From contig CAVTCR010000018.1 in the NCBI GenBank assembly GCA_963733195.1, positions 1 through 64,000 on the forward strand: DNA of 64,000 nt, written 5' to 3'. Positions 1 through 64,000 of this stretch are shown one piece after another. Position 1 is the first letter of the stretch. Each line of letters opens with the position of its first letter. Both the position numbers and the translations under genes were made by a program. This DNA is from an uncultured delta proteobacterium (GTDB lineage: Bacteria; Desulfobacterota; Binatia; Bin18). The notes under the pieces are model-generated. The model searched no databases, was not told the DNA's origin, and saw nothing but the letters and a program-made list of their open reading frames with translations.

Positions 1-177
1 TGGCGAGACTCAGGAAGTGTTGGGTGAATCACTGACCCCAGGGGAACCGTTGCAGTCATGCGATACGCTGATTGGTACCTGCCGGCTGTAAGGTCAGAAG
101 GATGCTTATTGCCATAATTCTCCTTCCTCCCCCAAAGGTTACTGGAGATCCATCGGGAGCCCAACGGGAACACTAAC

Positions 178-318
178 ATGGCCACAATTCGCCTTCTCCT
201 GGGCAATGATCACCGGCTGGTGCGCACCGGGACTCGCTCGCTCCTGGAACAGATGGCAGGGGTTGAAGTCCTTTCATGATCGCAGTAAAGTGCGGCCCCA
301 ACGTCATCCTGATTGCTC
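178..318 (+). pseudogene. NarL/LuxR-type response regulator N-terminal remnant
   Basis: ATG178 reads MATIRLLLGNDHRLVRTGTRSLLEQMAGVEVLS* (stop 277-279), like 'IRVLLADDHxLVRxG'; a downstream fragment PNVILI resembles PDVILMD. Confidence 0.55.
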
Positions 319-413
319 TTGGTTGATGGATACCCTTATCGGGGATTTAGATTGGAAGTCGGCCAGACAAGCAATCTGGCGATAGGCGCATCTAACAAGT
401 AAGAGAGGATTGT

Positions 414-530
414 ATGGATCTCGATCCAGTCATGTGGGCTGTCATCATTCTGGTGGTCACCGTGATTGCCGGTGGAGTACTGTTGTGGAGTACGAAGCCA
501 AAGAAGAAGCCTGAATATCCAAGGAAATGA
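414..530 (+). CDS. small single-TM protein (38 aa)
   Basis: MDLDPVMWAVIILVVTVIAGGVLLWSTKPKKKPEYPRK; GAGAGGA RBS upstream; hydrophobic stretch followed by basic tail. Confidence 0.5.
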   Translation: MDLDPVMWAVIILVVTVIAGGVLLWSTKPKKKPEYPRK

Positions 531-554
531 TCAGTCACCAGAATAGATAAAGAC

Positions 555-665
555 ATGGACATGACTACGATCCTCGCAATCGCGCTTGTCGGCATCATCG
601 CTGGCATTTCGCTCATAAGATTCGCACGATTCGAGAACGGAGCGCAAAAAAGTAGACATATGTAA
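555..665 (+). CDS. small single-TM protein (36 aa)
   Basis: MDMTTILAIALVGIIAGISLIRFARFENGAQKSRHM; hydrophobic N-terminus, weak RBS. Confidence 0.35.
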   Translation: MDMTTILAIALVGIIAGISLIRFARFENGAQKSRHM

Positions 666-827
666 GTACCTAACGGACGGGCAGTGTTAAGACTAAAAGC
701 CTCAACTTATCATCGTTATATATAACATACTGTTACTATAAAGTTTGAAATAAGGCTACTTTCTGTGCGGGGTACAATCTCTCCGTGCCAGAGACCTGCA
801 ATTTCAGGCTACTAAGGAGAGAGTACC

Positions 828-3215
828 ATGGCGAACGAGCAACCTCCCACACCGAGTTTTCAGGAACCCCGCAGGACTAACGAAGCACTCTACCGGCTCG
901 GGGAAAGCCTGATCAAACACCGCATCCCGGTACTCGTCCTGGTCACAATCTTTACAGCGATCATGGCGTATTTTACCTTCCAATTGCACATGTCCACCGC
1001 GTTTAACGACCTGCTGCCGTACCGCCATCCCTTCGTGCAGGTGCATTTTAAGTTTGCCGAACAGTTCGGCGGCGCCAATAACGTCAACATCATGCTCAAA
1101 GTCGAGAAGGGGGAAGTTTTTACCAAAGAAATACTCAAGAAGATTTTCGACATGACCCAGGCAGTCGATCGCGTGTTTGGAGTGAATCATGACCAGATCG
1201 CCTCGATCGGACACCGCACGACACGCTATCTCACGGTGTTAGGGGGAACAATCGCAACGCCGCCGGTTATGCGCCGCCCGCCGAAGACTGATGAGGAAGT
1301 CGAGGAGATCAAAAAGATTTGCTACAACACCGAGTCAATTTACGGTCAGCTCGTTTCGCTCGATGGGAAAGCCTTGCTCATCAAGGCAAATTTTATTGAA
1401 GGGCGAATCGACTACCGACGTATATTTGATGAGATCCAACGGACGGTCGTCGAACCGTTCTCCACCAACGAACATACCATATGGATCGCTGGCGAGCCGC
1501 AACTGTACGGTTGGATTTACCGCTATGCCAACGAGGTCTACAGCGTTTTCATTGCCGCAACCCTCATTGCCTGGCTCCTGCTGTATTTCTATTTCCGAGA
1601 TTGGCGTGGGGCGTTACGTCCGACGATTACCGGAGTCATCTCCTCGTTCTGGGGACTGGGGATGCAATCCTTGATGGGATTTGCCATGGATCCCTTGACC
1701 TTGGTAATCCCGTTCTTTGTCACTGCGCGTGCAGTGAGCCACTCCGTGCAAATGCACGAACGGTACTATGACGAATACAAGAAGTGGAACTGGAACAAAG
1801 AGAAGGCGATCGTTGCCTCTTTTGCGGAATTGTTTGTGCCCACAAGCAGTGGCATCATTACCGATGCCCTCGGTATGTTAGTCATTATCGTGGTCCCGGT
1901 AGTGATTCTGCAAAATATTGCCATCTCGGCGTCGGTGTGGGTAACTTCGGTCGCGATCAGCGAACTGCTGTTGAACCCAATTATCTACTACTATCTCAAG
2001 GCCCCTGAAAAGGAGAATGTGATCAACCGGTTGCAAGGCCCCTTCCAGAAGTTTATCGAACGCTGCGCGGATTGGCTCGTGGAGAAACGGAATGCGCAGA
2101 TGGTTGTTGCCTTTTGGGTGATTGCGTTCCTCATTGCACTCACGCAAGTACGTCATCTCACGATTGGAGATCCTACGGCAGCAACGCCGCTGCTGCGGGA
2201 GGACTCCCCCTACAATCTGGCGCACCTGGAGATTCAGAAGTTCTTTGGCGGTGTCGAGCCCCTCATCGTGGTTGTTGAGGGACGAGACAAAGATGTCTTA
2301 AAGGACCCCGCTCTTCTCCGCACGATGGAGAAATTCCAACGCCATCTGGAGCGGGACCCGGATATTGGCTATAGCTTTTCCTTGGCTGATATTGTGTCGT
2401 CGATCAACATGACCTTCTATGACCTGCAACCGCGATGGTCCATCATTCCTCACGAAACCCCGAAGGTAAGCTCGCTGTTCTTCTATTACTTCGCTGGTGC
2501 GCCGCCGGGCGAAACCTCTCGCTTCCTTGATCCAAGCTACACAACGTCCCATGTGACATTCTACGCCCGTAACCATCAAGGAGATAATGTAGCCCGCATG
2601 ATTGCAGGAGCGCGGCAGTTCGTGGCCGAGAATCCGATGGCCAAGGCGGACTTTCGCCTCGCCGGTGGACTGATTGGTGTGACCGGAGCGGCCAATGAGG
2701 AAATTCTCAAAAACGACCTCCTGATGCAAGTGCTCGGCTTTGGCACCATGTTCATCATCATCATGTTCACTTACCGTTCGGCAGTGGCCGCGTTGGTGAT
2801 GATGGTAGCGATGTTCTTGGCCAACGGGATCGTTAATGCCTATATGGGGTATCGCAACATCGGTATCAATCTGCAATCGTTGCCGATCGTCACCGTGGGT
2901 CTTGGGTTCGGGATTGACTACGGGGTGTATCTCGTCAGCCGGGCAGTGGAAGAATACCGAGGAGATATCAAAGAAGCCATGCGGATTGGTATTGCGACTG
3001 CCGGCAAGGCGGTAACGTTCACTGCCTTGACGTTATCGCTGGGCGCGGCCTGTTGGATATTTTCCAACATTCGCTTCTGTTCGGAGATGGGACTCTTGCT
3101 GGCATTGTGGATGATGATCAGTTGGCTCGGCTCCTGCACGCTCGTGCCGGCGATTATTGTCCTGGCGAAACCCAAGTTCTTCCTCCGTGCCGTAGAAGAA
3201 GGGATCGTCGGCTAG
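828..3215 (+). CDS. MMPL/RND family transporter permease
   Basis: 795 aa, two-fold repeat of TM + large loop + TM bundle, GFGIDYGVY motif, AAGGAG RBS. Confidence 0.9.
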   Translation: MANEQPPTPSFQEPRRTNEALYRLGESLIKHRIPVLVLVTIFTAIMAYFTFQLHMSTAFNDLLPYRHPFVQVHFKFAEQFGGANNVNIMLKVEKGEVFTKEILKKIFDMTQAVDRVFGVNHDQIASIGHRTTRYLTVLGGTIATPPVMRRPPKTDEEVEEIKKICYNTESIYGQLVSLDGKALLIKANFIEGRIDYRRIFDEIQRTVVEPFSTNEHTIWIAGEPQLYGWIYRYANEVYSVFIAATLIAWLLLYFYFRDWRGALRPTITGVISSFWGLGMQSLMGFAMDPLTLVIPFFVTARAVSHSVQMHERYYDEYKKWNWNKEKAIVASFAELFVPTSSGIITDALGMLVIIVVPVVILQNIAISASVWVTSVAISELLLNPIIYYYLKAPEKENVINRLQGPFQKFIERCADWLVEKRNAQMVVAFWVIAFLIALTQVRHLTIGDPTAATPLLREDSPYNLAHLEIQKFFGGVEPLIVVVEGRDKDVLKDPALLRTMEKFQRHLERDPDIGYSFSLADIVSSINMTFYDLQPRWSIIPHETPKVSSLFFYYFAGAPPGETSRFLDPSYTTSHVTFYARNHQGDNVARMIAGARQFVAENPMAKADFRLAGGLIGVTGAANEEILKNDLLMQVLGFGTMFIIIMFTYRSAVAALVMMVAMFLANGIVNAYMGYRNIGINLQSLPIVTVGLGFGIDYGVYLVSRAVEEYRGDIKEAMRIGIATAGKAVTFTALTLSLGAACWIFSNIRFCSEMGLLLALWMMISWLGSCTLVPAIIVLAKPKFFLRAVEEGIVG

Positions 3216-3406
3216 AGTAGTATCCAGGGTTTTCCGAGAGGTTGCTGCACCCTCTTCTGTCCGACGGTGCGGCAACCTATGTCTGAGGTAAACTCAAACG
3301 ATGTGAGGTCGCAACGGCACGAACCACTCCGAGTTGAAATGTTGCTAAATCTCGCGTGACATCGTACCATCCCGTTTGCCCGAATTTCACCGATGAGGAG
3401 GTCCAG

Positions 3407-4582
3407 ATGGCAATAACCGTGCTCTATGGAGACCGTTCGCCATCAGCAACCAACGCGAGTGCTGATGGGAACAACCTGTGGCTGTCGCTCACAGAACTGC
3501 ATAACGCCACCGGCTGGGAACTCAAGCCGCAAGGTGCATGTCTCGATGATGTGTGCGTACCGATCCCTATTGGTCGTGAGGCTGAGTTCATACGCTCCAG
3601 CGGTAAGGAGTTTAATCTCGCTGCCCTCGCTCACTTACAAGGTCAACCCGTCGTTCATGACGATACTCATAACGTGTGGTTCTTTGGTGAAACAGGAAAC
3701 ACACGTAATAACGCCCTGACGTCCCTGCAAGCGCCGGATTTTACGCTACCGGACCTCGACGGAGGACAGCACTCCTTGTCACAGTACCATGGCAAGAAGA
3801 TCGTGCTCATGTCCTGGGCCTCATGGTGAGGCTGCCGCTTTGATTTGCCCGTGTGGCAGAGTCTCTACCAAGAACTAAAAGACAAAAATTTTCTCGTTAT
3901 TTCTGTTGCTTTCGATACCGGCGGCGTCTCTGCCGTCAAAGATTGGATTCGCCCCGCCGAGCCAGTGCAATTACCAAAAGAATTGCTCGAACATTATGGG
4001 CTGGGACGAGTCCCTCACCAGTCGTGCAGCGAACCCCTACCTACCCCTGCCTCATTGATGAGAAGCATATCGTCGCCGAACTGTACGGTATGGTGAATGT
4101 TCCCCAAGCGGTGTGGATCAACGAACAAGGTCGCATCGTCCGACCTAGCAGAATCAGCTGGATCGAGTGACGGTTTCCGCACGATGGATCGTACCACTTG
4201 GCAGATGGCCCCTGACGTTGCGGCGGAAGGGAAACGTATCCGCACACGCTATGTTGACGCGATCCGAGATTGGGTGGCAAAAGGTGACGCGAGCCAGTAC
4301 GCGCTCTCTCCAGAGGAAGCGCGCAAACGCATGCGTGGACCGACCAACAATGATGCCCTCGCAGCAGCCAATTTCCGACTTGGCCAGTACCTGTTCTCGC
4401 AAGGTCACCAACAGGATGCCCGTCGTTACTTTCTCGAGGCGAAACGGTTACGCCCGGAGAGTTGGAACTTCATCCGCCAGGAATTGGAACTGCAAGGGGT
4501 CGGAAATGCATCAGGCCCTGAATTCTGGACTCAGGTCGATGCGTTAGGGGAGAAAGCCTACTATCCGCAGGCCAAGCTCTAA
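3407..4582 (+). CDS. thioredoxin-fold (AhpC/TSA-TlpA-like) putative selenoprotein with C-terminal TPR-like region; UGA at 3827-3829 plus two apparent indels (~4000-4040, ~4145)
   Basis: APDFTLPDLDG..SLSQYHGKKIVLMSWASW-UGA-GCRFDLPVWQ continues in frame; later frames give YPCLIDEKHIVAELYGMVNVP and ANFRLGQYL..PESWNF; GAGGAGG RBS before ATG3407. Confidence 0.8.
3830..3865 (+). promoter_or_regulatory. putative bacterial SECIS element
   Basis: stem CTGCCGC(3832-3838)/GTGGCAG(3853-3859) immediately 3' of the in-frame UGA. Confidence 0.55.
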
Positions 4583-4589
4583 CGTCAGA

Positions 4590-5066
4590 TTATATCGTTA
4601 CGTGCTGCGGGAACCCAGGGACGAGTATCGACTGCTCGATCCGTCCCGCAGCAGTGTAGAAATGAATGTCGCCGTCAGCCTTACAAATCCAGACTTCCTG
4701 CGCCCCTCGGTCAAAATAGAGCGCTCGTTTCTCTTCGATCTCGTCATCCGTATTACTAAGTGAAAGCACTTCGACACATATCTCGGGGGCGATTGAACAT
4801 TCGGTTTCATCTTTAATTTGCTGGAATCGTTCTTCTGAAGCCCAGGCTACGTCTGCTACTTTCGTTCCTTTCGCAGTGGAAATTGCACATTCCGCCAAGA
4901 CTTTGCCATCATTCCGCAGAGATCGCAACAAAAATCCGATCTCCCCTTGATAGGCAGAGTGATACACCTTTACTGGAGCCATAACGATTTCCCCTCTTTC
5001 GTTGGTTTCGATCTTAAAGGGCAAATCTTGTAGGCTTGGATGTTCACAGACTTCTTGCCAGTTCAT
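4590..5066 (-). CDS. Uma2/DUF820 family PD-(D/E)XK putative endonuclease
   Basis: GEIVMAP, VADVAW, APEICVEVLS, KRALYF..GAQEVW motifs. Confidence 0.85.
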   Translation of the reverse strand: MNWQEVCEHPSLQDLPFKIETNERGEIVMAPVKVYHSAYQGEIGFLLRSLRNDGKVLAECAISTAKGTKVADVAWASEERFQQIKDETECSIAPEICVEVLSLSNTDDEIEEKRALYFDRGAQEVWICKADGDIHFYTAAGRIEQSILVPGFPQHVTI

Positions 5067-5069
5067 ACT

Positions 5070-5846
5070 TCACTCCAGTCCCGTGTAATCAAACTCCATT
5101 GGTGTAATGTCACCCGCATCGATCGCACGAATCCGACTCTCTGATAACGGATAACTGAACTGCTCGTTACGCATGTGAATGCGTTGCAGCAGGATCTTCT
5201 TGGTCATATCCGCTATTTCGTCCCACTCGGCAGACGCTAACTCTTGTTTCGCCAGGCCGATAAAGCCGTCACGCATGTGACCGATTTCGTCGTCGTAGAC
5301 ATGTTTACAGGCATTGGCGATGCGATCGTTCAATTCGCTACTACCGCCGAGACGCATCCCAGTCGTATACATACTGCAATAGCCGCCTTCAGTGAAACGG
5401 ACAGCAAAGAAGCCAAGCTTGCCGCGTTTCTCTCGATACTCGTAGCGAATGCGCGCGAGTTCGTTATCCGACTCCCACGCGGTGAGTTTTTCTGGGTTGA
5501 GTTTCTCTCCACTGAGCGAATCATAGATGTCAGCAAACAAACAGTAATGAAAGAACTCCGCTCGCAGGCCGTCAATCACATCCAACACTTCGTGACGGTC
5601 AACGCTACGGTCGATCTTGTGAAACACATCGCTGAGATAGGCAACCGGTCCTTGGAACAGGCCTTTATTCTTATCGCCGACACCGGAGCCCCAAATTTCT
5701 TTGAAACATTGGCGTCGCAGCCAAAGCAAATCTTTTTCCTTCGTCCGCTGTGGACTCTGGAAATACGACCACACCACTTCTGCCTCCCCGGCCCAGTACG
5801 GGGCGGCGAGATCAACAAGACGTTTGAGGTTGGGGTTCACGGGCAT
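5070..5846 (-). CDS. ferritin-like (di-iron four-helix) protein
   Basis: two E..ExxH units: KEIW/EFFH and TEGG/DEIGH. Confidence 0.65.
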   Translation of the reverse strand: MPVNPNLKRLVDLAAPYWAGEAEVVWSYFQSPQRTKEKDLLWLRRQCFKEIWGSGVGDKNKGLFQGPVAYLSDVFHKIDRSVDRHEVLDVIDGLRAEFFHYCLFADIYDSLSGEKLNPEKLTAWESDNELARIRYEYREKRGKLGFFAVRFTEGGYCSMYTTGMRLGGSSELNDRIANACKHVYDDEIGHMRDGFIGLAKQELASAEWDEIADMTKKILLQRIHMRNEQFSYPLSESRIRAIDAGDITPMEFDYTGLE

Positions 5847-5876
5847 AACAAGGCTCCCGGAAACGATGATGCGTTC

Positions 5877-6691
5877 TTAGAGGGCGTCAAAAAAGGCTAC
5901 TTGCGTGCCAAACGTGCGCACCAGGACGTTAATCATGGCGACATGAATCAGGGTCTCGCTGGTTTGCGTGTGGAATTCATAGTCCTTGCTCAACCGGCGA
6001 TAGCGGCTCAACCACGCGAAGGTGCGTTCGACTACCCACCGTTTGGGTAAGAGCACGAAGCCTTTGGTGCTCTCGGGGCGTGAGACAATCTCTAAGCGCA
6101 GTTTGCGCGAGACGCGTAACTGGCGCACCGAGGTCACGAGCTGTCCCGCATAGCCGCTATCGGCCCAAATGCAGCGCAGCCGCGAGAACTTATGCCGCAG
6201 GCGCTCCAAGACCAGCTTGGCCCCGTCCCGATCCTCGATATTGGCGGCATGGACCACCACGGCGAGCACCAGCCCTAGCGTATCCACTAAGATATGGCGC
6301 TTGCGCCCCTTAATATGCTTGCCCGCATCATAGCCACAGACCCCCCTTTCGGTCGTTTTGACCGTTTGACTATCGAGACTGCCCGCACTCGGTTGCCGCT
6401 GCCGCCCTTCCGCTTGGCGCAGATCCCCGCGCAACGTGTCATGGATCTTCTCCCAGATGCCCGCTTTGCGCCATCGCCAGAAATAATAGTAGACAATCCG
6501 CCACGGGGGGAAATCATGCGGTAACAACCGCCACGCACAGCCGGTGCGTAAGAGATAGAAAATCGCATTGACGATCTCCCGCCGGGGATAGGTAATGGGG
6601 CGCCGCCAGGTTTGGCGGCAGGCACCAGCGGGTCGAGCCGCTGCCATTCTTTCTCCGTCACATCCGAGGGATAGCCTTGGCGTGTGTTCAT
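5877..6691 (-). CDS. IS5 family DDE transposase (frameshift near 6600)
   Basis: [68 protein letters not shown]. Confidence 0.9.
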
Positions 6692-6735
6692 GCCTACTCA
6701 TATCGACCTTCACCTCCCGCTTTTTAGACACCCTC
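5880..6735 (-). mobile_element. IS5 family (IS1031-type) insertion sequence, 856 bp
   Basis: terminal IRs GAGGGCGTCAAAAAAG / GAGGGTGTCTAAAAAG(rc); TTA direct repeat at 5877-5879 and 6736-6738. Confidence 0.9.
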
Positions 6736-6837
6736 TTAGCTTTAAGCTAAGGAGAGTTGAGGAGTGTTAGAGTTACATATCTTTACGTATTACTTTTGAA
6801 CTTCAAAAAATGGAGCTACTTATCTTTACGTCCTACA

Positions 6838-7536
6838 TTACTTAGTTCTATCAAATTGGTCCCCCAGTTCACAAATCCCCTGATAAAACAGCCTGAGGGC
6901 GTGGAACGCGAGTTTCATCCCGTCGAGAATCTCTTGTCGCGTTCGTTCGTCGTGGACATGCCGCGTGATCGGTTCCCAAACCTTTCGGCCTGCATGCTCG
7001 TCATCGGCTTTGGTATGGTACGAGAAGAAAAAGACTTGCTCGTCATTAAGATTGAACGTGCGTTTCCAGACTTCGGCTTGGAAATTATGCTTCGGCATGG
7101 TGGAGATGATGAACTCATCATTTGACGTGGCAAGCCAGCCTGCAATCCAATGACGCGTGCGGGCAATGTTCTCCCAGACGTTAAACGCCACTTCGACTAA
7201 CGGCACTGGCTTTACGGTATTCATCTGCTCGTCAGTAAGGCCGATGTTGCGGCCCATCTGCCATAAAATACCCGTATGAGGTTGCGCGATCTTGTCATCA
7301 AAGACCAGCTCTTCCCGCATCTGCCCAATCGTCTTACGAACCACCGCAAGGTCCGGGCAACGACTCATCCACGCTGGTCGCATGACCGAGCTGAGCAGCC
7401 GGTTGCGCGGGATATGTTGGAGTAGATACGCTTTGCCGCGTCCGCGGGTTAGTGGTTCATTGAGCCACGGCACTTCAGCGGCAAATTTCAGGGAATAATC
7501 GCAGATTTCGTCGATAATAGAGGTATTGTCGAGCAT
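6838..7536 (-). CDS. heme-oxygenase-like di-iron protein (PqqC/CADD/TenA fold)
   Basis: REE...H, DE and FFSYHTKADDEH (HxxxDxxH) ligand pattern. Confidence 0.7.
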   Translation of the reverse strand: MLDNTSIIDEICDYSLKFAAEVPWLNEPLTRGRGKAYLLQHIPRNRLLSSVMRPAWMSRCPDLAVVRKTIGQMREELVFDDKIAQPHTGILWQMGRNIGLTDEQMNTVKPVPLVEVAFNVWENIARTRHWIAGWLATSNDEFIISTMPKHNFQAEVWKRTFNLNDEQVFFFSYHTKADDEHAGRKVWEPITRHVHDERTRQEILDGMKLAFHALRLFYQGICELGDQFDRTK

Positions 7537-7553
7537 AGGACTTTCTCTCAACT

Positions 7554-7628
7554 GGGGTCGGGGGCCAGGGGTTAGGGGTCAGTAGAGAGAAAAATTCAAC
7601 CGATCCCTGGCCCCTGACACCCAACCCC
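7554..7628. repeat. heptamer tandem-repeat palindrome (GGGGYYR x4, inverted x4)
   Basis: GGGGTCG GGGGCCA GGGGTTA GGGGTCA ... CGATCCC TGGCCCC TGACACC CAACCCC. Confidence 0.85.
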
Positions 7629-7630
7629 TA

Positions 7631-8542
7631 CTAAACAATCGGATCGTATGGAAATACATCCGTCGTCACATCGAGTTTGTAAAAGGAGCCTTTGAACGCC
7701 TGCGGAATCACTTCCGCCACTTTCTCCGGGGTCCAGCCTTCCATGTCAGCCACCTGACGAATCGGTCGAGGCTGGGAGAAGAGAATGATCTCCTTGGCAC
7801 GGACGCCAAAGATCTGACCATTCACTTCCTGTGCAGCGTCACTGGCTAAAAACGTTACCAGTGGCGCGATCATGCCAGGGTCCATTTTCTTGAGTTTCTC
7901 GACTCGTCGCTTTTGCACTTCAGTCTCAGTAGGAATCGTACCGATCATGCGGGTCCACGCAAACGGCGCAATGCAATTCGCCGTCGCTCCATAGCGACCA
8001 AGATCAAGCGCCGTTGCTTTAGTAAGCCCGACAATACCCATTTTCGCCGCAGCATAGTTCGCCTGGCCGTAGTTGCCGATCAGCCCGGAAGTCGAGGTGA
8101 TGTTGATGATACGGCCGCTTTTCTGTTGGCGCATGTGTGGTGCTGCTGCGCGCGTACAGGCAAACGAACCTTTGAGATGGACGTTAATGACCGCATCCCA
8201 ATCTTCTTCACTCATGTTGAAGATCATACGGTCACGAAGAATACCCGCGTTGTTCACCACGATATCGATGCGTCCGAACTTTTCTAACGCCGTGCCAACG
8301 ATCTTTTCGCCACCAGCCAAGCTGGCTACGGAGTCATAGTTTGTAGCTGCGGTGCCTCCAGCAGCCGTGATTTCGGCAACTACTTTATCAGCAGGTGTCG
8401 CATCCCGCCCTTCGCCAGCAGAACTGCCGCCAATATCGTTAACTACGACTTTCGCCCCTTCTTTCGCAAGCAGTAGAGCGATACCGCGACCGATCCCTCC
8501 ACCGGCACCAGTCACCACTGCAACTTTGTCTTTGAGCATCAT
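7631..8542 (-). CDS. SDR oxidoreductase (MFE-2/3-hydroxyacyl-CoA dehydrogenase-like)
   Basis: TGAGGGIG, NNAGILRD, YAAAK motifs. Confidence 0.9.
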   Translation of the reverse strand: MMLKDKVAVVTGAGGGIGRGIALLLAKEGAKVVVNDIGGSSAGEGRDATPADKVVAEITAAGGTAATNYDSVASLAGGEKIVGTALEKFGRIDIVVNNAGILRDRMIFNMSEEDWDAVINVHLKGSFACTRAAAPHMRQQKSGRIINITSTSGLIGNYGQANYAAAKMGIVGLTKATALDLGRYGATANCIAPFAWTRMIGTIPTETEVQKRRVEKLKKMDPGMIAPLVTFLASDAAQEVNGQIFGVRAKEIILFSQPRPIRQVADMEGWTPEKVAEVIPQAFKGSFYKLDVTTDVFPYDPIV

Positions 8543-8555
8543 GGTTTAGTCCTTC

Positions 8556-8648
8556 GGCAGGCACAGCCTGCCCTACGATCCATTTCCCCTTTTCCCCGCT
8601 TCCCCTTTTCCCCACTTTTATCCCTGGAGCCTCCAGCCTATAGCCTCA
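8556..8648. repeat. REP-like hairpin plus 8-mer and 7-mer tandem repeats
   Basis: GGCAGGC-ACA-GCCTGCC-CTAC; TTCCCCNN x4; GAGCCTC CAGCCTA TAGCCTC. Confidence 0.6.
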
Positions 8649-8650
8649 CT

Positions 8651-8857
8651 TTATTTTCTTTCCTCAAGCGTCAACGCTCCTGATGGACACTGCCGGATCG
8701 TCTGTTTGATTGCTTCTATGTTTGCTCCATCTACATTGATCCATGGGTCGCTGTTCACATTGAACACCTGCGGCAAGCCTTGGACGCACTTTCCGGCATG
8801 GATGCAAATTTTTTCGTCGTAACGAACGGTGATTTTATCGTTGCTATACTCTTGCAT
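8651..8857 (-). CDS. small divergent 4Fe-4S (YjdI-like) protein
   Basis: CIHAGKC...PWI...CPSGAL; AGGAG RBS. Confidence 0.85.
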   Translation of the reverse strand: MQEYSNDKITVRYDEKICIHAGKCVQGLPQVFNVNSDPWINVDGANIEAIKQTIRQCPSGALTLEERK

Positions 8858-9005
8858 GGCGTTCTCCTGTCTGTGGCCGGTTCCCAGCTCTTCACATCCA
8901 GCTCTCAATGAGCGACAGTATCCTACGCTGTGCACATGTACTATCCGTTTCGTCTTTTTCCCCTGTTCTGTCTTTGGGATCTTCAGCCTGAGGCCTAAAG
9001 CCTGT

Positions 9006-10172
9006 TTATGGTTGTCCAAGCACCGCCACACACGACACCGCGCCCGGACCGCCAACATTATGTACGAGTCCCATCTTCGGATCTTTCACTTGCCGTTGCC
9101 CACCTTGGCCGCGTAGTTGCGTCACGATCTCATACACCATGCGCACACCACTGGCACCAATCGGATGACCAAAGGATTTAAGTCCACCACTCGGGTTCAC
9201 CGGAATATCACCAGTGAGTGCAGTCCGTCCCTCTTCGATGAGTTTCGCGCCCTCACCCTTCTTGGCAAAGCCGAGATCCTCATAGTTAGTGATCTCTGTC
9301 CAGGTGAAGCAATCGTGCACTTCAGCCACGTTGATTTCCTTGAGTGGATCTTTGATCCCGGCCATCGCATAGGCTTGCGCTGCCGCATGCTGCGTCGCTG
9401 TGAATCCAAGATAGTCAAAGTTCGGGTCCATAAACGGACGACCACTGGTCACTGACAGGCCCACACCTTTCACCAGGATGTAATCGTTGCGATACTTCTT
9501 GGCGAGATCAGCGCGGCAAACGATGGCCGCTGCGGCACCATCAGTCGTTGGGCAACAGTCATAAAGACCAAACGGATAAGCAACAATGGGCGCAGTCAAC
9601 ACTTCTTCTGGAGTAACTTTTTTCTGCAAGTGGGCCTTCGGATTGAGAGAACCGTTATAGTGATTCTTGACCGAAACTTTAGCAAGCGTCTCACGTGTCA
9701 GACCATACGTATGCATGTAGCGAGTAGCAGCCAAGGCAAAAAGGCCCGGAGCAGTCGAGCCGTCGTTATGATACGGGTGCACGCCTTCACGCGCTAAGCC
9801 ACGTCCTGGCCGATCTTTATACTTCTCGACCCCAAGCACTAACGCAGTATCATAGATGCCAGAGGCAACAGCTAACACTGCGTGACGGAAGGCATCGGTC
9901 CCGGTGGCACAGAAGTTCTCAACTCGTGAGATTGGTTTGTTGTACAACCGTAGCGCATCACCGAGTGAGACAGCTGCCTTGCCATGTCCTTGGGCTGGGG
10001 AATACGTGCCAAGCCAGGCAGCGTCAATTTCATCCGGGCTAATCTTTGCATCATTAAACGCAGCAAATGCCGCTTCAACGGCCATTTCTTCGTAACCTTG
10101 ATCAAAGTTATCTCCGAACTTGATACATCCAACACCAATGACAGCGACCTGGTCTTTAATTGAATTCGGCAT
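9006..10172 (-). CDS. thiolase, SCP-x/SCP2-type
   Basis: VENFCATG, DCCPTTDGAAA, EVHDCF, NPSGGL..GHPIGASG. Confidence 0.9.
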   Translation of the reverse strand: MPNSIKDQVAVIGVGCIKFGDNFDQGYEEMAVEAAFAAFNDAKISPDEIDAAWLGTYSPAQGHGKAAVSLGDALRLYNKPISRVENFCATGTDAFRHAVLAVASGIYDTALVLGVEKYKDRPGRGLAREGVHPYHNDGSTAPGLFALAATRYMHTYGLTRETLAKVSVKNHYNGSLNPKAHLQKKVTPEEVLTAPIVAYPFGLYDCCPTTDGAAAAIVCRADLAKKYRNDYILVKGVGLSVTSGRPFMDPNFDYLGFTATQHAAAQAYAMAGIKDPLKEINVAEVHDCFTWTEITNYEDLGFAKKGEGAKLIEEGRTALTGDIPVNPSGGLKSFGHPIGASGVRMVYEIVTQLRGQGGQRQVKDPKMGLVHNVGGPGAVSCVAVLGQP

Positions 10173-10391
10173 GGCGGCTTCCCTCCCAATGAACGTTCGT
10201 TATATAGAAACACCCCCTGTGTGATGCTCCCTGGGACAACGGACACGGAGTGTGTATCGGGGACTATACGACGTTGATCCAGGAAGGATCAAGCACCTAA
10301 TTCTTTGAAAGGATCAAGACCATTTGACCCTGTACCTTGCCTTGACCCGCCCGTTATTCGCGATACGATAATTTCTCTTGGAGGTAGAACG

Positions 10392-10877
10392 ATGCGCACG
10401 ATTCTCAGCTTTTGCCAAGGACTACCGGAGAAAACTTTCGATCCTAGCGAGGTGCTTCTCGCCGAAGGGGTGAACGAAAGAATCCTCTACATCCTGATTG
10501 AGGGAGAGGTTGAAGTACTGAAGGGTGACTTGCAAATCAATACCGTGTCCGAACCTGGCGCGATCTTCGGAGAGATCTCGGTCTTGCTCGACATCCCTCA
10601 CACGGCGACTGTCAAGACACTCTCGCCGACTCGGGTGTACGTGATCGAGCATGCCAGCGAGTTCCTCCAGTCGCATACCGACATCTCGTATCAACTCGCG
10701 AAGTTGCTCGCTCAGCGCGTGCATGGCATCACGACCTATCTCGTTGATCTGAAGAGTCAGTTTGAGGATCACAAAGACCACCTTGGCATGGTCGACGAGG
10801 TCCTTGAGAGCTTGGCCCATCAGCAAGCCGAGGAATGCACGCCGGGCTCTGATCGCGACCCTACAACAACTCTCTAA
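10392..10877 (+). CDS. cyclic-nucleotide-binding domain protein
   Basis: LYILIEGEVEV, PGAIFGEISVL..PHTATV; GGAGG RBS. Confidence 0.85.
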   Translation: MRTILSFCQGLPEKTFDPSEVLLAEGVNERILYILIEGEVEVLKGDLQINTVSEPGAIFGEISVLLDIPHTATVKTLSPTRVYVIEHASEFLQSHTDISYQLAKLLAQRVHGITTYLVDLKSQFEDHKDHLGMVDEVLESLAHQQAEECTPGSDRDPTTTL

Positions 10878-11649
10878 ACCAAGCCGGCAGCGCGGTGAGT
10901 TCGAGAACTGGACGCCTAAGGGGCTCGTTCAGTTGTACGACCTCGGCACCGGCTAGCGAGAACCAGAGCGCCATTTGTTCATCGGTGTTGAAAACGATGT
11001 GTGTGGGACACGGGCCGATCTGTCGCCCAGCATTGAAGACCCACGTAGAGCCTATTTGATCCACCCAAGAGCCACCCTGGCGGAAGGGCGATTGATGGAT
11101 GTGGCCGGTAAGTACGATGTCCGGTTTGTACTGCTTAATCCACCCTACCAAATAGTCGTCGCCGAAGTACTTCTGTCCACCCCAGCTCGTGGGTGATCCG
11201 TCCGGTGGTGCATGGTAGATCCAGATCCACCGGCTCTTGGGCTTTTCCGTGTCACGCGCGAGCTGCGCGCCGACCTTCTCCCGGGTCTGCGGGCCGTCCC
11301 ACCAGGGGCAGATAGTAAACAACGTGTCGTCGATCACAAGACAGTCCCCGTCGGCTGGCACTCCGAGCTGACGCACCTTAGAAATCCATTTAGCAGATTT
11401 CTCACCGGCGGCGTTCCGGGCATCAAGATCATGATTCCCTGAGCACACGATGAGTCGAGTCTTGGCGTGGAGACGCTTCAAGTAGGTAAGGATCACGGGA
11501 ATCTGAACCCGGATCTCGACGGGGGAAGAGATATCGAGATGGTCGCCCGCGATCACCACGGCGTCGAATTCTTTCGCTACAGTCGACACCCAGTCGAACT
11601 GTTTGAGGACATAGTGCAGATCAGAAATGAGGAGGCACTTCACGGCCAC
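10861..11649 (-). CDS. calcineurin-like metallophosphoesterase
   Basis: SDLH, AGDHLD, GNHD, HAPP, GHIH motifs. Confidence 0.9.
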   Translation of the reverse strand: MAVKCLLISDLHYVLKQFDWVSTVAKEFDAVVIAGDHLDISSPVEIRVQIPVILTYLKRLHAKTRLIVCSGNHDLDARNAAGEKSAKWISKVRQLGVPADGDCLVIDDTLFTICPWWDGPQTREKVGAQLARDTEKPKSRWIWIYHAPPDGSPTSWGGQKYFGDDYLVGWIKQYKPDIVLTGHIHQSPFRQGGSWVDQIGSTWVFNAGRQIGPCPTHIVFNTDEQMALWFSLAGAEVVQLNEPLRRPVLELTALPAWFRELL

Positions 11650-11897
11650 CTCCTCTCTCTTGTCTGTACGTCAATTAAAAATGTAACAAGGACAGCCTCT
11701 CTCTCAAAAGAGAGCAACGGGTAGAAGTGGGGGACTTCGACTTCTCGTCGGATCAGCCACAGAGTCAGATCGTCTAAAAAAGCAGGTAATGTGGTAATGA
11801 GATATTTTCTCATAGAGTCGTGGCGCCTCCACCACCCGTGTATGCAACCCCAAGGCAATCGCGCGGCCATAGGCCATCAGTGGGGCGCTGGAAACCT

Positions 11898-12356
11898 TCA
11901 CTGTGGGATATAAAACCCGCGTGCACCACGAATGCCGAACTTCTTCTTCTTCTTAAAAATAGCACTGACGGTCCGGTTTTCCTCCGTAGAAGTTTTTTCC
12001 ACCTTGGCGGCTTCAATCCCCTTCCTCAGCGCATAGGCACCAAGAACTTTTTCCGTCACAAAGGTTCCAGCAACCTGACACACCTGTCCTTGTTTAAACG
12101 TCGGCGTCCCCCAGACAAAAACTGGAAGTGCAATGTCTTCGTCATCACGTAACATGAAGGTCGTGTACGGATTCTCTCCGTAACGAGTCACAACGTCAGA
12201 GACCTCACCAATGACTGTAACTGACTGTTGGTAAAACGATTCAGGTGATTTTATTAACTCTGGAATTGTGTGAGCAGAGGCTTGAGAAAAATAGCAACCG
12301 CTTACCACCAATATCATTGCCAACATCAAGACTTTTTTCATCATTCGCGTTGCCAT
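11898..12356 (-). CDS. secreted OB-fold-like protein
   Basis: signal peptide; 'TIPELI..P..F....VTVIGEV' and 'GQVCQVAGTF' pattern; basic tail. Confidence 0.55.
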   Translation of the reverse strand: MATRMMKKVLMLAMILVVSGCYFSQASAHTIPELIKSPESFYQQSVTVIGEVSDVVTRYGENPYTTFMLRDDEDIALPVFVWGTPTFKQGQVCQVAGTFVTEKVLGAYALRKGIEAAKVEKTSTEENRTVSAIFKKKKKFGIRGARGFYIPQ

Positions 12357-12366
12357 ACATCCACTT

Positions 12367-15300
12367 TCACTTTTCAAATAGGTGCCATGCGACCACGAGC
12401 GCAGAGGTCGTCGCCGCTGCCCGTGTCCGCATCCAACGCCACACACGTCCTGGCGCAAAACTGCTTACGCCTAACCCACGCATGTCGTCGAAGAACGAAT
12501 AGACGACTGGGGTCACCAATAACGTAATAAACAAACACAGGGCTTGCCCACCGACGACGACCGTTGCCAACGACGCACGTGCGGCCGCACCATCTCCTCT
12601 TCCCAGCGCGATCGGGAGCATCCCCGCGATAATGGTCAACGTCGTCATCAGGATCGGGCGGAGTCGCACGCGATCAGCGACAATTTGCGCCTCGTATCGA
12701 CTCATCCCTTTCTCACGGAGGTGATTCGTGTAATCGACTTGGAGAATCGCGTTCTTTTTCACCACCCCCATAAGCAGGAACACGCCAAGTACACTATAAA
12801 TGCTTAACGGTTGATCAGTGATAATCAGGCTGAGTATTCCGAACGGTAGGCTGAGAAACATAGAGACCATGATCGTCACCGGGTGGATAAAGCTTTCAAA
12901 CTGCGCAGCTAACACGATGTAGATAAAAACAATGCTGAGAACGAAGGCGATAGCAAAATTCTGCATCGCCTCGACCATAATCTTTCCGCGACCGGTGTAT
13001 GCAGTGGAGTATTCCGGGCCGAGATTCAGTCTTTCACTGCTTCATTGCCCTGCAACATCGCTTCACCCATCGGCTTGTCATACAGGTTGGCAATCACTGT
13101 CACTTGCCGTTCCTGTGCGTAGCGGTCGATCTGCGCTGGTCCTTTTCCCGAATGCAGAGTCGTGACGTTACTAAGCCGGACAAGGTTTCCGTCTCGCGAT
13201 GGCACCATCAGTTCTGCAACTGCCGCTTGATCTTTCCGCGAATCCGGCTGAAGACGTAAACGCACGTTATATTGCTCTCCTGCCTCACGGTAAAAGGAGA
13301 TACGCTCGCCGCCAATTTGGGTGCGAAGTGCAGAGGCAATATCCTCCACGCGCACGCCGAGGTCAGACGATTTTTTACGGTCGATATGGACCTGGACTTC
13401 TGGATGGCGCAAGGCTTGGCCGGTATCAACATCGACGAAGCCAGGAATCACAGTCAGCTTCTTAATCAGCGCTTGCGAATACTGGTCAAGCATCTGCAAG
13501 TCGGGTCCGCGCAAGGTTACATTAAACGGTGTCTGGCGGAATCCACCACCCTGCATGAGGTTAAGATTCTGTACGCTCAGCCGCAGGTCAGGGTATTTGG
13601 TCAGTAGCTCGCGAACCACCTGCATCATTTCTTGCTGGGAACGCTCACGCTGCGATAGATGCGTCAAGCCAACATAAATCGAGGCATCAGTCACGTTACT
13701 TTGAAACTGCCCGCGCACTCCGATCGTGGTGAAGAGGTGCTCGACTTCAGGAACGGTACGGAGATCGGCCTCAATCTTCCGAAGAATGGCATCGCTGCGC
13801 TCTAAGGATGCAGCCAGGCGGAGTTTCAACAATCACTTCAAACTCACTCATATCGTCGTCTTGAAACACTTCCACTTTGGTAATGGGAAGCAGCCACCGC
13901 AGTGAGGCAAAGATCGCAACCGCGCACAACAAGGTAATCACCCGATGGCGTAGGCACCATGCCAGCATACGCTCATAGCCACGTTCCAATGAGGCATAGA
14001 GCCACGTCTCGCGCGCGCTTTGATGATGCGACGTGACTTTGAGGAAGCGCGAACACAACATCGGCACAAGGGTGAAGGCAATAATCAGCGACACAAAAAT
14101 GGCAAACGTCATGGTCAAGCCAAAACTACGGAAAAAACGCCCGACAATGGCACCCATGAAGGCAACAGGCAAGAAGATCACTATCAGCGACATTGTCGTC
14201 GCCAACACTGCCAAGGCAATCTCTCGTGTCCCCTCTAAAGCTGCTTCCATCGGCGAGCGTTTTTCTTCTTCCATGTGGCGGAAGATATTTTCCAAGACGA
14301 TAATCGCGTCGTCGATGACGATACCAGTCGACAGCGAGAGGCCGAGCATGGTCATATTATTGAGCGTAAAGCCCATGTAACGGAGAAAAGTAAAGGTTGC
14401 GATGATCGACGCCGGAATTGAAATCGCGGCAATCAAAGCACTGCGCCAGTTACGAATGAAAAACAGCACAACTAGTGCAGCAAGAAAGCCGCCGAGGATC
14501 AGATGCTCTTGCACTTCTTCCATTGAGCGACGGATGAAGCGGGATTGATCGCGGACAATCTGAAAGCGAATATCCTGCGGCAAGGTTTTCCGGATCTCGT
14601 CTAACCGCGCCGTGATCCGATCAACAACTTCGACGGTATTAGTTCCAGACTGTTTTCGTATTAAGAGAGAAACAGCATTTTCACCGTCGAGGCGTGACAA
14701 GGTGCGAGCTTCTTCTTCTCCATCAACAGCATAGCCAATGTCCTTGACACGAACCGGGGCGCCTTTCACATCAGCAACGATAATATCGTTAAAGGCACTG
14801 GCCTCTTCAATACGCCCGAGAGTGCGGAGTCCTTCTTCTCGCGTCTCCCACGTCAGCCGACCTCCAGGTATCTCGGCATTCTGTTTGCGAATCGCATCCT
14901 TCACCGTTTGGATCGATAGGTTGTATGCCGTCAGCCGGTCAGGATCGATATAAATCTGGATCTCACGTTTCCGGTCTCCTACCAACGAAACCGCGCCAAT
15001 ATCTTTGATCGTTTCGAGCTGGCGTTTAATCTTCTTGTCGGCGATTTCTGTCACTTCGCGTGACATCCGTGCGCCAGAGACAACTATAGCCATGATCGGT
15101 GACGCATCAGGGTCGAAACGTTCAATGACCGGCGGATCGGTCCCAGGCGGAAAGTCTCGTAAGACAGTTGACACTTTCTCCCGCACTTCATTAGCAGCAG
15201 TTTCGATATCCTTCTCTAAGACGAACGAGGCAAAAATCTGCGACTGCCCTTCGATGGTCGTTGAGCGTAGCTCATCAAGCCCACTAATCGTGTTGATTGC

Positions 15301-15507
15301 TTCTTCGATACGTTTGGTGATCTGCGATTCGATTTCTTCTGGGCTTGCACCTTCCAGACGTGTCGTCACCGTCACCGTCGGAAAATCGACCTTCGGATAA
15401 ATATCGACTCCAAGGGTACGGAGGGAGGCCAACCCAAGCACGACCAGTGAGACGACCAACATCGTGGCAAACACTGGACGACGGATACAAATTTCGGGGA
15501 GGGACAT
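12367..15507 (-). CDS. RND (AcrB/MdtB-type) efflux permease, split by two apparent indels
   Basis: MSLPEICIRRPVFA, GIVIDDAI, LAAQFESF, GVVKKNAIL, RLRPILMTT across three consecutive ORFs. Confidence 0.9.
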
Positions 15508-15627
15508 AGTAGCCTCTCGCGATCAGCACTTCAACGTCGGAATGCAGATCATGATGAACAATGATATAAAGCGACGGCCTAATACGTTATTGCCCTGCGC
15601 CTAATTTATCGTTCACGCATTCCACAT

Positions 15628-16806
15628 TCAGCTTTCTTTCCCATTCGCTACTCTAATCTTCGCTCCTTGGTACAGTTGCGCCAGACTTGAAGTGGCAACG
15701 GTCTCACCCGATCGCAACCCATCAGTAATCTCAAGCTGGCCGTTTTGCCGCACTCCAAGTTTCACTTGACGCTCTTGAACAGTGCCGTCCTGTACAACAA
15801 AGGCTTTGTTGATACCGACATATGTATATACGGCTTCTTCAGGAACAAAGATCGCCTCTGGGTTCACGCCAGTCACAATCTGGCCTTTGGCAAAGAAGCC
15901 AGGTTTGAGCTGTCCGTGCGCATTAGGAACTCTAGTCTCTAACGCTAGTGAACGCGTTTGCACATCAACCGCAGGACTCACCCGCATCACCACGCCAGGG
16001 AACGTACGCTCAGCAAACGCTTCAACTTGCACCTCCACAGGCTGTTCAATCTTAATCTCTGGTGCGAACCGCTCAGGCACCATGCCCTGAAGTTTCAACG
16101 GATTGGTAATGACAAGATGTAGCAGAGCTGTTTTCTCCTTGATCGTCTCGCCCATAGAGACGAGGCGTTGACGAACTTCGCCAGCAATCGGAGCAATAAT
16201 CTCTGTATCGCTCAGGCGTTTCCGTGCGAGATCAACCTGGGCACGAAACCGGTCAATATCTGCCTCGCGGGCACGGACTTGCGCTTCAATCGCGTCGAAT
16301 CGAGCTTTGGCCACATCCAGCTGGCTCGTCGCCACGATTCCTTCATTGTGCAGTGGCTGTATCCGTTGCAAATGCAGCTCGGCATCGCGCCACTCCGCTT
16401 TTGCTTGTGTCACCGCTTTCAGTGCGGCTTGCATATTCGCGTCTGCTTGTGCCAATGCGAGTTTCGCTTCGCGCTGGTCAAGAAGCACGAGACGTTGGCC
16501 TTTTTTCACCTTATCGCCAAGATCAACCAACACTTGCTCAATCGTACCGGGAGTTTCGTTACTGATAGTGACTTCTTCCCACCCGGTGAGCGTGCCTACC
16601 ATCTCGACTGTCCGCTTAACTTCGCGCGTTGCTACCGGCGTGGTGGTAATCGCCATCACCTGCTCAGTCGGCGTTCCTGGTGTTTGCTTGGTGGCTCCTT
16701 TGTCCGCAGGACGCTCTCGCGAACAAGAGACGATAGCCGTAAGAATCACGCAATAAAAGGATATGAAGACGAACATCAAGTCATTACCACACGAACGCAA
16801 TCTCAT
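15628..16806 (-). CDS. RND periplasmic adaptor (MFP)
   Basis: lipoyl halves (VDLGDKVKKGQ / IIAPIAG), coiled hairpin, LKPGFFA; upstream of the permease. Confidence 0.9.
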   Translation of the reverse strand: MRLRSCGNDLMFVFISFYCVILTAIVSCSRERPADKGATKQTPGTPTEQVMAITTTPVATREVKRTVEMVGTLTGWEEVTISNETPGTIEQVLVDLGDKVKKGQRLVLLDQREAKLALAQADANMQAALKAVTQAKAEWRDAELHLQRIQPLHNEGIVATSQLDVAKARFDAIEAQVRAREADIDRFRAQVDLARKRLSDTEIIAPIAGEVRQRLVSMGETIKEKTALLHLVITNPLKLQGMVPERFAPEIKIEQPVEVQVEAFAERTFPGVVMRVSPAVDVQTRSLALETRVPNAHGQLKPGFFAKGQIVTGVNPEAIFVPEEAVYTYVGINKAFVVQDGTVQERQVKLGVRQNGQLEITDGLRSGETVATSSLAQLYQGAKIRVANGKES

Positions 16807-16917
16807 AGAGACACACTAGGCTCCTCATCAGCAGATAGAGTTATCCCTAGCATGCGAGCAGTGGCAACAGAATCCCGGTTCTGTCTCCTGCTATGAAGAT
16901 CGCACCGAACGGTATGT

Positions 16918-17349
16918 CTACAGAATCTCGACCAGTTGAATCTCGAAGGAAAGGTCTTTCCCTGCGAGTTCGTGGTTTCCATCAAGCGTCACGTGGGTGC
17001 CAGATACTGCGGTGACAGTCACCACAGCAGCAGCGCCATCTTCTTGGCGAATCTGGTAACGGTGACCGACTTCTGGGGCCACATGGGAGGGCAAAGTCTG
17101 ACGTTCGACAGTGAATATTAACTCGTCTTTATACAGACCATACGCATCGACCGCGGGAATAAGAACCGTTTTTGTATCTCCGGGCTGCATACCAATGACG
17201 GCACGATCAAATCCGGCAATGAGCTGTCCTGCACCTACAGTGAACTGTAGAGAATCACCACCGACAGACGAATCAAATACGTGTCCATCAGTGAACTTGC
17301 CTGTGTAGTGAACGCGGATTTGGTCTCCAGTTTTTGCCTGCGCCATCAT
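16918..17349 (-). CDS. FKBP-type PPIase (SlyD/FkpB-like)
   Basis: VHYTG..FDSS, GQLIAGF, LDGNHELAGKDLSFEI. Confidence 0.9.
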   Translation of the reverse strand: MMAQAKTGDQIRVHYTGKFTDGHVFDSSVGGDSLQFTVGAGQLIAGFDRAVIGMQPGDTKTVLIPAVDAYGLYKDELIFTVERQTLPSHVAPEVGHRYQIRQEDGAAAVVTVTAVSGTHVTLDGNHELAGKDLSFEIQLVEIL

Positions 17350-17390
17350 CAGTCTCCTTCACTCTGTACCACACAAAAAACAAGGAACGC

Positions 17391-18704
17391 TCACGGCCAG
17401 TACAGCTTCCTCGCCTGTTTCGTCAATTCAGCCTGAAAATCTGGATGCGCAATACTAATGAGCGCTTCTGCACGTTGGCGCTGGCTCTTCCCTTGCAAAT
17501 TGACAATGCCAAATTCGGTCACTACATAATCCATGTACTGACGCGGCGTGGTAATCGTGCTCCCTGGTTCAAGCATCGGCACAATGCGTGACAGTTGCCC
17601 TTTCTTCGCCGTGGATGGTACAACCATGATCGAACGGCCACCTTTCGAATACATCGCACCCATCATAAATGTCATTTGCCCACCGACACCGGAGTACATA
17701 TTCGGCCCCAAGCCTTCGGCTGCGGCTTGTCCAGTGAGGTCGATAGCCAGCGTACTGTTGACAGCAACTTGGGAATGTTGTGCTGCGATCGTTAACAGTG
17801 AGTTGGTGTAGGTCACGCTGTGCAGCTCAAATGCGGGATTGTTGTCGACGAACTTTAGGTCCGCAGCTCCGACAATCATTGCTGCTACAGCCTTCCCTTT
17901 GTGCATTGACTTATACTTACCATTCGCGACTCCACGTTTGACGAGTTCGACGTGAGTCACGGTCATGATCTCAGAATGAATACCGAGATCGTTCTTATCC
18001 ATGAGAAAATAGCCGATCGATTCGGAGATGGCACCAATACCCATTTGTACGGTATCGCCGTCACGAATGAGCGACGAGGCAAACTCACCAATCACTTCGA
18101 GTGTCCCTCGTTCTTCTTCGGGCGGGGGAGGTGTTCCAAGAGGGAAAGCTTTGGACTCTTCGACCAGATAGTCAATCTCAGAGACATGAATCCAGTTATC
18201 TCCATGCGTGCGAACGAAAGTCGGATCAACTTCCGCGACAAAGAGTTTGGCTGTTTTGGCAACATCTTTGTTGTACCAAAGCGCATTGCCAAAACTGCAA
18301 TAGCCTTTCTCGTCTGGCGGGGAGACGACCCCAAAGAAGATGTCCGGCTCCCAAGTATTGGTTCGCCCCTCTTCAAGTTGCTTTGGGTATTGAGGATAGT
18401 CGAGCGTAATAAAATCGACGTAGCGATTGTTCATACCAGGGCGACAACCTGCACCAACATAATCGACCACGCGATTGAACGATTGGTCATACTGCGGTTC
18501 ATTCCAGAATGGATGGCTGTACAGCGGATAGCATTGAATAACTGTCACATCCTGTAGTTCACCATTTCGTTTCGCCAGTGATTCGAGAATCGGAATGGGA
18601 GGGCGACCAATATGAAAGCGGACCATTTGGCCGGATTTGACTAGCTTGGCTGCCGCGTCAGCAGTGATGATTTTGTCTTTGTAAGTGTGTTGCCAGGGGG
18701 TCAT
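17391..18704 (-). CDS. acetyl-CoA hydrolase/4-hydroxybutyrate CoA-transferase family
   Basis: QMGIGAI, DLGIHSE, SGVGGQ..F, VVTEFG motifs. Confidence 0.9.
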   Translation of the reverse strand: MTPWQHTYKDKIITADAAAKLVKSGQMVRFHIGRPPIPILESLAKRNGELQDVTVIQCYPLYSHPFWNEPQYDQSFNRVVDYVGAGCRPGMNNRYVDFITLDYPQYPKQLEEGRTNTWEPDIFFGVVSPPDEKGYCSFGNALWYNKDVAKTAKLFVAEVDPTFVRTHGDNWIHVSEIDYLVEESKAFPLGTPPPPEEERGTLEVIGEFASSLIRDGDTVQMGIGAISESIGYFLMDKNDLGIHSEIMTVTHVELVKRGVANGKYKSMHKGKAVAAMIVGAADLKFVDNNPAFELHSVTYTNSLLTIAAQHSQVAVNSTLAIDLTGQAAAEGLGPNMYSGVGGQMTFMMGAMYSKGGRSIMVVPSTAKKGQLSRIVPMLEPGSTITTPRQYMDYVVTEFGIVNLQGKSQRQRAEALISIAHPDFQAELTKQARKLYWP

Positions 18705-18717
18705 ACGTTTCTCCTTC

Positions 18718-19485
18718 CTATCCCACCAAACTATGTCCTCCATCCACAAACAACGCCGAGCCTGTCATGAATGTATTCGCATCTGAGCACAGAAACAAAA
18801 TCGCTGGTTTCATTTCCTTTGCATCACCAACACGTCCCATCGGGATCTTATCCATCACACTCTGTCCACCCTTCGTTTGCCAGAACTCATGGTTCATCGG
18901 CGTATCGAAGTAGCCCGGACACAAAGCGTTGACGCGGATATTATGCCGCGCCCATTCCAATGCCAACGTCCGGGTAAACGATACAAGCGCCGCTTTCGTT
19001 GCTCCATAGGCACCCATGTAGCGAGCGACAATGGTCGAAAACACCGACGACACGTTGATGATGTTCCCTTGCTTGCGTTTGATCATCTCGGCACCGACGT
19101 GCTTGGAACAGAGTACTGGACCTTTCAGGTTCAGGTTCATGAAACGGTCCCACTCTTCTTCTTTGAGGTCATGAATTGGGGTCGTCCCACCGATCCCGGC
19201 ATTGTTAATGAGAATGTCGATCTTGCCGAACTCAGCCATGACTTTTTGTACCATCGCAGCAATGTCGGCATCTTTGGTCACATCAGCCGCAATGCCGATC
19301 ACCTTGCGACCAGTAGCAGAACGAACCTCTACTGCCGCCTTATCGAGATCAGCCTGAGTGCGAGCAACAAGGGCAACGTCAGCGCCAGCCTCGGCCAACG
19401 CATACGCCATCTGCTCACCCAATCCTTTGCTGCCGCCAGTGATGATGGCGGTCTTTCCTGTCAAATCAAAATACGAGGTCGCCAT
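18718..19485 (-). CDS. SDR oxidoreductase (gluconate 5-dehydrogenase-like)
   Basis: TGGSKGLG, NNAG, YGATK. Confidence 0.9.
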   Translation of the reverse strand: MATSYFDLTGKTAIITGGSKGLGEQMAYALAEAGADVALVARTQADLDKAAVEVRSATGRKVIGIAADVTKDADIAAMVQKVMAEFGKIDILINNAGIGGTTPIHDLKEEEWDRFMNLNLKGPVLCSKHVGAEMIKRKQGNIINVSSVFSTIVARYMGAYGATKAALVSFTRTLALEWARHNIRVNALCPGYFDTPMNHEFWQTKGGQSVMDKIPMGRVGDAKEMKPAILFLCSDANTFMTGSALFVDGGHSLVG

Positions 19486-19501
19486 GTCTTACCCTTTCGA
19501 C

Positions 19502-19605
19502 AATTAAGAATGAAGAATTAAAAATGAAGAATGTAAGAAAGAAGAATAGCAACAAAAGCAACTTTCTCCAGATAATTTTTCATTCTCAATTCTTAATTTT
19601 TCATT
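19502..19605. repeat. heptamer tandem-repeat palindrome (AATKAAR x5, inverted x5)
   Basis: AATTAAG AATGAAG AATTAAA AATGAAG ... TAATTTT TCATTCT CAATTCT TAATTTT TCATT. Confidence 0.85.
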
Positions 19606-19611
19606 GCTGCT

Positions 19612-20761
19612 TTAGCAGCCGAGCTGCCGAGCAATCACCATCCGTTGCACTTCACTTGTGCCTTCACCGATGGTGAGAATTTTCGAATCAAGATAGAAGC
19701 GCGACACCGGAAACTCGCGGGTATAGCCATATCCCCCATGAATCTGCACAGCCTCTTCCGCCGCTTTCACCGCGATTTCTGATGCTGCCAGTTTCGCCAT
19801 CGCTGCTTCTGTAGCAAACGGACGTCCTTGGTCCCGCAGCCATGCGGCACGGTAGATCATCAGTTTCGCCATCTCTGCTTGTGTCGCCATGTCTGCAAGC
19901 TTGAACTGGATGGCCTGATGCGACGCCAATGGCTTGCCAAAGGTTTTGCGCTCCATCGCGTACTTGAGCGACATCTCCAGGCAACCTTGCGCCAATGACA
20001 ATCCAAGCGTAGCAACGGAGATACGACCACACTCCAGCGTCTTGAGGAACGCGCGAAAGCCCGAGCCTTCTTGTCCGAGCAAATTCTCACGAGGGACGCG
20101 CACGTTGTCGAAAATTTGTTCGCGCGTATCAACTCCATGCCAACCAATTTTCTTGTACCGCCTCCCAACAGTATAACCCGGTGTCCCGTGAGGAATGATC
20201 AGCGAACAATACTGTCGTTTGCCGCTCGTCATCTGTACCGTTGGTAGTAAGAGCGACGAGACCATAGCTGATCGGCGTGCCAGCATTTGAGATGAAACAT
20301 TTTGTCCCATTCACCACCCACTCATCGCCCTCTAAACGGGAAGTCGTCTGAATATTAGAGGCATCCGATCCAGCTTGCGGTTCAGTTAAACCAAATGCCC
20401 CCAGTCGCTCTCCGCGCGCGAGCGGTGCTAACCATTTGAGTTTCTGCTCTTCAGTGCCGAAGTGTAGGAACGGCAAGGACCCGATCGTTAAGTGAGCCTG
20501 CAAAGTCGTGGCAATCGACTGATCCACTTTGCCGATTTCTTCCAATGCGGCAACCATAGCCATTGTTCCAGCATTCGTGCCGCCGTATTCTTCCGGAATG
20601 AGTAACCCCATCAGGTTGAGGTCAGCCATCTTGCGATAGACCTCAACCGGAAAGTGTTCAGCATCGAACCACTCGTCAGCATACGGAGCGATCTCTTTAC
20701 GAGCAAAATCGCGACAGAGATCTTTGAGCATCTGTTGTTCAGGAGTCAGTTCAAAATCCAT
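19612..20761 (-). CDS. acyl-CoA dehydrogenase (frameshift near 20210)
   Basis: [39 protein letters not shown]. Confidence 0.9.
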
Positions 20762-20857
20762 GACGGTGGCATATAGCACATCCCGCATAGCTTATGGTAG
20801 GAGCCGTTGCAGTGGAGGGTGAGCACTGCCCGCCCTATTTGACAGAAGGAGGAGCCA

Positions 20858-21802
20858 ATGCCCCGCAAAATTCAATTCGGTCTGTTTCAACCGCAAGTTG
20901 GTCTATCATTCTCGATTCTCAAAGAACGTGCCCTGGCCGCTGAAGAGTATGGGTTTCATTCGATCTGGCTACCGGATCACATGTGGGTCCGTGGCCTGCC
21001 ACAACTCGATTATTTGGAGAGTTGGACAGTGTTGTCCGGCTTAGCAGGCGCAACAACTCGTATTCGCCTCGGTGGATTGGTATTCTGTAACTCGTATCGC
21101 AATCCCGCCTTCTTCGCCAAAATGGCTGCGACCCTCGACAACATCAGCAACGGACGGCTCGAACTCGGTCTCGGTGCCGGGTGGATGGACGAAGAGTACA
21201 AAGCCTACGGCTATGAATTCCCTTCCGGTGGCGTACGCGCCAGCCAATTGCGAGAGGGGGTAGAGATTATCAAGAAGATGTTTACCGAAGAGAAAACCTC
21301 GTATGCGGGTAAATACTACACTGTTACCGAGGCTCCTAATAACCCCAAACCAGTGCAGAAGCCACACCCACCGATCATTATCGGTGCAGTCGCGGAGCAG
21401 AAAATGCTCAAGCTTGTCGCCGAACATGCTGACGGCTGGAACTGTCCGGCCGCAGCGTCTCATCGTATAGAAAAGAAATGGCAGGTGATTGCCGATTATT
21501 GCAAAGGATTTGGGCGCAATCCCGACGAGATCGAGATTTCTGAACAAGTGGTAGGTGTTCTTGGGAAGGATCGCGCCGATTTCGAGCGCAAATGGCCCAT
21601 GGCAAAACAAACATTGGGACGGTTGGCCGACCTCGATAAAACTGCCCTCCGTGGCGACCCCGCCGGTTTCATCGAAGGAGTTAAGGAAAAGAATCGCAAA
21701 GGAGTGACGCTCTTCACTATGGTACTGAGTGACGTAGCGCAGGATGATTTTCTGGCGACGCTAAAGCTCTTCTCTAAAGAAGTGATGCCAGCGTTTCACT
21801 AA
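20858..21802 (+). CDS. LLM class oxidoreductase (probably F420-dependent type)
   Basis: WLPDH, YRNPA, GRLELGLGAGW, PKPVQKPHPPI. Confidence 0.85.
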   Translation: MPRKIQFGLFQPQVGLSFSILKERALAAEEYGFHSIWLPDHMWVRGLPQLDYLESWTVLSGLAGATTRIRLGGLVFCNSYRNPAFFAKMAATLDNISNGRLELGLGAGWMDEEYKAYGYEFPSGGVRASQLREGVEIIKKMFTEEKTSYAGKYYTVTEAPNNPKPVQKPHPPIIIGAVAEQKMLKLVAEHADGWNCPAAASHRIEKKWQVIADYCKGFGRNPDEIEISEQVVGVLGKDRADFERKWPMAKQTLGRLADLDKTALRGDPAGFIEGVKEKNRKGVTLFTMVLSDVAQDDFLATLKLFSKEVMPAFH

Positions 21803-21861
21803 ATACCCCTACAAGAAATAACGTCTCGAGTTTATTCTCTGGCACTCAGCATTTACTGCGA

Positions 21862-21888
21862 AGACAAGGGGCTTTAAGCCCCTTGTCT
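21862..21888. repeat. perfect palindrome, REP-like or terminator
   Basis: AGACAAGGGGCTT-T-AAGCCCCTTGTCT. Confidence 0.7.
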
Positions 21889-22076
21889 ATAGAGCGAAAC
21901 TCACTGGTTATGAATTGACAAGCTCTCAAGTCTTCCTTTTTCTCACTTATTCTCTACGTAGAGAAACTCATCCCATCCTTTGCCCTCTCTCCTTAAGCAA
22001 TCGCAGCGCAAGCCGATAGTTGCCCTGAAAAGATACCAGACACCATTCGCTATAAAGAGGCGAGAGGAGATGCTCC

Positions 22077-24509
22077 ATGGCAGTAAACGGACAGTCAGAA
22101 AGAACCGCTAGTGCCGATGAAATGACCTACCTGGAACCTGTCTCTAACGAGAGATCTCTTCCTATCGATCATTCTCATACTTCCCAGCCGGTTCAGCCGC
22201 AAGGAGAGATGACCGCCGAGGCTGTGAACGCGCCGGCCGAAGTCAAGCCAACTGATCCGCAATCGGTTCCACCAGAATCGGTCAATAACACAACCCCTCC
22301 CAAAGCTGCCTCTTTTTCACCAGGTCTCCGAAACAACGGGAGGAAAGTAAAAATTGGCGAACTCCTCATTCAAGAAGGTGTAGTGACACCGGAACAAATC
22401 GAGCAAGCGCTAGTGGTGCAAAAGACTCGGCACCCAGCTCCACCGTTGGGCGAAATTTGTGTCGAACTCGGGTTCGTCTCACCAGCGACGCTCAATAAAA
22501 TTTTGAGCAAACATCATGAGCGTATCCCATTAGGGGAAATGCTCGTTCATCTCGGCATGGCGAATCAAGACCAGGTGAACGCAGCGCTAGAGATCCAAAG
22601 GGAAACCAAGAAGAAGCTTGGCACCATCATGGTTGAACAGGGTTACCTCACAACCAATGCCTTAGTAGGTGTACTTTACAAGCAATCGCAAATCGCCAAA
22701 CAACATCAGGAAAAACGTCAGGGCCTAGCGGCACTCCCACGCGTGAGTCCGCAAGAGATGTCGGCTGCAGTCGCTGCCGCTCGGGAACAACAGCAACCCC
22801 TCGGGACCGTACTCTTGGAACGCTTTCACCTCAACAAAGAAGAAGCTGGGCAAGCACTTAGCATGCATTACAAGTGTCCGTTCGCTGAGTTCAACGAAAC
22901 CGTTGTGATCTCGCCAAGCTTGCTACGCGGGATCAGTACAAAGTATCTGCGTACCCACTATTGGATTCCGTTGCGGGCAGGTGAACAGTGGGTGGAAATT
23001 CTTATCGACGATCCCCAATCTTTTTCTAAAGTCCAGGATATAAAACGCACGTTCCCCGGGAGAGAGATCCGGTATGTTGTTGGTTTTCGCGACGACATCT
23101 CAAAGTACATCGCGAAATACATCGCTACACGAAATAGCAGTCTCGTCACAAAGCAAGCGACTACGCCGTCCACGGATGCAACCTCGCAACTGACCCCTGA
23201 TTCGCATCTCGCTCCGCCGAGTTTCTGGGAAGGCAAGGGAGACCTCAAGCCTCGCGAAGAAGTTGTTGGAGCAGTCTTTGATGAGGCCACAGAAGAAAGC
23301 CTCGACGAAAACGATAGCACAGTCGTGCGCTTGGTGAATCAACTCGTCTCTGACGCAGCAAAGGCCGGGATTTCCGATATTCACATTGAACCCTACGGTC
23401 CAAAGAAAGAGATTATTGTCCGCTTTCGTATGGACGGAGTGTGCTACGAACACATGCGTATACCTGCGGAGTATGCTCGCCCACTGGTCTCCCGACTCAA
23501 AGTCCTTAGTCGTCTCGACATCGCTGAGCGCCGCAAACCGCAGGACGGCAAATTCAAGTTCCGGCTTTTAGACCGGGAGGTCGAGTTACGTATCGCTACC
23601 ATTCCCACATCCTCTGGAAATGAGGATGCGGTATTACGTATCCTCACCTCAAATGAACCATTGCCACTCAGCAAGCTCAATTTAACCCAACGCAATCAAC
23701 ATGAACTCAGTAAGGTGTTAGAGCAACCACACGGCATGATTCTCTGTGTCGGTCCCACAGGGTCGGGAAAAACGACAACCCTACATGCGTGTCTTGGTCA
23801 CATCAACGTTCCTGGACGAAAGATCTGGACCGCGGAAGACCCGGTAGAAATCACTCAATCAGGCCTGCGCCAAGTGCAAGTACATCCAAAAATCGGGCTG
23901 ACTTTTGCTACCGCCATGCGCTCATTCTTACGTGCCGACCCCGACGTCATTATGGTCGGCGAAATTCGTGATCAGGAAACCGCAGAAACGGCAGTGGAAG
24001 CGTCATTAACAGGTCACCTCGTACTCAGCACCCTGCACACCAATAGTGCACCAGAAACGATCACGCGCTTGCTCGATATGGGAATCGACCCATTTAGCTT
24101 TGCCGACGCGTTACAGGGGGTGATCGCTCAGCGCCTCGCACGAACTATCTGCTCAAACTGTAAAGAACGTTACCGTCCGAGCAAGGATGAATACGACGCT
24201 CTCGCGCTAAACTACGGCGAAGAAGCGTTTGACCAGTTAGGCATTCCCTTCGATGAACGATTTGTCTTGCATAAGGGGAAAGGATGCGAGACTTGTCGCG
24301 GCACTGGCTACAAGGGGCGGGTTGGCGTGCATGAATTTCTCCCCGTAACCGATGAAATCCGATCGCTGATTCACAACCACGGTCAAGTCATGGATATCCG
24401 TAAAGTTGCCCAGTCACAAGGAATGACACTGTTGATTCAAGACGGCATTCTGAAAGTGCTCCAGGGATTGACAGACTTTAGCCAAGTCAAAGCTGTGGCG
24501 ATGCGATAA
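22077..24509 (+). CDS. GspE/PilB family ATPase with N-terminal MshEN-like repeats
   Basis: SDIHIEP, GPTGSGKTT, EDPVE, LRADPDVIMVGEIRD, TGHLVLSTLHTN, CxxC...CxxC. Confidence 0.92.
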   Translation: MAVNGQSERTASADEMTYLEPVSNERSLPIDHSHTSQPVQPQGEMTAEAVNAPAEVKPTDPQSVPPESVNNTTPPKAASFSPGLRNNGRKVKIGELLIQEGVVTPEQIEQALVVQKTRHPAPPLGEICVELGFVSPATLNKILSKHHERIPLGEMLVHLGMANQDQVNAALEIQRETKKKLGTIMVEQGYLTTNALVGVLYKQSQIAKQHQEKRQGLAALPRVSPQEMSAAVAAAREQQQPLGTVLLERFHLNKEEAGQALSMHYKCPFAEFNETVVISPSLLRGISTKYLRTHYWIPLRAGEQWVEILIDDPQSFSKVQDIKRTFPGREIRYVVGFRDDISKYIAKYIATRNSSLVTKQATTPSTDATSQLTPDSHLAPPSFWEGKGDLKPREEVVGAVFDEATEESLDENDSTVVRLVNQLVSDAAKAGISDIHIEPYGPKKEIIVRFRMDGVCYEHMRIPAEYARPLVSRLKVLSRLDIAERRKPQDGKFKFRLLDREVELRIATIPTSSGNEDAVLRILTSNEPLPLSKLNLTQRNQHELSKVLEQPHGMILCVGPTGSGKTTTLHACLGHINVPGRKIWTAEDPVEITQSGLRQVQVHPKIGLTFATAMRSFLRADPDVIMVGEIRDQETAETAVEASLTGHLVLSTLHTNSAPETITRLLDMGIDPFSFADALQGVIAQRLARTICSNCKERYRPSKDEYDALALNYGEEAFDQLGIPFDERFVLHKGKGCETCRGTGYKGRVGVHEFLPVTDEIRSLIHNHGQVMDIRKVAQSQGMTLLIQDGILKVLQGLTDFSQVKAVAMR

Positions 24510-24510
24510 A

Positions 24511-24544
24511 AGAACAGGGGCGCAACATACTGCGCCCCTGTTCT
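24511..24544. terminator. hairpin between convergent genes (REP-like)
   Basis: AGAACAGGGGCGCA-ACATAC-TGCGCCCCTGTTCT. Confidence 0.7.
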
Positions 24545-24569
24545 CCCTCCTTTGGCAAACAGGACAGTC

Positions 24570-25637
24570 TCACTTCATCTTCCGCATAATCTCTTTCGAG
24601 AACGATTCGATCGTTCCGCGTGGGTCGCTTGTCGGCTGAATGGCTACTTGTCGGATGCCGGCCTTCTTCATGTTATTGATCGTCTCGATGATTTCATTTC
24701 GTGTCCCTGTCAGCGTAGTCGCACGGATCATCTTCTCAGTCACTAACGGTTCATGTTCTTTCTTAAATCCTTGCAAATAGTCGCTATACAGCTTCAGGTG
24801 ACGGGTCTCGATCGATTCCGCGGGCGCGCGATAGGCCGTCTTAAAGGCAACGATGTCATCGCGAAGATCTGCGGGCAGATCACGCGGGTCAGGGCACGAG
24901 AACGCATAAATATTGCTTGAGGAAGTGACAAACGCGCCAATGGCCTTACGCACTTTCGGCGTTTCCACCTTCTCTCCTTCTTTGGTCAGATGGAAGGCAG
25001 TCATACCCAGCACGTAGATTTTTTTTGGATCACGCCCGGCACGTTCGGCCCCTCGACGAATATGGCTCATGTTGAATTCGACCAGGCTTGGACTGACGGC
25101 ACCGAACAAGATCACCCCGTCGGCAATCTCTCCGGCGAGTTCAAGCGTTCTCGGACCACTCGCGGACACATAGATGGGAATTTTTTTCTTAATGTTGATC
25201 GCACCGCTGTTCGGATTCAGAAACTTGATCATCCGACGCCGCTCGCCCTCCTGATACTCCGTCGTTTTCCCCGCCAATAAGTCACGACAAACACGCACGT
25301 GATCTCGGAGAGCATCGAGCCGCGCAGCTGGCATGCCCAAGGTACGACGAGCAGTGTTCCCGGTGCCGATACCAAGAATTGCTCGTCCTGGCGCTATCGC
25401 GTTAATCGAAGCGATAGAACATGCAGTGAGTGGAGCAATACGTGAGGCCGGATTGGTCACCCCAGGACCAAGCATAATCTTCTTGGTGTGGGCAGCACAT
25501 AACGCTAACGCCGCATACACATCACTGGCTAACATTTGCGAGTCATATAACCAGGCGTGCGTGAACCCGCGCTTCTCCGCCAGTACCACGTCTGGGGTCA
25601 CGTTGACATCACCGAAAAACACGAAACCAAAATCCAT
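24570..25637 (-). CDS. LLM class (Mer-like) oxidoreductase
   Basis: AWLYDSQM, GPGVTNP, GRAILGIGTG, ASGPRTLELAGEIADG. Confidence 0.85.
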   Translation of the reverse strand: MDFGFVFFGDVNVTPDVVLAEKRGFTHAWLYDSQMLASDVYAALALCAAHTKKIMLGPGVTNPASRIAPLTACSIASINAIAPGRAILGIGTGNTARRTLGMPAARLDALRDHVRVCRDLLAGKTTEYQEGERRRMIKFLNPNSGAINIKKKIPIYVSASGPRTLELAGEIADGVILFGAVSPSLVEFNMSHIRRGAERAGRDPKKIYVLGMTAFHLTKEGEKVETPKVRKAIGAFVTSSSNIYAFSCPDPRDLPADLRDDIVAFKTAYRAPAESIETRHLKLYSDYLQGFKKEHEPLVTEKMIRATTLTGTRNEIIETINNMKKAGIRQVAIQPTSDPRGTIESFSKEIMRKMK

Positions 25638-25672
25638 ATCTTCTCCTTCAGTACGAGGCGTAGTACGGTCCC

Positions 25673-27046
25673 TCACAGGAGTGTTGCGAAACTCTTCATG
25701 TTCGTTTCTTGCTCAATAGCTTGAATTGCGATTTGCACTCGACTGACCTTGTCTTTTTCCCACACTGCCTCGGCAAGCCCATGATACTTCTCAATCAACT
25801 CTGCCCAAGATAATGGATTCTCTGGATCGCCTTTCGGATACCGCACGTGAGCAAACATCTCGCGCCCGTCTTTGAGTTTGGCTCGTGCCCAGGCAGGCCA
25901 TTCACGAGGATAATTTCTCTCTAATTCAGGATCACGTGTATAACCGACCTTCGCCATAACCTCCTGAATTAGGGGATCATTGAGCACGGGTTGTGAGAAC
26001 TCTTCAAGACCAGCCCGACGTTTGATCAAGGCAACCGCAATACCAAACGGCAAGCTAAATTGCGCATCAACAATTCCTGCCGGGTGACGCTTGCGTTCGG
26101 CTGGCTCGCATATCACAGGAATGCCAGTCTCTAGCATCCCGATCGTCACCCGTTCGATATCTCGGGGCTGTAGGCTGTGCTCCTTTACTAACTGCAAAGT
26201 GGCATCAATCGGCGCTTGGGTGTAGCGACAGCAGGAATGCGGTTTCACTGCGGTTTGCAGAATCTGAAAATCTACCCCCAAACCGTCGGAGACTTTGCCA
26301 GGGTCGGCATGTAACGAATAGGCTTTCAGAAAACCGTCTTTTCCCTCAACAATCGTTGCTGGACCAATAAATCCTTCGCGGGCTAACAACGCAGCGTGGA
26401 TGCCGCTAAAGGCTGCCCATCCAGGATGCAGTCTTTTGGTCCATGCACCATCCGTGAGAAACTCCATTGAGCCAGCGGCTTGGCTTCCGGCAATCCCGAG
26501 GGCAGAGACGAGTTGAACCTCATTCAGTCCGAGCAACTTCGCAGCAGCCACCGCCGAGCCAAACGTTCCACATGTCGCAGTGGGGTGAAATCCACGCGCG
26601 TAGTGCTCCTTTGGTCGCAGGGCCATAGCTAACCGTGCGGCGGCTTCGAAACCGGCCACTGAAGCAGCAATGAAATCTTTTCCGCTGGCGCCAACCTGCT
26701 CCGCTACCGCTAACGCCGTCGAGAACACTGACACGCCCAGGTGAATCGACCCGCCTTGATGAGTATCGTCTAGCTCAATGCTATGTGCCGAGGTGCCGTT
26801 CGCTAAGGCCGCATAGGCAAAGGTTGTTTTCTGGGCACTCCCAAGCACGGTTGCCGTTCCCGACCCCCCGAGATCAGCGGTCAGGCGATAGAGCGGTTGG
26901 CTGGAATCGCTCAGGGAACCTCGTACAGCGACACCAAGGTAGTCGAGAAAAAAGTATTTGGTACGGTCTATAACCTTTTCAGGAAGATTGTCATAACGCA
27001 GGTTGTGACAAAAAGAAGCGAGTTGGCGGGTTAAAGGGATTTCCAT
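25673..27046 (-). CDS. MmgE/PrpD family protein
   Basis: ELDDTH, GFHPT, AWTKRLH, KPHSCC, AQFSLP, PKGDPENP. Confidence 0.92.
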   Translation of the reverse strand: MEIPLTRQLASFCHNLRYDNLPEKVIDRTKYFFLDYLGVAVRGSLSDSSQPLYRLTADLGGSGTATVLGSAQKTTFAYAALANGTSAHSIELDDTHQGGSIHLGVSVFSTALAVAEQVGASGKDFIAASVAGFEAAARLAMALRPKEHYARGFHPTATCGTFGSAVAAAKLLGLNEVQLVSALGIAGSQAAGSMEFLTDGAWTKRLHPGWAAFSGIHAALLAREGFIGPATIVEGKDGFLKAYSLHADPGKVSDGLGVDFQILQTAVKPHSCCRYTQAPIDATLQLVKEHSLQPRDIERVTIGMLETGIPVICEPAERKRHPAGIVDAQFSLPFGIAVALIKRRAGLEEFSQPVLNDPLIQEVMAKVGYTRDPELERNYPREWPAWARAKLKDGREMFAHVRYPKGDPENPLSWAELIEKYHGLAEAVWEKDKVSRVQIAIQAIEQETNMKSFATLL

Positions 27047-27055
27047 AGCAGCACC

Positions 27056-27176
27056 GTCCAGAGTCTACGGTCCAGCGTCCAGGTGCAAGGCTGAAGACCC
27101 TGATACGCTGACTGATGATTACTGAGATGTGACAGCTATTCTCACACGACTGACTACTGATACTACTGACTACTGT
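27056..27176. repeat. heptamer tandem repeats
   Basis: CGTCCAG AGTCTAC GGTCCAG CGTCCAG; CGACTGA CTACTGA ..CTACTGA CTACTG. Confidence 0.6.
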
Positions 27177-27186
27177 CTTCACTTTT

Positions 27187-28200
27187 TTACAACTTCGGAA
27201 TCACCTTCTCACCAAATCGGCGAATGGCATCGAGTGTCTTCTGATGCGAAGGGCCGCCCGGCTGACGGAAACGGACAATCAGATAGTCCGGACGGATGGC
27301 TTCCTTCCACATTTGCAGTTGCTGCAGGCAATCTTCCGGTGAGCCAACAATCAAACGCTCCTTGGCACATTTGCTAAAGGATAGGTCTTCTGGACGTTTC
27401 ACGTCCTTCAAATGCTCATCCGGTACATAGGCTCCATACTGGAAGTAGAAACGGTGCGTGTACATCGTAGGATCACTTTCCGCTTCCGCTTCTTTCATGC
27501 TGTTGGCGACTACGGCATCACGCATCAAGCAAATATACGGCTTCCGTCCTGCCTTCTGACACGCAGCGCGGTAGCGATTCGCATAGTCTTTGATCACAGG
27601 AAGAGACTGGACAGGATCAGCAATCCAACCGTCAGCCATCTTGGCAGCACGACGCAAGCCAGGAGGTGTCCACGAGGCCATCCAGATCGGCGGGCCAGGT
27701 TTCTGGAACGGTGTTGGAGTAATCAACGTGTCCTTGTAATGGAAATGCTTCCCTTGGTAGGAAAAGCGCTTGCCGGTCCACGATTCACGCATGATTTCCA
27801 GCGCCTCTTCGGTGCGTGTGGCGCGCTCAGCAACGGGAATCTCAAACGCATCGAAGTCATGCGGTTGGTAGCCCACACCAACACTCAACACCAAGCGACC
27901 TTTGGTCGCTAAGTCGATCACAGCACAGTCTTCAGCGACATGCACGGGATGATGCAATGGCAGCAGCAGCACACAGGTGCCAACCTTAATGCGTTGTGTT
28001 TTCATGCCGACGAGCCCGGCAATTAACAGCGGGTTAGGAAGATAGCCGTCTTCTTGTTGGTGATGTTCGGTAATAAAGCAGCCATCCCACCCGTTCGCTT
28101 CAACCGCTTGCGCTTCGGCGACGATCTCATCAAGCACTCGCGTCATATTCGCGCCCGAGGGCGGATCTTGTGTACAAGGCAAGTAGCCAACGGGTAGCAT
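27187..28200 (-). CDS. LLM class flavin-dependent oxidoreductase
   Basis: TEHH..DGYLPNP, LPLHHPVHVAED, GRLVLSVGVGY, IVGSPEDC. Confidence 0.88.
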   Translation of the reverse strand: MLPVGYLPCTQDPPSGANMTRVLDEIVAEAQAVEANGWDGCFITEHHQQEDGYLPNPLLIAGLVGMKTQRIKVGTCVLLLPLHHPVHVAEDCAVIDLATKGRLVLSVGVGYQPHDFDAFEIPVAERATRTEEALEIMRESWTGKRFSYQGKHFHYKDTLITPTPFQKPGPPIWMASWTPPGLRRAAKMADGWIADPVQSLPVIKDYANRYRAACQKAGRKPYICLMRDAVVANSMKEAEAESDPTMYTHRFYFQYGAYVPDEHLKDVKRPEDLSFSKCAKERLIVGSPEDCLQQLQMWKEAIRPDYLIVRFRQPGGPSHQKTLDAIRRFGEKVIPKL

Positions 28201-28399
28201 AAGAAAATCTCCTTTCATAGAAACGCAAAGCCTGACCCTTAAAGCAAATACCGAAAAATTTGTCCATTGCTGACTCGCACGATCATGGGAGCGTGAAAAA
28301 ATCACTCATCGCTGAATTTCTCGCTGCTTCATGTGTTCGCTCCTTATTCCCACGAGTGCGTTGACAAGCTGTCCTCTCTGCGACAGGCTGAGGGACGAC

Positions 28400-29446
28400 A
28401 TGCTTTCGCTTGCTAAAATTCTCATCGTCGATGACGAGCCGTTCAACGTGGACTATCTGCAGCAAGAGCTGGAAGACCTCGGTTACACAACAATCAGTGC
28501 CACCAACGGACAGGAGGCCCTGGAGAAGGTAGCTGCCGAAGCCCCAGACCTGATCCTTCTTGATGTAATGATGCCGGTCATGGACGGGTTCACCGCCTGC
28601 CGTCTCCTAAAAGACAATGAAGCGACCCAGCTGATCCCGATTATCATTATGACAGCCCTACGGGAGACGGAAGATCGTATCAAAGGCATCAAGGCCGGGG
28701 CCGATGATTTTCTCAGTAAGCCAGTTGATCGACGCGAACTGATCGCGCGCATCCAGACTGCGATCAAAATGAAACAAGTTGTGGATCGAAGATTGAGCGG
28801 ACAGAAAACCGAGGACAGCGGACAGGCGGGAAGAGAAATACCAAACGAAGTCTTCCATTGCGAGGGCGAGTACTGGACCATCGCCTATCAGGGGACAGTC
28901 TGCCGCGTTAAGGATACTCTCGGGCTGCGTTACCTCGCCTCCCTACTCGGTTCCCCACATAGACAGATCCATGTCCTTGAGCTGGTAGCTTTGGGGGAAG
29001 GCCCAGCAGAACATGTCACTGCCGAGGGAAGAAACCCAACTATATTAGCGGAAGCAGGCCTGTACGTGTCCAGGCTTGGTGATGCCGGAGAGATTCTGGA
29101 TGCTCAAGCCAAAGCGGCGTACAAGCGGCGGTTGAAAGAATTACGGGAAGAACGGGAAGAAGCGCAGACAGACAACGACTTAGAGCACGTCACTAGGGTC
29201 CAGCAAGAAATCGACTTTCTAACTGAGGAGATTGTGAGCGGAATTGGGCTCGGCGGACGTGACCGCCGAGCCGCATCTACCGCGGAACGGGCGCGAGTGA
29301 ACGTGACGCGAGCCATTAAAGCCGCCCTGCAAAGGCTTTCTACCCATCACCCCGTGCTGAGCCTTCATCTGACCCGTACCATCAATACAGGGACGTTCTG
29401 TTCCTACACCCCTGATATTGACCTCCCCAGCCCTTGGAAGTTGTGA
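28400..29446 (+). CDS. response regulator: REC + C-terminal putative DNA-binding output domain
   Basis: ILIVDD, LLDVMMP, KP; C-terminus EGEYWTIAY..GLRYL..DAGEILD..AERARVNVTRAI resembles the tails of AAA-TPR regulators. Confidence 0.8.
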   Translation: MLSLAKILIVDDEPFNVDYLQQELEDLGYTTISATNGQEALEKVAAEAPDLILLDVMMPVMDGFTACRLLKDNEATQLIPIIIMTALRETEDRIKGIKAGADDFLSKPVDRRELIARIQTAIKMKQVVDRRLSGQKTEDSGQAGREIPNEVFHCEGEYWTIAYQGTVCRVKDTLGLRYLASLLGSPHRQIHVLELVALGEGPAEHVTAEGRNPTILAEAGLYVSRLGDAGEILDAQAKAAYKRRLKELREEREEAQTDNDLEHVTRVQQEIDFLTEEIVSGIGLGGRDRRAASTAERARVNVTRAIKAALQRLSTHHPVLSLHLTRTINTGTFCSYTPDIDLPSPWKL

Positions 29447-29453
29447 TTGTTAA

Positions 29454-29512
29454 GAAGGCTAAAGGCTCTAGGTTGTAGGGTCTTCCTTTTAGCCTTATGC
29501 CTACAGCCTTCT
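29454..29512. repeat. heptamer tandem-repeat palindrome (AGGCT/AGCCT core)
   Basis: GAAGGCT AAAGGCT CTAGGTT GTAGGGT ... TTAGCCT TATGCCT ACAGCCT. Confidence 0.75.
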
Positions 29513-29747
29513 GTGTTGGTTGTTCAGTCAGAATGAACAATTCGTTCCGTCTGTTGTTACGCCTATGTGGTGAGTAGTTACAAGGAGTAGCCAGACTGTG
29601 GAACGCGTCTAGTAACCTTTGGTGCTAGTTCTGAAGAACAACGTAAGATCAACGTGTTGCAAAGCCTGCATGCCTCACAGTAGAAGGGCACACACGAGGA
29701 AAATCACATACTTAGGAAATTAAACTAGCACCACTGGTTATAAGGTT

Positions 29748-32700
29748 ATGGAACGCGTCTATCACTTCATTGTGCACAGACCAAGGCTTGTTCTTTTGCT
29801 TATTGCCCTGCTCACTGGCTTCTTCGCCTTTCATGCGCAGCACATCCGGTTGGATGGTTCAGTCGAACGGCTGCTGCCGGGAAATGACCCGGACAATCCA
29901 TACTATCAATACTACGCGGAAGTCCGCGAGCTGTTCGGGAACGACGAAGTCGGCGTTATCGCCGTCGTCGCCGACAATATCTACGTCGCCGAGGTCTTGA
30001 ACAAGCTCCAACGTCTCACCAAAGAAATCGAAAAAGTCGATGGCGTCGCGAGTGTCCTGAGTCTCGCCAATGCGGTAGACCCGGTAGCCGATGTGACCGA
30101 GCCACCGTGGATCATGCCACAAATCCCAACCACTCCTGCGGCAGCCACGGCCCTACAAGAGAAGTTGGCTGACCGTCCGATTTACCTCAAAATCCTGGTG
30201 GCTCCTGACGGACGGGCGGCGGCCATCAATATCTTTTTTGCTGAGATGAGCAACGACGAGTTCATGCACCGCGGCATTGATGACACGATCCAGAAAATTG
30301 TCGAGCGGGAAAATACTACCGCCGTTCAAGAGCAACGGCCGGAACGATGGTACTACACCGGCTTGCCCCACTTTAAGGTCTACTCGACCAAGGTTATGCA
30401 ACGTGACTTATCACGGTTGGTGCCGCTGATGCTGCTGTTTATCGTGCTGGTGTTGTTCTTTTGTTTCCGCTCGCTCCGCGGGGTTTTGCTTCCGACCCTG
30501 ACAGTGATTGTCAGTCTGATCTGGACCCTGGGCATTATGGTGCTCAGTGGCGGAGCTCTCAGCCTAGGCAGTATGGCCCTGCCACCGCTGGTGTTGGTAG
30601 TCGGTGTCGCCTATTCGCTCCACGTAGTCGCCGAATATTACGAGCTCGCGCGCCCTAACCGTTCGCCCAAGGAAGTAGTGCTGGAGACTGTACGGAGGAT
30701 CAACACGCCAGCCCTGATGGCCGCCCTCACAGCCGTGCTAGGGTTTTTCGTGCAAGCGCTGAATCCGATTGTCAGTATTCGCGAAATGGGCATCTACTCA
30801 TCGCTCGGTATCACTTTGGCATTCGTATTCTCGCTGACTTTAGTGCCGGCGCTCCTCGCGATGCTGCGCCTGCCAAACCGACGCGTAGACACCTTCGCCC
30901 CGGGGCTCAGCGCTAGGCTGCGACGGTTAACGAGCACGGTCATGCAGCGCCGGAGCCTCATCATCACCGCGTGTGCTATTGTGGCACTCCTCGCGTTCAG
31001 CCAGATTCCCTCGATCCGAGTCGATTCCGATTTTCAATCATTCTTCCGTCCGTCAGACTCCATTCGTCAGGCCACGGACGTGGTCAGTCATACCCTTGCG
31101 GGCAGCATGGCGTTTAATGTAGTAATCGACGGAACAACCCGCGACATAATGAAGCAATGGGAGACCCTACGACGCATACGTACCCTGCAAGAGGCAATCG
31201 ACGCGTTGCCGGGAGTCGACAAGACGGTGTCGTTCGTCGATTACTGCTTACTCATCGACCGTGGCGTTCAAGAAGGGGGCGGTGGCCTCGAAGTCTCCCC
31301 CGAAGGAGAGTTGGTCGAGCCTACAGTTCAAGCATCTGGAAAGAAGACAACCTTTCTCGAAAATCCCGAGCAACTAAAAGCGGTTATGCAATTGTTTGCA
31401 GGGCGACCGAAAAGCCTCGCCTTGGTGGTGAACCCCGAGTTCTCGCGCACCAACATCCTCGTACGCACTTCGCTGTCGGGCTCGAATGACATTGCTGCGA
31501 CGGTGGACAAAATCAACACCCTGGCCGCCGAGATTCTTCCCCCCGAACTCAAAGCGCACCCGACCGGGAGCATTATTCTGCTGACAAAAACCATTGGGGA
31601 CATTGTCAGCATTCAGGCGCAAAGCTTGACGCTCACCGCGGTAGTCATCTTCGTCCTGATGGCGGCCATGTTTCTTTCTGTTCGCGTAGGGGCCATCGCT
31701 ATGATCCCCTACCTCTTCACACTCCTGGCTTTCTTCGGCCTCATAGGAGCTTCAGGAGTCGTTTTCAATCTTGGCACTAACACCATCGCATTGGTCATCC
31801 TGGGGATCACCGTAGATAGTACTATCCACCTCATGACGCGGCTGAGCTTTGAACTGCGAACCGGCGCCGATCAGGAACCAGCCCTGCTACAGACACTTGC
31901 TACGGTGGGCAAATCCAACCTCTACGTTTCCTCAAGCTTCTTCCTGGGCTTTCTTGTCTACGGCTTTTCCACTTTCGTTCCTATGCAACAGTTTGGTCTT
32001 CTCTCTGCGACTGCCATGATTGTAACGCTGGCAGCGAATGTCGTGTTGTTGCCGGCGCTGCTCGCCTCCCGTCGCATCCTCACTGTGTGGGACCTCTTGT
32101 ATACGGTGACGCAGCTCACGCAGAAACTCGAACAGCGCGTAGCGGAACGCACCCAAGAGCTGCAAAAGGTGAATCGGCAACTGGAGGTGGCCTCCCGCCA
32201 TAAATCGGAGTTCTTGGCCCGCATGTCCCACGAACTGCGCACGCCCATGAACGCCATCATCGGCTTCACCCGCCTGGTCATGCGACGCTCTCAGAACATT
32301 CTGCCTAAGCATGAGCACGAGAACCTGGGGAAGGTCTTGATCAGTGCCGAGCACCTCCTGACGTTGATCAACGATATTCTCGACCTCTCCAAAGTCGAGG
32401 CGGGGCGGATGGAGGTCCATGCGGTTCGCTTCGAGTTGGAGCCGTTGATCAATCTGTGTCTCCACACGGTCGAGCCACTCATCAAGAACGAACGTCTCCG
32501 ACTGGTGAAAAAGCTGGAGGGCGGCATGCCCGAGCTTTTTACAGATCAGGACAAGCTGAAGCAGATCCTCATGAACCTCTTGAGCAATGCCCTCAAGTTC
32601 ACCGAAGCGGGGACGATTACGGTCACCGCCCAGCGTCAAGATAGACACGTCGTAATTTCCGTCGCGGACACCGGCATTGGCATCCCCGCGGATCAGTTAG

Positions 32701-32996
32701 CGCTGGTGTTTGAAGAATTTCACCAGGTAGACAACAGCGCCACTCGACAGTATAGCGGCACGGGCCTGGGGCTCTCGATCAGCCGCCACTTCGCGCAACT
32801 GTTGGGCGGAGACATCATGATACAAAGCACGATCGGGGTGGGCTCAACCTTCACCGTTAGTGTTCCGCTGCACTACGAAGCTGCTCAACTGGCTGCGCAC
32901 GTTGCAGCGGTCTCCGTCCGTGACGTCGGGACTCCTGTGTTTGAAACCGGTTCGGTGGCGCTAGCCATAGACGATCCTACAAAGGTAAAGTCATGA
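29748..32996 (+). CDS. MMPL/RND-domain sensor histidine kinase (MMPL-S-helix-HisKA-HATPase fusion)
   Basis: one 1082-aa ORF: ~780-aa two-repeat MMPL region, then LEQRVAERTQEL, SHELRTP (H box), NLLSNALKFT (N), DTGIGI (G1), GTGLGL (G2). Confidence 0.9.
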   Translation: MERVYHFIVHRPRLVLLLIALLTGFFAFHAQHIRLDGSVERLLPGNDPDNPYYQYYAEVRELFGNDEVGVIAVVADNIYVAEVLNKLQRLTKEIEKVDGVASVLSLANAVDPVADVTEPPWIMPQIPTTPAAATALQEKLADRPIYLKILVAPDGRAAAINIFFAEMSNDEFMHRGIDDTIQKIVERENTTAVQEQRPERWYYTGLPHFKVYSTKVMQRDLSRLVPLMLLFIVLVLFFCFRSLRGVLLPTLTVIVSLIWTLGIMVLSGGALSLGSMALPPLVLVVGVAYSLHVVAEYYELARPNRSPKEVVLETVRRINTPALMAALTAVLGFFVQALNPIVSIREMGIYSSLGITLAFVFSLTLVPALLAMLRLPNRRVDTFAPGLSARLRRLTSTVMQRRSLIITACAIVALLAFSQIPSIRVDSDFQSFFRPSDSIRQATDVVSHTLAGSMAFNVVIDGTTRDIMKQWETLRRIRTLQEAIDALPGVDKTVSFVDYCLLIDRGVQEGGGGLEVSPEGELVEPTVQASGKKTTFLENPEQLKAVMQLFAGRPKSLALVVNPEFSRTNILVRTSLSGSNDIAATVDKINTLAAEILPPELKAHPTGSIILLTKTIGDIVSIQAQSLTLTAVVIFVLMAAMFLSVRVGAIAMIPYLFTLLAFFGLIGASGVVFNLGTNTIALVILGITVDSTIHLMTRLSFELRTGADQEPALLQTLATVGKSNLYVSSSFFLGFLVYGFSTFVPMQQFGLLSATAMIVTLAANVVLLPALLASRRILTVWDLLYTVTQLTQKLEQRVAERTQELQKVNRQLEVASRHKSEFLARMSHELRTPMNAIIGFTRLVMRRSQNILPKHEHENLGKVLISAEHLLTLINDILDLSKVEAGRMEVHAVRFELEPLINLCLHTVEPLIKNERLRLVKKLEGGMPELFTDQDKLKQILMNLLSNALKFTEAGTITVTAQRQDRHVVISVADTGIGIPADQLALVFEEFHQVDNSATRQYSGTGLGLSISRHFAQLLGGDIMIQSTIGVGSTFTVSVPLHYEAAQLAAHVAAVSVRDVGTPVFETGSVALAIDDPTKVKS

Positions 32997-33358
32997 AGAA
33001 AATTCTGGTTGTAGAAGATGTGGAATTTAATCGCGATCTCCTCGTCCAACTCTTAGAGGACGACTACGAAGTCATTACCGCGCCTGATGGAGCGGCCGGG
33101 ATCATAGAAGCCGAGCGCGAACACCCCGACCTCATTCTCATGGATCTCTCGCTGCCGGTGGTCGATGGGTGGGAAGCGACTCGCCGAATCAAGGCCAACG
33201 CAGCACTGCACAACATTCCACTCATTGCGCTGACGGCCCACGCGATGAGTGGCGATGTAGAAAAGGCCCGAGCGTGTGGCTGTGACGATTATCTGAGCAA
33301 GCCGCTCGATGAAGACCTATTGTTTGAGAAGATAAAGCAGTTTTTAGGAGAAAGGTAG
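32993..33358 (+). CDS. single-domain response regulator (DivK/CheY-like)
   Basis: ILVVED, LMDLSLP, ALTAHAM, SKP; ATGA overlap with the kinase. Confidence 0.92.
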   Translation: MKKILVVEDVEFNRDLLVQLLEDDYEVITAPDGAAGIIEAEREHPDLILMDLSLPVVDGWEATRRIKANAALHNIPLIALTAHAMSGDVEKARACGCDDYLSKPLDEDLLFEKIKQFLGER

Positions 33359-33380
33359 AGTATATTCAGGGACCGCCGGC

Positions 33381-34468
33381 ATGGAGGGATACGTAATGCC
33401 CGAACGCCCCAAAATCCTCATCGTCGATGATGAGCCGTTCAACGTAGACTACCTGGAACAAGAACTAGCAGACCTTGGCTATGAGACAACCAGCGCCACC
33501 AACGGACAGGAGGCCCTAGAGAAGGTAGCTGCCGAAGCCCCAGACCTGATTCTCCTCGATGTAATGATGCCAATCATGGACGGGTTCACAGTTTGTCGCA
33601 CCCTGAAGGAGAGTGATGAGACACGGCTCATCCCCGTCGTGATCATGACTGCCCTGGATGGGATTGAGGATCGGATCAAAGGGATCGAGGCCGGGGCCGA
33701 CGATTTTCTCACCAAACCCGTTAATGATCGAGAGTTACTCGCTCGCGTGCGGACCACCTTGAAACTGAAACACACGGTAGACCATAAGCTGAACGAACTC
33801 CGGCGGATCAAAGATCACTTTGCGAAGTTTGTGCCCGAGGCCGTGAAGCGGCTTAGCCACTGTCGACCCCGAGGCACCAGCGCTGGCGAGGAAGCATGAG
33901 CAAGATGTGACGGTTCTCTTTCTTGGACATCAGTGGCTACACCCGTTTGAGCGAACGGCTACCGCCAGAGGTACTCAATACGCTGGTTGAACGTTATTTT
34001 TCTGCTTTTCTCGACCGTATCCATCAGGCCGACGGTGATATCAATGAAACTGCTGGTGATGGATTCATGGCCATTTTTCACGATGTTGATCGCTGCGTAC
34101 ACGCGGTCAAAGCTGTAGACACTGCGCTCGCCTTACTCGCGGCCACGGCAAGCGCTCAACCAAGAGAACCGTGAACATCCGCTCTCTATTCACATGGGTC
34201 TCAACTCTGGGACCGCGTCTGGTTGGCGCGACTCGCTTTCGAAGGGATGCATGGCGCGCGCTGGACTTTCACAGCCAGTGGCCCAGTAACGAATCTTGCG
34301 GCGAGGTTGGCAGGCGTTGCCAAGGCCGAACACATCCTTATTGGCCCTGAGATAGTGCGCCGTCTTGGGGAAAGCTATCGCCTAGAAAAAGTAGGGCGCG
34401 AACGCTTGAAAAACATAACCGAAGCCATAGATATTTACCGCGTTATGGGTCGATCGGTTTTGCTGTGA
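33381..34468 (+). CDS. REC-class III adenylate/guanylate cyclase (several apparent indels)
   Basis: REC then FAKFVP, VTVLFLDISGYT, NETAGDG, IHMGLNSG, GPVTNLAARL across ORFs 33381/33923/34223. Confidence 0.85.
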
Positions 34469-34520
34469 GGGTTGCTTTTCTCGACACAAGACCAAGGGAA
34501 AGAGTTCACTGCTCCTAATC

Positions 34521-35385
34521 TTACGGTCTCCTTTCTCCGGGTCCTGAAAACGGCGGCTTGACTTCTGTGACTGTAAGAATTTTCCAGGAACCGTTTTCTT
34601 TCTGAAGCGTGTACGAGGCACGTAGTTTCTCTAAAACAGATTGGTCTTTCTGGTAACGGGTTACATCAGCGACGATCAGCGCGGTTTCCTTCGTCAACGG
34701 CCAGACCTGAAGTTGATCCGTCACCGATCGGCCCCAGCCGCGCTTGTGTAGGTCGGTCATGACGCGTTGATAGGCGCGCTCGTGATCAGCGACCGTCAGT
34801 GTCACGATCATTCCCTGTTCGCCGAGCAAAAAGGCATGCGGGTGAGCCATACGAGCGAATAAATGCAGCGCGGTCCTCTTCATTGAAGCCATTGATGTAG
34901 TCGCGGTAAAACCTTTCGACTTCACTAATGATGGTCTTGGCATCAGCAACATTCTCCTGCGAACCCTCCGGTCCAACAAAAGGCGGCTTTACTTCAGTCA
35001 GCGTCAAAACTTTCCAGGCTCCACTATCTTTGCGCACAGTGTAACAATAGCGCCCGCTTTCCAGGATTGAATTGTCTTTTTTGTAGCGTGAGATGTCAGC
35101 CACAAGAAAGGCCATAATCTCGGCAATTGGCCACACCTGGAGTCGATTCACACCAGTATGATCCCAACCGCGTTCTTGAATCGAAGACATCACTTCTTGA
35201 TAGAATCGCTGTTGATCGGACTCTTTCGCGTTGATCGTCAGTCCATGTTCGCCACTGAGTATCCCGTTGGGGTAGCAGAACGAACGCAGGTACATGTCGG
35301 TATCCTCACGGTTGAAACCATCAATGAAGGTACGATAAAATGACTCCACTTCATTGGTGAGGGTAGTAGCATCCACCATAATCAT
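34521..35385 (-). CDS. tandem two-domain NTF2/SnoaL-like protein (frameshift near 34845)
   Basis: two homologous halves: EVExFYRxxIxGFNxED...RGW...LQVWP...VAD..RY.KD.S.LE...WK.LT.TEVKPPFxGP. Confidence 0.7.
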
Positions 35386-35432
35386 ACTCCTTTAAGCGAT
35401 CCACAAAGTAGTAAAGTTCAACCTCTGACAAT

Positions 35433-35461
35433 AAAAAAAGGAGCCGACTTCCGACGGCCCC
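35433..35461 (-). terminator. intrinsic terminator
   Basis: minus strand GGGGCCG-TCGGAAGT-CGGCTCC followed by T7. Confidence 0.7.
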
Positions 35462-35551
35462 TGTATATCATGACAGGGTTCATTTGCAGTAGGGCACCCC
35501 TCCTGAAACTGTAACCATACCCCTGAGACATTCCTTAAATTGAAATCTTGC

Positions 35552-35929
35552 TTAGCGGTACGCCACAATTTCCAGCAGGTTCCCGTCCGGGTCAAGAAAA
35601 TACAAACAGTCGTGATCTCCCCAGTCAATCGGTCCGTAGGTCGGTATGCTGCGAGCCTTGAATACCTCCTGCGCCGCTTGCCAATCCGTACGGCTCACTG
35701 TGAAGGCGTGGTGTCCTTTGCCCAGGGGATTCTCGATCCGGTCCGTTACTCGTGGTGACAGATCTCGGCGCTCGAATAGTGCGAGGTTGAGATTACCGCA
35801 CTGCAATAACACTTGGTGACGACCGAAGCGTTGTACGACGGTCAGACCAAGGACTTCAGTATAGAAGCGTTCAGCACGGTCAAGATCGAAAACATCAACA
35901 CCAAAATGGTCGAGACAGAGTAGTTGCAT
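35552..35929 (-). CDS. VOC/glyoxalase family protein
   Basis: LDHFG..V.DL..AERFY.EVLG, HHAF, YFLDPDGNLLEI. Confidence 0.9.
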   Translation of the reverse strand: MQLLCLDHFGVDVFDLDRAERFYTEVLGLTVVQRFGRHQVLLQCGNLNLALFERRDLSPRVTDRIENPLGKGHHAFTVSRTDWQAAQEVFKARSIPTYGPIDWGDHDCLYFLDPDGNLLEIVAYR

Positions 35930-36057
35930 GGGTGGATCGTACACTAGCTACTGTTACACGAGAAGTGTAGAGCAGAGAATCAAGACGAGAAGACCCCAAC
36001 GGGGTTGCTCCTACCATCATCAAGTGACAGAGTGCCAGGCGTCATGGAGGAAACCTC

Positions 36058-36494
36058 ATGCCTCTCTTCCAAGCGAGCATGGAATTCGTGGCGACGTTGG
36101 CATGCGCTATTTTCGCCGGGGCCGCACTCTACATTAACTTAGTCGAGCATCCGGCACGTATGGTCTGCGGCACGGAGATAGCAATACGCCAATGGGCACC
36201 AAGCTACAAACGGGCTACATGGATGCAAGCACCGTTGGCCATTGTCGGATTTCTCGTGCCGTCCTTGCTTGGCTCGCAGGGTCAAGCCTATGGTGGCTAT
36301 TCGGTGGAATGTTGCTCGGTCTGGTCGTTCTATTCACCTTCGTGATAATTCTGCCAACAAATAAACGGCTGCTGTCCCCGGGCCTCGATCAACGCGCAGA
36401 AGAAACTCGACAGCTCTTGGAAAAATGGAGTCAATTACACGGTGTGAGAAGTGTGCTCAGCACCTTGGCCCTGCTTATTTTTCTGCTGCATTGA
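36058..36494 (+). CDS. DUF1772 (anthrone oxygenase-like) membrane protein (frameshift near 36257)
   Basis: FAGAALYINLVEHPAR, WAPSYKRA..MQA, PTNKRLL, W..LH.VRS. Confidence 0.8.
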
Positions 36495-36526
36495 CAACTC
36501 CTTCTAATATTTTAAGGAGATGAGCG

Positions 36527-36817
36527 ATGGAATTTTTGATCATAGCGTACGACGGTAAAGACCCTGAAGCAAAAGCACGTCGCTTATGCGTGCGTCAGGC
36601 TCATCTCGATGGTGTGCAAGCGATGAAACAAGCCGGCACCTTTATTAACGGCGGGGCTATTCTCGACGAGAACGGCGAGGTGATCGGTTCGACGCTCTAC
36701 ATGGATTTTCCTTCGCGGGCAGATCTCGATCAGTGGTTAACCAGTGACCCTTATATCACCGGTGGTGTGTGGGTCGATATCGAGGTACGGCCAATCCGCC
36801 TAGCATTTCGCTCGTAA
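36527..36817 (+). CDS. YciI family protein
   Basis: R...RQAHL, GGAILD, GS, SDPY..GGVW. Confidence 0.88.
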   Translation: MEFLIIAYDGKDPEAKARRLCVRQAHLDGVQAMKQAGTFINGGAILDENGEVIGSTLYMDFPSRADLDQWLTSDPYITGGVWVDIEVRPIRLAFRS

Positions 36818-36834
36818 TTTTTAGGAACAGGGAT

Positions 36835-37512
36835 GTGAGACAACATAGTACGCGTGCGATCGTTTGTCGTACACTGATCTTCATCTTTGCAGTAACAGCC
36901 TGTCATCCTACGACTGTGTCGAAGGAAGCGACGCCAGAAGAAATCGCGACTTTCTTCAAAGGGTCCCACAAAAAGGTACTCACCTTCGTTGGGTACTCTG
37001 GCGCGGAGTATGAGGATAAAACAGCGATGCTTGATCAGGCAAAACGCATACTTGCCGAGTTTGATCACGCCAAAACGATCGTCAACATCGGCGCAACTCT
37101 CGATGGCATCGGTGCTATATACAAAGAAGCGAAGCACCGGGGATTTGTCACCACAGGTATCGTTTCCACTCAAGCACGAGAGGCGAAGGCCACACTCTCG
37201 CCGTATGTTGATCATGTATTCTATGTCAAAGATACAACCTGGGGTGGACTGATGCAGGGCTCCGAGCAACTCTCACCAACCTCTACAGCAATAGTCAAAT
37301 CTAGTGATGTCATCATCGGTATTGGCGGTGGTGAAGTCGCCCGAGACGAAATGCTCGTAGCAAAGCGGTTAGGCAAAGATGTTCGCTTTATCCCGGCGGA
37401 CATGAACCATCAGAGAGCTATTGAGAAGGCAGAGCAAAAGGGGCAACCCGCGCCAACAGAGTTCCGAGGTGCTACTCACGCAGTGTTTTCGTCAAATGTA
37501 GTGGGCGAATGA
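36835..37512 (+). CDS. putative lipoprotein with SLOG-like Rossmannoid domain
   Basis: lipobox-like AVTAC; TFVGYSG, NIGAT..GIG, TTGI, SDVIIGIGGG...DE. Confidence 0.55.
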   Translation: MRQHSTRAIVCRTLIFIFAVTACHPTTVSKEATPEEIATFFKGSHKKVLTFVGYSGAEYEDKTAMLDQAKRILAEFDHAKTIVNIGATLDGIGAIYKEAKHRGFVTTGIVSTQAREAKATLSPYVDHVFYVKDTTWGGLMQGSEQLSPTSTAIVKSSDVIIGIGGGEVARDEMLVAKRLGKDVRFIPADMNHQRAIEKAEQKGQPAPTEFRGATHAVFSSNVVGE

Positions 37513-37853
37513 TCCGCGCCTTAACTTTGCTTCCTATATCTTCGCTACCTCTCGCGTGAGGTCAAAGGAACGGATTGTGACATCACTCACACCAATATAC
37601 TCCGGATAGGTCTGTTGCTCCTTCATCGCTTCCTCCGTGCTCGAATCAGCTTCCATTCTAGTCACATTCGTGTTGAACAGTGTTGGTGCTAGATGACGTT
37701 CAGCGCTGAATTCCCTATATCCCTCTCCTCCTGTCGGGTGCTTTTATACTACAGAAGAGGCAGGAGAGGAAATTCCGTTCCTCCACTCGCTTGACTTCGT
37801 TGACCACCGTGGCACCCTCGTGTCCTGTGAGTGTTTTTGCAAAGGAGTCTTTC

Positions 37854-39056
37854 ATGTCCCTCGCGGAAACATCTATCTCCCCTGGCTCTGATTCCCTCGA
37901 TTCTCCGTCTCTCCTCGAAATCGCACGAAGATTCGCGCCACAAATCTGTCTTGTCTACGAGCAGATTGAGGCTGACCGCCGACTTCCATCCGTACTCGTC
38001 ACCTCTCTAGCCGAGGCGGGCCTGTTTCGCATGTTGGTTCCCCACGCCCTTGGTGGGTTGGAAACCGATGTCATAACCATGCTTCAGGTTTTTGAGGAGT
38101 TAGCGAAAATCGATGGGTCGGTTGGGTGGTGCACCATGATTGGAGCAACCGGTGGACTAGTCAGCGCGTATTTACCAGAAAACACCGCTCGGACGATTTA
38201 CGGGAGCGACCCACACGTCATCACAGGTGGAGCCTTAGCACCGACAGGCAAGGCCGTAGCTGTCGACGGTGGCTACCGCGTGAGCGGACGGTGGCAATTC
38301 AACAGTGGCTGTCAGCATTGCTCGTGGCTCATGGGTACCTGCATCATCTTCGACGGGGATACACCCCGTAAAGGCAAGAACGGTGAACTGGTATCAACCA
38401 TGATGATCTTTCCTGCCACCGACGTCGAGGTCATTGATACTTGGACAGTCTCCGGCTTACGAGGAAGCGGGAGTCATGACATCGCTGTGAATGACGTATT
38501 CGTCCCCGACGGCTACCATGCGTCTCTTGTCTCTGACCGCCCATTTCATAATGGGCTACTGTACCGATTCCCCATTTTCGGCTTACTCGCCTCCTCCGTA
38601 GCCAGCGTCGCCCTCGGCATGGCACGAGGCGCCATCAACACACTCAGGGAAATGGCACCTAAGAAACGTCTCACCACAACTCGCAAGCGGATGGTAGAGC
38701 GCGAGGTGGTACAGATGCAAGTCGCGCAAGCAGAAGGATTACTACGCTCTGGTCGGGCGTTTCTTTTCGATACCGTGCAGGAAGTGTGGAACAAGGTAAG
38801 TGCACATGTCGCGCCCTCTCTCGAACAGCGAGCGCTGTTACGCCTGGCTGCGACACAAGCAGCAATTCAAGCCGCACAGGCCATTGACCTCATGTACCAT
38901 GCCGCAGGAACGAGTTCGATTTGGGCGCATAATCCTTTGCAACGTCACTTCCGAGATGTGCACGTTGTCACCCAGCATGCAATTCTCAGTACGCCCATCT
39001 ATGAGATGGCTGGCCGCGTGTTTCTTGGACAACCAACCGAAACGGCAATGCTCTAA
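37854..39056 (+). CDS. flavin-dependent monooxygenase, acyl-CoA dehydrogenase fold (HsaA-like)
   Basis: DGSVGW, GRWQFNSGC, DTW.VSGLRGSGS, LQRHFRD. Confidence 0.88.
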   Translation: MSLAETSISPGSDSLDSPSLLEIARRFAPQICLVYEQIEADRRLPSVLVTSLAEAGLFRMLVPHALGGLETDVITMLQVFEELAKIDGSVGWCTMIGATGGLVSAYLPENTARTIYGSDPHVITGGALAPTGKAVAVDGGYRVSGRWQFNSGCQHCSWLMGTCIIFDGDTPRKGKNGELVSTMMIFPATDVEVIDTWTVSGLRGSGSHDIAVNDVFVPDGYHASLVSDRPFHNGLLYRFPIFGLLASSVASVALGMARGAINTLREMAPKKRLTTTRKRMVEREVVQMQVAQAEGLLRSGRAFLFDTVQEVWNKVSAHVAPSLEQRALLRLAATQAAIQAAQAIDLMYHAAGTSSIWAHNPLQRHFRDVHVVTQHAILSTPIYEMAGRVFLGQPTETAML

Positions 39057-39110
39057 GATGCCCACAGCGTGTTTCTCTAATGAAGTGAGATGATCACAAC
39101 CGGAGTTCTT

Positions 39111-39164
39111 GGCGGGACCGGCTTCTAGCCCGTCCTTCGTAACAGGCTGGAAGCCTATTCTACC
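39111..39164. repeat. REP-like double hairpin
   Basis: GGCGGGACCGGCTTCTAGCCCGTC ... ACAGGCTGGAAGCCTATTCTAC. Confidence 0.45.
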
Positions 39165-39218
39165 CAGGTCTTACCCAATTCGGTTGTCAAAACTCGTTAG
39201 AGGTTAAAGTGGAGCGCT

Positions 39219-39662
39219 CTACCACTGACCAAGGTCGATGACGAGCGGTGTCACCGTCGGATCGTGATAGGGACCGTACACGCGGAACGGTAGCGTGGTC
39301 AGCATTTCTGCGCCACGGGCAAGTAATTGTCCCGCGAGCGGAACCTTCGCCACACTACTCGTGATCCCATGGAGTGGCATGAACGAGGTCTTCAAGTCGA
39401 GCGTGTGCTGGCCCAGATCGATTTCGCCTGTAGCCTCAATACGGACGGAGTTACTCGCAAGAGACAAATTCGGAGTTACGGCCACTCCGTTCCCAAAAAC
39501 AAAATCCCCAGCAAGCGACGAAAACGCCAGGCCGTCGTTTGGTAGACGTGGCAGTTGAAAACTCAGTAGCTCTTGTAGACTCACGGCAGACCATAATCGC
39601 ACCAACATCGGTATTTGTTGAGCCATTCCATCAGCAATTGCAGCTGAACAGAGCCATGCCAA
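39219..39662 (-). pseudogene. AsmA-like C-terminal fragment
   Basis: FSSLAGDF..GNGV..T, G.IDL..LD, KVPLAGQLL, F.V.G...DP.V; lacks the N-terminal part and a clear start. Confidence 0.6.
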
Positions 39663-39791
39663 GCGACTTGCCGCTGATCAAGCTGCGATGACCATGTCGG
39701 AGCAACGGCCCGAAGCTCAATCGTCTCAAGTTCTCCTTCGCTGCCACCAGTGCGACGGAAAATCGCAACCAACACCACATGCACGTTCACC

Positions 39792-40694
39792 TCAGAATTT
39801 CGCTTCGTCTGGCCGAGCAGCAGGATCGGCAAGGAACTCTCGCAATACGCGGACATACGTTTCACCACCAGCCTCATGCAGGTTGTTGTGCCCGGCACCC
39901 TCGATCGCGTAGAATCGCTTCGGTTGCGGTGCCAAGGCATACAACGCTTGTCCTTGATGAAACGGAACCGTCCAGTCTTCTGTGCCGTGGATAATTAACA
40001 GCGGAGAGGGGAACCGTTCGACTAAGCGAGCAGAATTCAGATCCTGATCCACAAGAAAAGCAAGCGGTGGTAACCGGAGCTCCCCCATGGCGCGTAAAGA
40101 GAGAAAGGGCGCAAGGAGAACAGCATGGCTCGGTGGGGTTTCCAGTGCAAGCGTTACCACCACTGCCGCCCCTAGTGACTCGCCAAGATACACCACCGGT
40201 CGGCCTGCAATCCAGCCGCGCTGCTGCGCACAGGCAATCGCTGCACGACCGTCATCTAGAATACCGGGAATAGACGGTTTCCCTCGGCTCTTACCAAAAC
40301 CTTGATAGTCAAACACAAAGTGACTGCCCCCCACGCGATTGTGCAGGAGGCGAAGATGGGCAAGACGATGACCAATGTTTCCTGCGTTGCCATGGAACCA
40401 GATAAACAACGGGTCCGCCGTACCTGTAGGCGTCTGACGGCTTGGCACATACCATCCATGGAGCAAGCGACCGTCGGCTCCGCCAAACCACACTTCCTCA
40501 TACGGCAATCCGTATGCCGCAGGTGAAGTATCGACCTTTGTATTTGGATGAAAGACAAAGGTATTCTTGAGCCAGTCGATCGGAGAGGTCAGTAACGAAC
40601 CGAGCAGCGCACTGACCGAGGCCCAACCGATTTTCCAATTTACCGTGTTTGCGTCACTCATCATTGGCTTGATAATGTCACGAGCTTCATTCAT
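39792..40694 (-). CDS. alpha/beta hydrolase (ABHD13/17-like)
   Basis: FHGNAGN, DYQGFGKS, GESLG, HGTED, GAGHN. Confidence 0.9.
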   Translation of the reverse strand: MNEARDIIKPMMSDANTVNWKIGWASVSALLGSLLTSPIDWLKNTFVFHPNTKVDTSPAAYGLPYEEVWFGGADGRLLHGWYVPSRQTPTGTADPLFIWFHGNAGNIGHRLAHLRLLHNRVGGSHFVFDYQGFGKSRGKPSIPGILDDGRAAIACAQQRGWIAGRPVVYLGESLGAAVVVTLALETPPSHAVLLAPFLSLRAMGELRLPPLAFLVDQDLNSARLVERFPSPLLIIHGTEDWTVPFHQGQALYALAPQPKRFYAIEGAGHNNLHEAGGETYVRVLREFLADPAARPDEAKF

Positions 40695-40762
40695 TCTGCA
40701 GACTCACGTCGTCCTAAGAATTATAGCGACGTCAGAAAAATTTCGCAGCAAGGAGGGGTGCC

Positions 40763-41644
40763 ATGTCGAATAAAGTTATCATCGAAGTACGGATTAATGA
40801 ATATGCAATGCGCGACGCGAATCCTAACGTACCATATTCACCAGAAGAAATTTCTACCCAGGCATTAGAATGTTGGCGCGAAGGCGCATCGATCATTCAC
40901 TATCATGCTCGTGATTCCAAGACCGGCGCTCCAGCTTCGGACGCGAAGCTCTACGCTGACACCGTTCGTCGTATCAAAGAAAAAAGCGACGTTATTACGA
41001 TGCCCACGTTGGGTGCATGGTGGCTACCGTCGGTAGAGGCTCGTATCGCTCACATCGTCGAGATGGCCAAGGATCCCATGACCAGGCCAGACTTCGGACC
41101 GATCGACATGGCAACTAGTAACGTCGATACCTACGATCCGCATGCACAACGCTTTAAGACCAATGAAACTGTCTATGTGAATACGACCAAAACCTGGCAG
41201 TTCTTTGCTGAAACCATGAAGTCGGTCGGCGTCAAACCTATCCAAGCATTGTGGAATGTGTCTTCGATTCGCGCAACCCAAGCATTTGTTGATATGGGCA
41301 TCTTTACCGAACCGGTCTATTGCGAACTCGTACTGACAGAAGACTGGTTGCTCAGCGGCCATCCCGGAACGGTCAAAGGTATGCAAGCATTTTTGGATTT
41401 CCTTCCGCAGAAACAGAACTGGCAGTGGTCGGTGTTGTGTGTCGGCGGCAACCTCTTTCCACTGGTCGCCGCGGCAATTGAGCGTGGAGGACACGTCTCG
41501 ATCGGCCTGGGTGATTACCCGTACCCTGAGTTAGAGCGGCCCACGAATGCTCGCCTCGTCGCCCGCGTAGCTCAAATTGCACGGGAGATGGGACGTGAAG
41601 TTGCGACGCCACAAGAAGCACGAGCAATGCTAGGACTGAAATAA
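40763..41644 (+). CDS. beta-keto acid cleavage enzyme (DUF849/Kce family)
   Basis: NPNVPYSPEEI, GASIIHYHAR, GGHVSIGLGD, TNARLV, REVATP. Confidence 0.88.
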   Translation: MSNKVIIEVRINEYAMRDANPNVPYSPEEISTQALECWREGASIIHYHARDSKTGAPASDAKLYADTVRRIKEKSDVITMPTLGAWWLPSVEARIAHIVEMAKDPMTRPDFGPIDMATSNVDTYDPHAQRFKTNETVYVNTTKTWQFFAETMKSVGVKPIQALWNVSSIRATQAFVDMGIFTEPVYCELVLTEDWLLSGHPGTVKGMQAFLDFLPQKQNWQWSVLCVGGNLFPLVAAAIERGGHVSIGLGDYPYPELERPTNARLVARVAQIAREMGREVATPQEARAMLGLK

Positions 41645-41656
41645 GAGGATGACGAC

Positions 41657-41742
41657 ATGGAATAGCTCACAGGAAAAGTCGCGGTCATCACTAGTGGTGC
41701 GAGCGGCATCGGCTTTGCCACTATCAATTCGTCAACGGTTTG
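41657..41742 (+). pseudogene. SDR N-terminal remnant
   Basis: ME*LTGKVAVITSGASGIGFAT, then lost. Confidence 0.65.
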
Positions 41743-41779
41743 AACGCGTCGACAAGACGTTTGAAAAATAGAGGGCATC

Positions 41780-42319
41780 ATGAAAGGAATCGAAACGATT
41801 ACTCCCCATCCGATCGTGCAAATGTGTTGGATGGTCGACGACATGGAAACAGCCGCAATGCAATGGGTACAAACGATGGGGGCTGGTCCGTTCTTCTTGC
41901 TCCCACACATCCAGTTAGACGAACTCACTTATCGCGGCAAACCCGCAAAACTCGATCAGTCCTCCGCTGTCGGCCAATGGGGAGCAGTTCAAGTCGAATT
42001 ATTTCAGCAACATTGCAACAATCCCTCCGGAGCCCGCGAGATGTTTGCGCCGGGACAGACTGGTCTTCAACATATCACCTGGTTTGCTAATGATATTGAC
42101 GCTGAAACACGGCGACTAAATGTGCTCGGATTCGACACCGTGATGACGTGCCGCTTACCAGCCGTGGGTGGTTTGCGTTTAGCCTGGTACGACACCAGAA
42201 AAGTGTTCGGCGCGATGGTCGAAGTGTACGAAGAAGGCGACCTCATGCGCCGTTTTTATAGTCGAGTCGCTCGTGCTGCGGAAGGATGGAATGGAGAGAA
42301 TCCCGTGCGATCGTTGTAG
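41780..42319 (+). CDS. VOC family protein (methylmalonyl-CoA epimerase-like)
   Basis: QMCWMVDD, GAGPF, QVELFQ, GLQH, YDT..FG.MVE. Confidence 0.82.
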   Translation: MKGIETITPHPIVQMCWMVDDMETAAMQWVQTMGAGPFFLLPHIQLDELTYRGKPAKLDQSSAVGQWGAVQVELFQQHCNNPSGAREMFAPGQTGLQHITWFANDIDAETRRLNVLGFDTVMTCRLPAVGGLRLAWYDTRKVFGAMVEVYEEGDLMRRFYSRVARAAEGWNGENPVRSL

Positions 42320-42352
42320 CAAACTGACCAGCAATACGATTGTTATAATTAT

Positions 42353-43718
42353 GGGTCTTCTGGGGGACGTGTGGGTAATTTACGTGGTTGAATAGGGCTG
42401 TACTCCGCATGGATATTGGCTTGCAAGTATTTTCTAGTGCGCTCGGAATTGGCATCCTGGGCGCATGGCTACCTCAACGAAACGAAAGCGGCGGCTCGTG
42501 GATGCGTATGCCTTCCCGGGTTTTCGTCCGCCCCCCGCGATACGCGGGATCTTTGGCGATCCGAAGGCGTGCGTTATTGATCTGGTCCGGCGGTCAAAAA
42601 AACAGCCTGCGGTTGCTGTGGTCGGATTTACAGGGGGTGGTACGATCGCCGCACCCGGCGCGTGCGCGATCTGTCCTGTGGCGATCGCCGCGTCTACCTG
42701 GAATTCGAGGTTCGGCGTGTGCAGTGCAAGAGCTGCGGCACGGTGAAGCGCGAACGGCTCGATTTTCTGGCCGCCAACCCCTTCTATACCCAGCGCTTCG
42801 CTCACTACGTCGGCAAACGATGTCGCTCGGCGACGATCAAAGAGATTGCCGAGGAACTGCACCTGGATTGGGACACGGTCAAGGCGCTGGAGAAGCAGTA
42901 CATGACGGCGCAAGTGGCCAAGGCCGGAACGCCCGGGCCGCAGGTGATCGGCATCGACGAGATCGCGATTCGCAAAGGTCACACCTACCGCATCGTGGTG
43001 AGCGATTTGATCCGACGGCGAGCGATCTGGTTTGGCGGCGAGGATCGCTCGGAAGCGAGCATGAGGCAGTTCTACGAGTGGCTTGGCCAGAGGAAGGCTG
43101 CGGGGATTCGGCTGGCGGTGATGGACATGTGGAAGCCGTTTCGCAATGCGACTACGACGTATGCGCCGCAAGCGGCGATCCTGTTCGACAAGTTTCACAT
43201 CATGTGTCATCTGGGCGACGCCCTCGACCAGGTGCGCAAGGCCGAGTATCGGCGGCTCAGTGGCAAAGACCGGCGCTACATCAAGGGGCAGAAATATACG
43301 CTGCTCTCGCATCGAGAGAATTTGACAAGCGCCGCGCGGCAAAGCTTGAAGGTCCTGCTCGCGGCGAACAAGCGGCTGCACACCGCCTCCTTGCTCAAGG
43401 AGTCCTTCGGCCAGCTCTGGGACTACGAGCGCGAGGGCTGGGCCCGGCGCTTCTTCGAGCACTGGCGCTGGAGAGAAAAGCAACGGATCAAATACAGAGT
43501 TGCGCGTTGATCGATCAAAATTGGATGGTATCGCCGCGTACTGCCAACCGCGAACAAGGTCTCGCTAGGCTTCGTCGAGGGGCTCAACAACAAGATTCGG
43601 GTCATCGAGCGCCGCGCGTATGGCCTGCGCGACGAAGAGTATCTGCGCATGAAGACATCACCTTATGCTGCCGCCACTGTCAAAAATGCAATTTTACACA
43701 CTCTTTTCCTAATCAACC
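42353..43718 (+). mobile_element. ISL3 family insertion sequence, 1366 bp
   Basis: 8-bp direct repeat ATAATTAT at 42345-42352 and 43719-43726; GG...CC ends; higher GC than flanks. Confidence 0.9.
42465..43680 (+). CDS. ISL3 transposase with likely -1 frameshift at A7 (42596-42602); 3' end degraded or indel-affected
   Basis: RRSKK|TACGCCG, IGIDE, MDMWKPF, FDKFH, VEGLNNKIRVI.RRAYG. Confidence 0.85.
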
Positions 43719-43749
43719 ATAATTATTATCTCCTGCCCTAACGTAACAG

Positions 43750-43945
43750 GAAGTGCGGTCCCTCCTGAATGCAGTGCACGGAGTACTGTGGCTCATGGCC
43801 AATCTATTCTATGGCGCCAGGGTACGCCTGATGGGATGTCTGCGGCTCCGCGTGAAAGACCTTGATTTCCACGCCAACCATGTCGTCGTCCGCGAAGGGA
43901 AAAGGGACAAGGGTCGGATCACTCTGCTCCCGGCCGTCGTTAACC
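43750..43945 (+). pseudogene. intI: integron integrase-like tyrosine recombinase fragment
   Basis: EVRSLL...LMANLFYGARVRLMGCLRLRVKDLDF....VVREGKRDKGRITLLP. Confidence 0.75.
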
Positions 43946-43989
43946 GTGCACCGCATTCGCGTTCCCGCTTGGCCCGCAAGGCGGATTAA

Positions 43990-44101
43990 ACCCTTAGAAT
44001 TCTCCCTGGAACCTTGGTATCGCGAAGCCCGTGTCCGCCGCATTGGCGAAGGTCCATCAGAAGTGCATCGGATGGTGATTGCACGGGCGTTGTTCAGATG
44101 A
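43990..44101 (+). pseudogene. acyl-CoA dehydrogenase C-terminal fragment
   Basis: LEPWYREARVRRIGEGPSEVHRMVIAR. Confidence 0.7.
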
Positions 44102-44169
44102 GGAACAGTACACACAAAGGCTACGCCGCCTAACGTTCTGGAAGTCGGTGAAGTTACGTAGAGAACATT

Positions 44170-44648
44170 TTCTTGAAGAACTTTTTCCATAAACACTGTG
44201 CCTGGGCCGTCGTTATAACGTTCGATGAAATAAAAGCCGAGCTTGTGATAAAGCTTCATCGCCTGCGCCTGTACCTGCGCATCGGCAACTTCAAACCTGG
44301 CACGCTGATATCCTTTTGCCGTAGCGAAATCGATCAGTCGCTCCATCAGTAACCTACCGAGGCCTTGCCCGCGATAATCTTTGTAGAACCACAGACGCTT
44401 CAATTCGCAAATGTTCTCCTTGCCAGTGTCGCATGCCCAAAGTACCCACCACTCGGTCACCGTCAAGAACGACAAGGAACATGCCATTCTGCTTGAAATA
44501 ATAGTTTTCAATATCTTCGAAATCAGCAAAGGGATCGATGTTGTAAAACGACTTCTTCCGATACTCCCCACAGTTCTTGACAAACAGTGAGAAGGACTTG
44601 TTTCGCCGCTTGATGTTGATGAGGTTGAATTGGTTGTATTGTGATCAT
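44170..44648 (-). CDS. GNAT acetyltransferase (frameshifted; 3' boundary approximate)
   Basis: CELKRLW...YRGQGLG, A.KLY.KLGF, FMEK; ATG44648 with AGGAGG RBS. Confidence 0.75.
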
Positions 44649-44770
44649 AGACGGAGACCTCCTTCCTGGAAAGCAGTCAAATCAGCTTACAAACCAGTAT
44701 GACGCACTACTTGAATTCCACCTGTTTATGGTGATCGGAAAGACACGGTCCATCTTTAGCGGTGCACCAC

Positions 44771-44804
44771 AATCAGTGACAAATTTTCATATTTGTCACT
44801 GATT
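44771..44804. promoter_or_regulatory. 14-bp perfect inverted repeat (operator-like) in divergent intergenic region
   Basis: AATCAGTGACAAAT-TTTCAT-ATTTGTCACTGATT. Confidence 0.55.
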
Positions 44805-44907
44805 TTTCCATAGAGGCTAAAGATTACTTTCCTAACACCGATCGTCAATTTTGAGCGAGGAAGTCAGGGGGCGTTAGTCTCGCTCAAATTCAACACTAGG
44901 TGTGATA

Positions 44908-45898
44908 ATGCAATCCGCACTCTCAGTGACTCATCCATCCGACTATACACTCTGGGAATGGCTTCGCGGGCTCTATCGTTTCAGCCGACCGGAATCCACG
45001 CTGGGTAGTGCAATCATGAGCGTAGCGATTTCCTTAGCGTTACTTCCGGCAGTACCCTACGAACCTATCGCATTCACCAAGATCGCTTGCTGCGTTCTCT
45101 CGTTGAGTCTGTGGACCATTGCCTGCCACGGCATCAATCAGATCTACGACTTACCAGTAGATCGCATCAACAAACCTGATTTCCCTCTGCCTTCAGGCGT
45201 AATGACAGTGAGACAAGCGTGGGCAGTGAGTCTGGCATCTGGCATTGTCGGATCACTGTTGGCCTGGTGGGCAATGCCATGGTGGCTTGCATTGAGTTTT
45301 GTTGGATCCATGACATGGGTGTCTCTCGTGTATTCCGTCCCACGTTTTGGTAGCCGTACCGTGCGACAAAGCCCATGGCTACCCAAGCTCCTCGTTATCT
45401 GTTTTCGAGCGATAGTGTATCCCGCGACCACGTTTCTGACCGTGTGGTACCTCGCACCTGCCCAATCCCTCGGGTTAGTATATCTGGCGTTTATTCTTAC
45501 CTTTGCCGTACTCTTCTGCGTCGGCATGAACACTTTTGAGGACATCCCCGATATGCGGGGCGACCGGGAGGGGGGGTATCGCAGTTTTGCGCTCGTCTTA
45601 GGAGCAACCAAGACCGCTTGCATCTGCCTTGCTGCATTTGTCACCGCATTCCTCGGCCTCGCGATTTGGATTTATGCTTTTCCGCAGCTCTTTCGCGTAG
45701 GCCGGGGCTTGCCGTTGAAGCACTCTTACTCCTCGTCTTTGTCGTCGAGTTTTCCGGCTGCTACGTTCAGAGTTACGTTCGGACGGTGCCGGCGCCAAGC
45801 CGTTTTATACGTTCCTTTGGCGATTATATGCACTTCAATACGTTGCACTTATTATCATATTTGCTCCTATACAGAGTCCTGGCAGCATAGAAGAGTAA
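44908..45898 (+). CDS. UbiA superfamily prenyltransferase, homogentisate-phytyltransferase-like (C-terminal indels)
   Basis: NQIYDLPVDRINKP..PLPSG, EDIPDMRGD, and FYTFLWRLY in a shifted frame. Confidence 0.8.
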
Positions 45899-45964
45899 GA
45901 GTACATTATCCATTCTCATTAACAGTGAGAGTAATGGCATGCTCCTGAGATTAAATTCTATAAG

Positions 45965-48900
45965 TTAAAAATCATTGACGATGGACGGAGCAATCAACTG
46001 TCTTCTGTCGAAGACCTTCCGCCTTGGAGCCTTCTCATCCAGCTCTTTAATTAACGCTTTTGCCTCTCGTAAGTCGGCAGTAGCAAAGCCTTCACGGAAC
46101 CAATTGTAGGAGCTTTCTACCAATCGCTGAGCCTCTTGCTCTCTCCCTTGTTTTTTCCGCAACCGCGCCAGGCTGATAGCTGCCCGTAATTCCAGCGACT
46201 TCGCTTCTTGGCGCAGGCGACATCAAGGGCTCGTTGCAAACAACCTTCTGACTGTGACTTGTTAACCCGCGAGATAGATTGCAATTGCCTTGCTTTACCT
46301 TTAAGTTTGGTGCGTTTCTCTTCTTGATTTTTACTTTTCTGTTGAAGCAACAGTTCTCCCGTAAGTCGATGCAACTCGGCGTTCCACCAGCGGTCGCCGG
46401 TCCGAGCGGCAAGTGAAAATGCTTCACTCAAGACTTTAATTCCTGTCTCAGTGTCCCCGTCTCTTCCGCACGACTCGGCATGTAAAGAAAGATAATAAGA
46501 CAACAAAATCTCCGCGCCCACCGCACGCCAGGAAGCAATTCCCTGACTGGATCGATGCAATTCCGTCCCTGAGCGTTCCCCTGAGTGGCTATTGCCCATC
46601 CTCGCAAAATCTCGCCCATACTTTTCCAAAGCGGAAAACTATGCTCAAGCGAAACGGTAATAGCCTGCCTCAGCTCGCAGTTGAGTCAGTTGCGGCTCTC
46701 CTCGAAGCTGATGGAGGCCCGCCCGCAAAACGAATGCATACGCTGAGCTATACGGATGAGCGCGTTTTTCAGCTAAGGTAAGAGCTTCCTCGCTCGTGGC
46801 TAACGCTTGATCTGGATAACCAAGAAACCAGAGAACATACGAGGCCCGAGAGAGACACGCTACACCAGGGTCCTGGCCATACACGGGAGCATGCGCATGG
46901 TGCTTCTGTGGATCATACAGGCTTCGACCTAGGTTCAGATGCTGCAAGCGCTGGTGAACTCACCCATGCTCGACAACCTCCCACCTAACGCTTGGTGAGC
47001 CTCTAGTAGCAGCGCTTGATCATTCTCCTCCTGTGCCACTTGCAGGAGCTGTTCTCCTAAATCACGGGCGGTCGCTAATTCCGCCCGAACGTAATAGAAC
47101 GCGGCAAGGCCCCGGAGCACAGGAACAAGTTGCGGAGTTTGTCCGATCTGTTGACATAATTCGCGCGCACGGTCGTAGGCCTGCTTGGCTTCTGGGTCGG
47201 CATAGCCTTTGGTCGTCATCAATGCCACACCCAGGCCGATCTGGCATCTGAGTTCAAGATGCTTCCGCTCTAGTGTGTCAGTGAAAGTTTGCAGTAGCCC
47301 CAGTGCCCTGGTCAAATAGCGAATGCATTCAGGATAGGCAAATCGCTGTGTCGCCTGCTCTGCGGCTTGCTGCAAATACGCTACAGCACGGTGGAAGTCT
47401 CGTCCATGTTCGAAGTGCAGTGCTAGCTCCGCAGCAATTTCTCCGGTGCGATCACAATAGCCCTGTTCAAGTCGCTCACCAATCCGTTGATGAAACTGTA
47501 TCCGTTTTCCTGGTGTCAGCCTGCTGTACGACACCTCGTGATACAAGGTATGAATGAATTCATAACGTGCAGTGACTGTTCCATCCGGCCACGCGCGGAG
47601 TCTCTGTCTCTTGAATGAACTGACTCTGCCGCATGAGATCAGCACAACGCTCCTCAATCTCGAGCGGATCTCTGCCAGTGGCCGCTGCAATCACTGTAGA
47701 AGAAAACTCACGGCCTTCGACACTTGCCGCTTCAAGAATCTGCCGGTCATCAACACTGAGGCGATCGAGTTTCTCCTCAATGGCTTGATGCAAGCTTTCC
47801 GGCATGTGGAGATCTTCGACGTTCAACGACAACTTCCAACGTCCGCCTTTTTCGACCATCTGTTCGCGTAACATGTTCACCATATTCACCATGAACAGGG
47901 CATTTCCCTCGGTGCGACGATGGACCAGATCGGTTAACTCTGCCGAGAACACTTTTTCGAGAAGGTGCTTCCCTACATAAGTAGCAACCTCTTCCTTGTT
48001 CAACAGTGCCAGTGACAACTCTTCACACTGGTGGCGTACCTGCATTTCGCGCTTAATCTTTTTCAGCGGATGCCCAGTTGTCAGATCCGCAGGACGATAG
48101 GTACCAATCACCATCAACCGTATACGCTCTTGTCGTTGAGCCAAGTAAGCCAGCAGCTCCAGGGTCGAATAATCGCTCCAATGCAGATCTTCAAGTACCA
48201 AGATAAAGACAGTTTCATTGGTCAGGGCTTCGAGCGCATCCGCCATCTCCCGGAGCATACGTTGCTGGTTCGCACCCTGGATGCGCTGCTGCAAGCTTGC
48301 AACCTCCGCACTACTCAACAATGCAGGCATTTGGATCATCCAGGTGGGAGCATAGCGGCTCAGAAGTGCAGCTATCGGAGCCCCTCCTGGGTCACGGCAC
48401 AAGCGACCAAGTGCTTCTAAGATAGGCAAATAGGATTCACCCTCTCCATACTGCTCTAAGCATTGGCCGCGTCCGATCCGCACGCGCCTATCTGTCCGAA
48501 CACGTGCTAAGAACATCTCGACTAGCGTCGTTTTGCCGATCCCAGGTTCCCCAGTGACAAACACGATCTGCCGCATGTTACGCCGCGCCTTGCCAAACCA
48601 CTCGTCCAGTTGCTCAAGCTCATCCCTACGCCCAACGATATGCTCAAAGCCTTCACCAAGCTCCTTCTTGGTTGACAAAGCCTTCCCCTCCACCATTGGC
48701 CCGATATAGCGATACCCCTTTCGTCCTATAGTTTCGACGTATTGCGGGACCTTCGCATCATCCCCCAAGGCTTGGCGGATCTCACGGATGCAGACTCTGA
48801 GCACAATATCAGTGACATACGCCCCTGCCCAAACGTACTTCAAGACTTGTGTTTTTGTGAGAGTATCGGGAGCGTGTTCGACCAACATTTGTAATACCTC

Positions 48901-49005
48901 TACCGACGTTCGTCGTAAGGGTAATTGCTGATCTTCACGCCAGATATGTTTCTTTTCCGTGTCCAAGCGGAAAGGGCCAAAAGTGAGCTGAGAAACTCGT
49001 TCCAT
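45965..49005 (-). CDS. wHTH-AAA ATPase-TPR (STAND-like) transcriptional regulator, several indels
   Basis: FGPFRLD..YVET..RKGYR (wHTH), GEPGIGKT, LEDLHWSD, EGNALF, AELHRL.GE, WFREGF.TADL.EA. Confidence 0.85.
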
Positions 49006-49024
49006 GTTCAATACTATAGCAAAC

Positions 49025-49072
49025 TGAACCAATCTGAACAGAAAGGTGAACAGTTCAGGGCTAAAGATGAAC
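49025..49072. promoter_or_regulatory. TGAAC direct repeats, putative wHTH operator
   Basis: TGAAC at 49025, 49035, 49047, 49068 between divergent genes. Confidence 0.45.
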
Positions 49073-49189
49073 CAGTTACTTCTTTAAGGTGTTCTTGTGC
49101 AAAGAGCCTTCTAAGCTTTCGATTGGGAGAATGTAATGTTGTTGATTTCACGTCAATAACGCAGAAGACTTCCTCATAGGATAGTACAT

Positions 49190-50080
49190 ATGAGCCCTCA
49201 ACCACAAACTTTCGCAGCTTCACCAAACCTCTACCTCTCTCGTAGCTCAGACTTGCAGTCTGCCCTGACCAATACGTTTCGCGTTGCCCCTGATTCCTAC
49301 ACCAAGGACTGGATGGAATTCGATCCCACGGCCTATCTCAACGAATACTATTCTGACCTCGGCGAGGAAAATCTTGCAATTTTACAATTCTATGCTGACG
49401 TATTCCACGAGATGGACCAGAAAAGTACGATGCTCGACTTTGGGAGCGGTCCGACAATTTACTCTCTCATTTCAGCTGTTACGAAAATCAGAGAAATACA
49501 GATAGTTGAATATCTTGAAGCAAACCGCCTCGAACTCCGCAAATGGCTAACAAGAGATAACACCGCCTTCAACTGGCTCCCGTTCATCAAGAAAACTATC
49601 GAGTTAGAGCAAAAGGGGTGGTGCTCTGAGTTCGATCTTGCCCGTCGGGAGGCACAAATTCGTCATCATGTCACGGCAATTGGTCGCTGTGACGTCCGTC
49701 AGACGCCCCCGTTCGTCGGCGGACGACAAACGTATGATGTCGTCGTCTCCAATTTTTGCGCAGAATCTATCACTGACTCGTACGAAGAGTGGAAATTCTT
49801 TCTGAGGAATATCGCTTCGCTCGTCAAAGTCGGCGGTACCTTCATAATAACTACTCTGAAGAGAGCAACGAGCTACTCAGTCGGTTCTCGACGGTTTCCG
49901 GCTGTCAGTATTGATGAAGCGGACTTAACCTGTGCCCTGGCCGAGATGGGATTCTCTCCTGCGAGTCTCGAGATTCGCAGTGTACCAGCAGACCGCCCTA
50001 GCCGTCATTACCAAGGGCTCATGCTTGCAACTGCCGTGAAACACGATACTAAGCTAACAAGAGCGAGGCATTATGTCTGA
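49190..50080 (+). CDS. NNMT/PNMT/TEMT family SAM-dependent methyltransferase
   Basis: FDP..YL.EYY, LDFGSGPTIY, NR.EL.KWL..AFNW, CDV, Y.VG..F. Confidence 0.85.
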   Translation: MSPQPQTFAASPNLYLSRSSDLQSALTNTFRVAPDSYTKDWMEFDPTAYLNEYYSDLGEENLAILQFYADVFHEMDQKSTMLDFGSGPTIYSLISAVTKIREIQIVEYLEANRLELRKWLTRDNTAFNWLPFIKKTIELEQKGWCSEFDLARREAQIRHHVTAIGRCDVRQTPPFVGGRQTYDVVVSNFCAESITDSYEEWKFFLRNIASLVKVGGTFIITTLKRATSYSVGSRRFPAVSIDEADLTCALAEMGFSPASLEIRSVPADRPSRHYQGLMLATAVKHDTKLTRARHYV

Positions 50081-50438
50081 GCAGATACGAGTTACCGTTA
50101 TTGCCTTTACGCTCCTTGCCATCTCTGGTGTGTGTGATTCCTTGGGCTTTACTTACGCTGCTAGGATCTGGCATGACAATCTTATTCAATGGAGAGAACT
50201 TGCCCGGTCGGCGTGTGGCTTTGCCACAGGGATCACTATTTATTGGTTTACGATTCGCTATTTCTCAGAACTTGGCGTCGTCTCAGTTGAATTGCAGACG
50301 CTGATCTGGTTCGGCACGACCCTTATTGGGGTTGCGGTGTTGAATGGCAGGTTTCTTCAGTGGCGCTCAATCGACCAAGCCGTTGCGATGCTCGTGCTTG
50401 TTGGTATTGCTTGGTTACTCGTTCGAGTAGAGAACTAA
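50073..50438 (+). CDS. small 4-TM membrane protein (SMR/DMT-like)
   Basis: 121 aa, four hydrophobic segments, overlaps the methyltransferase stop. Confidence 0.65.
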   Translation: MSEQIRVTVIAFTLLAISGVCDSLGFTYAARIWHDNLIQWRELARSACGFATGITIYWFTIRYFSELGVVSVELQTLIWFGTTLIGVAVLNGRFLQWRSIDQAVAMLVLVGIAWLLVRVEN

Positions 50439-50525
50439 ACGAACCGCCTTTGGTTTGCTTGCTCTCCTTCCACCAAGTCGCAGCTCATGACATTTGTCTA
50501 CTGGACAATGGGACTGCTTACTCTC

Positions 50526-50585
50526 GTCATTCTGGGCAGAGTGAAGGATCTCTCTGAAGAGACCCTTCGTTGCACTCAAGGTGAC
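50526..50585. repeat. palindromic MITE/REP-like element
   Basis: GTCATTCTGGGCAGAGTGAAGGATCTC...GAGACCCTTCGTTGCACTCAAGGTGAC. Confidence 0.55.
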
Positions 50586-50759
50586 AGTCCTTTGATACTT
50601 CACTCCTCGCACTTTTCTCACTTTAGTCTTAGCTTCTCTTTGCTGCGTTCGCCCTTAAGCTTCTCCATCGCCAGCCGATAACATCGTTACAGGAATAAGA
50701 AAGAGCCCAACAGCTCCTGGGGAACCACATGAGGCTGTTCCTGTGGGGGTAACGTTCGT

Positions 50760-52832
50760 ATGCGATGGGGATCTCGCCCCTTGTGGCGTTTGCAACGAAG
50801 AGACAACCAGACTTTTGCGCTCTACGTGCTTCGTGGAGCGGTGGTCGGAGTTTATTGTAGCGTCTTATTTCTTTCCCCTTTTCTTGCTCTCGCAGAAGAA
50901 GAAGGAGGGGCTTCAATATCGAGGGGGACTGAAGATATCTTCTTAGAAGAAATCCCCTCGGTCTATAGTGCCTCAAAGTATGCACAAAAAGTGACTGAAG
51001 CTCCCTCGTCGATCACCATCATCACCAGCGATGAAATTAAAAAGTATGGGTACCGGACTTTTGCCGATGTTTTGCAAAACGTAAACGGATTCTTTGTCAC
51101 TTATGACCGCAACTACAGCTACCTTGGCGTGCGCGGATTTAATCGCCCTGGCGATTATAATTCCCGCATTCTCCTACTCATCGATGGTCATCGACTCAAC
51201 GACAACCAATATGATCAAGCCGGATTGGGTACTGAGGCAGTCCTAGACGTTGACCTCATCGACCGTGTTGAGATTATTCGTGGTCCAAGTTCATCTCTCT
51301 ATGGTACCAATGCCTTTTTTGGCGTGATCAATGTCATCACCAAGCGCGGGCGTGACATTAAGGGGACCGAGCTTTCCACGGAGATTGGTAGCTTCAACTC
51401 CTATAAGGGTAGAGTGACCTACGGTAACCGCTTTCAAAACGGGCTCGAAGTACTCTTCTCAGCCTCCTTTTACGACAGCCATGGGCATCATCGTTTATTT
51501 TTTAAGGAATTTAATTCGCCAGCGACTAATAATGGAATAGCTAGAAACGGCGATGATGATCGGTTCCCTTATTTCTTCGCCAAGGTCTCCTTTGCCGATT
51601 TGACCTTACAGAGTGGGTTCTTATCCCGCAACAAAGGATACCCTACTGCCACCTATGGCACCGTATTTAATACAACCCGCAACCGTACTGTTGACGAGCA
51701 TGGTTACATCGATCTCAAGTACGAGCATGATTTTAGTCAATCGCTCAATCTTACGACCCGCCTGTACTACGACCGTTTCTATTACCGCGGCGATTACCTG
51801 TACAACCCAGATCCCGCCGACAACAGGGTCCGAGTATTGAATCAGGACCATAACATCGGTGAGTGGTGGGGAGCCGAAACAAAACTTACAAAGCGACTGT
51901 GGCAACGACATAAAGTCACAGTTGGTGCGGAGTACCAAGACAATTTTCGTCAAGACATGCGCAATAGTGATGACAACCCCTTTTCACTCAACCTCGATAC
52001 TCACAAACACTCTCGCAACTGGGCGTTGTATTTCCAGGACGAGGTCACCCTACTGGACAATCTTCTCTTCAATGCCGGTATCCGGTACGACTATTATGAT
52101 TCATTCGGTGGCACCCTGAATCCACGCCTCGCGTTAATTTACAACTTGAAACAGACGACGGTGAAACTCCTCTATGGGGAGGCTTTCCGGGCTCCAAGCG
52201 TCTACGAGAAGTTCTATGTCGGTACAGGCTTCAAAGCGAACGCGAACCTCAAGCCAGAAAGCATTACCACATATGAAGTGGTCGTTGATCACTACTTGAC
52301 GAAGTATCTCCAAGCTAGCGCGGCAGGATATTACTACACTATCAAGGGACTGATTACTCAGACCCCCGATCCACAAGATGACTTGCTAGTGTTCCGTAAC
52401 GACGAGTCAATTAAGGCAAAAGGACTTGAACTGGCACTTGACGGGAAATGGGCCTCAGGTTGGGAGGGACGCTTGGGCTATGCTATTCAGAAAACCGAAG
52501 ATGGTATGACCGGAAAACGCCTGACCAACTCCCCTCAACATATGGTGAAGTTTAACCTCATCGTGCCGCTCATTCACGATAAGCTATTCGCTGGGATAGA
52601 GTCGCGCTACATGAGTGCTCGACGCACGCTGTCTGGCAAAACTGCAAGTGATTATTTTCTCACGAACTTCACCTTGTTTAGTCAGAATCTGCTACGAGGG
52701 GTTGAGCTGTCAGGCAGTATCTATAACCTCTTCGACCAACGCTACGGTGATCCCGGTTCCGGTGAACATCGCCAGGAAATCATTGAGCAGGACGGGCGAA
52801 CCTTCTGGATAAAACTCAAGTACGGCTTCTAA
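50760..52832 (+). CDS. TonB-dependent receptor
   Basis: plug motifs APSSITII, LLIDG, IDRVEIIRGPSSSLYG.NA..GVINVITK; NLFD..Y; C-terminal Phe. Confidence 0.92.
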   Translation: MRWGSRPLWRLQRRDNQTFALYVLRGAVVGVYCSVLFLSPFLALAEEEGGASISRGTEDIFLEEIPSVYSASKYAQKVTEAPSSITIITSDEIKKYGYRTFADVLQNVNGFFVTYDRNYSYLGVRGFNRPGDYNSRILLLIDGHRLNDNQYDQAGLGTEAVLDVDLIDRVEIIRGPSSSLYGTNAFFGVINVITKRGRDIKGTELSTEIGSFNSYKGRVTYGNRFQNGLEVLFSASFYDSHGHHRLFFKEFNSPATNNGIARNGDDDRFPYFFAKVSFADLTLQSGFLSRNKGYPTATYGTVFNTTRNRTVDEHGYIDLKYEHDFSQSLNLTTRLYYDRFYYRGDYLYNPDPADNRVRVLNQDHNIGEWWGAETKLTKRLWQRHKVTVGAEYQDNFRQDMRNSDDNPFSLNLDTHKHSRNWALYFQDEVTLLDNLLFNAGIRYDYYDSFGGTLNPRLALIYNLKQTTVKLLYGEAFRAPSVYEKFYVGTGFKANANLKPESITTYEVVVDHYLTKYLQASAAGYYYTIKGLITQTPDPQDDLLVFRNDESIKAKGLELALDGKWASGWEGRLGYAIQKTEDGMTGKRLTNSPQHMVKFNLIVPLIHDKLFAGIESRYMSARRTLSGKTASDYFLTNFTLFSQNLLRGVELSGSIYNLFDQRYGDPGSGEHRQEIIEQDGRTFWIKLKYGF

Positions 52833-52838
52833 GCGAGC

Positions 52839-53804
52839 ATGTGGACCATGATCGGGTTCCCACGTCTTATCTCTTGCATCGCGACCCTGATCGCAGTGCT
52901 GCTGCTACTAGTGGGCGCGCGTCCTCTTGCCGTAGCTGCTGACGGCGGCCCGATCTTGATGGTGACCAGTCAGAAAACAGGACCATACAGAGACGTCATT
53001 ACCGGCTTCCGTCAGTATTTCGCTAGCTTGAACGGCACTATCGGTCTCATTGAGGAGCACTCTCTCCAAGGAGACAAAGATAAAGCCCGCGAGATATTCA
53101 AAGATGCCAAAGCACGGCACGCGCAGTTGATACTAACGGTAGGGTCTCTCGCGACGCAAGCGGCATTGCAAGAGGTCCCGGAGATCCCGACCGTTGCCAG
53201 TATGATTCTCAGTGCGGCAGAACTCGGCCAAAGTCCCAACGCCACCGGTGTGGTACTCGACTTTCCGCTTGAAACACAGCTCCAGTGGCTGCAAAAGATT
53301 GCGCCTCAATCAAAGACCGTCGGTGTTCTCTTCAATCCCAAAGAGAACGGCAGCAAAATCGACTCGGCGACTAAAGTCGCTCGCTCTCTTGGCCTGACAC
53401 TTCTCACCGGAGAAGTAGAGACGCCACAGGCCCTCCCAGATGCACTTGAGAACCTTGCGAAGCACGCCGAAATCTTGTGGGGAGTCACCGACCAGACAGT
53501 GCTCTCACCGCAAACAGCGGAGCCCATTCTCCTGTTCTCTTTTCGTCACCGTATTCCTTTTACCGGTTTGTCCACTTCATGGGCCAAGGCAGGGGCTCTT
53601 TATGCCCTTGATCGCGATTACAAAGACGTTGGTATGCAGTGCGGGGAAATAGCTGCGAAGATGCTCCGTGGAACCCCGGCAAGCGCGATTCCTCCGCTCT
53701 CGCCTCGAAAGGTATTCTATGCATTGAACTTAAAAACCGCCGAGCACATGAAAATGACAATTCCTCAACCGCTAATCGATGGCGCACAGCAGGTGTTCCG
53801 CTAG
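52839..53804 (+). CDS. periplasmic ABC-substrate-binding-like protein
   Basis: signal peptide; TGV.L, KTVGVLFNP, GALYAL..DY..G.Q.GE, LNLKTA. Confidence 0.82.
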   Translation: MWTMIGFPRLISCIATLIAVLLLLVGARPLAVAADGGPILMVTSQKTGPYRDVITGFRQYFASLNGTIGLIEEHSLQGDKDKAREIFKDAKARHAQLILTVGSLATQAALQEVPEIPTVASMILSAAELGQSPNATGVVLDFPLETQLQWLQKIAPQSKTVGVLFNPKENGSKIDSATKVARSLGLTLLTGEVETPQALPDALENLAKHAEILWGVTDQTVLSPQTAEPILLFSFRHRIPFTGLSTSWAKAGALYALDRDYKDVGMQCGEIAAKMLRGTPASAIPPLSPRKVFYALNLKTAEHMKMTIPQPLIDGAQQVFR

Positions 53805-53819
53805 GAGGTCGTGCGAGCT

Positions 53820-56800
53820 ATGAGTATCACTACTCGCATCGGTCTCATCACGAAGTTCAACCTCTTAGCGATTACACTGATTTTGTTAACCGCAATGGGG
53901 ATCGCCTTCGTTCAGATCCATCGTGAAAAAACCGCGAGCTACGAAACCCTCCTCCACCGGGGACGGCTCACTGTTGCCATGATCGCACAGAATAGTGAGT
54001 ATGCCATCTATACAGAGAATCAAGCCTCGCTGCGGAGAATTGTCGACAGCGTCAGAGTTGATTCCGATATCGCGTATGTCGCGGTTCTCAATAAAGAAAA
54101 AAATATCCTGCTTCTGGAGATCGCTGACTCGACTATCCAAATCCCACCATTTCCAGAGGAAACTCCAGGTCTCGACGCTACAACCTTGGCACGAGATATC
54201 ATCAGCCCCGGGAATCGTAAGTCATATATCGACCTCTCCACTCCCGTCATCACAACGGCACAAACAGACCCGATAGAACTGTTTCCGGAATCGCTTCCAA
54301 CTTCCGCCACTCCTCTTGTCATCGGATATGTCCAATTAGGATTGAGCCAAGACAGCCTTCGCAAGAACATTCAGGACTTTCTCATTTCTACCATCATCCT
54401 TACCCTCGTCATCGCCCTGATCGGTGTAATTGCAACCATTCTGCTTACGCAGCGTATCGCCTCGCCTATCCGAGCCTTAGTCCGCGCCACCCACGAAATT
54501 GCCGAGGGAAACTTAGATCAAGAAGTCGAGACAAAAAAGAATGACGAAATCAACGATCTCGCCACTGCCTTCAATACGATGCTGGCACGCTTACGCACGT
54601 CACGCGTAGAGGTCGAAAGTTATCAGCAGATGTTGGAGGCAAAAGTTGCGCACCGGACACAAGAATTGCAGGAGGCTACAGACAAAGCGTTTGCTTTAGC
54701 GCGACAGGCAGAGGAAGCAAGTCAGGCCAAATCCCAGTTTCTCGCCAACATGAGCCATGAAATCCGCACCCCGATGAATGGCGTGTTAGGCATGACCGAA
54801 TTACTGCTCGACAGCGGATTGAATGATAACCAGCACCGTTTTGCAGAGACCGTCCATCGATCTGGCGAAGCATTACTAGAGATCATTAATGATATTCTTG
54901 ATTTCTCTAAAATTGAAGCAGGGAAACTAACACTGGAGTCTTTCACATTCGATCTCCGCCAGATTGTTGAAGAAGTGATGGAGCTACTCGCGGAACGTGC
55001 CCATCGAAAAGGTTTGGAACTTGCCTACCTGATTCACAACGAGGTGCCAACCGCCCTCATCGGCGATCCCGGTCGTGTTCGTCAAATCCTGATAAATCTG
55101 ATCGGGAATGCTATTAAGTTTACCGAGCACGGAGAGGTCATCGTCGCAGTGCGGAAAATAGCTGTCACCTCTCAACCTGCGGATTTTTGCGGCTTACGAT
55201 TCTCTGTCCGTGATACTGGTATCGGCCTTTCTCCAGAAGCACAGGCTCGACTCTTTCAGGCATTCTCCCAGGCCGATAGCTCAACGACACGTAAGTATGG
55301 CGGCACAGGTTTGGGATTGGCGATTGCCAAACAACTTGTGCACCTGATGAACGGAGAGATTGGTGTAGATAGTGCTCCTGGACAAGGGTCAACTTTCTGG
55401 TTTACAGCGATCTTCGCCATACAGCCGGAGTCTATTACTATCCCACGTCCCGCCGTCAACTTTTCTGGTTTGCATGTCCTCATAGTTGATGATAACGCTA
55501 CCTGCCGCAACATCCTTCAGCATCAGCTCCGGACTTGGAATGCTTCCTGCGAGAGCACCGAAAGTGGCCCGCAAGCCCTCGACATTCTTCGCTCTGCTAT
55601 TACCCAAGGAACGGCATATGACCTCGTCATCCTTGACCTGCATATGCCTCTTATCACCGGTGAAGAGTTGGCACTGGCAATCAAAGAAGACCCGAAGCTT
55701 TCTGCATTGCCACTGCTCCTCCTTATCTCAGTCGGTCAGCGCAGTGATATCGAGGCTGGGCGCAGAGCTGGTGTGTCGGCATATCTGTCTAAACCACTTC
55801 GTCAAGCAGACCTTATTACCGCCCTCCAGACGGTAAAGAATGGAGAGGACAGTCGTCCATCAGTATCTGCAGAGGTAACGACTCAAGCCTCGCAGATGCC
55901 TCCCAGCAGATCTACGGTAAGGCCACGGTTCAATGCGCGGGTGCTTCTAACGGAAGATAATCTCGTCAACCAAGGAGTTGCACACACGATGCTCGAGGCA
56001 TTAGGGTGTCAGGTTGATATCGCTAACCATGGCCGGGAAGCTGTAGAAGCAGTGGAGCGTACGACGTACGATCTAGTCTTTATGGACTGTCATATGCCGG
56101 AGATGGACGGTTTTGAAGCGACTCGGCTGATCCGAGAACGCGAAGCTGCGGCAGCAAAACTACAAACTGGGAAAGATGAGCGCGGCACGATGAATAGGGA
56201 ACATCACAGCTCTAATTCAGCATTCAGTATTCAGTATTCAGCATTTTCCCGTGTTCCTATCGTTGCCCTTACGGCTAATGCCATGGAGAAAGATCGTCAA
56301 CACTGCCTTGATGCCGGAATGGACGATTACCTGAGCAAGCCGTTTTCACAAGAACAGTTAGCTACCGTCCTAGCTCGTCATCTCCCAACACATTCGCCCA
56401 CCGCAGAGTCACAAGTGGAAACGACCCAGGACGCCCCTCCCCCAGTGCAAGCCGAGCCATCGGCAAACGTTCAGGTTCTTGCTCATAATCACACAGAAAG
56501 TGAGCAATCTTCGCCAATCGATGCAGCCGCCTTGAATCAGATTCGTGCGCTCCAACGTCCGAATGCACCCAGTGTCATACATAAAATTATCAACAGCTAC
56601 CTTAAAGATGTCCCACAACTTCTCGAAGTGGCCCGGCAGGCAATCGCACAGAATGATTCCTCAACCTTGTACCGCACGGCGCACAACCTCAAATCTACCA
56701 GTGCCACATTAGGCGCACGGAACTTGGCTGCACTGTGTAAGGAACTAGAAGCCATAGGGCGGGCGCAGACCACAGCCAAAGCTGATATGTTGTTGATGGC

Positions 56801-56852
56801 AATCGAGCAGGAATACGCGCAGGTTCAAAATGCGCTCACAACAGAGTTATAA
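53820..56852 (+). CDS. hybrid histidine kinase (TM-HAMP-HisKA-HATPase-REC-REC-HPt)
   Basis: [28 protein letters not shown], two REC domains, AHNLKS HPt. Confidence 0.93.
56175..56245 (+). repeat. heptamer repeat element in frame within REC domain
   Basis: ATTCAGC ATTCAGT ATTCAGT ATTCAGC preceded by GATGAGC..GATGAAT; encodes ...[24 protein letters not shown]... Confidence 0.7.
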
Positions 56853-56886
56853 ACGGAGCGCAGACCATTGGATCTCAACCGTAAAA

Positions 56887-56935
56887 AATTTTAAGTTTCA
56901 AGTTTCAGGTTCGTTAACGTTGAACCTTGAACGAA
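56887..56935. repeat. heptamer tandem-repeat palindrome
   Basis: AATTTTA AGTTTCA AGTTTCA GGTTC ... TTGAACC TTGAAC. Confidence 0.6.
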
Positions 56936-57027
56936 CTTTCCCCCCTAGACCACGTGTCCCTCCCACGCTATGTTTTTTGTCTCCATTGGCGGCACCCTGA
57001 GTCAATTTCTTAGATGCCGGCGCACTT

Positions 57028-57111
57028 GCGAGGATGGCGGAACTGGCAGACGCGCTAGTTTGAGGGGCTAGTGGAGTAAAATCCGTGGGGGTTCAAGTCC
57101 CCCTCCTCGCA
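57028..57111 (+). tRNA. tRNA-Leu(GAG)
   Basis: acceptor GCGAGGA/TCCTCGC, D loop GGAACTGGCAGAC, anticodon arm CTAGT-TTGAGGG-GCTAG, long variable arm, GGTTCAAGTCC; CCA not encoded. Confidence 0.95.
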
Positions 57112-57171
57112 CTTTTCGAGATCAACAGTCATCACCGTTCAACTCCGTTGTTCCCACTCGTTACGGCCACT

Positions 57172-57198
57172 GTAGAGACGCGACATGTCGCGTCTCTA
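57172..57198. repeat. GTAG-type REP palindrome
   Basis: GTAGAGACGCGACATGTCGCGTCTCTA. Confidence 0.7.
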
Positions 57199-57326
57199 TC
57201 AGTCATGAGAGAAGCGGACGCTGCATATGCCACGGCGTTTGTTGTTCGTAGGTACAGGCAACTCGCAACTCCAATAAAAACAATGAGAATTGACTCGTCA
57301 GAAGCGTTGTGAAACACAGGAAGGCT

Positions 57327-59939
57327 ATGAATTATGAACCGAACGGTATTACGTTGTCCCCCTCTGCCACAGATCGCGTGCTTTTCACCCTTGAGAATGG
57401 GCTTCGGGTCGTCATCCAGGAGGATCACTTCGCCCCTGTCGTGGCGATTCAGATGTGGGTCAAGGCAGGAAGCGCCGATGAAACCCCAGATGTCGCCGGA
57501 GCTGCCCATGTCCACGAACATATGATTTTCAAAGGCACGGCACGTCGTCCTGTGGGTGCTATTGCGGCAGAAGTGGAATCTTCTGGTGGAAACATTAACG
57601 CGTTTACGACTTCCGATCACACGGTTTATCATCTTGTGCTGGCGTCACGTTTTTTTGCCACAGGACTCGATATCATCGCCGACGCCCTACAGAACACTAC
57701 GTTCGATCCCCACGAACTGAGCAAAGAGCTGAATGTGGTAATGGAGGAATGGAAACGTAGCGAGGACTCGCCGACCTCACGGGCAGCAACCGAACTTTTT
57801 CGCTTAGCGTACGCGACGCATCCTTACGGACGTCCGGTGATCGGCTTTCGTGAAACGATCGAAGCCTTGAATCGCGAGCGCGTAGTCAATTTTTATCACC
57901 GTTGGTATCATCCCAATAACATGACGTTAGTCATTGTCGGGGATGTTGATATTGAAGCTACACGTCAGGAAGTACTCCGCCAGTTCGCAACAAGTAAAAT
58001 CTCCCCTCTCCCCACACGTCCTCGTACTCCAGAACCGCCACAAAAAGGGCTTCGCCTTTCTGTCCTCGATATGAATGTCGAGGAGTTCTACTTGTACCTC
58101 AGTTTTCCGATTCCACCCGCTGATCACAAAGATGTCTATGCGCTTGACCTGTTGAGCTACATCCTCGGTGGCGGAGAAAGTTCACGGCTTGTGCAAGATC
58201 TTCAGGCTGATAAAGAACTGGTGAACTGGATTGCCGCGCATGCCTACACGCCACAAGATTCTGGCCTTTTTATCGTCACCGCTGCATTGGAGCATGACAA
58301 AATCTCCACCGCGTTAGAGGAGATTTTTGCTGCCGTCTTTCGGGCTAAATATGAACTCGTCTCCGCTGCCGAACTCGCACGTGCACGCACCAACTTAGAG
58401 AGCGATTTCGTCTACCGCCGGGAAACCGTACAAGGACAGGCACGTCAGCTTGGCTATTTTCTCACGCTCTTCGACGATCCAGACTTTGATCGTCGCTACC
58501 TCGACGGACTCGCCAGTGTCACCAGACGAGATCTGCAAGACGTCGCACAGCGTTACTTGAATCCAGAGACCCTTTCAGTCGTGTTCCTTGGATCAACTGC
58601 TGAGACGACGCTCCCCTCCGCGCAGCAGATCCAATCCCTCTGTCAGCGGCTCGACCAGCCAGAACAGAAGCCGATTGCATCACCCTCGGTCCCATCAAAA
58701 CGCCGAGACGCTGAGGTATCAGTCACGACGCTTAGTAATGGTGTTCGGTTACTGGTGAAAGAGCATCATGAAGTTCCGGTGATGTCGATTCAGGCAGTCG
58801 TTCTAGGTGGTTTGTTGTTTGAGAGTGAGCAGAACACCGGCATTAATAATTTTCTTGCTGGCTTGCTCACGCGTGGGAGTGAACGTTTCTCTCGTCTCGC
58901 ATTGGCAGAGGCGGTCGAGTCGGTAGCCGGTAGTTTGCGCGGTTTCTCTGGTCGTAATAGCCTCGGTTTATCAGGCTCGTTTCTGACAACGTCGCGTGTC
59001 GATCACGCGCTCGACTTGTTTCTTGAAACGCTTTTGCATCCAACCTTCCCTGAAGACGAGGTCGAAAAACGGCGACGCGAAACCTTGCTCGCATTCAAAA
59101 ATCGCGAAGATGAGCTTTCACAAATTGCCTTTGACTTATTCTATTCGACCATCTTTACTGCTCATCCCTACCGCTTTCCCATCCTCGGTCATGAGGAGAG
59201 TGTCCGCACTCTCTCACGCAGCGAACTCGCTAGCTATTACACGACAGCCCTGAATCCAAAAAATCTGGTAATTAGTGTCGTTGGTGATGTTGACACATCA
59301 CAGATCGTCACTCAGCTTCGCGGTGCGTTAGAACTGATCCCACGTCCCTCTCACATCTTAGAGCTACCACCGCACGAACCGCGACCAACCTCCGGACGGC
59401 GGCAGCATAAAGAAGTCGATAAGCAGCAGGCGCATATCGTGCTTGGGTATCACGGCGTCTCGCTCTCACATGCAGACCGTTACGCGCTCAAAATTCTTGA
59501 CGCTGTGCTTTCGCGCCAAGGGGGGCGACTCTTCTACGAAGTGCGAGAGCAGCGTGCACTGGCCTACTCGGTCTCCGCCTTTAGTATGGAAGGAGTCGCA
59601 CCGGGAGTGTTTGGCATCTATTTAGGTACTGATCCTACCAAGGTTGATGAAGCCATCACTGCGGCACACAACGAACTCGACCGTGTACGAGAGGATCTCG
59701 TAGAGGGGCATGAAATCGAACAGGCGAAAAAATATCTCACGGGAAGTTATGAAATTTCCCTGCAATCAAATGGGGCTCAATCCGAAGAAATGGCGTTTAA
59801 TGAACTCTATGGGCTAGGCTACGATAATGGCCAACGGTATCTCGTTGCCTTGAACAAGGTCACAGGGGAAGATTTGCGGCGTGTTGCGCGCACCTATCTT
59901 GATCCGAATACAGAAACGTTAGTCGTCGTAGGAAAATGA
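57327..59939 (+). CDS. M16 family zinc peptidase (double-length)
   Basis: AHVHEHMIFKGT (HxxEH), NAFT, HPY, second TLSNG half. Confidence 0.92.
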   Translation: MNYEPNGITLSPSATDRVLFTLENGLRVVIQEDHFAPVVAIQMWVKAGSADETPDVAGAAHVHEHMIFKGTARRPVGAIAAEVESSGGNINAFTTSDHTVYHLVLASRFFATGLDIIADALQNTTFDPHELSKELNVVMEEWKRSEDSPTSRAATELFRLAYATHPYGRPVIGFRETIEALNRERVVNFYHRWYHPNNMTLVIVGDVDIEATRQEVLRQFATSKISPLPTRPRTPEPPQKGLRLSVLDMNVEEFYLYLSFPIPPADHKDVYALDLLSYILGGGESSRLVQDLQADKELVNWIAAHAYTPQDSGLFIVTAALEHDKISTALEEIFAAVFRAKYELVSAAELARARTNLESDFVYRRETVQGQARQLGYFLTLFDDPDFDRRYLDGLASVTRRDLQDVAQRYLNPETLSVVFLGSTAETTLPSAQQIQSLCQRLDQPEQKPIASPSVPSKRRDAEVSVTTLSNGVRLLVKEHHEVPVMSIQAVVLGGLLFESEQNTGINNFLAGLLTRGSERFSRLALAEAVESVAGSLRGFSGRNSLGLSGSFLTTSRVDHALDLFLETLLHPTFPEDEVEKRRRETLLAFKNREDELSQIAFDLFYSTIFTAHPYRFPILGHEESVRTLSRSELASYYTTALNPKNLVISVVGDVDTSQIVTQLRGALELIPRPSHILELPPHEPRPTSGRRQHKEVDKQQAHIVLGYHGVSLSHADRYALKILDAVLSRQGGRLFYEVREQRALAYSVSAFSMEGVAPGVFGIYLGTDPTKVDEAITAAHNELDRVREDLVEGHEIEQAKKYLTGSYEISLQSNGAQSEEMAFNELYGLGYDNGQRYLVALNKVTGEDLRRVARTYLDPNTETLVVVGK

Positions 59940-60957
59940 AACAGCCATCCCGAGTCCTGAGTGTAGAGTCCGAAGTCCGGAGCCTGAAGTCCGAAGTGCA
60001 AGATCAGTTTTCTTCTTCGACTCTGGAACTTGGACTCTTGACCCTAGACCTGCAGTTTCCTCGCCCCAATCCTGGCATTGCCTGTCTGTCTCTGTCCCAC
60101 ACGATACCGCAGAAGCAGTCGCCAATTTTCTTGTTGAGCTCGGCTCTGAAGGGGTTATCGAAGGGGAACGAGACTTAACGCAGCCAGCATCCCTCCTCAC
60201 CAAGGTCCAAGGGTTTTTTCCGCTCTCGTGGTCTCAGGAGGAGTTGCGCTCTACATTGGTTGTGTATCTTCAGCAACTTGCAGCCGAGTTTCCCTACCTC
60301 GGCCAACCGGAACCGCACATCTCAGAAATCACCAGTGACGCTTGGTCTGACCAATGGCGCGGCCATTTTCCACCCCTACCCGTCGGCCAAGGTTTTCTCG
60401 TGCTGCCACCATGGGAGTCACCCGCTGGATGGCCGGAACGAATTGCGCTCGTTATTAATCCGAGCATGGCGTTTGGCACCGGGCATCACGCCACAACGCA
60501 AGGATGTTTAGAAGCGATTGAAGATGTATGTCGCGAGTATGGGCCACCGCGGAACGCCTTGGATCTCGGTACCGGCTCCGGAATTTTGGCCATCGCCTTG
60601 GCAAAATTGGGAGCCCAAGAAATATGGGCAACAGACAACGACCCGATTGCCCTCAATGAGGCGCAGAAAAATGCGACAATAAATCAGACCGCTCAGTCCA
60701 TTCGGCTCAGTGACGCCTCGGTCGAATCCCTACCTCTTCCCTTTTCTTTTGTTGTGGGAAATTTGTTTTCTTCTACTCTTGTTGCTTTAGCTCCAGCTCT
60801 CCTAACCGCTGTCGCGCCTCAAGGGCATGCGATCCTTTCGGGTATTCAGCTTGACCAAGAAGCCGATGTTCTGGCAGCGTATGCTGCCCCGTTGTGGCAA
60901 TTAGTTACGCGTTACCCTAAAGACGAATGGGTCACCTTAGTCATCCAGCGAACGTAA
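59936..60957 (+). CDS. prmA: ribosomal protein L11 methyltransferase (5' end out of frame with ATG59936)
   Basis: W..LSV....AEAVANFL.ELG..G, PSMAFGTGHHATT, LDLGTGSGILAI, ILSGI; upstream of rsmE. Confidence 0.88.
59951..60050. repeat. heptamer tandem-repeat palindrome at the prmA 5' end
   Basis: GAGTCCT GAGTGTA GAGTCCG AAGTCCG GAGCCTG AAGTCCG ... TGGAACT TGGACTC TTGACCC TAGACC. Confidence 0.8.
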
Positions 60958-60971
60958 GTGGTTTTTCCCTT

Positions 60972-61026
60972 TTCACGCAACACGTATCACGCATCATTCT
61001 TCACTCTTCATTCTTAATTCTTCATT
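60972..61026 (+). repeat. heptamer tandem repeats
   Basis: TTCACGC AACACGT ATCACGC ATCATTC TTCACTC TTCATTC TTAATTC TTCATT. Confidence 0.75.
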
Positions 61027-61034
61027 ATTGCCCC

Positions 61035-61790
61035 ATGCGCCGTTTCTTCGTTCCAGCCACGCAGATCCATGATTCCCGCACTTTCATTAGTGGTGATGAA
61101 TTCCATCATTTGCGTAATGTCCTCCGGCTCCACGTAGGTGCTGAGATAACGCTATGTGATGATCAGGGAAAAGAATATCACGGAATGATTGTGGCACTGT
61201 CTTCAACCTCGGCAGAAATCGCTCTTCGTCACAGAGAGCGACTCTCTCCTCCACGCCTCCCTCTTACTCTTGCCCTTGGCCTATTGAAAGGTCAAAAGAT
61301 GGATCTGGTCATTGAAAAGGTGACCGAGTTAGGTGTTGATTGTGTCGTTCCTTTCACGTCCACATTCACGATTTCCCAACTGCCAACGGAACGGCAAAAC
61401 GAGCGGCTGTCTCGCTGGCAACGTATCGCCCAGAGCGCCGCGAAACAGTCAGGCAGTGTCATACCGCAGATACTCTCGCCCCAGACCTTTGAGCATCTCT
61501 GTGGCTCACAGCCACCGGACACGACCATGATCCTATTTTACGAACGTGAGCGAGAGGACACACTCAAAGCATTTGCTACCGAGCATCTCCATGTCTCTTC
61601 GCTGTGTATCATCGTGGGTCCAGAAGGTGGATTCGCGCCAGAAGAGATCGAGCTGGCACGCCGAGGAGGAATTCACATCCTTGGGCTCGGAGCACAGATC
61701 TTACGTGCAGAAACAGCAAGTATCGTCGCGGTTGCGTTGTGCCGATTCCTCTGGGATGGCGCAACAGTTCCCCCCTTGCTCCAGCGCTGA
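61035..61790 (+). CDS. rsmE: 16S rRNA m3U1498 methyltransferase
   Basis: HHLRNVLR, EKVTELGV, AAKQS, IVGPEGGF, LG..ILRAETA. Confidence 0.93.
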   Translation: MRRFFVPATQIHDSRTFISGDEFHHLRNVLRLHVGAEITLCDDQGKEYHGMIVALSSTSAEIALRHRERLSPPRLPLTLALGLLKGQKMDLVIEKVTELGVDCVVPFTSTFTISQLPTERQNERLSRWQRIAQSAAKQSGSVIPQILSPQTFEHLCGSQPPDTTMILFYEREREDTLKAFATEHLHVSSLCIIVGPEGGFAPEEIELARRGGIHILGLGAQILRAETASIVAVALCRFLWDGATVPPLLQR

Positions 61791-61820
61791 AGAATGCCAT
61801 AGCATGCCGCACTGAACACA

Positions 61821-61892
61821 TAAAACGTAAAGCGTGAAACGTGATGCGGGATTCCGGCACTCTCTGGTTACGTTTTACGTCTCACGTTTTAT
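61821..61892. repeat. heptamer tandem-repeat palindrome (ACGT core)
   Basis: AAAACGT AAAGCGT GAAACGT ... TTACGTT TTACGTC TCACGTT. Confidence 0.8.
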
Positions 61893-61942
61893 GCCACGGG
61901 ATTCAACGATCTCTGCAAATTTCTTAACCGAGGGCAATACCC

Positions 61943-62905
61943 ATGCGCTTCGCCTTTATCATGGACCCGATTCAGAACGTGTTAATCGATAAAGACACAA
62001 CGTTTGTATTTATGCTGGAGTCTCAAGTCCAGGGCCATGAGGTATGGTACCTCGAAATGCGTGATCTCTTCGTCCACCGCTCACGAGCGATGGGACGTGC
62101 GCGCCACATTGAACTCCGACGAGAGCTTGGTAACCATTTCACTTTTCATGGGGAAGCAACGGAACCGCTTGGCGCGTTTGACGCAGTGTTCATGCGCAAA
62201 GACCCACCGTTTGACATCGCGTATTTGCACGCCACTCAGTTCCTCGACCTCGCCCAAAACGATGGGGCCTTTGTCATGAATAATCCGGCGGGATTACGCG
62301 CAGCCAACGAAAAACTCTTTGCGTTGAACTTCCCCAGCGTTATTCCCGCAACCTTAGTGTCACAAGATGCGCAACGGATCAAAGCGTTTATGGACGAACT
62401 CGGCGGAGAAATGATCATTAAGCCGGTCGATGGTCACGGCGGGTTTGGAATTTTCTATGGTCACCGCGATGATCGCAACATAAACTCATTGATAGAAACC
62501 ATGACCCATGAAGGGCGTGAACCAATTATTGCTCAGCAGTATATCCCCGAGGTCCGACAAGGAGATAAACGGTTAATCATGCTAAATGGCGCTCCCCTAG
62601 GATGTACGCTTCGAGTCCCACGAGCAGATGAGCATCGCGGCAACATCCATGTCGGCGGCACCTGCGTGAAAGCCGAGATCACCGCACGAGATCGCGAGAT
62701 TTGTCGCGAGGTCGGACCACGGCTACGACAGGAAGGACTTTACTTCGTCGGTCTCGACATCATTGGCGACTATCTTACCGAAGTGAACGTCACCAGCCCA
62801 ACAGGAGTGCAGGAGATCAACGCGCTGAATGGCGTCAAGCTTGAAACCCAAGTCATTGAGTTTGTCGAGCGGCAGGTGGAAGAACGGAAGCGTGGCCGAG
62901 TATAA
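61943..62905 (+). CDS. gshB: glutathione synthetase
   Basis: MDPI..KDTT, MRKDPPFD, NEKL, GDKR, R.N...GG, EVNVTSPTG. Confidence 0.95.
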   Translation: MRFAFIMDPIQNVLIDKDTTFVFMLESQVQGHEVWYLEMRDLFVHRSRAMGRARHIELRRELGNHFTFHGEATEPLGAFDAVFMRKDPPFDIAYLHATQFLDLAQNDGAFVMNNPAGLRAANEKLFALNFPSVIPATLVSQDAQRIKAFMDELGGEMIIKPVDGHGGFGIFYGHRDDRNINSLIETMTHEGREPIIAQQYIPEVRQGDKRLIMLNGAPLGCTLRVPRADEHRGNIHVGGTCVKAEITARDREICREVGPRLRQEGLYFVGLDIIGDYLTEVNVTSPTGVQEINALNGVKLETQVIEFVERQVEERKRGRV

Positions 62906-63094
62906 ATCCAGGAGGTCATCATAAGATAAGGAGAATAGCAAACGCACTAATGCACAACGCAGTTCCGTTCAACCGGCTTTATTCGCCTTGCGGCGAGCAG
63001 ACCAGGGAGTGTGCCTCCTGTGGCACTGTAGGACGGATTAAATCCTTGGCGTTCGGCCCATCTCATAACAGACTGATCGTCAACGAGGTACACC

Positions 63095-63931
63095 ATGAAA
63101 CAAATGGATCGGGCAGCCCTCGATGGCCTCGAACTTGAATACGAAGTCCAAGGTACTGGGGAGCCAGTCGTGCTGATGCATGCCGGCGTCTGCGCTGACT
63201 TTTTCAAGCCGCTCTTGAAGGAACCAGCTCTTACCAGCCGGTATCGCTTGCTCAGTTACCATCGTGTCGGCTATGCGGGCAGTACCCGCTTAGTTGGTGC
63301 GGTTAGCATCGCGCAACAGGCGGCCCATTGTCGCTCCCTGATGCGCTACCTCGGCATTGAGCGAGCACACATTATTGGGCACTCCTCCAGCGCGATGATG
63401 GCCCTCCAACTGGCCTTGGATGCTCCGGAGACGGTGCAAACCCTGGCCCTTCTGGATACAGCGCGACCCGCGCCATCGAGCGAGGTACAGATGGAGTTCA
63501 TCAAAGCCGTCGTGCAACCTGCCTTGCAGCGTTACGACGCGAGCGACAAGGCCAGGGCCGTGGATACTTGGATGCAGGGGATCTGCGGGCCGGATTACCG
63601 GGCCGCGCTGGAGCAAGCCCTGCCAGACTCCTTTGACCAAGCCGTAGCTGACGCGGATACGTTCTTCGGCCAGGAACTGCCGGCGGTGCAGCAGTGGACG
63701 TTTACACAGGAAGACGCGCGTCGCATCATCCAGCCGGTCCTGGCTGTCCTGGGGGCGGAGAGCCGTCCAACCTTCCGCGAGCGACAGGAACTGTTGCTCG
63801 CTTGGTTGCCAGACGTAGAGTCCTTCATCCTCCCCAACGCGACACACCTGCTGCATGTGCAGAATCCCCGCGGCATGGCAGAGGGCCTGGCTGCCTTCTT
63901 CGCCCGTCACCCGCTCTTGGCATCTACCTGA
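63095..63931 (+). CDS. alpha/beta fold hydrolase
   Basis: G.GEPVVLMH, HIIGHSSSA, ATHLL..NP. Confidence 0.85.
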   Translation: MKQMDRAALDGLELEYEVQGTGEPVVLMHAGVCADFFKPLLKEPALTSRYRLLSYHRVGYAGSTRLVGAVSIAQQAAHCRSLMRYLGIERAHIIGHSSSAMMALQLALDAPETVQTLALLDTARPAPSSEVQMEFIKAVVQPALQRYDASDKARAVDTWMQGICGPDYRAALEQALPDSFDQAVADADTFFGQELPAVQQWTFTQEDARRIIQPVLAVLGAESRPTFRERQELLLAWLPDVESFILPNATHLLHVQNPRGMAEGLAAFFARHPLLAST

Positions 63932-64000
63932 AGGCGATTATGTCTTACTTGACGCCATGGGTTCGCAGAAGCACAAATCTGGCAGTTTTGATGGAGTTGC

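What the first reader, a model, noticed from the sequence alone, without database searches (positions are those of the whole stretch)
28400..34468. MMPL/RND transporter fused to a histidine kinase, wired to a receiver and a nucleotide cyclase: a candidate membrane-lipid-sensing phosphorelay
Seen: one uninterrupted 1082-aa ORF joins a complete two-repeat MMPL/RND body to an S-helix, HisKA and HATPase (junction at ...LTVWDLLY|TVTQL, ~32100). It overlaps a DivK-like REC gene (ATGA), is followed by a REC-class III cyclase and preceded by a REC-output regulator. The TM4/TM10-equivalent motifs read GVAYSLH and GITVDSTIH, so neither has an adjacent Asp-Tyr pair. Established: MMPL/HpnN/NPC1/Patched-type RND proteins handle lipids, hopanoids or sterols, and MmpL3 uses Asp-Tyr pairs for proton relay. 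Inference: the transporter fold serves as the kinase input (a Patched-like receptor) converting a lipid signal into phosphorylation and cNMP output. I know of no characterised example.
Basis: partly seen in the sequence, partly recalled or inferred. Interest (0 to 1): 0.88.

Follow-up and report, generated by a model that had tools for sequence, protein, structure and literature searches.

The report
Lipid transporter fused to sensor kinase
A membrane protein built like a lipid exporter is fused to a signalling kinase in a few soil bacteria, and most of its transporter half has been overwritten by a sister gene that carries a cyclic-nucleotide sensor instead, hinting at an unstudied way of linking membrane-lipid handling to cell signalling.

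Summary
The 1082-aa ORF (29748..32996) is real: a 12-TM MMPL/sterol-sensing-domain body, a long S-helix-like helix, HisKA and HATPase_c. It sits in a four-gene cassette (REC-winged-helix regulator, MMPL-kinase, single REC, REC-cyclase) that recurs in two other genomes. It is rare: 3 of 401 genomes of the class, and about ten 90%-identity protein clusters span the junction. The nearest relatives of the transporter body are not kinases. They belong to a very large, undescribed family of about 920-aa MMPL proteins ending in a cyclic-nucleotide-binding (CNB) domain.

The window gene is a mosaic. Codons ~31-640 (TM1-8 and both periplasmic domains) are 80-98% nt-identical to a CNB-type paralog in the same genome. 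TM9-12 and the kinase group with the kinase-type clade. A second, non-identical assembly carries the same 3' breakpoint, so this is gene conversion rather than a one-off chimera.

The TM4/TM10 motifs are the family norm and still allow one Tyr-Asp dyad, so loss of proton coupling is not shown. The cyclase is broken here by five 1-nt insertions, in an assembly where frameshifts look common.

Best reading: a transporter-receptor ("transceptor") kinase. No description was found in print. It is a new variant of a known kind.

The parts
28331..29446 (+). Response regulator P0002: REC (residues 30-142) plus a ~200-aa output domain. The likely true start is Met24 at nt 28400.
   Evidence: Pfam finds REC only. 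It is 77% identical to the gene upstream of the MMPL-kinase in L091, and an ortholog is also present in G227. The output domain gives fold-level matches to OmpR/PhoB-type winged-helix DNA-binding domains, with a helical hairpin inserted at 253-309: Z 6.8-7.7, 84-98 residues aligned of 88-107. The same domain heads ~1100-1300-aa AAA_16/TPR open frames.
29447..29747 (+). 302-nt intergenic leader. It contains an 11-nt copy (near 29600) of the sequence that follows the gene's start codon.
   Evidence: Read directly. A relative's contig skips 29567-29613 (joints table). There was no Rfam match at E<=1, and promoter and terminator scans were at chance level.
29748..32996 (+). MMPL/SSD-histidine kinase fusion P0001, 1082 aa.
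   Evidence: The AlphaFold2 model has mean pLDDT 80.7. Foldseek best matches are MmpL5/4/3 (target TM-score 0.73-0.78), HpnN (0.63) and NPC1/NCR1/Patched.
29838..31667 (+). Gene-conversion tract, codons ~31-640: the end of TM1, periplasmic domain 1, TM2-6 (sterol-sensing domain), TM7, periplasmic domain 2 and TM8. Boundaries are approximate.
   Evidence: It is 80-98% nt-identical to the own-genome CNB-type paralog on contig C70, against 45-69% to the kinase-type gene in L091. Protein identity is ~90% to CNB-type P0004-6 and 32-72% to kinase types. The tree of residues 1-630 nests it among CNB types.
30612..30614 (+). Tyr289 codon in TM4 (motif GVAYSLH).
   Evidence: Present in 30 of 30 aligned rows. 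In the MmpL4 alignment, Ala288 takes the place of the Asp of the TM4 Asp-Tyr.
31680..32063 (+). TM9-TM12 (residues 645-772), the membrane part that travels with the kinase. It contains the Asp690 codon at 31815..31817.
   Evidence: In the tree of residues 655-785, all 7 kinase-type rows form one clade with SH-aLRT 99. Asp690 is present in 28 of 31 rows. Helix limits come from the model.
32073..32102 (+). Post-TM12 linker RILTVWDLLY, shared with CNB-type relatives. The fusion point lies immediately after it.
   Evidence: Alignments and the consensus. The model shows a non-helical break at 773-779. A 151-nt contig from another soil sample, with 4 differences, covers 32020-32170 (record 7).
32085..32399 (+). 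Long helix 780-847 (S-helix-like, with AERTQEL at 799, plus DHp helix 1 with the His828 codon at 32229..32231) and DHp helix 2 (854-884).
   Evidence: HisKA 819-886. The reading of ERT as the S-helix signature is recalled.
32541..32870 (+). HATPase_c catalytic domain (residues 932-1041), with LLSNALKFT, DTGIGI, FEEFHQ and GTGLGLSIS.
32993..33358 (+). Single-domain receiver P0003, 121 aa, translationally coupled to the kinase gene (ATGA).
   Evidence: Orthologs sit in the same position in L011, L091 and G227.
33381..34468 (+). REC-class III nucleotide cyclase, interrupted by five 1-nt insertions in this assembly.
   Evidence: The L011 ortholog is intact (410 aa; Guanylate_cyc 77.5 bits). The G227 ortholog has one frameshift. 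Its REC is 75% identical (96/128) to the REC of P0002.

Best explanation
P0001 is a transporter-receptor ('transceptor') sensor kinase. A proton-coupled MMPL-type lipid or amphiphile exporter body reports its substrate load or conformational cycle to a fused HisKA kinase. The signal would pass through TM9-12, the conserved post-TM12 linker and an S-helix-like coiled coil. The kinase, which must work as a dimer, then phosphorylates up to three receivers encoded around it. These are a REC-winged-helix transcription regulator (P0002), a single-domain REC (P0003, a likely sink or shuttle), and a REC-cyclase whose Glu specificity residue suggests cGMP. Shown here: the architecture, its recurrence, the cassette, retention of the kinase and relay-type residues, and the mosaic origin of the body. 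Inferred: the direction of signal flow, lipid as the ligand, which receivers are phosphorylated, and the cyclase product.
For: All domains score above their Pfam cut-offs. The H, N, G1, F and G2 box sequences are present. The model shows 12 TM helices and two periplasmic domains, and it matches MmpL3/4/5, HpnN and NPC1. The cassette REC-X / MMPL-kinase / REC (ATGA overlap) / REC-cyclase recurs in L091+L011 and in G227. The RECs of the regulator and the cyclase are 75% identical, which suggests one kinase with two outputs. The kinase part is 76-98% identical among kinase-type proteins across residues ~751-1025, while their bodies are 32-72% identical. TM9-12 co-segregates with the kinase as one clade at SH-aLRT 99, as expected if that helix bundle is the transducer. 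Tyr289, His292, Asp690, Thr692 and His694 are kept. The body is interchangeable with that of CNB-type paralogs, so it is an ordinary member of a transporter family. CbrA is a precedent for transporter-kinase fusions (PMC13022988, abstract read).
Against: No transport, lipid binding or kinase activity has been tested for any family member. The substrate is unknown, and the neighbouring genes give no lipid or hopanoid context. The model shows a 7-residue break (773-779) between TM12 and the signalling helix, and pLDDT is only 54-67 along that helix. Kinase-type rows never have the second TM10 Asp (0 of 7, against 15 of 24 CNB-type rows), and one kinase-type protein (P0015) has Ala at position 690. 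Proton coupling may therefore be altered. The cyclase is broken in the window and in G227. The gene was not found in the 2 other genomes of the genus.
Confidence: 0.5

Rival explanations
1. Pure receptor. The MMPL/SSD body no longer transports and serves only as a Patched-like lipid-binding input for the kinase.
For: There are SSD/Patched hits. Ala replaces the TM4 Asp of the MmpL Asp-Tyr. Kinase types have no second TM10 Asp, 0 of 7 against 15 of 24 in CNB types, and P0015 has lost Asp690.
Against: The TM4 Ala-Tyr and TM10 Asp motifs are the norm for the whole family, CNB types included. One cross-helix Tyr-Asp dyad remains possible (PMC7458404, passages). TM1-8 and both periplasmic domains are copied from a CNB-type paralog.
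Confidence: 0.2
2. Reverse flow. The kinase is a regulatory appendage that gates the transporter according to its ATP/ADP state or feedback from the receivers, just as the CNB domain presumably gates the paralogs.
For: In 115 of the 120 best relatives listed, the same position after the shared RI(I/L)T(V/L)WDL linker holds a ligand-binding CNB domain. Fused regulatory domains on transporters are a known theme (PMC10710835, passages).
Against: A complete HisKA/HATPase_c core with a translationally coupled REC and two more RECs in a conserved cassette looks like an output pathway. The signalling helix normally carries input towards the DHp domain (recalled).
Confidence: 0.12
3. In this genome the cassette is a decaying remnant and no longer signals.
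For: The cyclase has five 1-nt insertions here and one frameshift in G227. The gene was not found in either of the other two genomes of the genus, one of them 100% complete.
Against: The 3.2-kb fusion ORF, P0002 and P0003 are intact in an assembly where split genes look common. At least 7 kinase or MMPL hits are split into pieces in different open frames, and there are 22 same-strand frame overlaps in 64 kb. Two of the five insertions are absent from relatives' contigs, which fits either error or recent change. All kinase motifs are kept.
Confidence: 0.1
4. Assembly chimera. The mosaic, or the fusion itself, was made by the assembler joining two paralogs.
For: The genome is a 87-contig metagenome bin with 4.5% contamination. 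No public run holds the locus: the best run holds 10% of the sampled words. Paralogs are up to 98% nt-identical over 120 nt.
Against: P0279, from another contig, is 96/99/97% identical across residues 545-640, 646-785 and 786-1000 without being identical, so it carries the same 3' breakpoint. Both flanks are syntenic with kinase-type loci. The first ~30 codons are kinase-type. Five full-length kinase-type clusters exist independently. P0015 shows a comparable mosaic.
Confidence: 0.04

Closest known systems
CbrA / CrbS (SLC5-STAC histidine kinases, 'transceptors')
   Same: A complete secondary-transporter body is fused in one polypeptide to a HisKA/HATPase_c kinase that signals to a response regulator. 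CbrA both transports and signals (PMC13022988 abstract; PMC7096432 seen in the search listing).
   Different: The transporter superfamily differs (SLC5 versus RND/MMPL). There are no STAC or PAS domains here. The presumed ligand is a lipid or amphiphile rather than an amino acid or acetate. The cassette has three receivers and a cyclase.
MMPL-CNB paralogs (about 920 aa, MMPL + cNMP_binding; uncharacterised)
   Same: The body is the same, up to 83% identical over residues 1-786, with the same TM4 and TM10 motifs and post-TM12 linker. They occur in the same genomes.
   Different: The C-terminal domain is a cyclic-nucleotide sensor instead of a kinase. TM9-12 forms a separate clade. This type is far more common: 115 of the 120 best hits. 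A search for MMPL with 'cyclic nucleotide-binding domain' found 0 papers.
MmpL3/4/5 and HpnN lipid exporters
   Same: The fold matches (target TM-score 0.63-0.78): 12 TM helices, two periplasmic domains, and polar relay positions in TM4 and TM10.
   Different: Sequence identity is only 12-17%. The HpnN and HAE3 curated cut-offs are not reached. One possible Tyr-Asp dyad replaces two. None of these proteins has a signalling domain. No hopanoid or mycolate genes are nearby.
Patched / NPC1 / SCAP sterol-sensing-domain proteins
   Same: There are SSD hits (PF12349 39.3 bits, PF02460 31.6 bits) and fold matches. The idea that an RND-type body acts in signalling is shared.
   Different: These are eukaryotic proteins and signal without a fused kinase. 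The likeness is at superfamily level only.

Membership tests
Pfam MMPL (PF03176), RND superfamily | Profile score above the gathering cut-off in both halves | tested here: met
   125.5 bits against 20.5, in 2 stretches.
Pfam MMPL (PF03176), RND superfamily | 12 TM helices with two periplasmic domains, and a fold like solved MmpL proteins | tested here: met
   Model helices. Foldseek gives MmpL5/4/3 at E 1e-20 to 3e-23 and target TM-score 0.70-0.78.
Sterol-sensing domain (PF12349) | Profile score above the cut-off over TM2-6 | tested here: met
   39.3 bits against 22.3, residues 250-372.
HpnN (TIGR03480) | NCBIfam curated cut-off | tested here: not met
   133.7 bits against 751.85.
HpnN (TIGR03480) | Genomic association with hopanoid biosynthesis genes | tested here: not met
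   The flanking genes examined are luciferase-like monooxygenases, MmgE/PrpD and NTF2-like proteins. Only the immediate neighbours were looked at.
HAE3 (TIGR00921) | NCBIfam curated cut-off | tested here: not met
   203.4 bits against 351.9. It is the best transporter model but scores below its cut-off.
MmpL3-type proton relay | Two Asp-Tyr dyads bridging TM4 and TM10 | tested here: not met
   TM4 reads Ala288-Tyr289 and TM10 reads Asp690-Ser691, so at most one Tyr-Asp dyad can form (definition from PMC7458404). The contact was not measured in the model.
HisKA-class sensor histidine kinase | HisKA and HATPase_c above their cut-offs; H, N, G1, F and G2 boxes present | tested here: met
   63.2 and 105 bits. 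SHELRTP 827, LLSNALKFT 944, DTGIGI 974, FEEFHQ 988, GTGLGLSIS 1004 (the box names are recalled).
SLC5/STAC transceptor kinases (CbrA, CrbS) | SLC5 symporter domain and STAC domain N-terminal to the kinase | tested here: not met
   No such Pfam hit at E<=0.01. It works like this family but is not a member.
Class III nucleotide cyclase (PF00211), downstream gene | Intact catalytic domain above the cut-off | tested here: not met
   In the window only the first piece scores (27.5 bits against 21.9), and five insertions break the frame. The feature is met in the ortholog L011 (77.5 bits).
OmpR/PhoB-type response regulator (P0002) | REC followed by a winged-helix Trans_reg_C DNA-binding domain | tested here: inconclusive
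   REC is met (110.9 bits). There is no Trans_reg_C hit by sequence. Fold matches to seven or more OmpR/PhoB DNA-binding domains have Z 6.8-7.7 and cover 84-98 of 88-107 residues, but Z below 8 can be a common arrangement. The model's mean pLDDT is 69.
DivK-type single-domain receiver (P0003) | NCBIfam DVU0259_DivK cut-off | tested here: not met
   55.2 bits against 160. It is a generic stand-alone REC.

The most novel reading that the evidence does not exclude
A paralog circuit in which one sentinel controls many workers. The rare MMPL-kinase senses lipid load and drives a REC-guanylate-cyclase through its receivers. The resulting cyclic nucleotide binds the CNB domains of the two to five MMPL-CNB exporters in the same cell and gates them. 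Recurrent gene conversion (seen in P0001/P0279 and in P0015) keeps the sentinel's ligand-binding body (TM1-8 and the periplasmic domains) matched to that of the workers, while TM9-12 and the kinase stay private. If true, this would be a self-tuning lipid-export control loop and a role for cGMP in bacteria.
Probability: 0.15. Interest if true: 0.9.

Novelty: new variant of a known kind. Interest (0 to 1): 0.7.

Why it matters
Sensor kinases whose input is a whole transporter are few. CbrA is called a 'rare transceptor' in a 2026 preprint abstract. None described uses an RND/MMPL lipid-exporter body. This locus offers a bacterial, genetically compact counterpart to the question of how sterol-sensing-domain proteins turn lipid handling into a signal.

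It also points to a much larger unstudied family. MMPL exporters with a C-terminal cyclic-nucleotide-binding domain make up 115 of the 120 best hits. Their records are labelled Binatia, Methylomirabilota and several former Deltaproteobacteria groups.

The mosaic shows that the same transporter body works with either signalling module. It also locates the coupling element in TM9-12 and the linker, which gives clear constructs for experiments.

Tried and rejected
Reads. No public run holds the locus. The best run holds 0.10 of the sampled words, and no RNA holder is listed. Contigs of four soil runs laid on the locus were short fragments of relatives, 90-95% alike. None bridges the ~31.68 kb breakpoint. 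One 151-nt contig bridges the MMPL/kinase junction.

Substrate context. The neighbours of the CNB-type paralogs (RecN-like SMC_N, acyl-CoA dehydrogenase, E1 dehydrogenase, a sigma-54 activator) gave no clue to the substrate.

Candidate fusions that were not fusions. L025 holds two separate genes, GAF-PAS-kinase and MMPL-CNB. L085 and L086 are HAMP-GAF kinases. L038 is a Ser/Thr-kinase-HisKA fusion.

Regulatory elements. Rfam gave 0 matches at E<=1 over 28000-35500. Promoter and terminator scans were at chance: 4 found against 3.5 expected, and 9 against 6.9.

P0002 output domain. The ESM Atlas gave only unnamed clusters. Foldseek gave weak whole-regulator matches with TM-score 0.11-0.21.

Literature. 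There were 7 papers for MMPL + histidine kinase + fusion + RND, judged from titles and abstract starts alone, none of which concern such a fusion. There were 0 for MMPL + 'cyclic nucleotide-binding domain', 4 irrelevant ones for sterol-sensing domain + histidine kinase + bacteria, 0 for Binatia + MMPL, and 4 for cyclic nucleotide-binding + RND + transporter + C-terminal. Of those last four, the review PMC10710835 mentions CNB domains fused to MFS transporters, not to RND. Supplements were not opened.

Steps not run or limited. Complex prediction was not used, because a kinase dimer or kinase-REC pair would pass by likeness to solved structures and would not change my odds. The careful tree search for residues 1-630 did not finish, so the quick tree is reported. 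The trees used 31 and 32 rows that I chose by hand from about 390 proteins on hand: all kinase types, CNB types spread over the identity range, and 4 distant proteins.

Full report
OBSERVATION. The window holds one uninterrupted ORF at 29748..32996 (+), 1082 aa. Pfam finds MMPL (125.5 bits, two stretches), Sterol-sensing (39.3), Patched SSD (31.6), HisKA (819-886, 63.2) and HATPase_c (932-1041, 105), all above their cut-offs. The best transporter models in NCBIfam are HAE3 (203.4 bits, cut-off 351.9) and HpnN (133.7, cut-off 751.85), so neither curated family is reached. A 121-aa receiver gene starts at 32993, overlapping the kinase stop (ATGA). Upstream, 28331..29446 encodes REC plus a 200-aa domain. 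Composition is flat across the locus.

The downstream REC-cyclase is not intact. It falls into three ORFs and five frame segments. Compared with the intact 410-aa ortholog in L011, the window has five single-base insertions, near 33850, 33923, 34153, 34218 and 34237. Contigs of relatives from two soil runs lack the extra base at 33857 and 34153.

Split genes look common in this assembly. At least seven kinase or MMPL hits elsewhere in the genome are split into pieces that lie in different open frames. The 64-kb window has 22 same-strand overlaps of adjacent open frames, nine of them of 90 nt or more. One of these is the NTF2-like gene just past the cyclase. I cannot tell consensus errors from recent decay. 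Five insertions within 400 nt is dense on either reading.

STRUCTURE. An AlphaFold2 model built on a 43-row alignment has mean pLDDT 80.7. It gives:
- TM1 12-30, then periplasmic domain 1;
- TM2-6 at 206-372;
- TM7 385-422, then periplasmic domain 2;
- TM8 608-642, TM9 645-669, TM10 675-704, TM11 709-740 and TM12 744-772;
- a non-helical break at 773-779;
- one 68-residue helix at 780-847 (pLDDT only 54-67 in this monomer model), a second DHp helix at 854-884, and the ATPase domain.

Foldseek matches MmpL5/4/3 best (target TM-score 0.70-0.78), then HpnN (0.63), NCR1/NPC1/NPC1L1 and Patched. The helix carries AERTQEL at 799, which I recall as the signature of the signalling helix. The phospho-acceptor is His828, and the N, G1, F and G2 box sequences are present.

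HOW COMMON IS IT. Among the 120 best proteins found with the whole query, five are full-length MMPL-kinases: P0007, P0009, P0012, P0014 and P0015 (1059-1097 aa, 58-62% identity). The other 115 all carry cNMP_binding (PF00027) after the MMPL body, at up to 83% identity over residues 1-786.

A search with the junction region 690-900 alone again found only those five covering the whole region. The next hits are HAMP-GAF kinases that match only the kinase part. Among shorter proteins, five more span the junction at 73-100% coverage: P0279, P0124, P0392, P0393 and P0394.

In the 1.84-billion-representative library, only the P0009 cluster is full length among the best 150. In 241 million metagenome records, one locus (L091) matched through TM11-12 into the kinase.

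In 401 genomes of the same class, 3 have a junction-spanning match: G000, G227 and G267. Only 8 candidates per genome were scored in that scan. The two other genomes of the genus, one of them 100% complete, have only CNB-type copies when all candidates are scored. Records of the nearest relatives are labelled Candidatus Binatia.

The ESM Atlas, queried with P0007, returns a 186-member cluster in which 100% of members carry MMPL and 99% carry HATPase_c. This may be the same clade counted with its fragments.

THE CASSETTE. L011 (5.1 kb) has MMPL-kinase, REC (ATGA overlap) and an intact REC-cyclase. L091 (12.6 kb, from the same 90% protein cluster) adds the upstream REC-X gene, which is 77% identical to P0002. 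G227 has all four genes, with one frameshift in the cyclase.

The REC of P0002 and the REC of the cyclase are 75% identical (96/128). The single REC is 36% identical to the cyclase REC.

The output domain of P0002 has no Pfam hit. It recurs hundreds of times in the class: 96 of 201 genomes have a match, a tally that includes one unpublished genome. Mostly it sits at the N-terminus of 1100-1300-aa open frames; one example read shows AAA_16 and another shows TPR repeats. Its model matches OmpR/PhoB-type winged-helix DNA-binding domains at Z 6.8-7.7 over most of each target, with an inserted helical hairpin. That is suggestive, not conclusive.

The cyclase's best solved relative is 2w01. At the position where CyaB (3r5g) has Lys, both the query and 2w01 have Glu. 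I recall 2w01 as the Cya2 guanylate cyclase and this Lys/Glu position as the base selector. If so, cGMP is the more likely product. This was not tested.

THE MOSAIC. Sliding-window identity shows that residues ~26-625 of P0001 are 84-100% identical to the closest CNB-type protein (P0004; the related P0005 and P0006 dip to 62-70% at 376-425) and 32-72% to kinase types. Residues 751-1025 are 76-96% identical to kinase types.

At DNA level the gene is 80-98% identical to the CNB-type paralog on contig C70 of the same genome over most of codons ~30-620. Identity dips to 71-77% at codons 361-440 and peaks at 98% at codons 521-560. It falls to about 60% after codon 640. Identity to the kinase-type gene of L091 rises from 45-69% to 73-90% after codon 680. 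The first 30 residues match L091 better than C70 (23 against 15 of 30, my count from the sequences printed).

A quick maximum-likelihood tree of residues 1-630 (31 rows) nests P0001 beside P0004 deep inside the CNB types (enclosing nodes at SH-aLRT 99). P0007, P0009, P0012 and P0014 form a separate clade (98), and P0015 pairs with the CNB-type P0127 (100). A tree of residues 655-785 (32 rows) puts all seven kinase-type rows, P0001 included, in one clade (99).

So TM9-12 and the kinase have one origin, while the rest of the body has been replaced at least twice. P0015 shows the same pattern: kinase-like over its first 50 residues, closest to the CNB-type P0127 over residues 151-600 (most clearly at 201-350), and kinase-like again from 700.

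IS THE MOSAIC AN ARTEFACT? P0001 is in the protein collection. The representative of its 90% cluster, P0279, comes from a different 6.5-kb contig. It is 96%, 99% and 97% identical to P0001 over residues 545-640, 646-785 and 786-1000, against 86%, 55% and 11% to the CNB-type P0005. A second, non-identical sequence therefore carries the same 3' breakpoint. Both flanks of the window gene are syntenic with kinase-type loci. I put an assembly chimera at about 4%. Only the 3' breakpoint has this independent support.

THE RELAY RESIDUES. In the alignment to MmpL4, the window's GVAYSLH lines up with GTDYGIF, so Ala288 replaces the TM4 Asp. Across the 31 family rows aligned:
- Tyr289 is present in 30 of 30 rows;
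- His292 in 27 of 30;
- Asp690 in 28 of 31 (the exceptions are P0015 Ala, P0023 Asn and P0127 Glu);
- Thr692 in 30 of 31;
- His694 in 30 of 31.

The MmpL3 dyads connect TM4 with TM10 (PMC7458404, passages), so Tyr289 and Asp690 could still form one such dyad. One difference does track the kinase types: position 691 is never Asp in them (0 of 7) but is Asp in 15 of 24 CNB-type rows.

MECHANISM. I read the protein as a transceptor. The evidence is listed under Best explanation. The main points are a complete kinase core, a conserved multi-receiver cassette, co-inheritance of TM9-12 with the kinase, and a body that is interchangeable with that of ordinary family members. The direction of flow, the ligand and the partners are inferred.

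The rivals are a pure receptor (0.2), a kinase that regulates the transporter (0.12), a decaying cassette in this genome (0.1) and a chimera (0.04).

The boldest reading the data allow is a loop in which the kinase-type sentinel drives the cyclase and the nucleotide gates the CNB-type paralogs. The CNB phosphate-binding cassette GEMALLGDHVRTADV is intact in the C70 paralog (its interpretation is recalled). All three kinase-type genomes also hold CNB types. However, CNB types occur in all six genomes checked, kinase-type or not, so this co-occurrence does not discriminate.

NOVELTY. Transporter-kinase fusions are known for SLC5 (CbrA, CrbS), and fused regulatory domains are known on MFS transporters. 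My five searches found no paper on an MMPL/RND-kinase fusion or on the MMPL-CNB family. One sequence is annotated only as 'MMPL family transporter'.

Noticed in passing
window 29598-29612 and 29748-29760: The letters GGAACGCGTCT that follow the fusion gene's start codon recur about 150 nt upstream as GTG GAA CGC GTC TAG. The copy lies inside a 47-nt stretch (29567-29613) that a relative's contig skips. It may be a footprint of the recombination at the 5' end.
   Followed up: partly
window 34521-35385 (-): Two overlapping ORFs in different frames (152 and 199 aa) each hit NTF2-like DUF6841. It looks like a tandem-domain gene broken by one frameshift, about 400 nt beyond the broken cyclase.
   Followed up: partly
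window, whole: There are 22 same-strand overlaps of adjacent stop-to-stop frames, nine of them of 90 nt or more (for example 19615-20791, 35395-35947, 39222-40703, 46938-49083). In the genome at least seven kinase or MMPL hits are split into pieces. The assembly seems rich in frameshifts.
   Followed up: partly
L038 7191-8927; P0395, P0399: The same kinase module (73-91% identical in the S-helix/DHp part) is fused to a Ser/Thr protein kinase domain (578 aa) in relatives. In L038 a 421-aa REC protein lies upstream. P0395 sits on a contig of the same length (52056) as the MMPL-kinase P0012.
   Followed up: partly
window 28823-29443 and 16 matches in G000: The output domain of P0002 is a much-expanded, Pfam-less module. 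It occurs up to 21 times per genome in this class, usually at the N-terminus of AAA_16/TPR (STAND-like) proteins.
   Followed up: partly
G000:C58:27202-29514 and G000:C10:63457-65707: Two further CNB-type paralogs. The C58 copy is only 818 aa with a truncated C-terminus. The C10 copy is split in two pieces near residue 561-565.
   Followed up: no
window 912-3161 (+) and 53805-56849 (+): The same window holds a distant MMPL gene (799 aa open frame, 23% identical to the body) and a separate 1015-aa histidine kinase.
   Followed up: no
G227:C21:79883-82201: An MMPL body 55% identical to the query lies in a 1048-aa open frame, longer than the usual 920-940 aa of CNB types. Its C-terminal domain was not examined.
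   Followed up: no
L171 5816-7555 (-) and L015 10774-12498 (+): A RecN-like SMC_N gene directly follows the MMPL-CNB gene, both in the own genome and in a complete Binatia chromosome. The pairing is conserved but unexplained.
   Followed up: no
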